This document shows, piece after piece, positions 1 through 64,000 of a stretch of DNA of 64,000 bases. The stretch is from Squalus acanthias. Lineage: Eukaryota. The notes beneath the pieces were generated by a model. The model was given only the letters and a program-made list of their open reading frames with translations. It had not been told where the DNA came from and did no database searches. The DNA lies in the NCBI GenBank assembly GCA_030390025.1, contig JASTWF010000033.1:4528001-4592000 (forward strand). Direction: 5' to 3'. Position 1 is the stretch's first letter; each line of letters opens with the position of its first letter. A program made the position numbers and the translations under genes.

Positions 1-479
1 TAATATATATTGTGAATAGCTGGGGTCCTAAGACCGATCCCTGCGGCACCCCACTAGTCACTGCCTGCCACTCGGAAAAAAAACATTTATTCCAACTCTT
101 TGCTTTCTGTCTGCCAACCAGTTCTCGATCCAAGTCAATACCTTGCCCCCAAACCCATGTGCCTTAAATTTACACGCTAATCTCTTAAGCGGGACCTTAT
201 CAAAAGCCTTCAGAATGTCCAAAAACACAACATCCACTGGTTCTCCCTTATCCATTTTCCCAGTTACATCCTCAAAAAATTCCAGTAGATTAGTCAAGCA
301 CGATTTGCCTTTTGTAAATCCATGTTCACTTTGTCCGATTCTGTCACTGTTTTCCAAGTGCTCTGCTATTACATCTTTTATATTGGACTCTGGCATTTCC
401 CCCACTACGGATGTCAGGCATACTGGTCTATAATTCACCGTTTTCTCTCTACCACCTTTTTTGAATAGTGGGGTAACAC
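1..479 (-). mobile_element. CR1 LINE fragment (ORF2 RT region), runs off window start
   Basis: ORF 58..438 has NYRPVCLTS, HGFTKGKSCLTNLLEFFE, KAFDKVP; near-identical to other CR1 copies in the window. Confidence 0.93.
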
Positions 480-930
480 TACGAGTTGAACTATGGGGAA
501 GAAAGTCGGAAGGATTTGTATAAACGAGCTGACAGCGGTCACACCGCTTTGGGGAGACGGAAGAGGAGATTGATCAGTGACGCTGCCAAGGTGTTTAATA
601 CAGGGACGGCACTGGTCAATAGTATAGATGATACGCAGCTGCAAAGCCAGGTCAATACCTAAGGGATCAGATAAAGAGGGTACTGGGGGAGGAAAACAGA
701 GAAACGTGAGAGAGATCAGGGAAATGATCACCTTGGTGGGACATTGAGTTTAATATTGAAATTCCTTCCTGGATCTGAATTGCCTCATATATATTGATAA
801 TTGTGCAATTAATTATGGTGTTCTATCTGCTCAGGCTATCATCTAAAACGAAACGAAGGGTAAAAGGGGAAAAGCAGGAAAGACTGTAGAAAGGGGATTT
901 GGGATTTTAGAATCAAATGTATAGACTGTG
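480..930 (+). pseudogene. env remnant (furin site, putative fusion peptide, TM anchor) of an LTR retroelement related to the 44.9-57.2 kb element
   Basis: Manual translation from 480: YELNYGEESRKDLYKRADSGHTALGRRKR-RLISDAAKVFNTGTALVNSIDDTQLQ. From 731: PWWDIEFNIEIPSWI*IASYILIIVQLIMVFYLL, which aligns with PWWDIGLSIEIPPWIRICSHALVIIQLLLVSYLF at ~54300-54410. Confidence 0.82.
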
Positions 931-998
931 TAAAAAATCTGAGATTTGGCTGCGACCGACAATGCACCTTCCACGGCAGAAGAATGGACGGAAGTAAT

Positions 999-1758
999 TG
1001 GCCAGAAATTCGGCTCTCCGGCTTCCCGCGGGTGCAAGAATCGCTCACATACTTACCTACCGCGCCTGCAGTTGTGCTTCGGGCCCGCTTGGAATTCGGC
1101 TCCTGGGCCTCCTGCAGCTGCCGGCGCGCAGTGCTTGCGTATCCCAGCGTCGCAACTAGTTCCAAGCGTCCCCTGGGATCAAGTGGGCCATGGAGAGCCA
1201 ATCGGAGCAGGGAATCTTCAATCATAGATTTTGACAGGAAGACCTGTCAAATCTATGAATAGAGATCGGACCCAAAACCTCACTAAAACTTCAAATAAAT
1301 AAAAAAAAAATCACATTTTTAAAAAACTATAAATTACATAAATTAAATACATTAAATAAAAGTTTAAATTTTTTACAAATTTAATTACTCTTTTTAACGG
1401 TGTTAAAAATATACTTACCTTTCTTTAAAGTATGTAAAAAAGATAAACCTGTTGAAAAAATGTTTAAATTGCACTTAATTCACCAATTACCTTGTTAAAA
1501 GCAGTCATTTTGCCTCATTTTTCCCGCGCAGCTTCACCGTACTTACACTCACGGAGAAACCTGGAAAAAAAACGAAGTTTGCTGCGTGTGCACTGACTCT
1601 CCGGTGCACGCGTTCGACTTCTGAACCCCTTCCTTCAGGGGAACAGAATTTCCGTTTTCCAGCGCATGCGCAGCGCATGCGCGAAACCGGCACTTTCGTT
1701 GGGTCTACGGGTGAGTACCCAGCGTGTACTCACCCGTGGAGACCCGAGTTTCTGTCCC
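999..1758. mobile_element. ~760 bp MITE (PIF/Harbinger-like non-autonomous DNA transposon)
   Basis: Imperfect TIRs TGGCCAGAAATTCGGCTCTCC / rc GGGACAGAAACTCGGGTCTCC; flanked by AAT/ATT; internally homologous to 21628-22390. Confidence 0.8.
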
Positions 1759-1782
1759 ATTCACTCTAATATAAGAGATATT

Positions 1783-1794
1783 AAAGGGGGGAGA
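1783..1794 (+). promoter_or_regulatory. polypurine tract preceding LTR
   Basis: AAAGGGGGGAGA immediately followed by TG at 1795. Confidence 0.7.
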
Positions 1795-3248
1795 TGTAGG
1801 ATCCATTCCTCCACCCCACGGTAAAAATATTGCACTATGAAATATAAAAACCCTGAAGTGCACAGCCCGCAAAAAGATCTGGGCAATAAAGGGTTAATTC
1901 AAACATTGCAGCCGAAACTAAGAACCTTCAAGAGACTGGATCACAGACAATCTAGTATCTGAATGAGAACATCCGCATATTCATTTACCTTAAGGCGTTA
2001 CATTGTCCACCTTAGACCATGGCCCCCGAATAACGAGTTTCAGTGCAGGCCTAGAAAATGGGCCGGGCCTTGAACCTTTTGAATACGAATGCCAACAGAA
2101 ACCAACAACTACGCACATAGAAACATAGAAATATAGAAGATAGGAGCAGGAGTAGACCATTCGGACCCTCGAGCCTGTTCCGCCATTTAATGCGATCATG
2201 GCTGATCATCCAAATTCAGTACGCTGGCCCTGCTTTCTTCCCATAGCCCTTGATCGCTTTGGCCTTAAGACATATATCTAACTCCTTCTTGAATATATTT
2301 AATTAATTGGCCTCAACTGCGTTCTGTGGTAGAGAATTTCACAGCTTCACCACTCTCTGGGTGAAAAAATTCCTCTCATCTCAGTCCTAAATGGCTTACA
2401 CCTTATCCTTAGACTGTGACCCCTGGTTCTGGACTCCCCCACCATCGGGAACATCCTTCCTGCATCTAGTCTGTCTAGTTTGTTAGAATTTTATAAGTTT
2501 CAATGAGATCCCCTCTCATTCTTCTAAACTCTAGCGAATACAAGCCCAATCGACCCAATCTCTCTTCATACGTCATTCCTGCCATCCCAGGTATCAGTCT
2601 GGTGAATCTTCGCTGCACTCCCTCCCTACATGCAGTCACTTGGGGAAGATTGCTTTGTCAGAAAGATATCTCAAATCAATGGACGATACCAGGAACACTT
2701 CACACAATTTGATATGGTCATCGCATGCTCAGAGGGGGCCCGGAAATAATGAAGGTTGGTTTTGGTTTAAAATAAGATCACTTCGAAGATGATGGGTGGG
2801 AAGCCGACGGCAGAAGAGCGAACAGAAAGATTCAGGCCTACAATCAACTCCAAGAGACAGCCAATCTGGAGTGGTGATTGTATGTTTCAGTCAAATCATA
2901 GAGAGGGTTTTTATGATTGAGTCTGGGTAGGTTTGCGAGTTTCAGTCAGATCACAATAAGGGTTTTGTGATTGAGTCTGGGTACCTTTATATGTAACAGT
3001 CAATTCATGTACGGGTCATATTGTATCGATGCAAATGACCCTTGAGTAGGGGTGTGTATTTTGGGGTTGTCAGCCTGATATAAATCGTAGGGATTTATAC
3101 TGGGGTAGTAATTGTGTGTGTGTGTTAAATAAATGAACTAATCAAAGGTTGAGCCAAAACCCTGTGCCGTGTGTATTTTGTTCTTAGAAATCTTGACGTC
3201 CAAGAACTGTGTGTAACGGGGGACCGGTATTGGAGGAAACCACGTACA
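1795..3248 (+). mobile_element. 3' LTR of the env-bearing element (interrupted by CR1 2116-2625)
   Basis: Starts TG after a PPT and ends ...AAACCACGTACA (cf. AAACCGCTTACA of the other LTRs); AATAAA at 3128; ~945 bp after removing the CR1. Confidence 0.65.
2116..2625 (-). mobile_element. 5'-truncated CR1 3' end
   Basis: (CATAGAAA)n tail plus CR1 3' UTR and ORF2 C-terminus matching other copies. Confidence 0.92.
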
Positions 3249-5722
3249 CCTGGGATCTTCCTGCTCTGAGTGTTCTGCTCAGTACCACACCGGGTGAGAG
3301 AGGCCAGCTCACTCAGCACAGGTCAAGCATCGAGACTGGGATCTTCCTGCTCTGTACGTGGGGCTCAGTAGCACACCGGCTGAGAGAGGACAGCTCACTC
3401 AGCAGAGGCCGGGGATGGAGCCTGGGATCTTCTTGCTCTGGGTGTGGTGCTCAGTACCATACCCGGTTGAGAGCAGCTCACACAGCACAGGGCGGGGATG
3501 TAGCCTCGGATATTCCTGCTCTGTGTGTGGGGCTCAGTACCAAACCGGGTGAGAGAGGGCAGCTCACTCAGCACAGGTCAAGCATGGATTCTGGGATCTT
3601 CCGGTTCTGTGTGTGTGTGGTGCTCAGTACCACACCAGGTGGGAGAGGGCAGCTCACTGAGCACAGGCCAGCGATGAAGCCTGGGATCTTCCCGCTCTGT
3701 GTGTGGGGCTCAGTACCACACCGAATGAGAGAAGTCAGCTCATTCAGCACATGTCGAGCATTGAGTCTGCGACCTACCTGTCCATTGTGAGTGCCGTGCT
3801 CAGTTCCACACCGGGTGACAGAGAGCAGCTTACTGAGCAGAAGCCAGGGATGGAGCCTGGAATCTCCCTGCTCTGTGTCTGGGGCTCAGTACCACACCGG
3901 GTGAGAGAGGTCAGCTCAATTAGCACAGGCCGGGGATGGAGCCTGGGATCTTCCTGTTCTGTGTATTTCTCAGTACCACACCGGGTAAGAGAGGGCAGCT
4001 CACTCAGCACAGTTCGAGCATGGAGACTGGGATATCCTGTGCTCTGTGTGTGTTGGGCTCAGCACACAATGCATGAGAAAGGCAGCTCACTGTGTACAGG
4101 CCGGTCATGGAGCCTGGGATCTTCCTGCTCAATGTGTGTCTCAGTAACACACCAGGTGAAAGAGGGCCGCTCACTAAGCACAGGTCGAGCATGGAGACTG
4201 GGATCTTCCTGTCCTCTGTGTGTGGGGCTCAGTAGCACAAAGGGTGAGAGAGGGCCGCTCACTCAGCACAGGTCGAGCATGGAGACTGGGATCTTCCTGT
4301 CCTCTGTCTGTGGGGCTCAGTAGCACAACGGGTGAGAGAGGGCAGCTCACCGAGCACAGGTCGAGCAAGGAGACTGTGTTCTTCCTGTGTTCTGTGTGTG
4401 TGGTGCTCAGTACGACGCCGGCTAAGGAAGGGCAGCTCACCGAGCACAGACCAGGCATGTAGCCTGTGATCTTCCTGCTCTGTGTGTGGGGCTCAGTACC
4501 ACACCGGGTGAGAGAGGTCAGCTCACTTTGCACAGGCCGGGCATTGAGCCTGGGATCTTCCTTTCCTCTGTGGGTGTGGCTCAGTACCACACCTGGGTGA
4601 GAGCAGCTCACACAGCACAGGCTGATAATAGAGCATGGGATCTTCCTACTCTGTGTGTGGAGCTCAGTACCTCAGGTGGTGAGAGAGGGCAGCTCACTCA
4701 GCGCAGGCCGGAAATGGAACATGGAATCTTCCTGCTCTGTGTGTGTGATGCTCAGTACCACACGGGGTGAGAGATGGCAGCTCACTCAGCACATGTCGAA
4801 CAAGGCGACTGGGTTCTTCCTGTGCTCTGTGTATGTGGTGCTCAGTACCACACCGTTTGAGAGAGGGTTGCTCACCGAGCACAGGCCAGGCATGCAGCTT
4901 GGGATCTTCCTGCTCTGCGTGTGGAGCTGAGTACCATGCCGGGTGAGATAGGGCAGCTCAATTTGCAAGAGGCTAGGCATGGAGCCTGGGATCTTCCTTT
5001 CCTGTGTGTGTGTGGCTCAGTACTACACCTGGGTGAGAGCAGCTCAAACAGCACATGCCGATAATAGAGCATGGGTTCTTCCTACTCTGTGTGTGGAGCT
5101 CAGTACCTCAGGTGGTGAGAGAGGGCAGGTCTCTCAGCACAGGCCGGGTATGGAACCTGGAATCTTCCTCCTTTCTGTGTGTGGTGCTCAGTACCACACA
5201 GGGTGAGAGAGGGCAGGTCACTCAACACGGGCCAGGCATGGAGCCTGGGATCTTACTGCTCTGTGTGTGGGGCTCAGCACACAGTGGGTTAGAGAGGTCA
5301 GCTCACTGTGCACAGGCCGGGCATGGAGCCTGGGATCATCCTGCTCTGTGTGTGGGGCTCAGTACCACACCGGGTGAGAGAGGTCAGCTCACTGTGCACA
5401 GGCCGGGCATGGAGCCTGGGATCATCCTGCTCTGTGTGTGGTGCTCAGTACCACACCGGGTGAGAGAGGGCTGCTCACTCAGCACATGTCGAGCATGGAG
5501 ACTGGGATCTTCCTGTCTTCTGTGCGTGTGGTGCTCAGTACCACACTGGGTGAGAGAGGGCAGCTCACTCAGCAGAGGTCGAACAAGGAGATTGGGATCT
5601 TCCTGTGTTCTGTGTGTGTGGTGCTCAGTGCCACACTGGGTGAGAGAGGGCAACTCACACAGCGCAGTCCGGGGATGGAGTCTGGGATCTTCCTGCTCTG
5701 TGTGTGCGGCTCAGTTCCACAA
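3249..5722. repeat. ~86 bp minisatellite, ~29 diverged copies
   Basis: Unit CTGGGATCTTCCTGCTCTGTGTGTGGGGCTCAGTACCACACCGGGTGAGAGAGGGCAGCTCACTCAGCACAGGCCGGGGATGGAGC. Confidence 0.95.
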
Positions 5723-5729
5723 TCATTGA

Positions 5730-6850
5730 GAGAGATAATCATTGACTGGCACTTCTGTGGTGCGAATGTTACCTGCCACTTCCCAGCCCAAGCTTGAAAT
5801 TCGACCAGGTCTTGTTGCCTGCGGGCATGGATTGCTTCCATATCTAAGGAGTTGAGAATGGAACTGAACACAGCGCAGTAATCAGCGAACATCCCCACTT
5901 CTGACCTTATGATGTAGTGAAGGTCATTGATGAAGCAGCTGAAGATGGTTGGCCCTCGGACTTTGCCCTGAGGAACTCCTGCAGCGATGTCCTGGGCCTG
6001 AGATGATTGACCTCCATCAACCACAACCATCTTGCTTTGTACTAGTTATGACTCCAGCCAGTGGAGAGTTTCCCCCCTGATTCCCATTAACTTCAATTTT
6101 GCTAGGGCTCCTTGATGCCACACTCGGTCAAATTCTGTCACTCTCACCTCACCTCTGGAATTCAGCTCTTTCGTCTAAGTTTGGACCCGGGCTGTAATGG
6201 GGTCTGGAGCCGATTGGTCCTGGCAGAACCTGAACTGATCATTGGTGAGCAGCTTATTGCTGAGTAAGTGCCGCTTGATAGCACTGTCGATGACACCTTG
6301 CATCACTTTGCTGATGATTGAGAGTAGACTGATGGGGCGAAAATTGGTCGGATTGGATTTGTCCTGCTTTTTGTGGACATGACATATCTGGGCAGTTTTC
6401 CACATTGTCGGGTTGATGCCAGTGTTGTAGCTATACTGGAGCAGCTAGACTGGAGTCGCGGCTAGTTCTGGAGCACACTTCTTCAGCACGACAGCCGGGA
6501 TGTTGTCGGGGCCCATAGCCTTTGCTGTATCCAGTGCGCTCAGCCTTTTCTTGTTTTCACGAGGAGTGAATGGAATTGGCTGAAGACTGGCTTCTGTGAT
6601 GGTGAGACCTCAGGAGGAGGCCGATATGGATGCTCGACTTGGCACTTCTGGCTGAAGATGGTTGCAAACGTTTCAGTCTTGTCTTTTGTATTCATTGAGG
6701 ATGGGGATATTACTGGAGCCTCCTCCTCCCGTTAGTGGTTTAATGTTCCTCCACCATTCACGACTGGATGTGATAGGACTGCAGAGCTTTGATCTGATCC
6801 GTTGATTGTGGGATCGCATAGCCCTGTCTATAGCATGCTGCTTCCGCTGG
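5730..6850 (-). mobile_element. non-LTR retrotransposon RT fragment (CR1/L2 group, a family distinct from the main CR1s)
   Basis: HKKQDKSNPTNFRPISLLS, GVPQG..GPTIFSCFINDL, MFADY, KWQVTFAPQKCQ in ORFs 6175..6405 and 5569..6030. Confidence 0.88.
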
Positions 6851-8450
6851 TTAGCATGTTTGCTTCTCTATATCTTTCCCATTAGTTGCTGGTCTATAAA
6901 ATATACCTAGCAGTGTAATGGCACCTCTATTATTTCTTAACTCTAACCAAATATATTTTGTCCTTAACCCCTCCAGGACATCCTCTCTCTCCAGCACTGC
7001 CACATTCTCATTAATCAACACTGCCACACTACCTCCTTTCTTTCCTTCCCTTTCTTGCCTGAACACTTTCTCCCAAGGAATATTTAGTACCAAATCCTGC
7101 GCTTTTTTGAGCTATGTTTCCGTTATCACCACGACATCATATTCCCATGTGGCTATTTACGCCTGCAGCTCACCAACCTTATTAATCACACTTAATGCAT
7201 TTACCCACATGCACTGTAAACCTGTCTTGTATTCTCTTAGTCTGACCCAACATAGGACCTTATTATTTATTACTATTGTGCTATCCATCTCTCCCAATCC
7301 TTTGTGGACCTTGTTTCTGCTTTCTAATGCTACAGCCTGGTGCCCACCCACTGCCAAATTAGTTTAAACCTCCCCAACACTACGAGCAACCCACCCCCTC
7401 CCAGTCGAGGCCATTGGTTGCGGCCCTGTTGAGGTGCAAACTTTCCGGCCTGTACAGGCCCCACCTCCCCGAGAACCGGTCCCAATGTCCCAGGAATCTA
7501 AAGCCCTCCCTCCTGCACCGTCTCTCCAGCCACACATTCATCTGCTCTATCTTTCTATTTCTATACTCACCAGCACAGGCACCGGGAGTAATCCGAAGAT
7601 GACTACCTTTGAGGTCCTGATTTTAATCTCTTTCCTAGCTCCCTAAAATCTGCCTGCAGATCATCATCCCTCTTTCTACATATGTCATTGGTACCGATAT
7701 GGACCATGACCTCTGGCTGTTCAACCTCCCCTCTCAGAATGTTCTTCAGCCGCTCAGTGACATCCTTTACCCTGGCACCAAGGAGGCAACATACTATCCT
7801 GGTATCACGTCTGCATCCGCAGAAACGCTTGTCTATTCCCCTAACTATTGAATCCACTATCACTATTGCTTTCCTGATCTTTCTCCTCCCCCCGAGCCCC
7901 CCCCCCCCCTCCCCTCACACACCCTCAATGTACAGCTGAGCCACCCGTGGTGCTCTGGACTTGGCTCTGGCTGTACTTGCCAGATGAACCATGGCCCTCT
8001 CCAGTATTTAGAAATGAATACCGGTTAGAGAGTGAGATGCACTCAGGGGACACCTGCACTACCTGCCTGGTCCTCCTTGTCTGTCTGGCAGTCACCCATT
8101 CCCTCTCTGCCTGCACACGCTTAAGCTGCGGGGTGACGTAGCTCTCAGCCTCACGGTTCCACCGCAGTGACGCCAGTTGCTGCTCAAGCTCCGAAACCCG
8201 GAGTTCGAGCTCCTCCAGCTGACGACACCTCCTGCACATGTGGTTGTCCAGGACACGGGAAGTGTACTGGAGTTCCCACATGGCACCAGATGTGCATTCC
8301 ACGGGAATGAGGTGCCCTGCCATGTCTTTATTTAACAGACTATTACTAACTTAACAGAAATAAACTCAAGACTTTAAAAAATATATTTAGAATTCTCATC
8401 ATTAAACTGTTCAACTAATCTGTACAATCAGTTATTGTTAGCCTGGTAAC
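6851..8450 (-). mobile_element. CR1 5' part: ORF1 (Zn-finger/coiled coil plus SGNH esterase) and start of ORF2 APE endonuclease, degraded
   Basis: CRRCRQLEELELRVSELE (7925..8323); IVDSIVR..VHIGTND (7603..7863); WVNALSVINKV, GGSVAVLI, IFYRP (6851..7357). Confidence 0.88.
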
Positions 8451-8549
8451 GACCTCATGGTATCTGGCAAGTGAGATCCCATGCACTGTGAGTTTGTGGG
8501 AACATCAGATTACAGGGCTTTGGACCAGAGAGTTGCTGGGCGGGTCTGA

Positions 8550-8866
8550 CTACTAGTTTGAGGAGCTGTAATAGTTTGAGGTACTGTATTAATTTGAGGT
8601 GCTGTATTAGTTTGAGGGGTTGTATTAGTTTGAGGAGCTGTATTAGTTTGAGGTGCTGTATTAGTTTGAGGTGCTGTATTAGATTGAGGGGCTGTATTAG
8701 TTTGAGGTGCTGTATTACCTTGAGGTACTGTATTCGTTTGAGGTGCTGTATTAGTTTGAGGTACTGTTTTATTTGGAGGGGCTGTATTAGTTTGAGGTAT
8801 TGTTTTAGTTTGAGGAGCTGTATTAGTTTGAGGGGCTGTATTAGATCGAGGTACCGTATTAGTTTG
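8550..8866. repeat. 18-bp minisatellite (CTGTATTAGTTTGAGGNG)n, block 1
   Basis: Direct tandem repeats visible. Confidence 0.95.
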
Positions 8867-10948
8867 GTCATAGTGTCATAGAGTTATACAGCACAGAAAG
8901 AGGCCCCTCGGACCATCGTGTCCGCGCCGGCCATCAAGCCCTGTCTATTCTAATCCTATTTTCCAGCACTTGATCCGTAGCCTTGTATGCTATGGCGTTT
9001 GAATTGTTCATCTAAATGCTTCTTGACTGTTGTTCCTGCCTCTACCACCCTTTCAGGCAGTGAGTTCCAGATTCCAACCACCCCCTGGGTGATTTTTTTT
9101 CCCCCTCAAATTCCCTCTAAACCTCCTGCCCCTTAACTTGAAACTATGCCCCTGGTTATTGACCACTCTACTAAGGGGAAACGTTCCTTTCTATCTACCC
9201 TATCTATGCCCCTCATAATTTTGTACACCTCAATCAGGTCCCCCCTCAGCCTTCTCTGCTCTAAGGAAAACAACCCCAGCCTGTCCAGTCTCTCTTCATA
9301 GCTTAAGCGCTCCAGCCCAGGTAACATCCTGGTGAATCTCCTCTGCACCCTCTCCAATGCAATCACATAACTCCTATAGTGTGGCGATCAGAACTGCACA
9401 CATTATTCCAGCTGTGGCCTAACTTGCGTTTTGTACAGCTCCATCATAACTTCCCTGCTCTTGTATTCTATGCCTCAGCTAATGAAGACAAGTATCCCAT
9501 ATGACTTTTTAACCATCTTATCGACCTGTCCTGCTGCCTTCAGGGATCTATGTACATGCACACCAAGGTCCCTCTGATCCTCGGTCGTTCCTAGGGACCT
9601 ACCATTCATTGTGTACCCTTGCCTTGTTAGTCCTCCCAAAATGCATTACCTCACACTTTTCAGGGTTAAATTCCATTTGCCACTGTTCTGCCCATCTGAC
9701 CAACCCGTCTATACCGTCCTGTAGCCTGAGGCTTCCCTCCTCTTCTATTTACCACTCCACCAATTTTCGTTTCATCTGCGAACTTACTGATCATACCTCC
9801 TACATTCATATCTAAATCATTAATGTACACTACAAACAGCAAAGGACCCAGAACCGATCCCTGCGGTACACCACTGGACACAGGCTTCCAGTCATAAAAA
9901 CATCACCCTCTGCCTCCTGCCACGAAGCCAATTTTGGATCCAATGTGCCAAATTGCCCTGGATCCCATGGCTCTTACTTTCTTGACCAGTCTCCCATGCG
10001 GGACTTTGTCAAAAGCCTTACTGAAGTCCATGTAGACTACATCCACTGCACTACCCTCGTCCACACACGAAGTAAAACTCTCCAAAAATGCAATCAAATT
10101 GTTCAGACATGATCTCCCCCTGACAAAGCCATGCTGACTATCGCTGATTAATCTCGGCCTCTCCAAGTGGAGACTAATTCTGTCCCTCAGAAGTTTTTCC
10201 AATAATTTCTCTACCACTGATGTTAGGCTCACTGGCCTGTAATTCCCTGGTTTATCCCTACTACTCTTCTTGAACAATGGTACTACGTTAGCTGTTCTCC
10301 AGTCCTCTGGCACCTCCCCTGTGGCCAGAGAGGATCTGGAAATTTGTGTCAGAGCCCCTGCAATCTCCTCCCTTGCCTCACACAGCAGCCTGGGATACAT
10401 CCCGTCAGGGCCTGGGGAATTATCCACTTTTAAGCCCGCTAAAATCGCTAGTAGCTCCTCCCTCACAATACTAATTTGTTCAAGTATATCACACTCCCCC
10501 TGCCTGATTTCTATGCCTACATCGTCCTTCTCCTGAATGAACACAGATGCAAAATATTCATTTAAAACCTCACCTACATCTTCTGGCTCTACACACTCTG
10601 CCACTTTAGTCCCTAATGGGTCCTACTCTTTCCCTGGTTATCCTCTTGCCCTTAATATACTTATAAAACACCTTGGGAGTTTCCTTTATTCTGCCCGCCA
10701 GTGTTATTTCATGCCCCCTCTTCGCTCTTCTAATTTATTTTTTAAGTGCCCCCCTGCACTTTCTATACTCCTCTGGGGATCCACTGTTTTTGTCCTTTGT
10801 ATCTGCTAAAAGCCTCCCTTTTTTCCCTAATCCATTCTTGTATATCCCTTGAAATCCAGGGTTCCCTGAGTTTGTTGGTCCCACCCTTGATCTTTACGGG
10901 AACATGTTGGCGTTGTACTCTCTCCATTTCCTTTCTGAAAGACTCCCA
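8867..10948 (-). mobile_element. 5'-truncated CR1 inserted in the 18-bp minisatellite
   Basis: RT motifs in ORFs 9903..10604, 9666..9881 (FADE), 9133..9366; rc 3' tail ..CTCTATGACACTATGAC at 8867; satellite resumes at 10949. Confidence 0.93.
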
Positions 10949-11688
10949 ATTTGAGGGTCTGTATTAGTTTGAGGGGCTGTATTAGTTTGAGGGGCTGTAT
11001 TGGTTTGAGGTACTGTATTAGTTTGAGGGCCTGTATTAGTTTGAGGGGCTGTATTAGTTTGAGGGGCTGTATTGGTTTGAGGTACTGTATTAGTTTGAGG
11101 GGCTGTATTAGTTTGAGGGGCTGTATTAGTTTGAGGAGCTGTATTAGTTTGAGTGGCTGTATTAGTTTGAGGGGCTGTATTAGTTTGAGGGGCTGTATTA
11201 GTTTGAGGAGCTGTATTAGTTTGAGGTGCTGTATTAGTTTGAGGTGCTGTATTAGTTTGAGGAGCTGTATTAGTTTGAGGGGCTGTATTAGTTTGAGGTG
11301 CTGTATTAGTTTGAGGGGCTGTTTTAGTTTGAGGGGCTGTATTAGTTTGACGGGCTGTATTAATTTGAGGGGCTGTATTAGTTTGAGGAGCTGTATTAGT
11401 TTGAGGGGCTGTAATAGTTTGAGGGGCTGTATTAGTTTGAGGAGCTGTATTAGTTTGAGTGGCTGTATTAGTTTAAGGGGCTGTATTAGTTTGAGGAGCT
11501 GTATTAGTTTGAGGAGCTGTATTAGTTTGAGGTGATGTATTAGTTAGAGTTACTGTATTAGTTTGAGGGTCTGTATTAGTTTGAGGGGCTGTATTTGTTT
11601 GAGGGACTGTATTAGTTTGACGGGCTGTGTTAGTTTGAGGGGCTGTATTAGTTTGAGGTGCTTTATTATTTCATGGGGCTGTATTTAG
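10949..11688. repeat. 18-bp minisatellite block 2
   Basis: Direct tandem repeats. Confidence 0.95.
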
Positions 11689-11779
11689 TTCCGGTCTACA
11701 GCGCAGCGCTTGCTCACAGTCTGCTTTAGACCATGTTATATATTATATATTGTCCTAGGTGGGTGGGGGGTATATGGAT

Positions 11780-12020
11780 TTTTTTTTTAATACAGTGAGT
11801 TGTTATGATCTGGAATGTACTGCCTGAAAGGGCGGTGGAAGCAGATTCAATAGTAACTTTCAAAAGGGAATTGGATAAATACTTGAAGGGAAAACATTTT
11901 CAAAGCTATGGGGGAAAGAGCAGGGGAGTGGGATTAATTGGATCGCTCTTTCAAAGAGCCGGCACAGGCACAATGGGCCGAATGGCCTCCTTCAGTGCTG
12001 TATCATTCTATGATTCTATG
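11780..12020 (+). mobile_element. short CR1 3' end
   Basis: IWNVLPERAVEADSIVTFKRELDKYL plus (ATTCTATG)2 tail. Confidence 0.85.
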
Positions 12021-12318
12021 ATTAGTTTGAGCTGCAGTATTAATTTGAGGTGCTGTATTAGTTTGAGGTACTGTATTAGTTTGAGGTACTCTATTAGTTT
12101 GAGGAGCTGTATTAGTTTGAGGGGCAGTATTAGTTTGAGGGGCTGTATTAGTTTGAGGAGCTGTATTAGTTTGAAGTGCTGTATTAGTTTGAGGGTCTGT
12201 ATTAGTTTGAGGTGCTGCATTAGTTTGAGGGGCTGTATTAGTTTGAGGGTCTGTATTAGTTTGAGGAGCTGTATTAGTTTGAAGGTCTGTATTAGTTTGA
12301 GGAACTGTTTAGGTTGAG
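12021..12318. repeat. 18-bp minisatellite block 3
   Basis: Direct tandem repeats. Confidence 0.95.
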
Positions 12319-12831
12319 GATCCATCGACACAAATTCAATTGTTTTACTGAATGGCCACAGTTAAGGCGGAGAGCCCCATCCCAGAGTGTAGCAGATCAG
12401 CCCTGAGAGGACACTCTAACATTGGGAATTTAGTTACTGAATGGCCACAGCAGAGTGAAGGACATCACCAAAACAATATTAGGTCTCGAGATGGGCCTGG
12501 TGGTGTTTGCAACAACAACCCCATTGCTGGGAGAATACAGCTGGCAATTTTCATTATTTAATTCATGGGATGAGAATGCTCCGGTCTTTGGGGTTTTCAA
12601 TTTCAATTTCAGCACTAAATATATTCCATCACAACAGGGAATTAACTCGGCTGTCATCATCTGTTTGTTCCAATGTTTTTTTTAAACAGTATTTTCAGCG
12701 ATGTTGCAACCTCAATGCCCCCGTGGAGATCCCGCAGGGTATAAATGAAAGGCTCTGGGAATGTTCCGCCTCAGAGTTTAATTCAGAAAGATTGCCTGCA
12801 GCACGAAGGGACACATCGCTTCACACAGAAA

Positions 12832-12898
12832 ATGCGTGACACATATCACAGTGTGGAGAAAATATACTACATGATCATTGCCGTCATTGGTGTTCCTG
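12832..12898 (+). CDS. GPR139/GPR142-like class A GPCR, coding exon 1 (MRDTYHSVEKIYYMIIAVIGVP, first half of TM1)
   Basis: ATG at 12832; donor CCTG|GTAAGT at 12899; phase-1 join to exon 2 gives ...VIGVPVNLLAIVIL, restoring the TM1 GxxxN motif. Confidence 0.85.
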
Positions 12899-13223
12899 GT
12901 AAGTGAGTATAACCATTGAATTTGTGGAAATCTGTGTGTGAGCTGGTCTCTAGTTTTGCTCTGTGACTGATAATGTTACATCCTGATCTAGTGGTCACCT
13001 TTGTACAGCGACCCGATCAGTGATAACATTTCGTTTAGTCAAATGACCTGAATTATTTCTGAGGTTTTATTCCATTGCCTCAACTGAAAGTAAAACTCTG
13101 TTTGTAACTCACGGGCTCGCTGTGTTATGATGTTATTGACTTTCTTGTAATATTGTGTACTGTTGAATCAGACCTCAGTGTAAGGAACGCTCTGAGAGAA
13201 GGTATTAGTGGAAGGGACTCTCA

Positions 13224-13857
13224 CTGTAGAACTGTACTGAGTGTGGGTCACTAACCGGAGTAGAACACCTGACCCAGTGGCCATGTATTACTGGGATTAT
13301 CTCTCACTGTAGAATTGTACTGAGTGTGGGTCACTAACCGGAGTGGAGCACCTGACCCCAGTGGCCATGTATTACTGGGAGTATCTGTCACTGTAGAACT
13401 GTACTGAGTGTGGGTCACTAACTGGAGTGGAACACCTGATCCAGTGGCCATGTATTACTGGGATTATCTGTCACTGTAGAATTGTACTGAGTGTGGGTCA
13501 CTAACCGGAGTGGAGCACCTGACCACAGTGGCCATGTATTACTGGGAGTATCTTTCGCTGTAGAATTGTACTGAGTGTGGGTCACTAAACGGAGTGGAAC
13601 ACCTGACCCCAGTAGCCATGTATTACTGGGAGTATCTGTCACTGTAGAACTGTACTGAGAGTGGGTCACTAACCGGAGTGGAACACCTGACCCCAGTAGC
13701 CATGTATTACTGGGAGTATCTGTCACTGTAGAACTGTACTGAGAGTGGGTCACTAACCGGAGTGGAACACCTGACCCCAGTAGCCATGTAATACTGGGAG
13801 TATCTGTCACTGTAGAATTGCACTGAGTGTAGGTCACTAACCGGAGTGAAACACCTA
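13224..13857. repeat. 84-bp minisatellite, ~7.5 copies
   Basis: Unit CTGTAGAACTGTACTGAGTGTGGGTCACTAACCGGAGTGGAACACCTGACCCCAGTAGCCATGTATTACTGGGAGTATCTGTCA. Confidence 0.95.
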
Positions 13858-15470
13858 TAGACTCTGGAACAGTTCCCATGGATTGGAGGGTAGCTAATGT
13901 AACCCCACTATTATAAAAAATGGTAGAGAGAAAATGGGGAATTATAGACCGGTAAGCCTGACATCGGTAGTGGGGAAAATGTTAGAGTCCATTACAAAAG
14001 ATGTAATAGCAGAGCACTTGGAAAACAGTGACAGGATTGGAAAAAAGTCAACATGGATTTACAAAAGTTAAATCATGCTTGACTAATCTACTGGAATTTT
14101 TTGAGGATGTAACTATTAGAATAGATTAGTGAGAACCAGTGGATGTAGTGTATTTGGAATTTCAGAAGGCTTTCGATAAGGTCCCGCATAAGAGATTAGC
14201 GTGCAAAGTTAAAACACATGGGATTGGGGGTAAGGTACTGTCTTGGATAGAAAACTGGTTGGCAGGCAGGAAGCAAAGAGTTGAAATAAACGGGACTTTT
14301 TCCGAGTGGCAGGCAGTGACCAGTGGGGTACCGCAGGGATCGGTGCTAGGACCCCAGTTATTCACAATATTTATCAATGATCTAGACGAGGAAACTAGAT
14401 GTAATATCTCCAAGTTTGCAGATAACACAAAACTGGGTGGGCGTGTGTGCTGTGAGGAGGATGCAGAGAAACTCAAGTATGATTTGGACAGGTTCGGTGA
14501 TTGGGCAGATGCATGGCAGATGCAGTATAATGTGGATATATGCGAGGTTATCCACTTTGGTGGCAAAAACAGGAAGGCAGATTATTATCTAAACGGCAAT
14601 AGATTGGGAAAAGGCGAAATGCAACGAGACCTGGGTGTCCCTGTGCACAAGTCGCTGAAGGTAAGCATGCAGGTGCAGCAGGCGGTTAAGAAGGGAAATG
14701 GTATGTTGTCCTTCATAGCGAGAGGATTCGAGTACAGGAGCAAGGATGTCTTGCTGCAGTTGTACAGGGCCTTGGTGAGACCACACATTGAATATTTTGT
14801 GCAGTTTTGGTCGCCTTATCAAAGGAAGGATGTTCTTGCCATGGAGGGAGTGCAGCGAAGATTCAACAGATTGATACCCGGGATGGCAGGAATGACGTAT
14901 GAAGAGAGATTGGGTCGATTGAGCTTGTATTCGCTAGAGTTTAGAAGAATGAGAGGGGATCTCATTGAAACTTATAAAATTCTAACAGGACTAGACAGAC
15001 TAGATGCAGGAAGGATGTTCCCGATGGTGGGGGAGTCCAGAACCAGGGTTAACAATCTAAGGATAAGGGGTAAGCCATTTAGGACTGAGATGAGGAGGAA
15101 TTTCTTCACCCAGAGAGTGGTGAACCTGTGGAATTCTCTACCACAGAAGACAGTTGAGTCCAATTCATTAAATATATTCAAGAAGAAGTTAGTTATATTT
15201 CTTAAGGCTAAGGTGATCAAGGGATATGGGGAGAAAGTAGGGACAGGGTCCTGAATTTGGATGATCAGCCATGATCGCATTGAATGGCGGTGCAGGCTCG
15301 AGGGGTCGAATGGCCTACTCCTGCTCCTATTTTCGATGTTTCTATCCCAGTGGCAGGAAACGGCTATTGAGGTCGATGATCAGCCATGATTTTATTGAAT
15401 GGCGGAGCTGGTTCGAGGGGCCGAATGGGCTACTCCTGCTCCTATTTCTGATGTTCTTATGTTCATATAT
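13858..15470 (+). mobile_element. CR1 (5'-truncated, RT to 3' end) followed by a second CR1 3' tail
   Basis: ORF 14139..15254 (371 aa) with [17 protein letters not shown]1 C-terminus. Confidence 0.95.
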
Positions 15471-15719
15471 AAGTTGAAATGCATTGATAATGCTTTGTTT
15501 CCTATTGAACTTCACCAACAGAAACAGATGTTAACTAATTACTGACAGATAAACATGAGGACAGCAGTGTCAAAGTATTCAAATCCTATGTATATTGACT
15601 TATTCTTACTCTATGTAGAAATATTGTAAACACTTTAATTGTTTTGGTGCTGATTAATCACCTTCCCCCAACACCGCCCTGAGAATCTGTGGGTCATGAG
15701 CGCTGAATTTCATTATGTT

Positions 15720-17345
15720 ACATAGAAGCATAGAAGATAGGAGCAGGAGTCGGTCATTCGGCCCCTCGAGCCTGCACCGCCAATTAATGAGATCATGGCT
15801 GACCATCCAAATTTAGTACGCTGTCCCTGCTTTCTCCCCATATACCTTGATCTCTTTAGCCTTAAGAAATATATCTATCTCCTTCTTGAATATATTTGCT
15901 GAATTAGCCTCAACTGCCTTCTGTGGTACAGAATTCCACAGGTTCACCACTCTCTGGGTGAAGAAATTCCTCCTCATCTCAGACCGAAATGGCTTACCCC
16001 TTATCATTAGACTGTGACCTCTGGATCTGGACTCCCTCGCCTTCGGGAAAATCGTTCCTGCATCTAGTCTGCCTAGTCCTGTTAGAATTTTATAAGTTTC
16101 AATGAGATCCCCTCTCCTTCTTCGAAACTCTAGCGAATATAAGCCTAATCGACCCAATCTCTCTTCATACGTCATTCCTGCCATCCCAGGTATCAGTCTG
16201 GTAAATCTTCGCTGCACTCCCTCCATGGCAAGAACATCCTTCCTTGGATAAGGCGACCAAAACTGCACGCAATACTCAAGGTATGACTCACCAAGGCCTT
16301 GTACAACTGCAGCAAGACATATTTGCTCCTGTACTCGATTCCTCTCGCTATGAAGGCCGACATACCATTTGCCTTCTTATCCGCCTGCTGCACCTGCATG
16401 CTTACCTTCAGCGACTGATGCACAAGGACTCCCAGATAACGTTGCACTTCCCCTTTTCCCAATCTATCGCCGTTCAGATAATAATCTGTCTTCCTGTTTT
16501 TGCAACCAAAGTGGATAACCTCGCATTTATCCACATTATACTGCATCGGCATGCATCTGCCCAATCACCCAACCTGTCAAAATCATACTGGAGTTTATCT
16601 GCATCCTCCTCATAGCACACATGCCAACCCAGCTTTGTGTCGTCTGCAAACTTAGAGATATTACATCTAGTAACCTCGTCTAGATCATTAATATATATTG
16701 TGAATAGCTGGGGTCCTAGCACCGATCCCTGCGGTACCCCACTAGTCACTGTCTGCCACTCGGAAAAAAGATCCGTTTATTCCAACTCTTTGCTTCCTCT
16801 CTGCCAACCAGTTCTCTTTCCAAATCAGTACCTTACCCCCAATCCCATGTGCTTTAACTTTGCACGCTAATCTCTTATGCGGGACGTTATGGAAAGCCTT
16901 CTGAAAGTCCAAATACACCACATCCACTGGTTCTCCCTTATCTATTCTACCAGTTACATCCTCAAAAAATTCCAGTGGATTAGTCAAGCACGATTTACCT
17001 TTTGTAAATCCATGTTGACTTTGTCCGATCCTGTCACTGTTTTCCAAGGGCTCTGCTGTTACATCTTTTATAATGGACTCTAGCATTTTCCCCACTACCG
17101 ATGTCAGTCTTACCTGTCTATAGTTCCCCGTTTTTTCTCTACCACCTTTTTTAAATAGTAGGGTTATATTAGCTACCCTCCAATCCATGGGAACTGTTCC
17201 AGAATCTTTAGAATTTTGAAAGATGACCAGCAATGCATCTACTATTTCTAGGCCCACTTCCTTAAGTACCCTAGGATGTAGATTATCAGGCCCTGGGGAT
17301 TTATCGGCCTTCAATCCCGTCAATTTCCCTACAAATTCTGATTTC
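15720..17345 (-). mobile_element. CR1 (5'-truncated, frameshifted)
   Basis: ORFs 16742..17347, 16474..16749 (FADD), 16193..16564, 15813..16268; rc tail at 15720. Confidence 0.95.
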
Positions 17346-17729
17346 ATTCAATTCCTCCCTCTCATTAGACAGAATGAATATTGGGCTGTGGTTATTGATT
17401 ATTCCACTTCTGTAACTGATTAAGGTTTGACGAACCAGTTCTTACCTCTGATTCAGAGTCTCTGCACAGGTAAACTGCAACGATCTCTGGCCTTAGCTCA
17501 GTGAGGTGAGTCCCTGCGAGGAGAGACATGCATAACTGAAGAACATGTATATCAGGTTTTCATAATACACATATCAGTCCCGAGGACAGTAAATAATAGC
17601 ATTAGTAAATTGATAAAGATTTAATATATAGGGCAATGCCTCAATAAATAAAACACTTCAATATCCGCAATGATTAAATTAACTGATGAATGTGATTAAT
17701 TTGTACTGAAGTTACGGAGAACGCCTTAG

Positions 17730-19840
17730 AATTTACAGCACAAAACAGGCCATTCGGCCTCACTAGGTTATGCAAGTGTTGATGCTCCACAGGAGCCTCA
17801 TCCCACCCCTCTTCATCTCACCCTATCAGCATAACCTTCTACTGCTTTCTACCTCGTGTACTTCTCTCGCTTTCCCTTCAATGCTTCTCTGCTATTCGCA
17901 TCAAGTACTCCAAGTTGTAGCGAGTTCCACATTCTAACCAATCTCTGTGTAAAGACATTTCTCCTCAATTCCGTATTGGATTTATTAGTGACTCTCTTTT
18001 ATCGATAATCTCCAATTTTGCACTCACGTCACAAGTATAAACATCTACCCTATGTTACCCCTTCAAAATTTAAAGGCCTCCATTAGGCCACCCCTCAGCC
18101 TTCTTTTTTGTAAAGAAAGGAGCCCCAGCCTGTTCAATCTTTCCTGATGCTTATAATGTCTCAGTTCTGGTGTCATCCTTGTAAAAATATTACACTTTCT
18201 CCTGAGCATTAATATCCTTAATGTAATATGGAGATCAGAACTGCACACAGTACGCTCAGTGTGGTATAACCAAGGTTCAATATAAGTTTAAGCTAACCTC
18301 TTTGCTTTACGATTCTATTCTTCTAGAAATGAACCCCAGTGCTTTGTTTCCATGTTTATGGCCTTGTTAACATGCGTTGCTACTTTAAATGATTTGTTAA
18401 TCGGTGCCCCTCTACCCCATTCCCACTCTGATTTCCAAGGGGTATTTGGGAAACTTATTCTTCCTAGCAAAATGCAGTACCTCTCACTTAGCTATATTGA
18501 AATTAATTTGCCATTTAAACGCCCTTTCTGCAAGTTTATTAATGTCTTCAGGTATTGTGTTGCATTCTTCCTCTGTATTAACTGTACTTCCAATTTGGAT
18601 TCATCTGCAAATTTTGAATTTGTTCTTCTGCTTCCCGATTCAATATCGTTTATGTAAATGGTGAACATCAATGATTGCAACGCCGATCCTTGTGGAACAT
18701 CACATCTCACCATCCACCTATCTGAGTAAATAGCTTTATCCACAACTCCCTATTTTCTGTTGTTGCAGCTATCTTGCTATCCATTCTGCTGCTTGTCTCC
18801 TAACTCCACTTGCTCTGTGATTCAGTCTGCTATGTGGTACCTTATCGAATGGCTTTAAAAAATCAAATATATCTCCTGCATAACCCTTATCTAATCTTTC
18901 TGATACTTATTCAAAGAATTCACTAAGGTTACTCAAGCAAGACATTCCAAAGTGGGTGCAGGAACAGAGGGACCTCGGGTATATGTACTAAAATCGTGGA
19001 AGGTGGCAGGGCAGGTTGAGAAATGCTTACTGGAATCTGAGCTTTATAAATAGAGGCATAGAGTACAAAAGCAAAGAAGTTATGATAAACATTTATGAAA
19101 CATTGGTTCGGTCACAACTGGAGTATTGTGTCCAATTCTGGGCACCGCACTTTAGGAAGGGGCATGAAGGCTTTAGAGAGGGTGCAGAAAAGATTGACAA
19201 GAATGTTTCCAGGGCTGAGAGACTTCAGTTATGTAGATATGCTAGAGAAACTGGGAGTGTTCTCATTAGAGCAGAGAAGATTGAGAGGAGATTTGATAGA
19301 GGTTATCAAAATCATGAGGGGTCGAGACAGAGTAGACAGAGAGAAGCTGTTCCCATTGGTGGAACGGTCAAGAACCAGAGGACCCAGGTTTTAGGTGATG
19401 TGCTGAAGATCCAAAGGTGACATGAGGAAAAACTTTTTAAGGCAACGTTGGGTTATGATCTGGAATGCACTGCCTGAAAGGGTGATGCAGGCAGATTCAA
19501 TCGTGGCTTTCAAAAAGGAATGGGATAAGTACCTGAAGGAAAATAATTGCAGGGCTACGGTGAAAGGGCGGGGGATTGGGATTAGCTGCATGGCATGTGC
19601 AGAGAATGAGCACGGGCTCGACAGGCCGAATGGCCTCCTTCTGTGCTGTAAACATTCTATGATTTCCTTTTGGAAAACCTGCTGACTACTCGTTATTATA
19701 TTTTGTGTTTCTAGATGTTTTTCTGTTACATCTTTGAGTAAGGATTCCATTAACTTTCCTACCATCGACGTTATGCTTACTGGTCTGCAGATCCATGGAA
19801 TTGTTCTATCTTCCATGTTATATACAGGAATAACATTTAA
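17730..19840 (-). mobile_element. old, degraded CR1 with a younger + strand CR1 3' end nested at ~18950-19665
   Basis: Minus-strand DVPQGS..FADE (18492..18743) continues at 19665-19840 (RPVSITSMVGKLMES); + strand ORFs 19016..19685 are CR1 C-terminal. Confidence 0.8.
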
Positions 19841-19849
19841 ATGGTGAAC

Positions 19850-21245
19850 CCCAGTGATCTTCCATTCCCTTCCTCGACTTCTCGATCTTCATTTCAGGGT
19901 CTAGGCCATCCACCAATATCTACTATAATCCCACGAACTCCCAGGAATCTTGAGTAGACTTCCTACCACCCGGCTTCCTGGAAGGGCTATATTCTATTCT
20001 CAAAGTTTCTCTGCCACCGTTGCATATGTTCTGACGATGCCACCTTTCACACCAGTGCTTCCGAAATGTCTTCATATTTCCTCAGCCGAGTATTCACCTC
20101 CATTGTGAATGACAGGGCCCTCGACCGTGTCAATCTGCATTGCTCCCATCACCCCTTGTCCTCAGCTTCACTGCACCAGACTTCAGATTCAACGGATCAT
20201 CCTCTGCCATTTCCATCATGTCCAGCTAAGGCCAACAACAAACATATCTTCCCCTGCACTCCCATCCCCCCGGCCCTCGCAACACCCTGGTCCACTCTTC
20301 CATCACCACTAACATCTGCTCCCCTTTCCCGGCACCTTTCTATGCAAGCGCAGGAGATGCAACAGCTGCCCTTTCCCATCTTTCCATCCCACCAGCCAAG
20401 GCCTCATACATTCCATCCACGTGAAAGACTAATTTACTTGTACTTCCACCGATGTAGTAAATCATACTCGCTGCCCACGATCCAGTCTCCTGTACATTGG
20501 GTGGACTAAGCACAGATTGGGTGATTGCTTTGCTGAACGCCTCCGTTCAGTCCACAAGTGTGATCCAGAGCTTCAGCTCACTTCCCACTTTAATTCTGCA
20601 TCTTCACTCCCACTCTGAACTCTCTGTTCTCGGCCTCCTGCACTGTTCCCATTTTAAACTCAATGAGGAACAGCACCTTATTTTTCGATTCGGCATTTTA
20701 TTGCCTGCCGGATTCAACACTAAGTTTAAAAACTTCAGATCATAACCTCCGCTCCCGTTTTCTCGGACGACATGTGCTGGTAATGGAGGATGGCTCCACC
20801 AGAGCCACTGGGAGTGGAGGAGGTTTGGGCTGGGGCTTGGGGTGGCGATCCCGGTACACGGTCAGCGGGCTGGCCCAAACACCTGGGGTACACCCAACTT
20901 TATCTGCCACATGTGCCCTACTACCCCTCCCCCTTGTTATTCTGCTGTAACCATTTACACCTCCTCTAGACCCATCTTCTGTTTCTTTAATTCTCCCATT
21001 CGCCATGCACCATCATCCCTTTAGTCATTGAATCACTCCTGCCCTCCAACCAATCAGAGAGATTACTATTTTTTCTATCCTTATGCTAAAGCACTTTTCT
21101 GTGACTCTATCATTGCTTTAATACTGATAATATCTGGAATCGTCCAGTTCTGATGAAAGGTCATGGACCTGAAATGTTAACTCTGTTTCTCTCTGCACAG
21201 ATGCTGCCTGACCCGCTGAGTGTTTTCAGCATTGTATTTTTTAAT
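19850..21245 (+). mobile_element. degraded Penelope-like element (RT C-terminus, GIY-YIG remnant, pLTR)
   Basis: PFLD..STNIYY.PT.S, ICSDD; LLYIG.TK.RLGD.FAE (~20490-20540); terminal repeat with hammerhead motif. Confidence 0.8.
21146..21182 (+). ncRNA. minimal type I hammerhead ribozyme motif (Penelope-associated)
   Basis: AGTT-CTGATGA-A-AGGTC ATG GACCT-GAAA-TGTT-AACT: core boxes intact, stems I and II pair. Confidence 0.7.
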
Positions 21246-21249
21246 AAAT

Positions 21250-24030
21250 TAAAGCTAGTATTAAGTAAAAGGAGGAAGCTTGTAAAGTTGCCAGAAAACA
21301 CGGTCAGCCTGAGGATTGGGATCTTTTAGAAATCAGTAAAGGGGGACCAAGAAATGGATAAAGAAAGGGAAAATGGAATATGAGCACAAATTAGCGAAAA
21401 ATATAAAAACGGATTGTAAAAGCTTCTATAGGTATGTGAAAAGGAAAAGACTGGCGAAGGTAAATGTAGGTCCTTTACACTCAGAGATAGGATCATTTAT
21501 AATGGGGAATGAGGAAATGTCCGGGAAATTAAATAAATACTTTGTTTCTGTCTTCACGGAGGAAGACACAAAAAACCTGCCAGAAATACGAGAAAACCAA
21601 GGGTGTGGCGTGAATGAAGAACATAATGGCCCAGAAATTGGAGTTCGATGGTTGCCGCGGGGGTAAGGATCCCCCGCGATATCGCACTCCTCGCCTACCT
21701 TTATGGTTTTGTCCCACACGAGCTTCAGTTCCTGGGCCTCTCCCTGGTGCCGGCGCGCAGTGTGTGCGTGTCCCAGAGGCGCAGTTAATTCGATGCGACC
21801 TCTGGGATCACGTGGGCCTGATAGAGCCAAAGGCAGCACACCATCTTTCATTCATTGTTTTGACGGCAAGAGCTGTCAAAACTATGAATACAACAAGCGC
21901 CCAAAAGAACAGCTAAACCTCAATTAAATTTAAAAAAGCCATCACATTAATAAAATAACTATAGTTAAATAAATTAACCACTTTAAACAAAAATTAAAAT
22001 TTTTGAAAAAATTTAAATTCTTTTTAAAAGTTATAAAAATAAACTTACCTTTCTTTAAAGTCTCTAAAAATGATAAACCTGTTGAAAAAAATTTAAAATA
22101 ATACTTAATTAACTACTTACCTTGTTAAAAGGGGGTCTTACGCCTGCTATCTTTATGTGTAAAATCTTCAACACTTCCCTGCGCTTTCAAACCTGAAAAA
22201 AAAACTAAGTGCGCTGCGTGCGCACAACCTGTAGCGCGCACGTTGTTCACTTAGGAACCGCCCCCTTCGCAATACCCGAAGTGCCGGTTTCCCACGCATG
22301 CGCAGTGCATGCAGGAAACCGGCACTTCGGGACCTCATACGCGAGAGTACACAGTTTGTACTCTCCCGTATTCGGTCTAATTTTAGGGCCAATTAAATTA
22401 TTATTCGTAAAAAAGCAGTACTAGCAAAATTAATGGGACTAAAAGTCGATAAATCTCAAGGACCGGATGACCGACATCCTCGAGTGTTGTAAGAGGTAGC
22501 CATTGGGATAGTGGACGCATTGGTTGTCATCTTCCAAAAATCTATAGATTCTAGAATGGTTCCTGCAGATTGGAGGATAGCAAATGTAACCTGCTTTTTA
22601 AGAAAGGATGGAGTGAGAAAAGGGGATCTACAGACCTCTTAGTCTCACATCAGTCGTTGGGAAAATGCTAGAATCTATTATAAAGGATGCAAGCACTGGG
22701 CACTTCGAAACTAATAGTATGATTGGGCAGAGTCAACATGGATTTATGAAAGGGAAGGCCTGTTTGACAAACCTATTGGAGTTCTTTGAGGATGTAACTA
22801 CTGGAGTAGACAAAGGGGAACCGGTAGATTTGGTGCATTTGGATTTTCAGAAGGCCTTCGATAAGGTCCCACACAAGAGGTTGGTGAACAAAATTAGGGC
22901 ACATGGAATTGGGGGTAATATACTAGCATGGATTGGGAATTGATTAACAGACAGGAAACAGAGTAGGGATAAACGAGTCTTTTTCAGGATGGCAGGCTGT
23001 GACTAGTGGGGTACCGCAAGGATCGGTGCTTGGGCCCCAGCTATTCACAATCTATATCAATGATTTGGATGATGTGACTAAATGTAACATTTCCAAATTT
23101 ACTGATGACACGAAGCTAGGTGGCAGTGTCAGTTGCTAAGAGGATGTGAAGAGGCTTCAAGGGGATGTCGACAGGCTCAGTGAGTGGGCGAGAAGATAGC
23201 AGATGGATTATAATGAGGATAAATGTGAAGTTATCCACTTTGGTCGAAAAAACGGAAAGGCAGAGTATTTCCTAAATGGTGAAAGATTGGGGAATGCAGA
23301 TGCTCAAAGGTACCTGGGTGTCCTTGTACATGAGTCACGGAAAGTGAATGTGCAGGTGCAGCAAGCCATTAGGAAGGCAAATGGTATGCTGGCCTTCATT
23401 ACAAGAGGACTTGCATGCAGGAGTAAAGAAGTCTTCCTCCAATTCTATAGGGCCTTGGTGAGACCACACCTGGAGTACTGTGTACAATTGTGGTCTCCGA
23501 AGATAAGGAAGGATGTACTTGCCTTAGAGGGAGTGCAACGAAGGTTCACGAGATTTATTCCTGGGATGACGGATCTGTCGTAGGTGAAGTGATTGAGTAA
23601 ACTAGGCCTGTATTCTCTTGAATTCAGAAGAATAAGAGGGGTTCTCATTGAATCATACAAAATTATTACAGGGCTTGATAGGGTGGGTGCTGGGAGAAAG
23701 TTTCCCTTGGCTGGGGAGTCTAGAACTGGGGGCCACAGCCTTTGATAAAGGGTAGGCCATTCAGGACAAGGATAGTAAGAAATTTCTTCACACAGAGGGT
23801 GGTAAATCTTTCGAATTCTCTACCCCAGATGGCTGTGGATGCTCAGTCATTGGGTATATTCAAAACAGGTCGATAGATTGCTGAGTAGTAAGGGCATCAA
23901 GGGAAATGGCTATAAGGCCGGTGAATGGAATTGAGGCAGAAGATCAGCCATGATCTCATTGAATGGCGAAGCAGGCTCGAAGGGCCAAATGTCCTACTGC
24001 TGCTCCTATTTCTTATGTTCTTATGTTCTT
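21250..24030 (+). mobile_element. CR1 ORF2 (degraded) split by a MITE
   Basis: ORFs 21373..21666, 22665..22943, 23203..23583; CR1 frame resumes after 22393; tail (TTCTTATG)n at ~24010. Confidence 0.92.
21628..22390. mobile_element. ~763 bp MITE, same family as 999-1758
   Basis: TIR GGCCCAGAAATT / AATTTTAGGGCC; perfect 3-bp TSD AAT (21625-27, 22391-93) inside a CR1. Confidence 0.88.
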
Positions 24031-24374
24031 ATCAGAATTAAAGCAGTCTCCGTATTTTGCATTTGCTCATATACTTCCGCCTGGATATTAAGAGAGGCGG
24101 GTTATGTACGATGTCCGGAGGGTACAGGGTGGATGTGCAATATCAGACAGGATACCAGGAAGTCCAGCTATTCCCAAACGTTGGGGTGTCTTAACTCCAC
24201 AGCATACGTCCTTTCTCCTTGATTGGTTCCCCACCCCGGAAGTCAGCCTGATTGACAGTCGGGCTTCCAGTCGGTTGGGGTGGGGGGACTCCGGAGCAGG
24301 ACCAGGTAGGTCGGATGGATGAAACCGGGTTGGATGGGGCGTCTGATCCCGTGATGTGTCCGATTAAGGACAAG

Positions 24375-26645
24375 GGGATTTGACCTGTCCCGGGGTGTGT
24401 GACCAATCCCCGGGGGTTTGAACGGTTCTGGGACATTGACTGGTCCCGGGGGATTGACCGGTCCCGGGAGTTTGACCGGTCCCGGGGGTTTGACCGGTCC
24501 CGGGGGTTTGACCTGTCCCGGGAGTTTGACCGGTCCCAGGAGTTTGACCAGTCCCGGGAGTTTAACCGCTCCCTCGGGTGAGACCAGTCCCGGGGGTGTG
24601 ACCGGTCCCGGGGGTTTGAACGATCCCGGGGGTTTGACCAGTCCCAGGGGTGTGACCGGTCCCGGGGTTTGACTGGTCCCGGGGTTTGACTGGTTCCAGG
24701 GGTTTGGCCGGTACCGGGGGTTTGGCCGTCCCGGGGGTTTGATCGGTCCCGGGGTTTGACTGGTTCCGGGGGTTTGACCTGTACCGGGGGTTTGACTGGT
24801 TCCGGGGGGGTTGACCAGTCCTGGGGTTTTCACCGGTCCCGGGGGTTTTGACCGGTCCCAAGTGTGTGACCGGTTCCGGGGGTTCGACCGGTACCGGGGG
24901 TTTGACCGGTCCAGGGGGTTTGACCGGTTCTGGGGATGTGACGGTCCCAGGGGTGTGACCGGTCCCGGGGGTGGGACTGATCCCGGGGTTTTGACCGGTC
25001 CCGGGGGTTTGACCAGTCCCGGGGTTGTGACCGGTCCCGGGGGTTTGACTGGTCCGGGGGGTTTGACCAGTCCCGGGGGTGTGACCAGTCCCGGGGGTTC
25101 GATCAGTACCGGGCGTTTGTCTGGTCCTGGGGATTGACTGGTCCCGGGGGTTTGACTGGTCCCGGTGGTTTGATCTGTCCTGGGGGATTGACCAGTCCAC
25201 GGGGTGTGACCGAACCCGTGGGTTTGACTGGTCCCTTGGGTGTGACCGGTCCCGGGGGTTTGACCGGTCCGGAGGGGTTGACCAGTCCCAGGGGGTTGAC
25301 CGGTCCCGGGGGTTTGACCAGTCCCGGGGGGTTTGACCAGTCCTGGGGGTTTGACCGGTCCCGGGGGGTTGACCGGTCTTGGGGGGGTTGACCGGTCCTG
25401 GGGGTTTGACCGGTCCCGGGGGTTTGACCGGTCCCGGGGGTTTGACAAGTCCCGGGGGTTTGAGCAGTCCCGGGGGTTTGACTGGTCCCGGGGGTTTGAG
25501 CAGTCCCGGGGGTTTGACCAGTCCCACGGGTTTGACCAGTCCCGGGGATGTGACCAGTCCCGGGGGGTTGACCAGTCCCGGGGGTTTGATCGGTCCCGGG
25601 GGTTTGACCAGTGCCGGGGTTTGACCAGTTCCGGGGTTTTGACCCGTCCCTCGGGTTTGACCAGTCCCGGGGGTTTGACCAGTCCCGGGGGTTTGACCTG
25701 TCCCGGGGGTTTAACCAGTTCCAGGGGTTTGAACAGTCCTGGGGGTTGTGATCTGTCCCGGCGCTTTGACCAGTCCCGGGGGATTGACCTGTCCTGGGGG
25801 TTTGACCAGTCCCGGGGGTGTGACCAGTCCCAGGGGTTTGACCAGTCCCGGGGGTGTGACCAGTCCCAGGGGTTTGACCAGTCCCGGGGGATTGACCTGT
25901 CCTGGGGGTTTGACCAGTCCCGGGGGTGTGACCAGTCCCAGGGGTTTGACCGGTCGCGGGGGTTTGACCATTCCCGGGGGATTGACCAGTCCCGGGGCTT
26001 TGACTGGTCCCAGGGAATTGACCGGTCCCGGGGGTTTGACGTGTCCTGGGGGGTTTGACCGGTCCCAGGAGATTGACCGGTCCCGGGGGTTTGACCGTTC
26101 CTGGGGGGTTAGACTGGTCCCGGGGGTTTGACTGGTCCCGGGGGTTTGACCGTTCCCGGGGGTTTGACCAGTCCTGGGGGTTTGACCAGTCCCGGGGGTC
26201 GGACCAGTCCCGGGGGTGTGACCGGTCCCACCGGATGTACCAGTCCCGGGGGTTTGATCGGTCTCGGGGTTTTGACCAGTGCCGGGGGTTTGATCGGTCC
26301 CGGGGGTTTGACCAGTCCCGGGGGTTTAACCGGTCCCGGGGGTGTGACCTGTCCCAGGGGTTTGACCAGTCCTGGGGGTTTCACCAATCCCGGGGGTTTG
26401 ACCAGTCCAGGGGGTTTGACCGGTCCCTGGGGGTTGTCTAGTTCTGGGGCTTTGACCAGTCCTGGGGTGTGTGGCCGCACCCGGGGGTTTGACCGGTACT
26501 GGGGGTATGACTGGTCCCGGTGGTTTGACCGGTCCCGGGGGGTTGACCGGTCCCGGGAGTGTGACCGTTCCCGGGGTTTTTACTGCTCCCAGGGGGTTTG
26601 ACCAGTCTTGGGGGTTTGACCGGTATCGGGGGCGTGACCAATCCC
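24375..26645. repeat. GC-rich ~18-bp minisatellite (GGGGGTTTGACCRGTCCC)n, ~125 copies
   Basis: Direct tandem repeats. Confidence 0.96.
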
Positions 26646-26867
26646 CAGTCTTGGAGATGTCCGATCCGGACACAGAAACATAGAAACATAGAAGATAGGA
26701 GCAGTCAGTCTGTGCTGGTGTTTATCCTCCACATCAGTCACCTCTCATTGCATCGACCTCATCTCAGTCTCTCAGAATATCTTTCTATTCCCCTTTCTTG
26801 CATTTACTGGTTTAGTTTCATTCTGAAATAATCTAAACTATTTTCCTCAAGCACTTCCTGTGGTAGT

Positions 26868-28059
26868 AACATAGAAGATAGGAGCAGTAGTAGGCCATTC
26901 GGCCTCTCGAGCCTGCTCCGCCATTCGATGAGATCATGGCTGATCATCCAAACTCAGTACCCTGTCCCTGCCTTCTCCCCATATCCCTTGATACCTTTAG
27001 CTTTAAGAAATATATCTAACTCATTCTTGAATATATTTAATGACTTGGCCTCAACTACCTTCTGTGGTAAAGAATTGCACAGGTTCACCCCTCTCTGGGT
27101 GAAGAAATTCTTCCTCATTTCTGTCCTAAATGGCTTACCCCTTATCCTTAGATTATGACCCCTGGTTCTGGACTCTCCGACCATCGGGAACATTCTTCCT
27201 GCATCTAGTTTGACCAGACCTGTCAGAATTTTATATGTTTCGGTGAGATCCCCTCTCATTCTTCTATACTCCAGCGAGTATAAGCCCAAACGACCCAATC
27301 TCTCCTCATATGTTATTCCTGCCATCCCAGGTATCAGCCTTGTGAATCTTCGCAGAACTCCTTCCATGGCAAAAACATCCTTCCTCAGATAAGGCGACCA
27401 AAACTGCACACAGTACTCAAGGTGTGGTCTCACCAAGGCCCCGTACAACTGCAGCAGGACATCCCTGTTCCTATACTCAAACCCTTTCGCATTGAAGGCC
27501 AACATACCATCTGCCTCCTTCACCGCCTGCTGCACCTGCATGATCTGGTGCACAAGGACACCCAGGCCTCTTTGCACTACCCCTTCTCCCAATCTATTGC
27601 CATTCAGATAATAGTCTGCCTTTCTGTTTTTGACACCAAAGTGGATAACCTCGCATTTATCCACGTTATATTGCATCTGCCACGCTTTTGCCCACTCACC
27701 CAAACTGTCCAAATCATCCTGGAGTTTCTCAGTATCCTCCTCGGAGCACACACGCCCATCCAGCTTTGTGTCATCTGCAAACTTGGAGATATTACATTTA
27801 GTTCCCTTATCCAGATCATTAATGCATATTGTGAATAGCTGGGGTCCAAGGACCGATCCCTGCGGCACCCCACTAGTCACTGCCTGCCACTTGGAAAAAA
27901 GACCCATTAATTCCTACTCTCTGCTTTCTGTCCCCCAACCAGTTCTCTATCCAAGTCAATACCTTGCCCCCAATCCCATGTGCCTTTACTTTACATGCTA
28001 ATCTATTCTGCGGGACCTTATCGAAAGCCTTTTGAAATTCCAAATACACCACATCCACT
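26868..28059 (-). mobile_element. CR1 (5'-truncated); an older CR1-type 3' fragment lies at ~26672-26867
   Basis: ORF 26954..27907 (317 aa) with [14 protein letters not shown]. Confidence 0.94.
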
Positions 28060-28385
28060 TGACCCCAGGTTTCTGTCCATGGGGGGTTTCGGGCGATGGG
28101 TAGAGTTTGGGGGGTGGGGGGCGAAATCATTCCCGCGGCCCAGGAAGCCCGGCCAGCCGTAGTTAAACCTGTAATACAATTTAAATCAGAGGCTGCCCGT
28201 CTCATTAAAATATTTACTTGCCAACCCGCCTCCTGGGAGCGTTTCGCTGCCCGGCCCCTGTCCCGTCTCCGTTAAACTCGGAAGCGGGCGGGTTGGAGGC
28301 GGGTTGGGGTCGGGAGGATATTGTTCAATTTTCACCTCTTTCCTGACCCCAATCCGCCGGTTTTTGGGGTGTTAAAATCCAGCCC
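28060..28385. mobile_element. truncated GC-rich MITE-like fragment
   Basis: Ends in GTTAAAATCCAGCCC|TTA, resembling the GGGxxxxAAATT-type TIRs; only one terminus present. Confidence 0.5.
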
Positions 28386-28459
28386 TTACTGTCTGGGCTC
28401 AGACACGGAGAATGTGTGATCAGTAATTTCCAGTCTCTTTTCCCTTCTGTGTTTTACAG

Positions 28460-29418
28460 TGAATTTGCTGGCGATTGTGATCCTGTCCCGGGGAAAGTGC
28501 GGGCTCTCCACCTGCACCACTCGCTACCTGGTGGCCATGGCAGCGGCGGATCTCCTGGTCATTGTCACTGAGGTCTTACTGAGGCAGATCAGTTGGTATT
28601 ATTTCCCATTGTCTTTCCTGGACATCACCCCTGTGTGTAGTGTTATCACTGTCCTGGCCCGTGCAGCCACAGACTGTTCTGTCTGGTTCACCGTCACTTT
28701 CACCTTTGATCGATTTGTGGCCATTAGTTGCCAGAAGCTGAAAACTAAATATTGCAACGAGAAAACTGCGGCTGTGGTTCTGTCAACAACCGTCTTTCTA
28801 CTCTGTTTAAAAAACGTTCCCGACTACTTTACAATTCAACCCGCGGAGATAATCGACAAAGTGCCGTGGTTCTGTTTCACAATCCCAAACTATTTCACTG
28901 AGCCCGGGTGGGTGGGATTTGATTGGTTGGATACGGTTTTAACCCCATTGCTCCCATTCGCTTTAATTCTGTTGCTCAACTCTCTGACAGTCAGACACAT
29001 TTTAGTGGCCAGTCGAGTCCGTAAGGGACTGAGGGGTGAGAGCAAGGGAGAGAATGGCAGAGACCCAGAGATGGAGAGCAGAAGGAAATCTATGATTTTA
29101 CTCTTCACCATATCCGGCAGTTTCATACTGCTGTGGATGGTGAATGTTATCGAATTCTTATATTATATCATTACAGAAACAAATCCCGCTGATTACACTG
29201 ATTCTTTATATATCTTTCAAAAAGTCGGATATATGCTGCGGAATTTAAGTTGCTGCACCAACACATTTATTTATGGGGTGACCCAGTCCAAGTTCAGAGA
29301 GCAGGTGAAGAGGGCGGTGAAATATCCGGTTACCTCAATTATTCAATTCTTTAATAATCAGAAACAACTGAGCGCAGCCCAGAGGCGGCTCCCAGTGTTT
29401 CCAGCCCAGGAATGTTAG
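28460..29418 (+). CDS. GPR139/GPR142-like class A GPCR, coding exon 2 (spliced protein ~341 aa)
   Basis: Polypyrimidine tract ..TTTTACAG acceptor at 28458-59; MAAADL (TM2), TFDRFVAI (DRY-like), TPLLPF (TM5), CTNTFIY (NPxxY-like); uninterrupted ORF. Confidence 0.93.
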
Positions 29419-29714
29419 ATTCAGCCCGAGACTGCCATCCACTGAATTACACCAGCAATCGCTGGAGATCTGAAGATACAGCCAGCGGCGGGCGAGCACT
29501 GTGTTTAGGACTCGGCGCAGTTTCTGACTGACATTTCCCACATTGTCTTTCGGGACAGGACCACTAGTTTGCTGCTTTCACTCTGAGCACTTCTGAAAAG
29601 AGACCCTTCAGCGATTGAGGGCAGCAATTCATTCGCAGCTTCCAGAGTGAGAGCCCGGTCAATAGGTAGGCAGACAGAGCTGAGCTGCAGTTCAGAGGAT
29701 TATATTACCTGGAA

Positions 29715-30190
29715 TATACAGCACACAAACAGGCCATTCGGCCCAATCAGTCTGTGCTGGTGTTTATGCTCCACACCAGTCTCCTCTCATGGCATCTACT
29801 TCATCTCAGCCTCTCAGAATATCTTTCTATTCCCTTTTCTAGCATTTGCTCGACTAATTTCATTCTGAAAGAATCCAAACTATTTTCCTCAACCACTTCC
29901 TGCGCTAGTATATTCCACATTCTAACAACTCTCTGAGTACAGTAATTGCTCCTTATTTCCTTATTGGATTTATTAGTAACTATCTTGTATTTATAACCCC
30001 AAGAGTTGCATTCTCCCACAAGTGTAAACATTCTCTCCACATCTACCCTGTCCGAACCATTCATAATTTTCAAGATCTCTATCAGGCCTCATCACAGTCC
30101 TCTGTCTTCTATAGCAGAAAGGTCCACCTATTCAATCTTTCCCGATAGCTGCAATCTTTCAGTTCTGGTGCCATCCAACTAAATATTTGT
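29715..30190 (-). mobile_element. old CR1 3' fragment
   Basis: ORF 29801..30073 TQRVVRMWN..VVE.NS. Confidence 0.8.
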
Positions 30191-30199
30191 AAGACCGAA

Positions 30200-30982
30200 G
30201 CTATTGGCCCCCTTCACAAACTCCGTTGCCAAGCCACCGACTCCATGCCTCTCCTTAGCACCAGTTTAATGTTTGCAACCTTGGTGTCTTATTTGACCAC
30301 GGGATGATCTTCCGACCGGATAAACACTCGGTCACCAGGACGGCTTAATTCCACCTCTGTAACATTGCCGAACTTCGCCCCTGCCGCAGCTCATCTGCTG
30401 CTCAAACCATCATCCATGCCTTTGGTCGCTCTAGACTTGATAACACCAACTCTCTCCTGGCCGGCTTCCCATCTTCCACACTGCATAACTTGAGCTCATC
30501 CAAAGCTGTGCTACCCGTAACCAAACCCACACCAAATCCCGGTAAACCACCACCCCTGTGTTCGTTGACCTACAGTGACTCCCGTTCCGGCAATGTCTCC
30601 CTTTTAAAATTATCATCCTTGCTTACAAATCCTTCCATGACCTCGCCCTCCCTACCTCTGCAAGCTCCACCAGCCCCACAACACTCCCGAGATCTCTGTG
30701 TTCCTCTAATTCTGGCCTCTTTCACATCTCCGATTGTAACCGCTCCACCATTGGCGGCTGTGCTTTCAGCTGCCTGGGCCCTAAGCTCAGGAATCCCCTC
30801 CCTAAACCTCTCTGCTTCTCAAAATCTCCCTCCTCCTTTAAGATGCTGCTTAAAACTTACCTCTTTGACTAAGCTTTTGGTCATCTTCCCTGATATCTCC
30901 TTATGTGGCTCAGGGTCAGGTGTTGTTCAATATCGCTCCCGTGAATCGCTTGGGTCATTTTACTATGTTAAAGGCGCTATAT
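30200..30982 (+). mobile_element. L2-clade LINE 3' fragment
   Basis: IHAF..SRLD..NSLLAG motif near 30410-30470; tail AAAGGCGCTATATAAATACAAGTTGTTGTTG. Confidence 0.75.
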
Positions 30983-33850
30983 AAATACAAGTTGTTGTTG
31001 TGAGTATTTTTTGCACTTTCTCCAGTTCTTCTATGTCCTTTTTATATTATGGAGACCATAACTCTGCACAGTTCTCTAAGTGTGACGTGACCCGGGTCCT
31101 ATACATGTTTAATACAATTTACAAAGTATTACAGGACAGAGACAGGCCATTCGACTCAAAATGTCATGTTGGTGTCCATGCTCCACACGAGCCTCCACCC
31201 ATCCTCCTTCATCTAACCCAGTAAAAATATCATTCTATTCCTTTCCCCCTTTAAATGTGTCTGTGCTATTCGCATCAACTGCTCCTTGTGGTAGCGAGTT
31301 CCACATTCTGACCACTCATTTGGTAAAAAGGTTTCTCCTGAATTTCCCTATTAGATTTATTAATGACTATATTAAATCTATAACCCCAAGTTCTGGTCTC
31401 TCCTGCAAGTGGAAACATCTTCTCTAATCTACCCTTTGAAACCCTTTCATAATCTCAAAGAACACTATCTGATTATCCCTCAGTCTTCACTTTCCTAAAG
31501 AAAAGAGCCCCAGCCTGTTCAGACTTTCCTGACAGGTAAACCCTCTTAGTTCTGGTATCATTCTAGTAAATACTGTTTGTACCTTCACCAGTCCCTCTAT
31601 GTCCTTTTTATAAGATGGAGACCATGTTCACAGTACACCAAGTGTGGTCTAACCAAGGTTCCATACAAGTTTAACATAACTTCTATTCTTTACAATTCTA
31701 TCCCTCTAGAAATGAACCCCAGTGCTTTCTTTGTTTTTATGGCCTTATCAACCTGCATTGCAACTTTTAGTGATTTATGTAACTGTACCCTCACACCCCT
31801 CTGTCACTCAAACGCGATTAGAACTTATTTTTTCCAAGGAGTATGTGGCCTCTGTATTCTTCCTATTAAAATGCACCACCTCACATTTCTCTATATTGAG
31901 GTTCATTTGCCAGTTACACGCCCATTCTGCCAGTTTATTAACGTCTTCCTGGATTTTGTCCCAGTCCTCCTCTGTATTAAGTATGAACCCCCATTTAGGT
32001 GGCATCCACAATGTTTGAAATTGCACTTCCGATTCCTGAGTCCTAATTGTTGAAGTAAATGGTGAACAAAAGTGTTCCCAGCACCGATCCTTGTGAAACA
32101 CCACTTCCCACCACTGGCCAACTTCACTTCTTTTGAATTCTATTGCCTTAGAAATAAACCCCAATTCATTGTTAACATTTTAATTGCTTTGCTGTCCAGT
32201 GATACTGCTTTTAATTATTTGTTCACCTGTAGCCCTAGAGCCCATTGCTCTTCTGCCACGTTCAGTTTCTTATTTTCTAAGGTATCAGTGATTATAAAAT
32301 CATGGAATGATACAGCACAGAAGGAGGCCATTCAGCCCACCGTACCTGTGCCGGCTCTTTGGTACAGCTGTCCAATTAATCCCACTCCACTGCTCTTTCC
32401 CCAGTATTTTATTTTACTTCAAGTATTTTTCCAAATCCCCTTTGAAAGTTACTATTAAATCTGCTTCCACCGCCCTTTCAGGCAGTGCATTCCAGATCAC
32501 AACAACTCGCTGTGTAAAACAAAAGCTTCCTCATGTTGTCTCGGGTTCTTTTGCCAATCACACTAAATCTGTGTCCTCTGGTTACCGACCCCACTGCCAC
32601 TGGAAACAGTTGCTTCTTAATTACTCTATTAAATCTATTTAGGCTTTTGAATACCTCTATCAAATCTCCTCTTAACTTCCTCTGCTCAAATCAGAACAAT
32701 CCCAGCTTCTCCAGTCTCTCCATATAACTGAAGTCCCTTGTCCCTGGTACCACTCTGGTAAATCTCTTCTGCACACGCTCCAAGGCCTTAACATTTTTCT
32801 AAAGTGCGGTGCCCAGAATTGGACACAATGCTCCAGCTGAAGCCTAATCAGTGCTTATTAAAGTTTTAGCATCACTTCCTTTCTGTGTATTCTGCTGATT
32901 ATTAATAAAGCAAAGGATCCCGTCTGCCTTATTATCTTATATCCCAACTTATTCGGCCGCTTTCAAAGACTAGTGTACATACGTGCCGAGGTCTCACTGT
33001 TCTGCACTCCCTTTAAAATTGTATCATTTTGTCCACATTGCCTTTCCTTCATTTTTCACTTCACAATTCTCTGTGCTAAATCGAATCTTCCAAGTGTCTG
33101 CCTAATTGAATCAGAGTTCGGGTTACGCTGTAAGCAAAGGGATTGGATTCTGAACGAAACACCATCAGGGGAGTGTAGAATCATGTCAGGGACTTCTCTG
33201 AAGCTCTCAGACCCTCCAGCCTGAGGAACATTTTATAAGGGTCAAGACACAGACAAATTTGCTTGTCATTTAGGGTCGTGCTTTCGGCTCCAACGATATT
33301 TTATTATGTTAATGCAAAATATTCCAGTAAACTGAGTAAGGAGATAACTGTATAGGCAGGAATGAGGGTCAGTTAGAAGGTGTTGTATGAATGACTTTTT
33401 AACCGCAGGTCAGCCATGATCGTATTGAATGTTGGAGCAGGATCGAAGGGCCGGAAGTCCTACTCCTATTCCTGATCCTATTTCTTATGCTCTCATGTTG
33501 ACCAGTCAGTCTACGTACTCCTGAAGTCTATTATTATCCTCCTCATTGTGTTCTACATTTCCGAGTTTCGATGCCCTGTATACCCAACTCTAGGTCATTA
33601 AAATATATCAAAGAGAGCACTGGTCCTAATAGCTACCCCTGGGGAACAACACTGTGTACTTCCCTCCAGTCGGAAAAACAACCCGTCACCACTACTCTCT
33701 GCTTTCTGACCCTTAGCCAATTTTGTATCCATGCTGCCCTGTCCCATTAATCCCTTGGGCTAAAATGTTATGACCAGGTATGTCACGTGGTAGCTTGTCA
33801 AACGCCTTTTGAAAGTCCATACACACACCAAGCGCACCAACCTCATGATG
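30983..33850 (-). mobile_element. cluster of nested, degraded CR1 fragments
   Basis: Several rc CR1 3' ends and RT remnants (e.g. WQMNLNIEKCEVVHF at 31808..32164; 32478..32663). Confidence 0.75.
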
Positions 33851-34211
33851 TTTATATTTTCGTACCAAAGTGCATCACCTCGCATTCATCGATGTATGTT
33901 TTCTAATTCCTATTGTGAGATGTCATGTAGAGAAATGTATCTTCAATATTTGAAGCAAATTATCAGTTTATTGAATAAAAAACAATAATAATAAATAAAG
34001 GCAACCATCCACAACTGTGTGTGGTTTTGCAATGTTATCAGAAAATCTGAGGATTTATTGCAGAGTAAACTCCTGGCTTGTCACATTGTACTAATGCTTT
34101 TGGAAGAAGTTGGCGAAGATATAATTTATTACAATCAACAGAATTGCTCTTCTGTATGCTTCTGCCTCACTTTCTAACTTTCGAAATCTATTTATGCATC
34201 GAACATCCTAA

Positions 34212-36405
34212 ACCCCACCCCACTCCACCTAATATCCTCAGCTCCTCCCCACCCCACCTAATATCCTCAGCTCCTCCCCACCCCACCTAATATCCTCAGC
34301 TCCTCCCCACCCCACCTAATATCCTCAGCTCCTCCCCACCCCACCTAATATCCTCAGCTCCTCCTCACCCCACCAAATATCCTCAGCTCCTCCTCACCCC
34401 AACTAATATCCTCAGCTCCTCCCCACCCCAACTAATATCCTCAGCTCCTCCCCACCCCACCTCATATCCTCAGCTCCTCCACACTCCACCTAATATCCTC
34501 AACTCCTCCCCACCCCACCTAATATCCTCAGCTCCTCCTCACCTCACCGAATATCCTCAGCTCCTCCCCTCCCCACCTAATATCCTCAGCTCCTGCCTCC
34601 CCACCTAATATCCTCAGCTCCTCCCCACTCCACCTAATATCCTCAGCTCCTCCCCACCCCACCTAATATCCTCAGCTCCTCCCCACCCCACCTAATATCC
34701 TCAGCTGCTCCCCACTCCACCTAATATCCTCAGCTCCTCCCCACCCATCTAATATCCTCAGCTCCTCCCCACCCACCTAATATCCTCAGCTCCTCCCAAC
34801 CCACCTAATATCCTCAGCTCCTCCCCACGCCACCTCATATCCTCAGCTCCACCCCACCCCATCTAATATCCTCAGCTCCTCCCCACCCCACCTAATATCC
34901 TTAACTACTCCCCACCCCACCTAATATCCTCAGCTCCTCCACACCCCAACTAATATCGTCAGCTCCTCCGCATCACACCTAATATCCTGAGCTCCCAACC
35001 CACCCCATCTAATATCCACAGCTCCTCCCCACCACACATAATATCCTCAGCTCCTCCCCACCCCACCTAATATCCTCAGCTCCTCCCAACCCCACCTAAT
35101 ATCCTCAGCTCCTCTGCACCACACCTAATATGCTCAGCTCCTCACCACTACACCTAATATCTCAGCTCCTCCCGACCCCACCTAATATCCTCAGCTCCTC
35201 TCCATCCTACCTATTACCCTCAGCTCCTCACCACCCCACCTAATATCCTCAGCTCCTCCTCACCCCACCTAATATCCTCAGCTCCACCCCACCCCACCTA
35301 ATAACCTCAGCTCCTCCTCACCCCACGTAATATCCTCAGCTCCTCCTCATCCCGCCTAATATCCTCAGCTCCTCCCCAGCCCAACTAATATCCACAGCTC
35401 CTCCCCACCCCACCTCATATCCTCAGCTCCTCCCCACCCCACCTAATATCCTCAGCTCCTCCCCACCCCACCTAATATCCACAGCTCCTCCCCACACCAC
35501 CTAATATCCTCAGCTCCTCCCCACTCCACCTAAAATCCTCACTCCACCCCCCCCCCACCTAATATCCTCAGCTCCTCCTCACCCGACCTAATATCCTCAG
35601 CAACTCCCCACCCCACCTAATATCCTCAACTCCTCACCACCCCACCTAATATCCTCAGCTCCTCCCCACCCCACCTAATATCCACAGCTCCTCCCCACCC
35701 CACCTAATATCCTCAGCTCCTTCCCACTCCACCTAAAATGCTCAGCTCCACCCCACCCCACCTAATGTCCTCAGCTCCTCCCCACCTCACCTAATATCAT
35801 CAGCTCCTCCCCACCCCACCTAATATCCTCAGCTCCTCCCCAACCCACCTAATATCATCAGCTCCTCCCCATCCTACCTATTACCTTCAGCTCCTCCCCA
35901 CCCCAACTAATATCATCAGCTCCCCCCACCCCACCTAATATCCTCAGCTCCTCCCCACAACACCTAATATCCTCAGCTCCTCCACACCCCACCTAATATC
36001 CTCAGCTCCTCCCCACCCCACCTAATATCCTGAGCTCCTCCCCACCCCACCTATTATCCTCAGATCCTCCCCACCCCACCTAATATCCTCAGCTCCTCCC
36101 CACCCCACCAATATCATCAGCACCTCCCCACCCAACCTAACATCGAAAACTTCTACCAACCCTCACCTGTAATCCACAGCTCCTCCAGAATTCAACCAAT
36201 ATACTGAGCTCCTCCCCACCATACCTAATATCCTCAGCTCAACCCCACCCCAACTCATGTACTCAGCTCCACCCTACCCCACCTAATATCCACAGCTCCT
36301 TCCCAACCCACATAATATCCTCAGCTTCTCCCCAGCTCACCTAATATAATCAGCTCTTCCCCAAACCACGTAATGTCCATTGCTCACTCCCCACCCAAAC
36401 TAATT
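34212..36405. repeat. 29-bp C-rich minisatellite (CCTAATATCCTCAGCTCCTCCCCACCCCA)n, block 1
   Basis: Direct tandem repeats. Confidence 0.96.
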
Positions 36406-39400
36406 TAGTTATACAGCACAGAAACAGGCATTCAGCCCGTCGTGTCCGCGCCGGCCATCAAGCTATGTCTATTCTAATCCCATTTTCCAGCTCTTGTTCC
36501 GTAGCCTTGTATTCTATGGCGTTTCAAGTGCTCATCTAAATGATTCTTGAATGTAGTGAGGTTTCCTGCCTCTACCAACCTTTCACGCAGTGAGTTCCAG
36601 ATTTGAACCACCCTCTGGGTGCAAAAGTTTTTCCTCAAATCCCCTCTGAACCTCCTGCCCCTTACCTTGAATCTATGCCCCCTTGTTATTGACCCCTCTA
36701 CTAAGGGGAAATATTCGTTTCTATCTACCCTATCTATGCCCCTCATAATTTTGTGCACCTCAATCAGGTCCCCCCTCAGTCTTCTCTGCTCTATAGAAAA
36801 CAACCCAAGCCTGTCAAGTCTCTCTTCATAGCTGAAGCGCTGCAGCCCAGGTAACATCGTGGTGAATCTCCTCTGCACCCACTTCAATGCAATCACATCC
36901 TTCCTACAGTATAGCGTCCAGAACTGCACACTGTATTCCAGCTGTGGCCTAACTAGTATTTTGTACAGCTCCATCATAACCTCCCTGCTCTTATATTCTA
37001 TGCCTCGGCTAATGAAGGCAATTATCCCATATGCTTTTTTAACCACCTTGTCAACCTGTCCTGCTGCATTCAGGTATCTATGTACATGCACGTCAAGGTC
37101 CCACTGATCCTACCATTCATTGTGTATTCCCTTGCCTTGTTAGTCCTCCCAAAATGCATCACCTCACACTTTTCAGGGTTAATTTCCAGTTGCCACTGTT
37201 CTGCCCATCTGACCAACCCGTCTATATCGTTAAGTAGCCTGAGGCTTCCCTCCTCGCTATTTACCACCCCACCAATTTTCGTGTCATCTGCGATCTTACT
37301 GATCATACCTCTTCCATTCATATCGAATTCATTAATGTACACTACAAATAGCAAAGTACCCAGCGGCGAACCCTGCGGTACACCACTGGATACAGGCTTC
37401 CAGTCACAAAAACAACCTTCGACCATCGCCCCCTGCCTCCTGCCACTCAGCCAATTTTGGATCCAATATGCCAAGTTGCCCTGGATCCCATGGGCTCTTA
37501 CCTTCTTGACCAGTCTCCCTTGCGGGACTTTGTCAAATGCCTTACTGAAGTCCATGTAGATCACATCAACTGCACTACCCTCATCCAAACAACTAGTCAC
37601 CCCCTCGAAAAATTCAATCAAATTGGTCAGACATGATCTCCCCCAGACAAAGCCATGCTGACTATCCTTGATTAATCCTAGCCGGTGTTATTTCATGCCC
37701 CCTCTTCGCTCTCCTAATTTCTTTTTTAGGCACCCCCCTGCACTTTCTATACTCCTCTAGGGCTTCCACTATTTTCAGTCCTTTGTATCTGCCAAAAGCC
37801 TCCCTTTTTTTCCTAATCCATTCTCGTATATCCCGTGACATCCAAGGTTCCCTGGGCTTGTTGGTCCCACCCTTGACTTTTATGGAACATGTTGGCGTTG
37901 TACTCTCTCTATTTCCTTTCTGAAAGACTCCCACTGCTCTGATGTGGATTTTCCTACAAGTAGCTGATCCCAGTCCACTTTGCCGAGATCCTGCCTTATC
38001 ATATTAAAATCGGCCTTCCCCCAATTTAGAACATTTATTTCCGGTCCATCTTTGTCCTTTTCCATGACTACCTTAAATCTCACCGAATTATGGTCACTGT
38101 CACCAAAATGCTCTCCTACTAACACTTCTACCACTTGCCCGGCTACATTCCCTAGAATTAGGTCCAGTACTGCCACCTCTCTTGAAGGACTTTCTACATG
38201 CTGGCTCAAAAAGCTCTCCTGGATGCACTTTAAGAATTCCGCACCCTCTAAGCCTTTGACACTCTGACTATGCAAATTAATATTGGGGAAGTTGAAATCC
38301 CCGACTATTATTAACCTATTATTTGTACACTTCTCTGAGATTTGCCCGCATATCTGTTCCTCTATCTCCCCCTGACTGTCTGGGGGCCTATAGTACACTC
38401 CCAGCAAAGTGCTTGCCCCCTTTTTGTTTTTAAGTTCTACCCATATGGCCTCATTAGAGGGACCTGCTAAGATATCATCCCTCCTTACAGCAGTAATTAA
38501 CTCCTTGATTAATATTGAGACACCTCCTCCTCTTTTACACCCGCCTCTGTCTCGCCTGAAGATTCTATACCCCAGAATATTGAGCTGCCAGTCCTGCCCC
38601 TCCATCAACCATGTCTCTGTTATAGCAACAATATCATACTCCCATGTGTTCATCAACACCTTCAATTCATCTGCCTTACTCGCAAGACTCCTTGCGTTCA
38701 AATAAATGCCATCCAGCCTTGCCATACTCCCTTGTGTCGTTACATATTTGCTCTGCATTCCAGACTGATTTGTTTTTTCAGCTATATTTGGCTGTGCATC
38801 ACCCCCTACTAGAGCTCCACTCCGTATCCCATCCCCCTGCCGACTTAGTTTAACACCCACTCCCCCGCACCCCAACAGTACTAGTAAACCTCCACGCAAT
38901 TATGTTGGTCCCGTTCCGGTTCAGGTGCAACCCGTCCGACTTGTACAGGCCCAACCTTCCCTGAAGCAGACCCAGTGATCCAGGAAACTAAAGCCCTCCC
39001 TCCTGCACCAACTCTTTAGCAACGCATTCATCTGCTCTATCCTCCTATTCCTATACCCACTAGCACGTGGCAACGGGAGTAATCCAGAGATTGCAAACTT
39101 TGAGGTCCTGCTATTAAATCTGTTCCCTAGCTCCCTAAATTCTTGCTGCAGGACCTCATCCCTCTTTCTACCCATGTCGTTGGTACAAATGTGAACCACG
39201 ACCTCTGGCTGTTTGCCCTCCCCCTTCAGAATGCCCTGCAACGTTCAGTGACATCCTTGACCCTGGGACCAGGGAGGCAAAATAGCATTCTGGAGTCACG
39301 TCTGCGGCCACAGAAACGTCTATCTGTTTCCCTTACGATAGAATCCCCTATCACTATTGCTCTCCCACTCTTTTTCCTCCCCTCCTGTGCAGCTGAGCCA

Positions 39401-39535
39401 CTCGTAGAGCCACGGACTTGGCTCTTGCTGCATTCCCCTGAGAAACCATCTCCCCCATCAGTATCCAAAACGGAAAATCTGTCGGAGAGGGAGATGGACC
39501 CAGGGGACTAATGCACTACCTTCCTATTTCTTTTA
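36406..39535 (-). mobile_element. near-full-length CR1 (ORF1 esterase, APE, RT) with 542-bp internal deletion; duplicate copy A
   Basis: VIGDSIVR (39226..39468); YLNARSL, VAITETWL, GDFNFP, SDH (37880..38899); RT 37070..37621. Confidence 0.95.
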
Positions 39536-40550
39536 CTCAGCTCCTCCCCACCCCATCTAATATCCTCAGTTCTCCCCACCCCATCAAATATCCTCTGCAC
39601 CTCCCCACCCCACCTAATATCCTCAGCCCCTCTCCACCGCTCCTAATATCCTCAGCTCCTCCCACACCAAATAATATCCTCAGCTCCGCTCCAGCCCACC
39701 TAATATCCTCAGCTCCTCCCCACCCCACTTAATATCCTCAGCTCCTCCCCACCCCTCCTAATATCCGCAGCTCCTCCCCACCCCACCTAATATCCTCAGC
39801 TCCTCCCCACCCCACCGAATATCCTCAGGTCCCCCCCCCACCCCACCTAATATGCTCAGCTCCTCCCCACCCCACCTAATATTCTCAGCTCCTTTCCACC
39901 CCACCTAATATCCTCAGAACCTTCCCACCCCACCTAATATCCTCAGCTCCACCCCACCACAACTAATATCCTCACTACCTCCTTATCTCAACTAATATTC
40001 TCAGCTCCTCCCCACCCCACCTAATATTCTCAGCTCCTTTCCACCCCACCTAATATCCTCAGATCCTCCCCACCCCACCTAATATTCTCAGCTCCTCCCC
40101 ACCCCACCTAATGTCATCAGCTCCTCCCCACCCCACCTAATATCTTCAGCTCCTCCCCACCCCACCTAATATTCTCACCTCCTTTCCACCCCACCAAATA
40201 TCCTCAGATCCTCCCCACCCCACCTAATATCCTCAGCTCCTCCCCAAACCACCTAATGTCATCAGCACCTCCCCACCTAACCTAACATCAAAAACTTCTG
40301 CCAACCCTCACCTGTAATCCACAGCTCCTCCAGAATTCATCCAATATCCTGAGCTCCTCCCCACCACACCTAATATCCTCAGCTCAACCCCGCCCCATCT
40401 CATATACTCAGCTCCACCCCACCCCACTTAATATCCACAGCTCCTTCCCAAACCACATAATATCCTCAGCTTCTCCCCAGCTCACCTAATATACTCAGCT
40501 CTTCCCCAAACCACCTAATGTCATTAGCTCCCTCCCCACCCCAACTAATA
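39536..40550. repeat. 29-bp minisatellite block 2
   Basis: Direct tandem repeats. Confidence 0.95.
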
Positions 40551-43500
40551 TAGTTATACAGCACAGAACCAGGCCTTCAGCCCGTCGTGTCCACGCCGGC
40601 CATCAAGCCCTGTCTATTCTAATCCCATTTTCCAGCTCTTGTTCCGTAGCCTTGTATGCTATGGCGTTTGAAGTGCTCATCTAAATGCTTCTTGAATGTT
40701 GTGAGGTTTCCTGCCTCTACCACCCTTTCAGGCAGTGAGTTCCAGATTTCAACCACCCTCTGGGTGTAAAAGTTTTTCCTCAAATCCCCTCTAAACCTCC
40801 TGCCCCTTACCTTGAATCTATGTCCCCTTGCTATTGAACCCTCTACTAAGGGGAAATGTTCGTTTCTATCTACCCTATCTATGCCCCTCATAATTTTGTT
40901 CACCTCAATCAGGTCCCCCCTCAGCCTTCTCTGCTCTATAGAAAACAACCCCAACCTGTCCAGTCTCTCTTCATAGCTGAAGCGCTGCAGCACAGGTAAC
41001 ATCGTGGTGAATCTCCTCTGCACCCACTCCAATGCAATCACATCCTTCCTATAGTGTAGCGTCCAAAACTGCACACTGTATTCCAGCTGTGGCCTAACTA
41101 GTATTTTGTACAGCTCCATCATAACCTCCCTGCTCTTATATTCTATGCCTCGGCTAATGAAGGCAATTATCCCATATGCTTTTTTAACCACCTTGTCAAC
41201 CTGTCCTGCTGCATTTAGGGATCTATGTACATGCACATCAAGGTCCCACTGATCCTACCATTCACTGTGTATTCCCTTGCCTTGTTAGTCCTCCAAAAAT
41301 GCATCACCTTCACACTTTTCAGGGTTAATTTCCAGTTGCCACTGTTCTGCCCATCTGACCAACCCGTCTATATCGTCCTGTAGCCTGAGGCCTCCCTCCT
41401 CGCTATTTAACACCCCACCAATTTTCGTGTCATCTGCGAACTTACTGATCATACCTCCTACATTCATATCGAAATCATTAATGTTCACTACAAATAGCAA
41501 AGTACCCAGCAGCGATCCCTGCGGTACACCACTGGATACAGGCTTCCAGTCACAAAAACAACCTTCATCCATCGCCCCCTGCCTCCTGCCACTCAGCCAA
41601 TTTTGGATCCAATGTGCCAAGTTGCTCTGGATACTATGGGCTCTTACCTTCTTGACCAGTCTCCCTTGCGGGACTTTCTCAAATGCCTTACTGAAGTCCA
41701 TGTAGATCACATCAACTGCATTACCCTCATCCACACAACTAGTCACACCGTCGAAAAATTCAATCAAATTGGTCAGATATGATCTCCCCCAGACAAAGCC
41801 ATGCTGACTATCCTTGATTAATCCTAGCCTCTCCAAGTGGAGGCTGATTCTGTCCCTCATAATTGTTTACAATAATTTCCCTACCACTGATGTTAGGCTC
41901 ACTGGCCTATAATTCCCTGGTTTATCCCTACTACCCTTCTTGAATAATGGTACTACGTTAGCTGTTCACCAGTCCACTGGCACCTCCCCTGTGGCCAGAG
42001 ATGTTCTGAAAATTTGTGTCAGAGCCCCTGCAATCTCCTCCCTTGCCTCACAGAGCAGCCTGGGATACATCTCGTCTGGGAATGGGGATTTATCGACTTT
42101 TAAGCCCACTAAAACCACTAGTACCTCCTCCCTCTCAATAATAATTTGTTCAAGTATATCACAATCCCACTTTCTGATTTCTATGCCTACATCATCCTAC
42201 TCCATAGTGATAGCAGATTCAAAATATTCATTTAAAACCCCACCTACATCTTCTGGCTCTACACACAGATTGCCACTTTGGTACCTAATGGGCCCTACTC
42301 TTTCCCTGGTTATCCTCTTGCCCTTAATATATTTATTAAACACCTTGTGATTTTCCTTTATTTTGCCAGCCGGTGTTATTTCATGCCCCCTCTTTGCTCT
42401 CCTAATTTCTTTTTTAGGTACCCCCCTGCACTTTCTATACTCCTCTAGGGCTTCCACTATTTTCAGTCCTTTGTATCTGCCAAAAGCCTCCCTTTTTTTC
42501 CTAATCCATTCTCGTATATCCCGTGACATCCAGGGTTCCCTGGGCTTGTTGGTCCCACCCTTGACTTTTATGGAACATGTTGGCGTTGTACTCTCTCTAT
42601 TTCCTTTCATAAAGACTCCCACTGCTCTGATGTGGATTTTCCTACAAGTAGCTGATCCCAGTCCACTTTGCCGAGATCCTGCCTTATCATATTAAAATCG
42701 GCCTTCCCCCAATTTAGAACATTTATTTCCGGTCCATCTTTGTCCTTTTCCATGACTACCTTAAATCTCACCGAATTATGGTCACTGTCACCAAAATGCT
42801 CTCCTACTAACACTTCTACCACTTGCCCGGCTACATTCCCTAGAAGTAGGTCCAGTACTGCCGCCTCTCTTGAAGGAATTTCTAAATGCTGTCTCAAAAA
42901 GCTCTCCTGGATGCACTTTAAGAATTCCGCACCCTCTAAGCCTTTCACACTCTGACTATGCAAATTAATATTGGGGAAGTTGAAATCCCCTACTATTATT
43001 AGCCTATTATTTCTACACTTCTCTGAGATCTGCCCACATATCTGTTCCTCTATCTCCCCCTGACTGTCTGGGGGCCTATAGTACACTCCCAGCAAAGTGC
43101 TTGCCCCCTTTTTGTTTTTAAGTTCTACCCATATGGCCTCATTAGAGGGACCTGCTAAGATATCATCCCTCCTTACAGCAGTAATTAACTCATTGAATAA
43201 TATTGAGACACCCCCTCCTCTTTTACAACCGCCTCTGTCTCGCCTGAAGCTTCTATACACCGGAATATTGAGCTGCCAGTCCTGCCCCTCCATCAACCAT
43301 GTCTCTGTTATAGCAACAATATCATACTCCCATGTGTTCATCAACACCTTCAATTCTACTGCCTTACTCGCAAGACTCCTTGCGTTCAAATAAATGCCAT
43401 CGAGCCTTGCCATACTCCCTTGTGTCGTTACATATTTGCTCTGCATTCCAGGCTGACTTGTTTTTTCCTCTATATTTGGCTGTGCATCACCCCCTACTAT

Positions 43501-44240
43501 AGCTCCACTCCGTATCCCATCCCCCTGCCGAGTTAGTTTAACATCCACCCCACCCCCCCCCGCCCCCCCGCACCCCAACAGTACTAGCAAAACTTCCCAA
43601 AAGAATGTTGGTCCCGTTCCGGTTCAGGTGCAACCCGTCCGACTTGTACAGGTCCCACCTTCCCCTGAAGCAGACCCAGTGATCCAGGAAACGAAAGCTC
43701 TCCCTCCTGCACCAACTCTTTAGCCACGCATTCATCTGCTCTATCCTCCTATTCCTATACCCACTAGCACGTGGCACCGGGAGTAATCCAGGGATTACAA
43801 ACTTTGAGGTCCTGCTATTAAATCTGTTCCCTAGCTCCCTAAATTCTTGCTGCAGGAACTCATCCCTCTTTCTACCCATGTCGTTGGTACCACTGTGAAC
43901 CACGACATCTGGCTGTTCGCCCTCCCCCTTCAGAATGCCATGCAGCCGTTCAGTGACATACTTGACCCTGGGACCAGGGAGGCAACATAGCATTCTGGAG
44001 TCACGTCTGCGGCCACAGAAACGTCTATCTGTTTCCCTTACGATAGAATCCCCTATCACTATTGCTCTCCCACTCTTTTTCCTCCCCTCCTGTGCAGCTG
44101 AGCCACTCGTAGAGCCACGGACTTGGCTCTTGCTGCATTCCCCTGAGAAACCATCTCCCCCATCAGTATCCAAAACGGAAAATCTGCCGGAGAGGGAGAT
44201 GGACCCAGGGCACTACTGCACTAACTTCCTATTTCTTTTA
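40551..44240 (-). mobile_element. near-full-length CR1; duplicate copy B
   Basis: ORF1 SGNH esterase 43538..44173 (GDS, GTND, DGLH); APE 42607..43590; RT 41285..41860 (FADD). Confidence 0.95.
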
Positions 44241-44935
44241 CTCAGCTCCTCCCCACCACACCTAATATCCTCAGCTCCTCCCCACCCCATCTACTATCCT
44301 CAGCACCTCCCCACCCCACCTAATATCCTCAGCTCCTCCCCACCACACCTAATATTCTCAGCTCCTCCCCACCCCATCTAATACCTTCAGCTCCTCCCCA
44401 CCCCACCTAATATCCTCAGCACCTCCCCACAACACCTAATATCCTCAGCTCCTCCCCACCCCATCTAATATCCTCAGCTCCTTACCACCCACCTAATATC
44501 CTCAGCTCCTCTCCACCCCACTTAATATCCTCAGCTCCTCCCCACCCCACCTAATATCCTCAGCTCCTCCCCACCCCACCTAATATCCTCAGCTCCTCCC
44601 CACCCCACATAATATCCTCAGCTCCACCCCACCCCACCTAATATCCTTAGCTCCTCCCCACCCCACCTAATATCCTCAGCTCCACCCCACCCCAATTAAT
44701 ATCCTCAGCTCCACCCCACCCCATCTAATATCCTCAGCTCCTGCCCACCACACCTAATATCCTCAGCTCCTCCCCACCCCACCTAATATCCTCAGCTCCT
44801 CCCCACCCCACCTATTATCCTCAGCTCCTCCACACCCCACCTAATATCATCAGCTCCTCCCCACCACACCTAATATCCTGTGCTCCTCCCCACCACACCT
44901 AATATCGGCAGCTGCTCCCAAATCCACATACTATC
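44241..44935. repeat. 29-bp minisatellite block 3
   Basis: Direct tandem repeats. Confidence 0.95.
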
Positions 44936-45964
44936 TGAAGAGATCGCAAAGTCTCTGTTTGAAGAATGGACTCAGTCGAGAATATTTTTTGGACTTTATG
45001 GGATTTTTCTGAGGGTACTTTCCCTGTGATGGGATCACCCTGTGTTACTATGTGAAAAACTGGTTTGTTAAAACTCCAGAGAACGCATGGCAGTTGGCTG
45101 TGACAAAACAACTGTCAGTCATCCAGAATATGAAAAATCCCTTCTCACCTCCATCTCAGAAGAGTAGCAGACCAATGAACCCACTGGCCTAGCCAGCCGG
45201 AGAGGAGCCAGTTTTGCAAAACACAAAGACCGAAATATATCCCAGACTTAGGGCCATTGGTCCAATCACGGAGTACACATGGGTTTGAGGATGACCCATC
45301 AATGATTCAGCACCGGAGTGTTTCGAAACAAAAGGATTTTAATGATTGGCGTGAAAGATAGGTGTAGCAAGACTCCTATAAAGATAGATACTTTCCCACC
45401 ATTCTCTCTCTCTCTCTCGCTCTCGCTGCACCAAGATCTACCTAACATTAAGACCAGAGGAAGAAGCAGCTAATAGGAGCGATCGAGACCGACTGCATGT
45501 GGGGGTAAGCATGGTCTAGAGTGTCCCAAGCCGGTAACCAGTGGGCTGAGTTTTTCTCAGAAGTGAAGTTTTTGGGCTATTCCGAGGGTGGGAGCTTCCT
45601 TTGGTTCAGCCAGGCGAAGGGGCTTATGCGACTGGGTAATTCGTTGGTAGGGGTGGAATTAGAGTCCACCATAGCAACACTGGAAATACTGCATTTTATA
45701 GTCCCCAGTTTGTACTGTATGTTTGTTGATTGTAACCTGGATTTTATTCTCCACAGAGACAATGATTTCGTTTAGTAGTGCACGTTTTAGCCAGTTTATG
45801 TTAGACCAAATAAATATAAGTTTGATTTTTCGCTGAAGCATTCCTGTCCTTGAATTATTTCATTTACACTCTGAATAATAATTCCCGGGTATAGAACTTT
45901 CGTAAGGCGGGGGCGATTGGAACCGTCCATCTAGCAATTGGGCTAGGATCAAAAACCGCTTACA
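44936..45964 (+). repeat. 5' LTR (1029 bp)
   Basis: TGAAGAGATC...AAACCGCTTACA, homologous to 55324-57178; TATAAA 45377, AATAAA 45809. Confidence 0.93.
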
Positions 45965-45969
45965 TCACT

Positions 45970-45987
45970 TGGCGACCGCGGCAGGAC
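45970..45987 (+). promoter_or_regulatory. primer binding site, tRNA-Arg(TCG)
   Basis: TGGCGACCGCGGCAGGAC is the reverse complement of GTCCTGCCGCGGTCG-CCA, the vertebrate tRNA-Arg(TCG) 3' end as recalled. Confidence 0.85.
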
Positions 45988-46013
45988 CTGGGTTAAAGGA
46001 GTGTAAATCAGTC

Positions 46014-47693
46014 ATGGACAGCGCTTCTGGCGAAAGATCCCAAATGGAGGAAAGGATTTCTTCATATGTGTTTAAGAAGGTTAACGTCACTAAGAAGTGG
46101 GTGCTAGGCTGGTTGCGTGCTGAGCGTCCGGTGGACGCAGTGGCAGAATGGACGGAGGGCAAGGAGCAGAGGCGCAGCATTGAAAAGGCGATATGGCTCA
46201 TCTGTCGACAAAGACAAGTCCAACTGCTAAATAAGCAGGTTGCGAGATTAGAGGCAGAGCTCAGGGAGTCCGAGGCACAGTCAGACGCAAGGGTTGTAGT
46301 AGGGAGCAGGTTATGCACGGAGCCAAGGGATGAGAAGTCGGGAAATATAAGGCAGGAGAAAACCTTCCGTAACCATAAGGTGTTCCTGCAATGCCAGGTA
46401 ACTGAGGCAAAGGGGAACGAGAGGATGGTTAGGGAGAAGAACGCTCGCTTGTCGAGTGAGGTAAAGGTGCTGGGAGAGCAGTTGAAGGATATTCAGGTGG
46501 CATACAGAGACGCCAGCACTAGAGGGTTTGATACGGGTAATCATGGTCCTGGCCAGGAGCAGATCCGGAATTTGACCGATGCTCTATCTAAGGCCCAAGG
46601 GATGGTCTCCTTGGTAGCTGCGGGAATGGCCCGGGTAGATGAGGAAGAGCAGGTGGGAGATAAGGAGGACTGTGAGGTACAGGAGGACGCTCGACCACCG
46701 CCCGAAGTGCCGGGACCAGGACCCATGTGCCCTGTCCGGCAGCGGAAATACGGTGCGCCCGTAGACGGTCAAGAGCAAGGAGCACTGCAGAGTGACTTCG
46801 TGGTCCCGTATACGACACCCCAGCTGCAGGCAATGGTCTCTAACCTGACCAAACTGACCAGCACAGGGGACCCATCTGTCCATTTTACGGATGTGGAGCA
46901 GGTGGGGGGGATCAATAATTGTAACCAAGCTGAGACAGACAAATTACTTCTATTTTCCCTGGATAGTAGGTTGTACCAGTCGCTCTCAGCGGGTAGCAAG
47001 AGGGGGCAGGGTACGTTAGAGGGGATAAAGGATGACATCCTAGAGGCTATGGGCCTCAGTGATGAAAGTCCCTTCTCCCGAGTGGAAAGGACACTGCAGT
47101 CAGCTGGGGAGGCACCGCAGGCTTTCGCGGACAGGCTTTGGACCGTCTACCGGAGTGCCTGTGCGGGGGTGCCCGACCGGGCGCAGCTGCAGGGGGAGCC
47201 TAGGGCTCATTGGCTGAGGACCCTGGTGGCGAACAGCCTGCCCAGGATCAAGGCCAAAGCAGAGGGGTGGTTCGATTCCAGGGATCCCCAGACCACAGAA
47301 GTGAGGGTGATCCGGCAGTTAACTCTCTCTTTGAAGAATGGTAGGGGTGAGGATGACAAACCAAAGGGCAGAGTACACGAGTTAAAGCCTAGTGGAGGCA
47401 ACGTTAGAAGAGAGTGGCGCCAGGAAGGGGGTAGCTCAGAGAAGAAGCAGGGTTGTTATGTGTGCGGGAGTAAAGGGCACTGGAGGAAAGACTGCCCAGT
47501 CTCTGACAAAAGGAGCGGGAAAGGGGATCCTCCAGCTCCAGTGCAGAAAGCCGCAGCTGTGGCAGGAAGCAGCACTGATCCGTTCGCGGTATTAGTGGCT
47601 GTTCTCCGCGCAGTGTTTCCGGCAGGGCAGGGTAGGGTGGACACGGCAGCGGGCAGCGTACTCCCATCCGCCCCGAACAATCCCGACCGATGA
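46014..47693 (+). CDS. gag: Gag polyprotein (coiled coil, Pro-rich segment, CCHC zinc knuckle)
   Basis: Open ~559 codons from ATG 46014; CYVCGSKGHWRKDC. Confidence 0.88.
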   Translation: MDSASGERSQMEERISSYVFKKVNVTKKWVLGWLRAERPVDAVAEWTEGKEQRRSIEKAIWLICRQRQVQLLNKQVARLEAELRESEAQSDARVVVGSRLCTEPRDEKSGNIRQEKTFRNHKVFLQCQVTEAKGNERMVREKNARLSSEVKVLGEQLKDIQVAYRDASTRGFDTGNHGPGQEQIRNLTDALSKAQGMVSLVAAGMARVDEEEQVGDKEDCEVQEDARPPPEVPGPGPMCPVRQRKYGAPVDGQEQGALQSDFVVPYTTPQLQAMVSNLTKLTSTGDPSVHFTDVEQVGGINNCNQAETDKLLLFSLDSRLYQSLSAGSKRGQGTLEGIKDDILEAMGLSDESPFSRVERTLQSAGEAPQAFADRLWTVYRSACAGVPDRAQLQGEPRAHWLRTLVANSLPRIKAKAEGWFDSRDPQTTEVRVIRQLTLSLKNGRGEDDKPKGRVHELKPSGGNVRREWRQEGGSSEKKQGCYVCGSKGHWRKDCPVSDKRSGKGDPPAPVQKAAAVAGSSTDPFAVLVAVLRAVFPAGQGRVDTAAGSVLPSAPNNPDR

Positions 47694-50600
47694 CTAGGGG
47701 CTTCTCAGCCCGTTTACCTGTGCCCACTAAGATATGATGCTTGGAAGAGACCGTGCGTGAAGATGGGGGTGGAGAAGATGCAAAGGACCTATCTGCTGGA
47801 CACTGGAGCTTCAAGCACCATTGTCTATGCGGATAACCCGACCACAGCACCTCTATCGTGTGGGGTCCCATATAACTTAGTAGAGTTCACCAGGAACGAA
47901 CAGGCTGGGTCTTTCTCCATCCCACTAGCCATCGATCTGGGTACACTCCGTACGGAGTGGAAATGTGTCCTGATGGGGTGGGAGCGGGAGGGATAGGCAT
48001 TCTGGGGGCAGACTTCATACTGGCCCACAAGATATTGGTGGATTTTCGGAATCACTGTCTTTGGGGGGCAGTATGCACGGGAAAGGAGAAGGAGGTGGCA
48101 GTTATACCAGGGAAGCAAGGCAAGGGAACCGTGTGTACGATGAAGACCAAGGATAGTTATGACCTTGAACTTTTGGTCACTTCTACCCCAGCGGAGTACA
48201 TAGCGGATGTACGAGCCAACCTCACGGCATTCGCTACACACAAGCACGACTGTGGGAGGGTAATCGGGGTGGAGGTCAGAGTAGAAGGAGACCCCATGGC
48301 CCAACCACAGAAACAGTGCAACTTCCCCAGAGAGGCAGAGGCGGATTTAGAGATGGCATTTGGATCATTGGTTGAGCAGGGTGTGTTGGGACCCATAGCG
48401 ACCCATGTGAACTCTCCGATTTGGCCAGTTAGGAAACTGGACAATTCGTGGAGAGCCACTGTGGACTATCGGGTTCTTAACAAGAACATCCTAGGCCTGT
48501 GCCCCCACCATTGCAGCCGTAGCCGACCTGATCGGGAGTATCCCGGCATCCGCAAAAACATTCACGGTGCTGGACATTTCGAATGGATTCTGGTCTATCC
48601 CTCTCAAAAGGGAGGACCAGTATAAATTCGCATTCACTTTCAAGGGTCAGCAGTACACATGGACCTGCCTCCCCCGAGGGTTTCATAACTGTCCTTCTAT
48701 TTTCCACCAATATATGGCCAACTGTTTAAAAGGGTTTAGCAGACCGCAGCAGCTTGTACAGTACGTGGACGACCTGTTTTTATTCTCCAACGAGGGGGAG
48801 GAGAATGGCCCCCTGCTGGCTGAGCTGCTGAGTCTGTTAAAGGAAGCTGAGTTCAAGGTTAATCCCAAGAAAGCACAGATCGGCCAGCAGGACGTAAAAT
48901 TCCTCAGGCTGACCATGCGTACTGGGGAGAGGGCCATCGATGAGGCGAAAAGGAAGGCGGTACAGGAGCTACCTGCCCTGACCACGATAACGGAGGTAAG
49001 CTCCTTCCTGTGACTCAGAGGGTATTGCAGGTATTTCATAGAGGACTATGCCACTACGGCAGCTCCTCTACTCCGGCTCCTTCACAAGGGAGTGGGATGA
49101 GGACTGCATGGCAGCTTTTAGTCGTCTGTAGAGAGATTTGCAGACCGCACCGGCTTTAGGAGCGTTGATGGGGGAAAGGAGTTATTTTTGGAGGTAGCTG
49201 CCACAGGGGACAGTTTGAGGGCAGTGCTGCTCCAGGAGCGGCATGGCAAGCTGAGGCCTGTGGTATACTCATCAAGAATCCTCACAGATGTAGAGAGGGG
49301 GTACTCCAATTGTGAGAGGCACCTGCTTGCCACACATTGGGCCGTGAGGAGATCACAAATCTTCACGGGAGCGTCCCCGTTAACTCTCTTAACCCATCAT
49401 ACGCCCACTCAGATGCTTCTGGATGGGAGGATAAAGGACGGCACGGTGAGCAGTGCACGCATTGCTCGCTGGACTTTATTGCTCTCTCAGACGAATTTGA
49501 GTGTGAAAGGCCTCTGTGAGCCTAAGCTCCCCGCAAATTTGATCTACCGAGTGGTGGCCCACAAATGTTCTGTTGAATGGGTATGGGACGTAGACATAGG
49601 GTTTCGGGCTGGGATCCATGTAGACGGGTCCAGTACAGTGGTGGCAGGGGAGCAACTCACTGGATGCGGGATTTTTGACCCAAAGGCAGGCATTGCCAAG
49701 ACCATTAAACTCCTGAGCACCATGAGCGCCCAGCACGCTGAACTGTAGGCGGTGGTGTTTGTGTTTACTCAGCCCGAAGTGTACCCTACACCCTATACTA
49801 TTCACTTGCAATTTGTGGACAGAATATTTAGCCATTTGGTCTCGTCGTGGGTTCACATCTGCAGACGGGAAACCCCTAGCAACAAAGCCATTGTTGCAAC
49901 AGATCATAACATCGATAGGAACCCAGGGGGATTTCTATATCCACAAAGTCAAGGCCCATTCAAAGGCGGAACCCCGTGCGGAGGGCAATCAGCAGGCCAA
50001 CGTGATGACCAAAGAGGGTGCTCGAACGGGCACGTTTTGGGATCCATATGGGTCGAGTCAGGTAGCAGCGATCAGAGACAGAGGTGGGGCCTAAGCGCGT
50101 GCAGGGGTAGCATTGGCACCGGACCTAAAGATGGTCCAGGCACGGGATCCCGTCATAAAGACTGTTCTGGAGACGTTGGCTTAGGGAGATAAGGTAGAGC
50201 GTCCATACGGAGTGGCAGGTATCTCGCTAAATACGTAGTACCATTATTAAAGAAGGGTAGTAGGGATAAACCATGGAATTACAGGCCAGTGAGCCTGACA
50301 TCAGTGGTAGGGAAATTATTGGAAAAAATTCTGAGGGACAGAATTAGTCTCCACTTGGAGAGGCAAGGATTAATCAAGTATAGTCATCATGGCTTTGTCA
50401 GGGGGAGATCATGTCTAACCAATTTGATTGAGTTTTTCGAGCGGGTGACTAGGTGTATGGATGAGGGTAGTGCAGTTGATATAGTCTGCATGGACTTCAG
50501 TAAGGCTTTTGACGAAGTCCCGCATGGGTGACTGGTCAAGAAGGTAAAAGCCCATGGGATCCAGTGCAACCTGGCACATTGGATCCAAAATTGGCTTAGT

Positions 50601-52987
50601 GGCAGGAGGCAGAGGGTGATGGTCGAAGGTTGTTTTTGTGACTGGAAGCCTGTGTCCAATCGTGTACGGCTAGGATCGGTGCTGGGTCCTTTACATTAGT
50701 GTAGTGTACATTAATGATTTAGATATGAATGTAAGAGGTATGATCAGTAAGTTCGCAGATGACACGAAAATTGGTGGGGTGGTAAATAGCGAGGAGGGAA
50801 GCCTCAGGCTACAGGACGGTATAGACGGGATGGTTAGATGGGCAGAACAGTGGCACATGGAATTTAACCCTGAAAAGTGTGAGGTGATGCATTTTGGGAG
50901 GACTAACAAGGCAAGGGAATACATAATGAACGGTAGGGCCCTGGGAAGGACAGAGGATCAGAGGGACATTGTTGAGCATGTACATAGATCCCTGAAGGCA
51001 GCAGGACAGGTAGATAAGGTGGTTAAAAAGGCACATGGGAAACTTGCCTACATTAACCGAGGCATAGAATATAAGAGCAGGGAGGTTATGATGGAGCTGC
51101 ACAAACCGCAAGTTAGGCCATAGCTGGAATAATGTGTGCAGTTCTGGGTGCCACACAATAGGAAGGATGTGATTGCATTGGAGAGGGTGCAGAGGAGTTT
51201 CACCAGGATGTTACCTGCGCTGCAGCGCTTCAGCTATGAAGAGAGACTGGACAGGCTGTGGTTGTTTTCCTTAGAGCAGAGAAGGCTGAGGGAGGACCTG
51301 ATTGAGGTGTACAAAATTATGAGGTGCATAGATAGGGTAGATAGAAAGGAACTTTTTCCCCTTATTAGAGGGGTCAATAACCAGGGGGCATAGCTTCAAG
51401 GTAAGGGGCAGGAGGTTTAGATGGGTTGAGGAAAAACTTTTTCACCCAGAGGGTGGTTGGAATCTGGAACTCACTGCCTGAAAGGGTGGTAGATTGAGGA
51501 ACCCTCACAGCATTCAAGAAGCATTTAGATGAGCACTTGAAATGCCATAGCGTACAAGGCTACGGACCAAGTGCTGGAACATGGGATTAGAATAGACAGG
51601 GCTTGATGGCCGGCGTGGACACGATGGGCCGAAGGGCCTCTTTCTGTGCTGTATAACTCTATGACTCTATGACTCTATGACTCTAAAGGAAGGGACGGTT
51701 TTCAGAGGGGAACAGTGGGCAGTTCAGCAGCAGCACCGGAGACAATTCCTTCAGTTGGCCCAGGAGGGTCCAGGAGCGGGGCACCCCGGGCCGGAGACCA
51801 CCTGGCAACGGGTGAGGGAGGACGTCCGCGACTTCTGCACGGATTGCTTGGTGAGTGCTGCAAACAACTCTGACACCCCAAAAAAGGAAGGTATCCATGG
51901 GACACACTAGGAGAGTGGAGGGACCATGGCAGTCCATACAGGTCGATTATATCGGACCGCTGCCCACCGCGCAGCGGGGTTACAAGTACTGCCTGGTCCT
52001 TGTGGATGTGTTCTCTCAATGGGTAGAAGCCTTCCCATGCCGAACAGCCACAGCTTTGTGGACCGCAAGGATTGTAGTGAGAGAAGTGTTCTCTCGGCTA
52101 CCATGGTATGTGGAGTCCGATCAGGGGAGTCACTTCACAGCGGCAGTCATGCAGGCGACTCTGAAGATCTAAGGTGTAGAGGGTAAATGGCACGTCGCAC
52201 ACAACACGCAGTCATCTCGGATTGTGGAGCGGATGAATAGGACCATCAAGGATAGGTTACGGAAGGAGACGGGAGACTCGCCTAGAAAATGGGCGGTTGT
52301 CTTGCCGTTAGTTCTGATGGGTTCCGAGCCAGCCCGTCCAGAAGCACAGGGTATTCCCCGTATGAGCTCCTGACTGGCAGGATCATGAGAACGCCCAGCC
52401 ATGTACTGGCCCCGGTTCTCACGGAAGGTCAGTTGAGAGAGGTGAACCGGGACAGGTTTGTTAAGAATTTGTTTGAGCATCTCAGACAGATCCATTGGCA
52501 GGCTGCCAGTAACATGGGGAAGCAACATCGTAGAAATCGTTTATTGCTTGAGCCTCAGAGGCAACACGAGTGGAAGGTCGGAGATCAAGTAATGGTTAGA
52601 AACTTCGCCAAGGTAGGGACTTTTGAACCGCTATACATGGGACCGTACAGTATTGTGGATAGTGCAAGTCCGATGGTATATGCGATCAAAATGCCTCGAC
52701 GCACCAAGTGGTTCCATATCAATCAGTGCAAGCTTTTCAACCCTGGGGAAAGAGCTGATAAGAGGAGGAAACAGCAGGGAGTGTTGAGCTGCGCTACAGG
52801 TGTGGGACTCCAGCCCATAATCTGGGACTGTGAGGAGCCCACAGAGGGACCAGTCGTTCCGCCTGTGGGGACTGGAGTGAGAAGGAGTGCCAGGATCCCA
52901 CGGCCGAGGGTGCCGTGGACGCCTCCTTACACACCGTTGAACGATGGAAGCCGGAGTTGTAAGAGGCCCAGGGTCGAGGAGACCTAG
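47694..52987 (+). pseudogene. pol: pol (PR-RT-tether-RNase H-IN) with multiple stops/frameshifts and a CR1 insertion
   Basis: LLDTGAS..ILGADF; NSPIWPVRK, LDISNGFW, LPRGFHN, QYVDDL; RPVVYSSR..YSNCERHL; HVDGS..SAQHAEL..KVKAH..GNQQAN; QVDYIGP, SDQG, IVERMN; GPY. Confidence 0.93.
50232..51682 (+). mobile_element. 5'-truncated CR1 inserted in pol (IN N-terminal region)
   Basis: RT ORFs 50289..51393; (GACTCTAT)n tail; CTAAA on both sides (50227-31, 51683-87); removal restores AGISLKEGTVFR. Confidence 0.93.
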
Positions 52988-53187
52988 TGTGGCCACCCGG
53001 AGACGGGTGGCGCTGTACATAACTTCTTTCTCTCCTGTCTGTTGCCTTAGCTTGTCTGTATAGTTTGGATTTACATGTATGCTGTGGATACCAAATGTAA
53101 TCGTGTGTAGCTGCGTCTGGAAAGGTGAGGCATCACCCAAGGACAACGTTGCATTCTGTGTCTTTTCAGAGAACGCCTAAGAACAAG

Positions 53188-54450
53188 ATGAATTCAGCCA
53201 TGGTAGTCCTGAGCGTCATGATTGAAGACAGCGAGAGTCACAGGGGCGACACCGAGGAATCGGTTATCTTCGGCTGCACCGGCGGAGACGGACCGACCGT
53301 GACCACTGGAGGTGGCTCGAAGGATGGGGCGAGCGTCTATCTCCACGAGGGAAGATGGCTTGGATGGCTGGGGTCGAATTCCACCCGGTATTCCAGCCAT
53401 GACAAGTACACCTATGGTGAAGCGTCCATCCCATGCCCGAGAATAGGGGTTACCACCTCCCGGGTTAGGGTAACAGAGGGCAAACGGGTGTGCCTTAGCT
53501 GTAGGGGACACATTCCACTGGGAAGGTGGTGGTGGCTCAGGAAACTGAGCGTGGATACAGGGGACCAGACAGCTGACTGGGAAAGACTAAGTAATGACAC
53601 GTACCGGACGATCACAGGTTCTCAGGGAGGAGTAAATGTGTGTTGGGATAAGTGGTGGGAATCCGAGGAAGGGTTATATGTGTGTATGTGGGGGTCGGAA
53701 AAGATCTGCCCAGCGGGTGTGTCGATGGCGTTTAGCAGGACACCGGGGGTGGGATCGGTTGGGATCGGAGTGTGGACTCTTGTGTGATCCCCAAACCCCC
53801 GATAACAATCAACGCCACAGAGCTCATCTCATACACCAGGAAGCCCCCGCCCAGAGCCCCGACGGTACAGACGACTGTCGATGGGTGTCCCACCACCACC
53901 AGGGGTCCAGGGAATGGGTTGGTGTTAATCCCGACTGACAAAGTGTTGTTTCAGAACGTGCTCTACGCCGTGGCATGAGTGACCCTGAACCTGACTGAAG
54001 TCCACCTGCCTGTGTGGTGTCCAAGGAAGACGGAGAAGCTTTATGAAGCTCTGTTAAAAGCGATGTTACAGAATTTTTTTGAACTGGACCATGGACATGT
54101 AGAGAAAGAATAGCTTTATAATCTGAATGTTGGGGACAGTGTGGGGTCCGGGAGTCAGAGAAGAGGGAGCTGGAAAAATTCCTTTTCTGCCGGAACATCT
54201 CACTGAGTTAATAAAGACCGCTGAACTCTCCCAGAAACATTTTTACACTTTGGAGCAAAAGACAGTAGAAGTCGGGAAGGAGATCAGGGGGATTGTCTCA
54301 CCACCATGGTGGGATATCGGTCTGAGTATAGAGATTCCTCCCTGGATCCGCATCTGTTCCCATGCATTAGTTATCATACAATTGTTGCTTGTAAGCTACT
54401 TGTTCTACACCAGCTACAGGCGATGGTTCCAGATGCTCCGAGCGCGGTGA
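53188..54450 (+). pseudogene. env: env-like gene: Ig-like domain, Thr/Pro linker, fusion-protein-like part (internally deleted), TM anchor
   Basis: Lies between IN and PPT; acceptor TCTTTTCAG at 53161-69 before ATG 53188; C-terminal hydrophobic ALVIIQLLLVSYLFY followed by RR. Confidence 0.78.
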
Positions 54451-54579
54451 CAAGGGGTGTTAGATCGATCCGGAAAGGTGTCATTGATTTATGTTGATGA
54501 TGGTTTCTCCCTGCAAAAACTTGTTATGTACCAAGGTTCTGTAAGCAAGTGTATTGCATTCTGGTTATAGTTTTACACT

Positions 54580-55047
54580 CTGTATTGTGCGATGTGCACT
54601 GTTGCATTTTTGTAATGAGTTACCACCTGTCAATGCTGTATTGTGTGATGTGCGCTGTTGTATTTTTGTAATGTGTTACCACCTGTCAATGCTATACTGT
54701 GCGATGTGCGCTGTTGTATTTTTGTAATGTGTTACCACCTGTCAATGCTGTACTGTGTGATGTGCGCTGTTGTATTTTTGTAATGTGTTACCACCTGTCA
54801 ATGCTGTACTGTGTGATGTGCGCTGTTGTATTTTTGTAATGTGTTAACACCTGTCAATGCTGTACTGTGTGATGTCCGCTGTTGTATTATTGTAATGTGT
54901 TACCACCTGTCAATGCTGTACTGTGTGATGTGCGCTGTTGTAATTTTGTAATGTGTTACCACCTGTCAATGCTGTACTGGGTGATGTGCGCTGTTGTGTT
55001 ATTGTAATGTGTTACCACCTGTCAATGCTATACTGTGTGATGTGCGC
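54580..55047. repeat. 56-bp tandem repeat (8 full copies plus a partial one) in the element's 3' UTR
   Basis: Unit CTGTACTGTGTGATGTGCGCTGTTGTATTTTTGTAATGTGTTACCACCTGTCAATG with exact 56-bp period. Confidence 0.95.
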
Positions 55048-55312
55048 GGTGACTTTTTGGTAACGTCCTGTGGATCTTATTAATTTTCTGTAGTTTGACT
55101 TGAAGTTTGTCGGTGGGAGTTGGAACCCAGCCATTTGAATGTGTTCAGAAGCCGTTTCGCTGATGTTTTGAGTCGGTAGAAGGGAACTATGACACGCAGT
55201 AAGGGGGTACAGCTCTGGGGTTAAAATGTAAAATCAGGGAAACAGCTTCACTTGTGGGAGACTTTGGCCTTTGCTCTCTCATCGAGTGATGCTTTGTGGA
55301 AAGAACAGCATC

Positions 55313-55323
55313 AAACGGGGGAC
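55313..55323 (+). promoter_or_regulatory. polypurine tract
   Basis: AAACGGGGGAC directly before the TG of the 3' LTR. Confidence 0.7.
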
Positions 55324-55545
55324 TGAAGAGATCACAAAGTCTCTGTTTGAAGAATGGACTCAGTCGAGAATATTTTGTAGACTTTATGGGATTTTTCTGA
55401 GGGTATTTTCCCTGTGATGGGATCACACTTTGCAGATATGTGAAAAAGTGGTTTGTTAAAACTCCAGAGAACACATGGCAGTTGGCTGTGACAAAAGAAC
55501 CGTCAGTCATCCAGAATATGCAAAAGCACTTCTCACCTCCATCTC

Positions 55546-55737
55546 GCAGAGATGCCGGCGTTGGACTGGGGTGGACAAAAAAGAGAAGTCGCGCAACACC
55601 AGGTTATAGTCCAACAGATTTATTTAAAATTACAAGCTTTCTGAGCTATCGCCCCTTCTTCAGGTAAAGTTACAATGTTAATTTTAAATAAATCTGTTGG
55701 ACTATCACCTGGGGTTGTGCGACTTCTCATTTTTGTC
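55546..55737. mobile_element. short Penelope pLTR fragment with internal inversion
   Basis: Matches 62370-62498; flanked by duplicated CACCTCCATCTC. Confidence 0.85.
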
Positions 55738-55978
55738 CACCTCCATCTCAGAAGAGAAGCAGAACAATGAACCCACTGGCCTAGCCAACCGGAGAGGAGC
55801 CAGTTTTTCCCAACACAAAGACCGAATTATGTCCCAGACTTAGGGCTATTAGTACAATCACGGAATACTCATGGGTCTGAGGATGACCCATTACTGATTA
55901 AGCACCGGAGCACTTAGAAACAAAAGGATTTTAAAGATTGGCAGGAAAGATAGGGATAGCAAGACTCCTATAAAGATA

Positions 55979-56553
55979 TGATGCGGAGATGCCGGTGTTG
56001 GAAGGGGTGGACAAAAGTGAGAAGTCGCACAACACCAGGTTATAGTCCAACAGTTTTGTTTGAAATCACAAGCTTTCAGAGCGCTGCACCTTCGTCAGGT
56101 GAAGTGAAGGAATACGAATCGGCAAAGCATATATAGACAGAGAACAATGCCTGTGTAGCGTACAATGTCAGACGACTACAGTTAATCTATCTGACTGCAT
56201 TTCATCACACCTCGGCAGAGAAAGAATCAGGTCAGCCAGGAAGGCACCACATCAAAGACATAGCAAGATACAACTAAGACAATGAGATGGGATCACAGGG
56301 GGTCTAATGTGTCAAAAGTAGTCTGTATGGAAAACCATAAACTTTAAAATGTTTACTTTTTTTTTACTGGAAATCACATCTGTGAACAAGCCAACGACGA
56401 CTCGAGTCTGGATGACTCTACGTCATGTAGCATGACATGAACCCAAGATCCCGGTTGAGGCCGTCCTCATGGGTGCGGAACGTGGCTATCAGTTTCTGCT
56501 TGATGATTTTGCGTTGTCGTGTGTCTCGAAGGCCGCCTTGGAGAACGCTTCAT
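55979..56553 (-). mobile_element. Penelope 3' fragment (GIY-YIG C-terminus plus pLTR)
   Basis: Reverse complement of ~61930-62499; TSD CTATAAAGATA (55968-78, 56554-64). Confidence 0.88.
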
Positions 56554-57178
56554 CTATAAAGATAGATCCTTTCCCACCATCTCTCTCTCTCTGTCTCTCT
56601 CTCGCCCCAAAAAGATCGACCTAACAAGAAGTACCAGAGAAAGAAGCAGCTAAGTGGAGCGATCGAGACCGACTGTGTGCGTGTGGAGGTAAGCATGGTC
56701 TCGAGTGTCCCAAGCCGGTAAACCAGATATCCCAGGCGAGCTGGGTGATTTGTAAAGAGCTGAGAGTTTCTCAGAAGTGAAGCTTTTGGGCTATTCTGAG
56801 GGTGGAGCTTCCTTTGTTTCAGCCAGGCGAAGGGGCTTATGCGACTGGGTAATTCGTTGGTAGGGGTGGAATTAGATTCCACCATAGCAACAAGGGAATT
56901 ACTGCTTGTCATAGTCCTCAGTTTTGTACTGTATGTATGTTGTTTGTAACCTGGATTTTATTCTCCACAGAGACAGTGATTTCGTTTAGTAGTGCACGTT
57001 TTAGTGAGTATATGTTAGACCAAATAAATATAAGTTTGATTTTTCACCGAAGCATTCCTGTCCGTGACTTATTTTATTTACACTCTGAATAAAAATTTCC
57101 GGGAAAAGAACTTTCGTAAGGCGGGGGCGATTCGAACCGTCCATCTAGCTGTTGGGCTAGAATCAAAAACCGCTTACA

Positions 57179-58170
57179 TAGGGAAATGGTATTAGGGAAA
57201 TTGATGGGATTGAAGGCCGATAAATCCCCAGGGTCTGATAATCTACATCCTAGGGTAGGTAAGGAAGTGGCCCAAGAAATAGTGGATGCATTGCTGGTCA
57301 TCTTCCAAAATTCTATCGACTCTGGAACAGTTCCCATGGATTGGGGATAGCTAATGTAACCCCACCAATTAAAAAAGGTGGTAGAGAGAAAATGGGGAAT
57401 TATAGTCTGACATCGGTAGTGGTGAAAATGCTAGAGTCCATTATAAAAGATGTAATAGCTGAGCACTTGGAAAACAGTGACAGGATCGGACAAAGTCAAC
57501 ATGGATTTACAAAAGGTAATTCATGCCTGACTAATCTACTGGAATTTTTTGAGGAGATAACTGGTAGAATAGATAAGGGAAAACCAGTGGATGTGGTGTA
57601 TTTGGAATTTCAGAAGGCTTTCGATAAGGTCCCGCATAAGAGATTAGCGTGCAAAGTTAAAGCACATGGGATTGTGGGTAAGGTACTGTCTTGGATAGAA
57701 AACTGGTTGGCAGACAGGAAGCAAAGTGTTGGAATAAACGAGTCTTTTTCCGAGTGGCAGGCAGTGACTAATGGGGTACCGCAGGGATCCGTGCTAGGAC
57801 ACCAGCTATTCACAATATATATAAATTATCTGGACGAGGGAACTAGATGTAATATCTCCAAGTTTGCAGATGACAAAAAGCTGGGTGGGAATGTGTGCTG
57901 TGAGGAGGATGCAGAGAAACTCCAGTATGATTTGGACAGGTTGGGTGATTGGGCAGATGCATGGCAGATGCAGTATAATGTGAATAAATGCGAGGTTATC
58001 CACTTTCGTGGCAAAAACAGGAAGACAGATTATTATCTGAATGGCAATAGATTGGGAAAAGGGGAAGGGCAACGAGTCCTGGGAGTCCTTGTGCACCAGT
58101 CCCTGAAGGTAAGCATGCAGGTGCAGCAGGCGGTTAAGAAGGCAAATGGTATGTTGGCCTTCATAGCGAG
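57179..58170 (+). mobile_element. CR1 RT fragment, truncated at both ends
   Basis: ORF 57341..58366 is CR1-like up to MLAFIAR. Confidence 0.93.
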
Positions 58171-58176
58171 ACAATT

Positions 58177-60961
58177 GACTGCCATTTTGGAAAATTTAAA
58201 CCAAAAATGCACTTTTCTGTATCTTCTCTTTTCATTTTGTGGACTACAGAAACAGGCTTTCTATTCTGCATCTTGCCTTTTGATTTCATGCCTCGCTCTT
58301 TCACTAGCCATCTGTCTGTCTGTCTCTCACTCACACACTCTCCCTCCCATCCACAGTGAAATATAACTGACAGTGACATCATACACAGACACACACAGAT
58401 TCTGCAATTTGCAGAAACTCACACTCACACATCCAATTTCAAAAGTGTGCTGCCTGGGAGTGTCAATTTTTGATGATGTCCCTTCCTGGCTGTGCGGCCA
58501 TGTTTGATGAGGACAATCAAACAGGAAGAAGTGAAGCCGAGGCCCCAGAAATCCGGGTCCCCGAGAGGAAATGAAAGCCCGGGAGGGTGAAAAGCAGTAA
58601 ATACAATCAGGAATAAATAATAATATATATATTTTACTTCTGTTAATTTTATGTCTGCCTGTCTGTGGTTTGCCTGAAGTGTAATAAAATGAATGGAAAG
58701 ATCGCACAGCAGCTTTTGCTCTGAAAACATCCCAAGCAGATTCCCCAATAAAGCCCAGTTCAGAAAAAAATCAAATGGATTATTCTGAAAAAACATTTAA
58801 AAAATATAATATATACATTTTCTTTAACAAATTTCTTGTCTTGTTTGAGTTGGACTGAAGGGGAGAGTAAGATCCCACAGCAGGATGTGCCATGAAACAC
58901 TCCACAAACATTCCCCTATAAAGTCCAGTCCAGAAAAATATCAAATGGCTTGATGTATATATGTAGATTTGCTTTTCACAAAATTTTTGAAAAAAAGGCA
59001 AAGTAAGTTCTCACAAAAGTGCAGTCTAGCGTTAAATTGATATGATCTAATGGTCTATACTTTCTGTTTTTTTCAGCCTTGAGATGCAGTACCAGTGCTC
59101 ATAGGTGATAACTTGAAAACAGATAAGCCCTGCATACACACCAGCTTTTGCTGTCTGTCTGTCTCGCTCACTCACACACACACAGGCCAGCTTTAAAATT
59201 GTCAAAAATTACTGTCAGCAATGAAAGAAAGGGGATTTCTATCATTGTTCTGCGCTGTTTAGCAGTTTAAAAGCAAACAGACAGTTTTCAGTATTTTATC
59301 TTTTCAGTTTGTGGCCTACAGAAACAGGCTTTCTATTCTGCATCAAAAGCAAATGCTGTGGATGTGGGAAATCTGAAATAAAATCAGAAAGTTTTGGAAA
59401 TACTAAGCAGGTAAGGCAGCATCTGTGGAGAGAGAAACAGAGTTAATGTTTCAGCTCACTTACCTTTTGTCAGATTCTGCCAATGTTCTGACAAAAGTTC
59501 ATCGAGCTGAAACATTTACTCTGTTTCTCTGTATCGTCACTGATGCTGCCTAACATACTGAGTATTTCCAGCATTTTCTGTTTTTATTTCTATTCTGCAT
59601 GTTGTCTTGATTTCATGTGTCTCTCTCACTGCCTGCCAGCCTGCCTGCCTTGTCTTGATTTGAGTAGTGTGGAATAAAAACAATGCATGATCCCAGAGCA
59701 GCTTTTATTGTCAGACAATCCACAAAGACATTTTTCAGTATCTCACTGACTGACTGTCTGTCTTGAAGTGAAATGAAATGAAATAAAGTGCAATAAAGTG
59801 ATACACAACAGCATTACATGTGGACCAGGCCAGAATGAAATCAATAGGGTTTAATACAACAACAGCAGGTAATAAGACATCAGACCACATCTCACACAAA
59901 CACCAGCTTTTGCCCTCTCTCTCTCTCTCACACACACAGACACTCACAGCCTGGCCAGCCTGCAGAGGGATGACTGCCGTGTTGGAAGATTAAAACCAAA
60001 AAGACTCTTTTCTGTATCTTATCATTTCACTTTGTGGCCTACAGAAATAGGCTTTCTATTCTTCATCTTTCCTGTTGATTTCATGTCTCTCTCGCTCTCA
60101 CTGACTGTCTGTCTGTCTGCCACTCACACAGTCTCCCTCCCAACCACATTGAAATAAAATTTACAGTAACATCACTCACCCTCACACAGACTCTGCAATT
60201 GGCAGACACACAGACACCCACGCACATACATACACCCTCACATAGACTGCAATTTGCAGAAAATCGCACACAGACAATTATTTTGAAAGATGCGGAGCCT
60301 TGGAGTGTCAATTTTTGATGATGTCCCTTCCTGGCTGTGCGGCCATGTTTGATGAGCACAATCCAACAGGAAGATGTGAAGCCGAGTCCCCAGAAATCCG
60401 GGTCACCGAGAGGAAATGAAAGCCCGGGAAGGTGAAAAGAAGTAAATACAATCAGGAGTAAATAATAATATATATATTTTACTTCTGTTAACTAAATGTC
60501 TGCCTGTCTGTGGTTTGCCTGGAGTGTAATAAAATGAATGGAAAGATCGCACAGCAGTTTTTGCTCTGAAAACATCCCAAGCACATTCCCCAATAAAGCC
60601 CAGTCCAGAAAAAAATCAAATGGATTATTCTAAAAATAATTTAAAAAATATTATACAGATATATTTTTTTAAAAGGGCTCATCTTGTTTGGGTTGGACTG
60701 AAGGGGAGAGTAAGATCCCACAACAGGATGTGCCATGAAACATTCCACAAACATTCCCCAATAAAGTCCAGACCAGAAGAATATCAAATGGCTTGATATA
60801 TATATGGAAATTTGCTTTTTACAAAATTCTTGAAAGAAAGGCAAAGTAAGATACCACAGCAGCACAGTCTGGAATTAAATCAGTATGATATAATGGTATA
60901 TACTTTCAGTTTTTTTCAGACATGAGATGCAGTACCAATGCACATGGCAGATAACTTGAAA
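58177..60961. repeat. local direct duplication (~0.95-1 kb; 58177-59118 vs 59972-60961) of unclassified sequence
   Basis: Collinear shared blocks, e.g. CCCTTCCTGGCTGTGCGGCCATGTTTGATGAG and GAGATGCAGTACCA..GATAACTTGAAA. Confidence 0.85.
59344..59586. mobile_element. palindromic Penelope-derived mini-element
   Basis: Two inverted copies of the 21146-21240-type terminus; TSD TTTCTATTCTGCAT (59330-43, 59587-600). Confidence 0.75.
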
Positions 60962-60989
60962 GGTCGCACAACACCAGGTTATAGTCCAA

Positions 60990-61732
60990 GGGGGAAAAAT
61001 TCAGCTGCTTGCGCCTCCCGTTAGCGCCTTAAGAGGGCGCTAATGGGGCGTAAAGCAGCTAACGCCCGGGCGCAGCGCCGCCCACGCCTCCCGAAAAATT
61101 TAGTGGGAGGTTAGCGGCGGCGGCAGCCGGTAGTGCCCTGTGGCGCTGCGCCGCCGGCGATGACGTCATCGCCGTGCGCAGCACCCCGCTCGCGCCCCGG
61201 CCGTGATCTTCAGTCGCGCCCCCTGATTTACCGCCAGACGCTATGTCCGACGGGTTCAGGGAGGCGTACGTGCGGCCGGGGCGGCGATATTTAAAGGGGA
61301 GGTGGCAGGCGGCCATTTTTGTTGCTGGCCGCCTGCCAGCACCTGCCCCCGTTGCTGTCCCCGGCCCCCGTGAAGCCCCCCCACCGTGAAGTGCCGGCTG
61401 CGCTCCAAGAGCCCGGCACTTCTCTTGAGTGCCGGGCTCTTTTGCCGGCACTCCCGATCCCTGGGGGCCCAGCTGGGCCCCGGTTCGCGCTGCGCAGGGT
61501 CCCTCCCCTTTAAGAAGGGGAGGAAGGCCTGCAATACCGCGGCACGTAGCGCCAGGATATTCACTCGCAGCGCCCCAAGAGGGATGCGGGGTGCTTCCAG
61601 TGGCGCCCCGCTTCCCTCTTGGGGCGCAACCACTGAAGTTCCGGCGCGGGGCCGCTAATTTTTTCGGGGCGCTAAAAGTCGCGCCCCGGCAAGGTTAGCG
61701 CCCCAAATGGGGCGCGACTCAATTTTTACCCC
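60990..61732. mobile_element. GC-rich MITE (PIF/Harbinger-like) inserted in a Penelope terminus
   Basis: TIR GGGGGAAAAATTCAG / rc GGGGTAAAAATTGAG; TSD CAA; removal restores GTTATAGTCCAACAGTTTT. Confidence 0.88.
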
Positions 61733-62374
61733 CAACAGTTTTATTTTAAATCACAAGCTTTCGGAGTTACAACTCCTTCATCGGGTGAAGTGAGGAGATA
61801 CAGAATCTTCAAAGCATATATAGATAGAGAACAATGCATGTGTAACTTACAATTGCAGACAACTGAATTCAAACATCCCAGTTGGGGAACACTTCAGCAG
61901 TCAAGGACATTCAGCATCGGATCTGCGGGTAAGCGTTCTCCAAGGCGGCCTTAGGAAAACACGACAGCGCAAAATCATCGAGCAGAAACTGATAGCCAAG
62001 TTCCGCACTCATGAAGACGGTCTCAATCGGGATCTTGGGTTTATGTCACGATACATGACGTGATCCGGACTCGAGTCGTCGTTGGCTTGTTCACAGATGT
62101 GATTCCCAGTAAAAAAGTAAAAATTTTAAAGTTAATCGTTTTACATACAGACGGCAGCTTTTGACACGTTAGACCCCATGCGATTCCACCTCATTGTCTC
62201 AGTTGTATCTTGCTATGTCTTTGATGTGGTACCTTCCTGGCTGACCTGATTAACTTTATCACACCTCGGCAGATAAACAGTCAGGATGATTGAATTCAGT
62301 TGTCTGCAATTGTAAGTTACACATGCATTGTTCTCTATCTATATATGCTTTGACGATTCTGTATCTCCTCACTT

Positions 62375-62412
62375 CACCCGACGAAGGAGTTGTAACTCCG
62401 AAAGCTTGTGAT
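62375..62412 (+). ncRNA. minimal hammerhead-like motif in pLTR (core CCGACGA, one substitution from CUGANGA)
   Basis: TCAC-CCGACGA-A-GGAGTT GT AACTCC-GAAA-GCTT-GTGA; the copy at ~56065-56102 (-) has canonical CTGACGA. Confidence 0.65.
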
Positions 62413-62498
62413 TTAAAATAAAACTGTTGGACAATAACTTGGTGTTGTGCGACCTCTCAATTTTGTCCACCCGAGTCCAACACCGGCATCTCCGCATC

Positions 62499-64000
62499 AT
62501 GACCACTATCGACACCACAAACTGCCGGCTCAAAGTGGAGAGAATCGCCAAGAAGATCGCGCATATCGACACCGACATCAAGTATCTACAGAGATGCAAG
62601 AAAGCAGACAAGATCCCGAAAGGACTACAGATCACGAACCCACTCAAGTCGACATACAACACAGACTACGCTGAGAGACTCTGCCGTCGTACCTCTCGCA
62701 CACTCCTTAACCATCTCGTACACCAGCTCTACAGCAAACGCCACAACCTCGAAACCAAGATAGAGTCCATGCTCTCAGCCTGTGCTCAGAACACAGCAGA
62801 CCAGTTACGAGACACCGCCAAACAGTCGAGGCAATGGAACTACGCTGCCTATATGCGCATCAAGAACAGGAAGCTTGAGAAACTCGGCATCACCACCAGC
62901 AGCAACCAAGCCTCCCCCGGTACCACGGCTGCAACCAAAGGGAAGTCCATCGTCAATTTGTCCGACCATACCCTTCAACCAGACGAAATCGAAGTTCTCG
63001 CCCTAGGGCTCAAGTTCTGCCCAACCACCAAAATGGACCCCATTGGTCTCGCGGCAGACACGGAGAAATTCATCAGGAGAATGAGGCTCCGGGAATACTT
63101 CCACAAATCCCAAGATGTCAGCAACAAACCCAATGAGACAATCAATGATCCAGAACAGCAGACAGAGGGACTCGCAGTGCAGCAACCGAAGAAAAAAGAG
63201 TCAAACTGGACCCCTCCGGAGGGTCGATGCCCCAAGCTTGACATGTATGCTCAAGCTGTCAGGAGATGCATCAACGCCAGATTCATCAGCCGCACTCACA
63301 AGACAGTCCAGAATGTCACCCGAGTACAACGCAACGCCATCCACGCTCTCAAGACCAACCGCAACATTGTCATCAAACCAGCGGACAAAGGAGGAGCCAT
63401 CGTCATACAGAACAGAATGGACTATTGTAAAGAAGCAAACCGACAACTGGACAACCTGGAACACTACAGACAGCTACCCGCAGATCCGACCAAAGAACAC
63501 ACCCGCCAACTCAATAGACTGATCAAGACCTTCGATCCAGACCTTCAAAACATCCTACGCGCTCTCATCCCACGTACTCCCCACGTGGGAGACTTCTACT
63601 GCCTCCCAAAGATACACAAAGCCAACACACCCGGACGTCCTATCGTATCAGGCAATGAAACCCTGTGTGAGAACCTCTCTGGATATGTCGAGGGCATTCT
63701 GAAACCCATCGTACAGGGAACCCCCAGCTTCTGTCGTGACACTACAGACTTCTTACAGAAACTCAGCACCCACGGACCAGTTGAACCAGGAACACTCCTC
63801 GCCACGATGGACGTATCGGCACTCTACACCAGTATCCCCCACGATGACGGCATCGCTGCGACAGCCTCAGTACTCAACACCAACAACAGCCAATCTCCAG
63901 ACGCCATCCTACAACTCATCCGCTTCATCCTTGACCACAGTGTCTTCACCTTCGACAACCATTTTTTTACCCAAACACACGGAACAGCCATGGGGACCAA
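62499..64000 (+). CDS. Penelope-like reverse transcriptase ORF (open to window end)
   Basis: Manual translation, ~500 codons with no stop: IVNLS..LGLKFCP, IKPADKG, YCLPKIHK..PGRPIVS, MDVSALYTSIP, QTHGTAMG. Confidence 0.92.
   Translation, partial: MTTIDTTNCRLKVERIAKKIAHIDTDIKYLQRCKKADKIPKGLQITNPLKSTYNTDYAERLCRRTSRTLLNHLVHQLYSKRHNLETKIESMLSACAQNTADQLRDTAKQSRQWNYAAYMRIKNRKLEKLGITTSSNQASPGTTAATKGKSIVNLSDHTLQPDEIEVLALGLKFCPTTKMDPIGLAADTEKFIRRMRLREYFHKSQDVSNKPNETINDPEQQTEGLAVQQPKKKESNWTPPEGRCPKLDMYAQAVRRCINARFISRTHKTVQNVTRVQRNAIHALKTNRNIVIKPADKGGAIVIQNRMDYCKEANRQLDNLEHYRQLPADPTKEHTRQLNRLIKTFDPDLQNILRALIPRTPHVGDFYCLPKIHKANTPGRPIVSGNETLCENLSGYVEGILKPIVQGTPSFCRDTTDFLQKLSTHGPVEPGTLLATMDVSALYTSIPHDDGIAATASVLNTNNSQSPDAILQLIRFILDHSVFTFDNHFFTQTHGTAMGT

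Follow-up and report, generated by a model that had tools for sequence, protein, structure and literature searches.

We found that the window, a stretch of 64 kb from the 3.7-Gb genome of Squalus acanthias, contains an endogenous retrovirus (ERV) whose env begins with a segment that is probably (we put it at about 0.6) the N-terminal Ig-fold head of a cartilaginous-fish Env, likely snakehead retrovirus (SnRV)-like; in intact copies, this head likely binds the receptor for a predicted F-type fusogen carried on the same chain. Each half of such a protein is known separately, and their combination, an Ig head on an F-type Env, is new. A search of the openly accessible literature, with subscription papers outside its scope, turned up no F-type Env reported to carry an Ig head at its N-terminus.

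The element has the layout of an LTR retroelement, with the following features in window coordinates:

44935..45964, + strand, 5' LTR (start approximate), matching both sister-copy LTRs and the window 3' LTR at 86-92%
45970..45987, + strand, primer-binding site for tRNA-Arg(UCG), complementary to the 3' end of the tRNA-Arg(tcg) genes of the host
45906..47693, + strand, gag ORF with a CCHC knuckle (zf-CCHC, E 4e-6); an in-frame stop precedes pol
47694..52987, + strand, broken pol with the Pfam domains RVP, RVT_1, RT_RNaseH, RNase_H, Integrase_H2C2, and rve
50232..51675, + strand, LINE-type insertion within pol, seen as a gap versus a sister copy and by LINE-like RT ORFs, with copies elsewhere in the window
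53188..53433, + strand, env start: signal-peptide-like hydrophobic segment, then a Gly/Cys-containing N-terminal segment (low model confidence)
53434..53736, + strand, predicted Ig-fold (V/I-type) domain with a Cys105/Trp116/Cys166 core and extra conserved Cys
53737..53903, + strand, Thr/Pro-rich stalk, in a frame that differs from that of the Ig here and in frame in natural copies
53904..54167, + strand, F2-like subunit from GPGNGLVL to a basic cleavage site, with in-frame stops at 53976 and near 54111
54168..54177, + strand, junction of a 1,022-nt deletion; fusion peptide, HRA, and F1 core are gone
54178..54450, + strand, F1 remnant: HRB heptads, Trp-rich membrane-proximal segment, transmembrane helix, and tail
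54580..55083, + strand, 56-nt tandem repeat (family D7) in the 3' untranslated region
55323..57178, + strand, 3' LTR split by an insertion, placed by sister-copy comparison

The order of the pol domains, as recognized by Pfam, is protease, RT, tether (a degenerate RNase H), second RNase H, and integrase, and a candidate splice acceptor (a pyrimidine tract followed by AG) lies directly upstream of the env start. This copy is old, its LTRs being 86-92% alike. gag and pol share one frame with a single stop between them (47691-47696), in the window as well as in younger copies, which points to stop read-through. The tandem arrays of the 3' untranslated region vary by sub-lineage, with a 56-nt unit in the window and a 47-nt unit in others (e.g., L100). 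Elsewhere, the window holds many scattered LINE fragments and minisatellite arrays at 3249-5781, 8413-11400, 13202-13861, 24356-25900, and 34100-35700, with units of 86-90, 18, 84, 18, and 29 nt, respectively.

The env ORF (ATG at 53188, stop at 53785-53787, 199 aa) carries the Ig motifs at the V-set-like spacing that the original prediction had described, namely, VRVTEGKRVCLSC at 53464-53502, WWW at 53527-53535, and EEGLYVC at 53665-53685. The spacing of Cys105, Trp116, and Cys166 (11 and 61 residues) is canonical for Ig domains, and the three residues are kept in at least 90% of 14 aligned rows. Only 2 of 20,000 shuffles matched the motif pattern, a flattering figure since the pattern was devised post hoc from the sequence itself. 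Pfam Ig_3 matched the window ORF under threshold (E 0.024, 15.6 bits versus a cut-off of 30) and was also found in 9 of 15 relatives with E values of 0.003 to 0.6, the best relative reaching 18.6 bits. Sequence searches of the PDB with Ig-head sequences gave no significant match, the top rows being the Ig domains of CRTAM and VEGFR3 (E 0.2-0.6). The fold emerges from the structural model instead. An AlphaFold model of the segment, built with 14 aligned natural sequences, had a mean pLDDT of 53.5, with core blocks at 66 to 81, and every Foldseek row listed for it was an Ig chain (best E 4.1e-4). VIA-align gave a Z of 9.6 with an rmsd of 2.3 to 3.0 over 94 to 98 residues, and only 107 of 48,161 chains reached a Z of at least 8; V domains and the I-set domains of titin and NCAM were within 1 Z of each other. 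The segment is therefore predicted to fold as a V/I-type Ig domain, as had been proposed. The VIA alignments begin at residues 31-32, which suggests that the sandwich includes a strand from the N-terminal part, with a long insertion in between; pLDDT in that part is below 50. Two N-glycan sequons are found inside the Ig and one ahead of it.

The original prediction spoke of a captured Ig and looked for its nearest donor in the host Ig superfamily (IgSF). Identity is 13-22% in the top Foldseek rows and 8-22% over all structural matches, and for this reason, a host donor cannot be named; Foldseek, VIA-align, and Atlas found none, and the best Atlas score for the head (0.90, FLT3/V-set clusters) is a lead only. 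IgNAR was considered as donor and rejected: it tops the Foldseek rows at 13-19% identity, is level with other Ig domains in VIA-align, and provides no evidence of origin. That the domain was captured, we infer; that it is fused to a fusogen in a single ORF can be read directly in natural copies other than that of the window.

Among the 20 copies closest to the window element, the Ig motif and NGLVL share one ORF in seven, and three are open from the Ig through the TM region; locus L021 has one ORF of 708 aa with Ig, F2, cleavage site, and F1. The clearest picture comes from a young, related family (family B; the window element belongs to family A), from which we took the first 69 of 149 matches with the same F2. 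All parts were in one ORF in 49 of these 69 copies, and 48 were gapless at 783 codons, with basic cleavage site, fusion peptide, heptad repeats, and TM in the same ORF, so that the joining of Ig and fusion parts expected from the window is confirmed in these relatives. The 783-codon layout comprises a signal peptide (1-17), an N-terminal segment (18-83), the Ig (84-185), the stalk (186-243), F2 (244-330) ending in RQRR, and the F1 core (331-661), followed by HRB, a Trp-rich segment, and TM. The fusion-peptide region is mildly hydrophobic (KD 0.55). In the mapped elements, for which ORFs of at least 150 to 200 aa were listed, the stretch from env to the 3' LTR showed no further glycoprotein ORF. 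The one RNA run yielded 0 mapped reads, and contigs from three runs guessed as RNA cover env, with no leader-env joint among the matches listed; neither result decides anything on expression.

Family B (e.g., L060-L088 and L119-L158) is very young and of high copy number, with about 6,100 candidates, of which three contigs by themselves supply 149 further matches at 99% in F2; its LTR pairs are 99.2-100% identical, and it has 4-nt target duplications.

The original prediction also took GPGNGLVL as the start of the fusion-like part, and this agrees with the published lokiretrovirus (Loki) Envs, which, in the accessible text of the report, begin with GPxxG(I/L)VL right after the signal peptide (PMC7947760). 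The F part of a natural copy (L025), modeled from a 39-row alignment at a pLDDT of 68, matched the F proteins of hPIV3, Langya, RSV, Nipah, and NDV, with hPIV3 F as the best (E 6.4e-11) and 239 chains at an E of 0.001 or less; in BFVD, it matched lispivirus, baculovirus F, and paramyxovirus models. These matches have high rmsd values and TM-scores of 0.2 to 0.4, as expected for a monomer model of a two-state protein. At the level of profiles, Pfam Fusion_gly had no match in any sequence scanned, and there was one Baculo_F match (E 0.0011). The fusion part is thus predicted to be of the paramyxovirus F type, with nested domains and long HRA and HRB helices. The Envs of walleye epidermal hyperplasia virus 1 and walleye dermal sarcoma virus in BFVD also matched the F model (mea262d939f6d; E 1.5e-9 and 2.3e-6, low TM-scores), which hints that some epsilonretrovirus Envs may be F-type too.

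Regarding the retroviral placement, the Pols most similar to that of the element are "NYNRIN-like" proteins of frogs and coelacanth (41-45%). In an RT tree of 34 rows, the Pols of the element grouped with those frog and coelacanth Pols and with three retroviral Pols (support 100/99), apart from Ty3/gypsy rows and from P0086, the sole Loki-type row, so called by eye against published Loki RTs. SnRV was not among the 34 rows; by hand count, RT identity is 69/132 (about 52%) to SnRV and about 45/132 to Loki-Str. The element does have Loki traits, such as the tether and second RNase H in pol (by Pfam) and the predicted F-like Env. Despite this Loki-like F body, membership in the lokiretroviruses was ruled out by the RT grouping and the start of the Env. 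A fish foamy-like ERV was also discarded, the RT of ZFERV-2 fitting worse by eye (17 versus 25 of 53 in the first block). The CmiFLERV/XtrFLERV group may be an alternative placement. From the RT comparisons, the element is likely SnRV-like (clade Huo). The window element uses tRNA-Arg(UCG) as its primer, and the primer of SnRV may be a tRNA-Arg too. Genes for tRNA-Arg(UCG) and tRNA-Ser(GCU) form long tandem arrays with a 1.62-kb unit at 39.0-42.2 Mb of one contig (G000:C26:39.0-42.2 Mb; L183 and L185), and there were 426 pattern matches genome-wide.

Searching 1.84 billion proteins with a profile yielded 53 matches. The 20 that were looked up are of shark, frog, or coelacanth origin, from one eel, or unnamed; the closest named Env relatives are from skate and sharks. 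Full-length relatives have 155 to 243 residues ahead of the F2 start, with the exception of coelacanth P0059, which has 27 and is headless. The heads fall into groups (the window family with P0005; P0021; P0025 with P0052; the P0042/P0081 tail, weakly with P0054; and P0020, P0032, and P0040), with alignment z values of 20 to 150 within groups and of at most 5.2 between them. Profile-profile comparison of the heads gave alignments confined to the F parts. P0025 and P0052 share a homologous head, yet a clade of their F parts was rejected (p-AU 7e-5, for a group named after inspection of a tree with long branches). Considering the head groups, the headless P0059, and this lack of an F clade, heads were replaced or lost more than once. 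P0021 has the UniRef name "Ig-like domain-containing". The frog heads are suggested to be Ig as well: the P0042/P0081 tail head matched V-set (E 0.045) and Ig_3 (E 0.012), both under threshold. Across frog heads, Ig profile matches were sub-threshold or absent, and two profile searches yielded no clear Ig match. These comparisons of primary sequence suggest that the head is an exchangeable module whose most probable role is receptor binding.

P0020, P0032, and P0040 (Mustelus, Pristiophorus, and Chiloscyllium) have a different, Cys-rich N-terminal head, which neither Pfam nor Atlas nor alignment connected with the Ig head; the missing Atlas match of the P0020 head shows neither novelty nor absence. 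In several database entries (P0008, P0013, P0014, P0039, and P0081), gene predictors spliced env pieces onto ZFP2-like, Niban-like, cadherin-related, and fbxo15 genes and onto a frog Pol. These fusions are probably annotation artefacts, and exonisation may be another explanation.

Polymorphism among the 48 gapless family-B copies (mean 97% alike) shows that the head is maintained. The piN/piS ratio is 0.07 for the Ig and 0.06 for the F1 core, whereas the stalk, the N-terminal segment, and the signal peptide have ratios of 0.20, 0.31, and 1.1, respectively. Since copies were selected by their identical F2 and open frames, the ratio is meaningless for F2 and somewhat low elsewhere, but Ig and F1 can be compared fairly. 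Across families, identity is 56-63% in the Ig (dN 0.25-0.33, dS saturated), 73-81% in F1, and 36-53% in the stalk. Purifying selection of this strength means that the Ig is a working part of the viral protein and no passenger, although it shows need and not function. Shared variants in the Ig (4 nonsynonymous versus 19 synonymous) give no diversifying signal, unlike many receptor-binding domains. The singleton env variants of family B are under purifying selection too (omega 0.2), which suggests spread by reinfection.

If the head binds a receptor, furin cleavage would leave Ig-stalk-F2 as a surface subunit held on F1, with the stalk raising three Ig heads off the trimer. The head would bind a host surface protein by an IgSF-type contact, the virion would dock, and F1 may then refold, so that the Ig would perform in cis the task that HN/H/G has for paramyxovirus F. 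By analogy, this receptor-binding role, one of the two offered by the original prediction, is likely. The Ig lies N-terminal of a Pro/Thr stalk, the position of the MLV RBD, and at least five head groups with little or no mutual alignment, plus one headless Env, match the pattern of the exchanged RBDs described in the main text of Hotzel (bioRxiv 10.1101/2024.03.17.585361). However, F-type Envs also work headless, as in P0059 and in the four Loki Envs, out of 23, that were compared (PMC7947760), all of which start at F2, and the missing diversifying signal also argues against a receptor-binding head.

These same two points favor the other role originally offered, immunomodulation, or else shielding: the head would be an IgSF mimic that engages an inhibitory receptor, or it would cover the prefusion trimer as a glycosylated cap, with entry receptor binding located in the F part. 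The sequons in and before the Ig also fit this role, and the SIRP-like head of Env-Dbi, which retains CD47-contact residues (bioRxiv 10.1101/2024.03.17.585361, main text), is a precedent for either. We regard it as unlikely, considering that the Ig resembles no particular host immune receptor and that position and swapping of the head match the behavior of RBDs. Less likely still is that the Ig holds F in the prefusion state as a folding or stability module with no ligand: its constraint equals that of F1, and several extra conserved cysteines could link head and body, but a faster-evolving Pro/Thr stalk of about 58 residues separates Ig and F2, and unrelated heads take the place of the Ig in relatives.

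The copy in the window cannot make a fusogen. Compared with two sister copies, 10 nt are missing near 53734, shifting the frame after the Ig; the Thr/Pro linker (53796-53903) and GPGNGLVL (53904) are present in the order originally read but are out of frame with the Ig. F2 has two in-frame stops, and through the 1,022-nt deletion, the cleavage site now abuts the HRB-TM remnant, so the fusion peptide and an in-frame F1 core are absent. Of 30 family-A loci selected for their F2 similarity, 12 have this deletion. Over 31 copies, its size by anchored counts (L116 left out for having no anchor; L031 and L032 gave no row) is 1,022 nt in 22, 1,023 in 8, and 1,024 in 1; it is out of frame in 23 of the 31, window included, and the sizes indicate that it was probably out of frame from the outset. 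The window copy is thus dead, and it belongs to a sub-lineage in which the fusion core was lost and which likely spread with no working Env of its own. That the deleted form (Ig-stalk-F2 with no fusion core) was kept as a functional receptor-blocking decoy, presumably akin to Fv4/Refrex, is very improbable: the lineage was amplified, and family B does have independent in-frame F1 deletions with open ORFs (963 and 951 nt), of which two are from very young elements with LTRs 99.9-100% identical, but those cases were picked for their long ORFs, none of the 69 family-B copies picked by F2 is so deleted, and together with the frame counts and the frameshift and stops of the window copy, this largely rejects the idea.

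The receptor-binding reading can be set beside known systems. Contrary to the original prediction, it is not unusual as such for a retroviral Env to have an N-terminal Ig on a Pro-rich stalk: the MLV/FeLV RBD is a modified IgV, and Env-Dbi captured a SIRP IgV. Like the shark protein, these gamma/alpha-type Envs (MLV/FeLV RBD-C, Env-Pb1, and Env-Dbi) have an N-terminal IgV-like domain, a Pro-rich linker, and the fusion machine behind, and heads have been exchanged between lineages. They differ in that the shark body is predicted to be F-type rather than gamma-type SU/TM, the shark head has no recognizable host donor, and canonical B-F cysteines are present in the shark Ig, unlike in RBD-C. The gamma/alpha-type Envs are as described in the main text of Hotzel (bioRxiv 10.1101/2024.03.17.585361), where "shark" and "fish" appear 0 times; its supplements could list fish Envs. 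Lokiretrovirus Envs (Wang and Han, PMC7947760, in part) share the F-like body, furin site, GPxxG(I/L)VL start, and dual RNase H in pol, and differ in the headless cases noted above and in the RT, the shark one grouping away from the Loki-type sequence. Five chondrichthyan genomes in the table of that report are not marked as Loki-positive. SnRV-like ERVs (clade Huo, CmiERV lineage I) are known from the elephant shark and all major vertebrate lineages in the accessible text of PMC4422223 and PMC6001957; the likeness to them is that of the RT over 132 positions, and the related Envs and Pols of our element come from sharks, frogs, and coelacanth. The foamy virus Env also combines an F-type fusion core with its own RBD on the same chain, but that RBD is an inserted novel fold and not an N-terminal Ig (PMC11468914). 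Paramyxovirus and pneumovirus F proteins share the F-type core, whereas paramyxovirus F relies on a separate attachment protein, and the Ig-fold domain II inside F is another domain than the shark Ig head. A 2024 cryo-EM paper on foamy viruses may survey fish Envs. Further related literature includes PMC13524379, PMC9040795, PMC12440569, PMC8672886, PMC11521997, PMC5512871, PMC4977317, PMC12193657, and PMC13709493.

A broader view, which we hold tentatively and consider rather doubtful as a whole, is that of a widespread, unrecognized Env class in the SnRV-like retroviruses of sharks, frogs, and coelacanth, in which an F-type fusogen of the paramyxovirus kind would have acquired host IgSF domains as receptor-binding heads, by capture or swapping, several times and independently, with one shark family very recently reinfecting the germ line. 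The finding joins the F-type Envs of basal retroviruses (Loki, foamy) with the exchange and capture of Ig RBDs in gamma/alpha Envs, and the Ig head borne by the F protein itself illustrates a way for F-type fusogens to find cells with no separate attachment protein. The little-studied SnRV-like clade gains a structural description, and the Ig, as a small and separable domain, provides a handle for seeking a fish retrovirus receptor.
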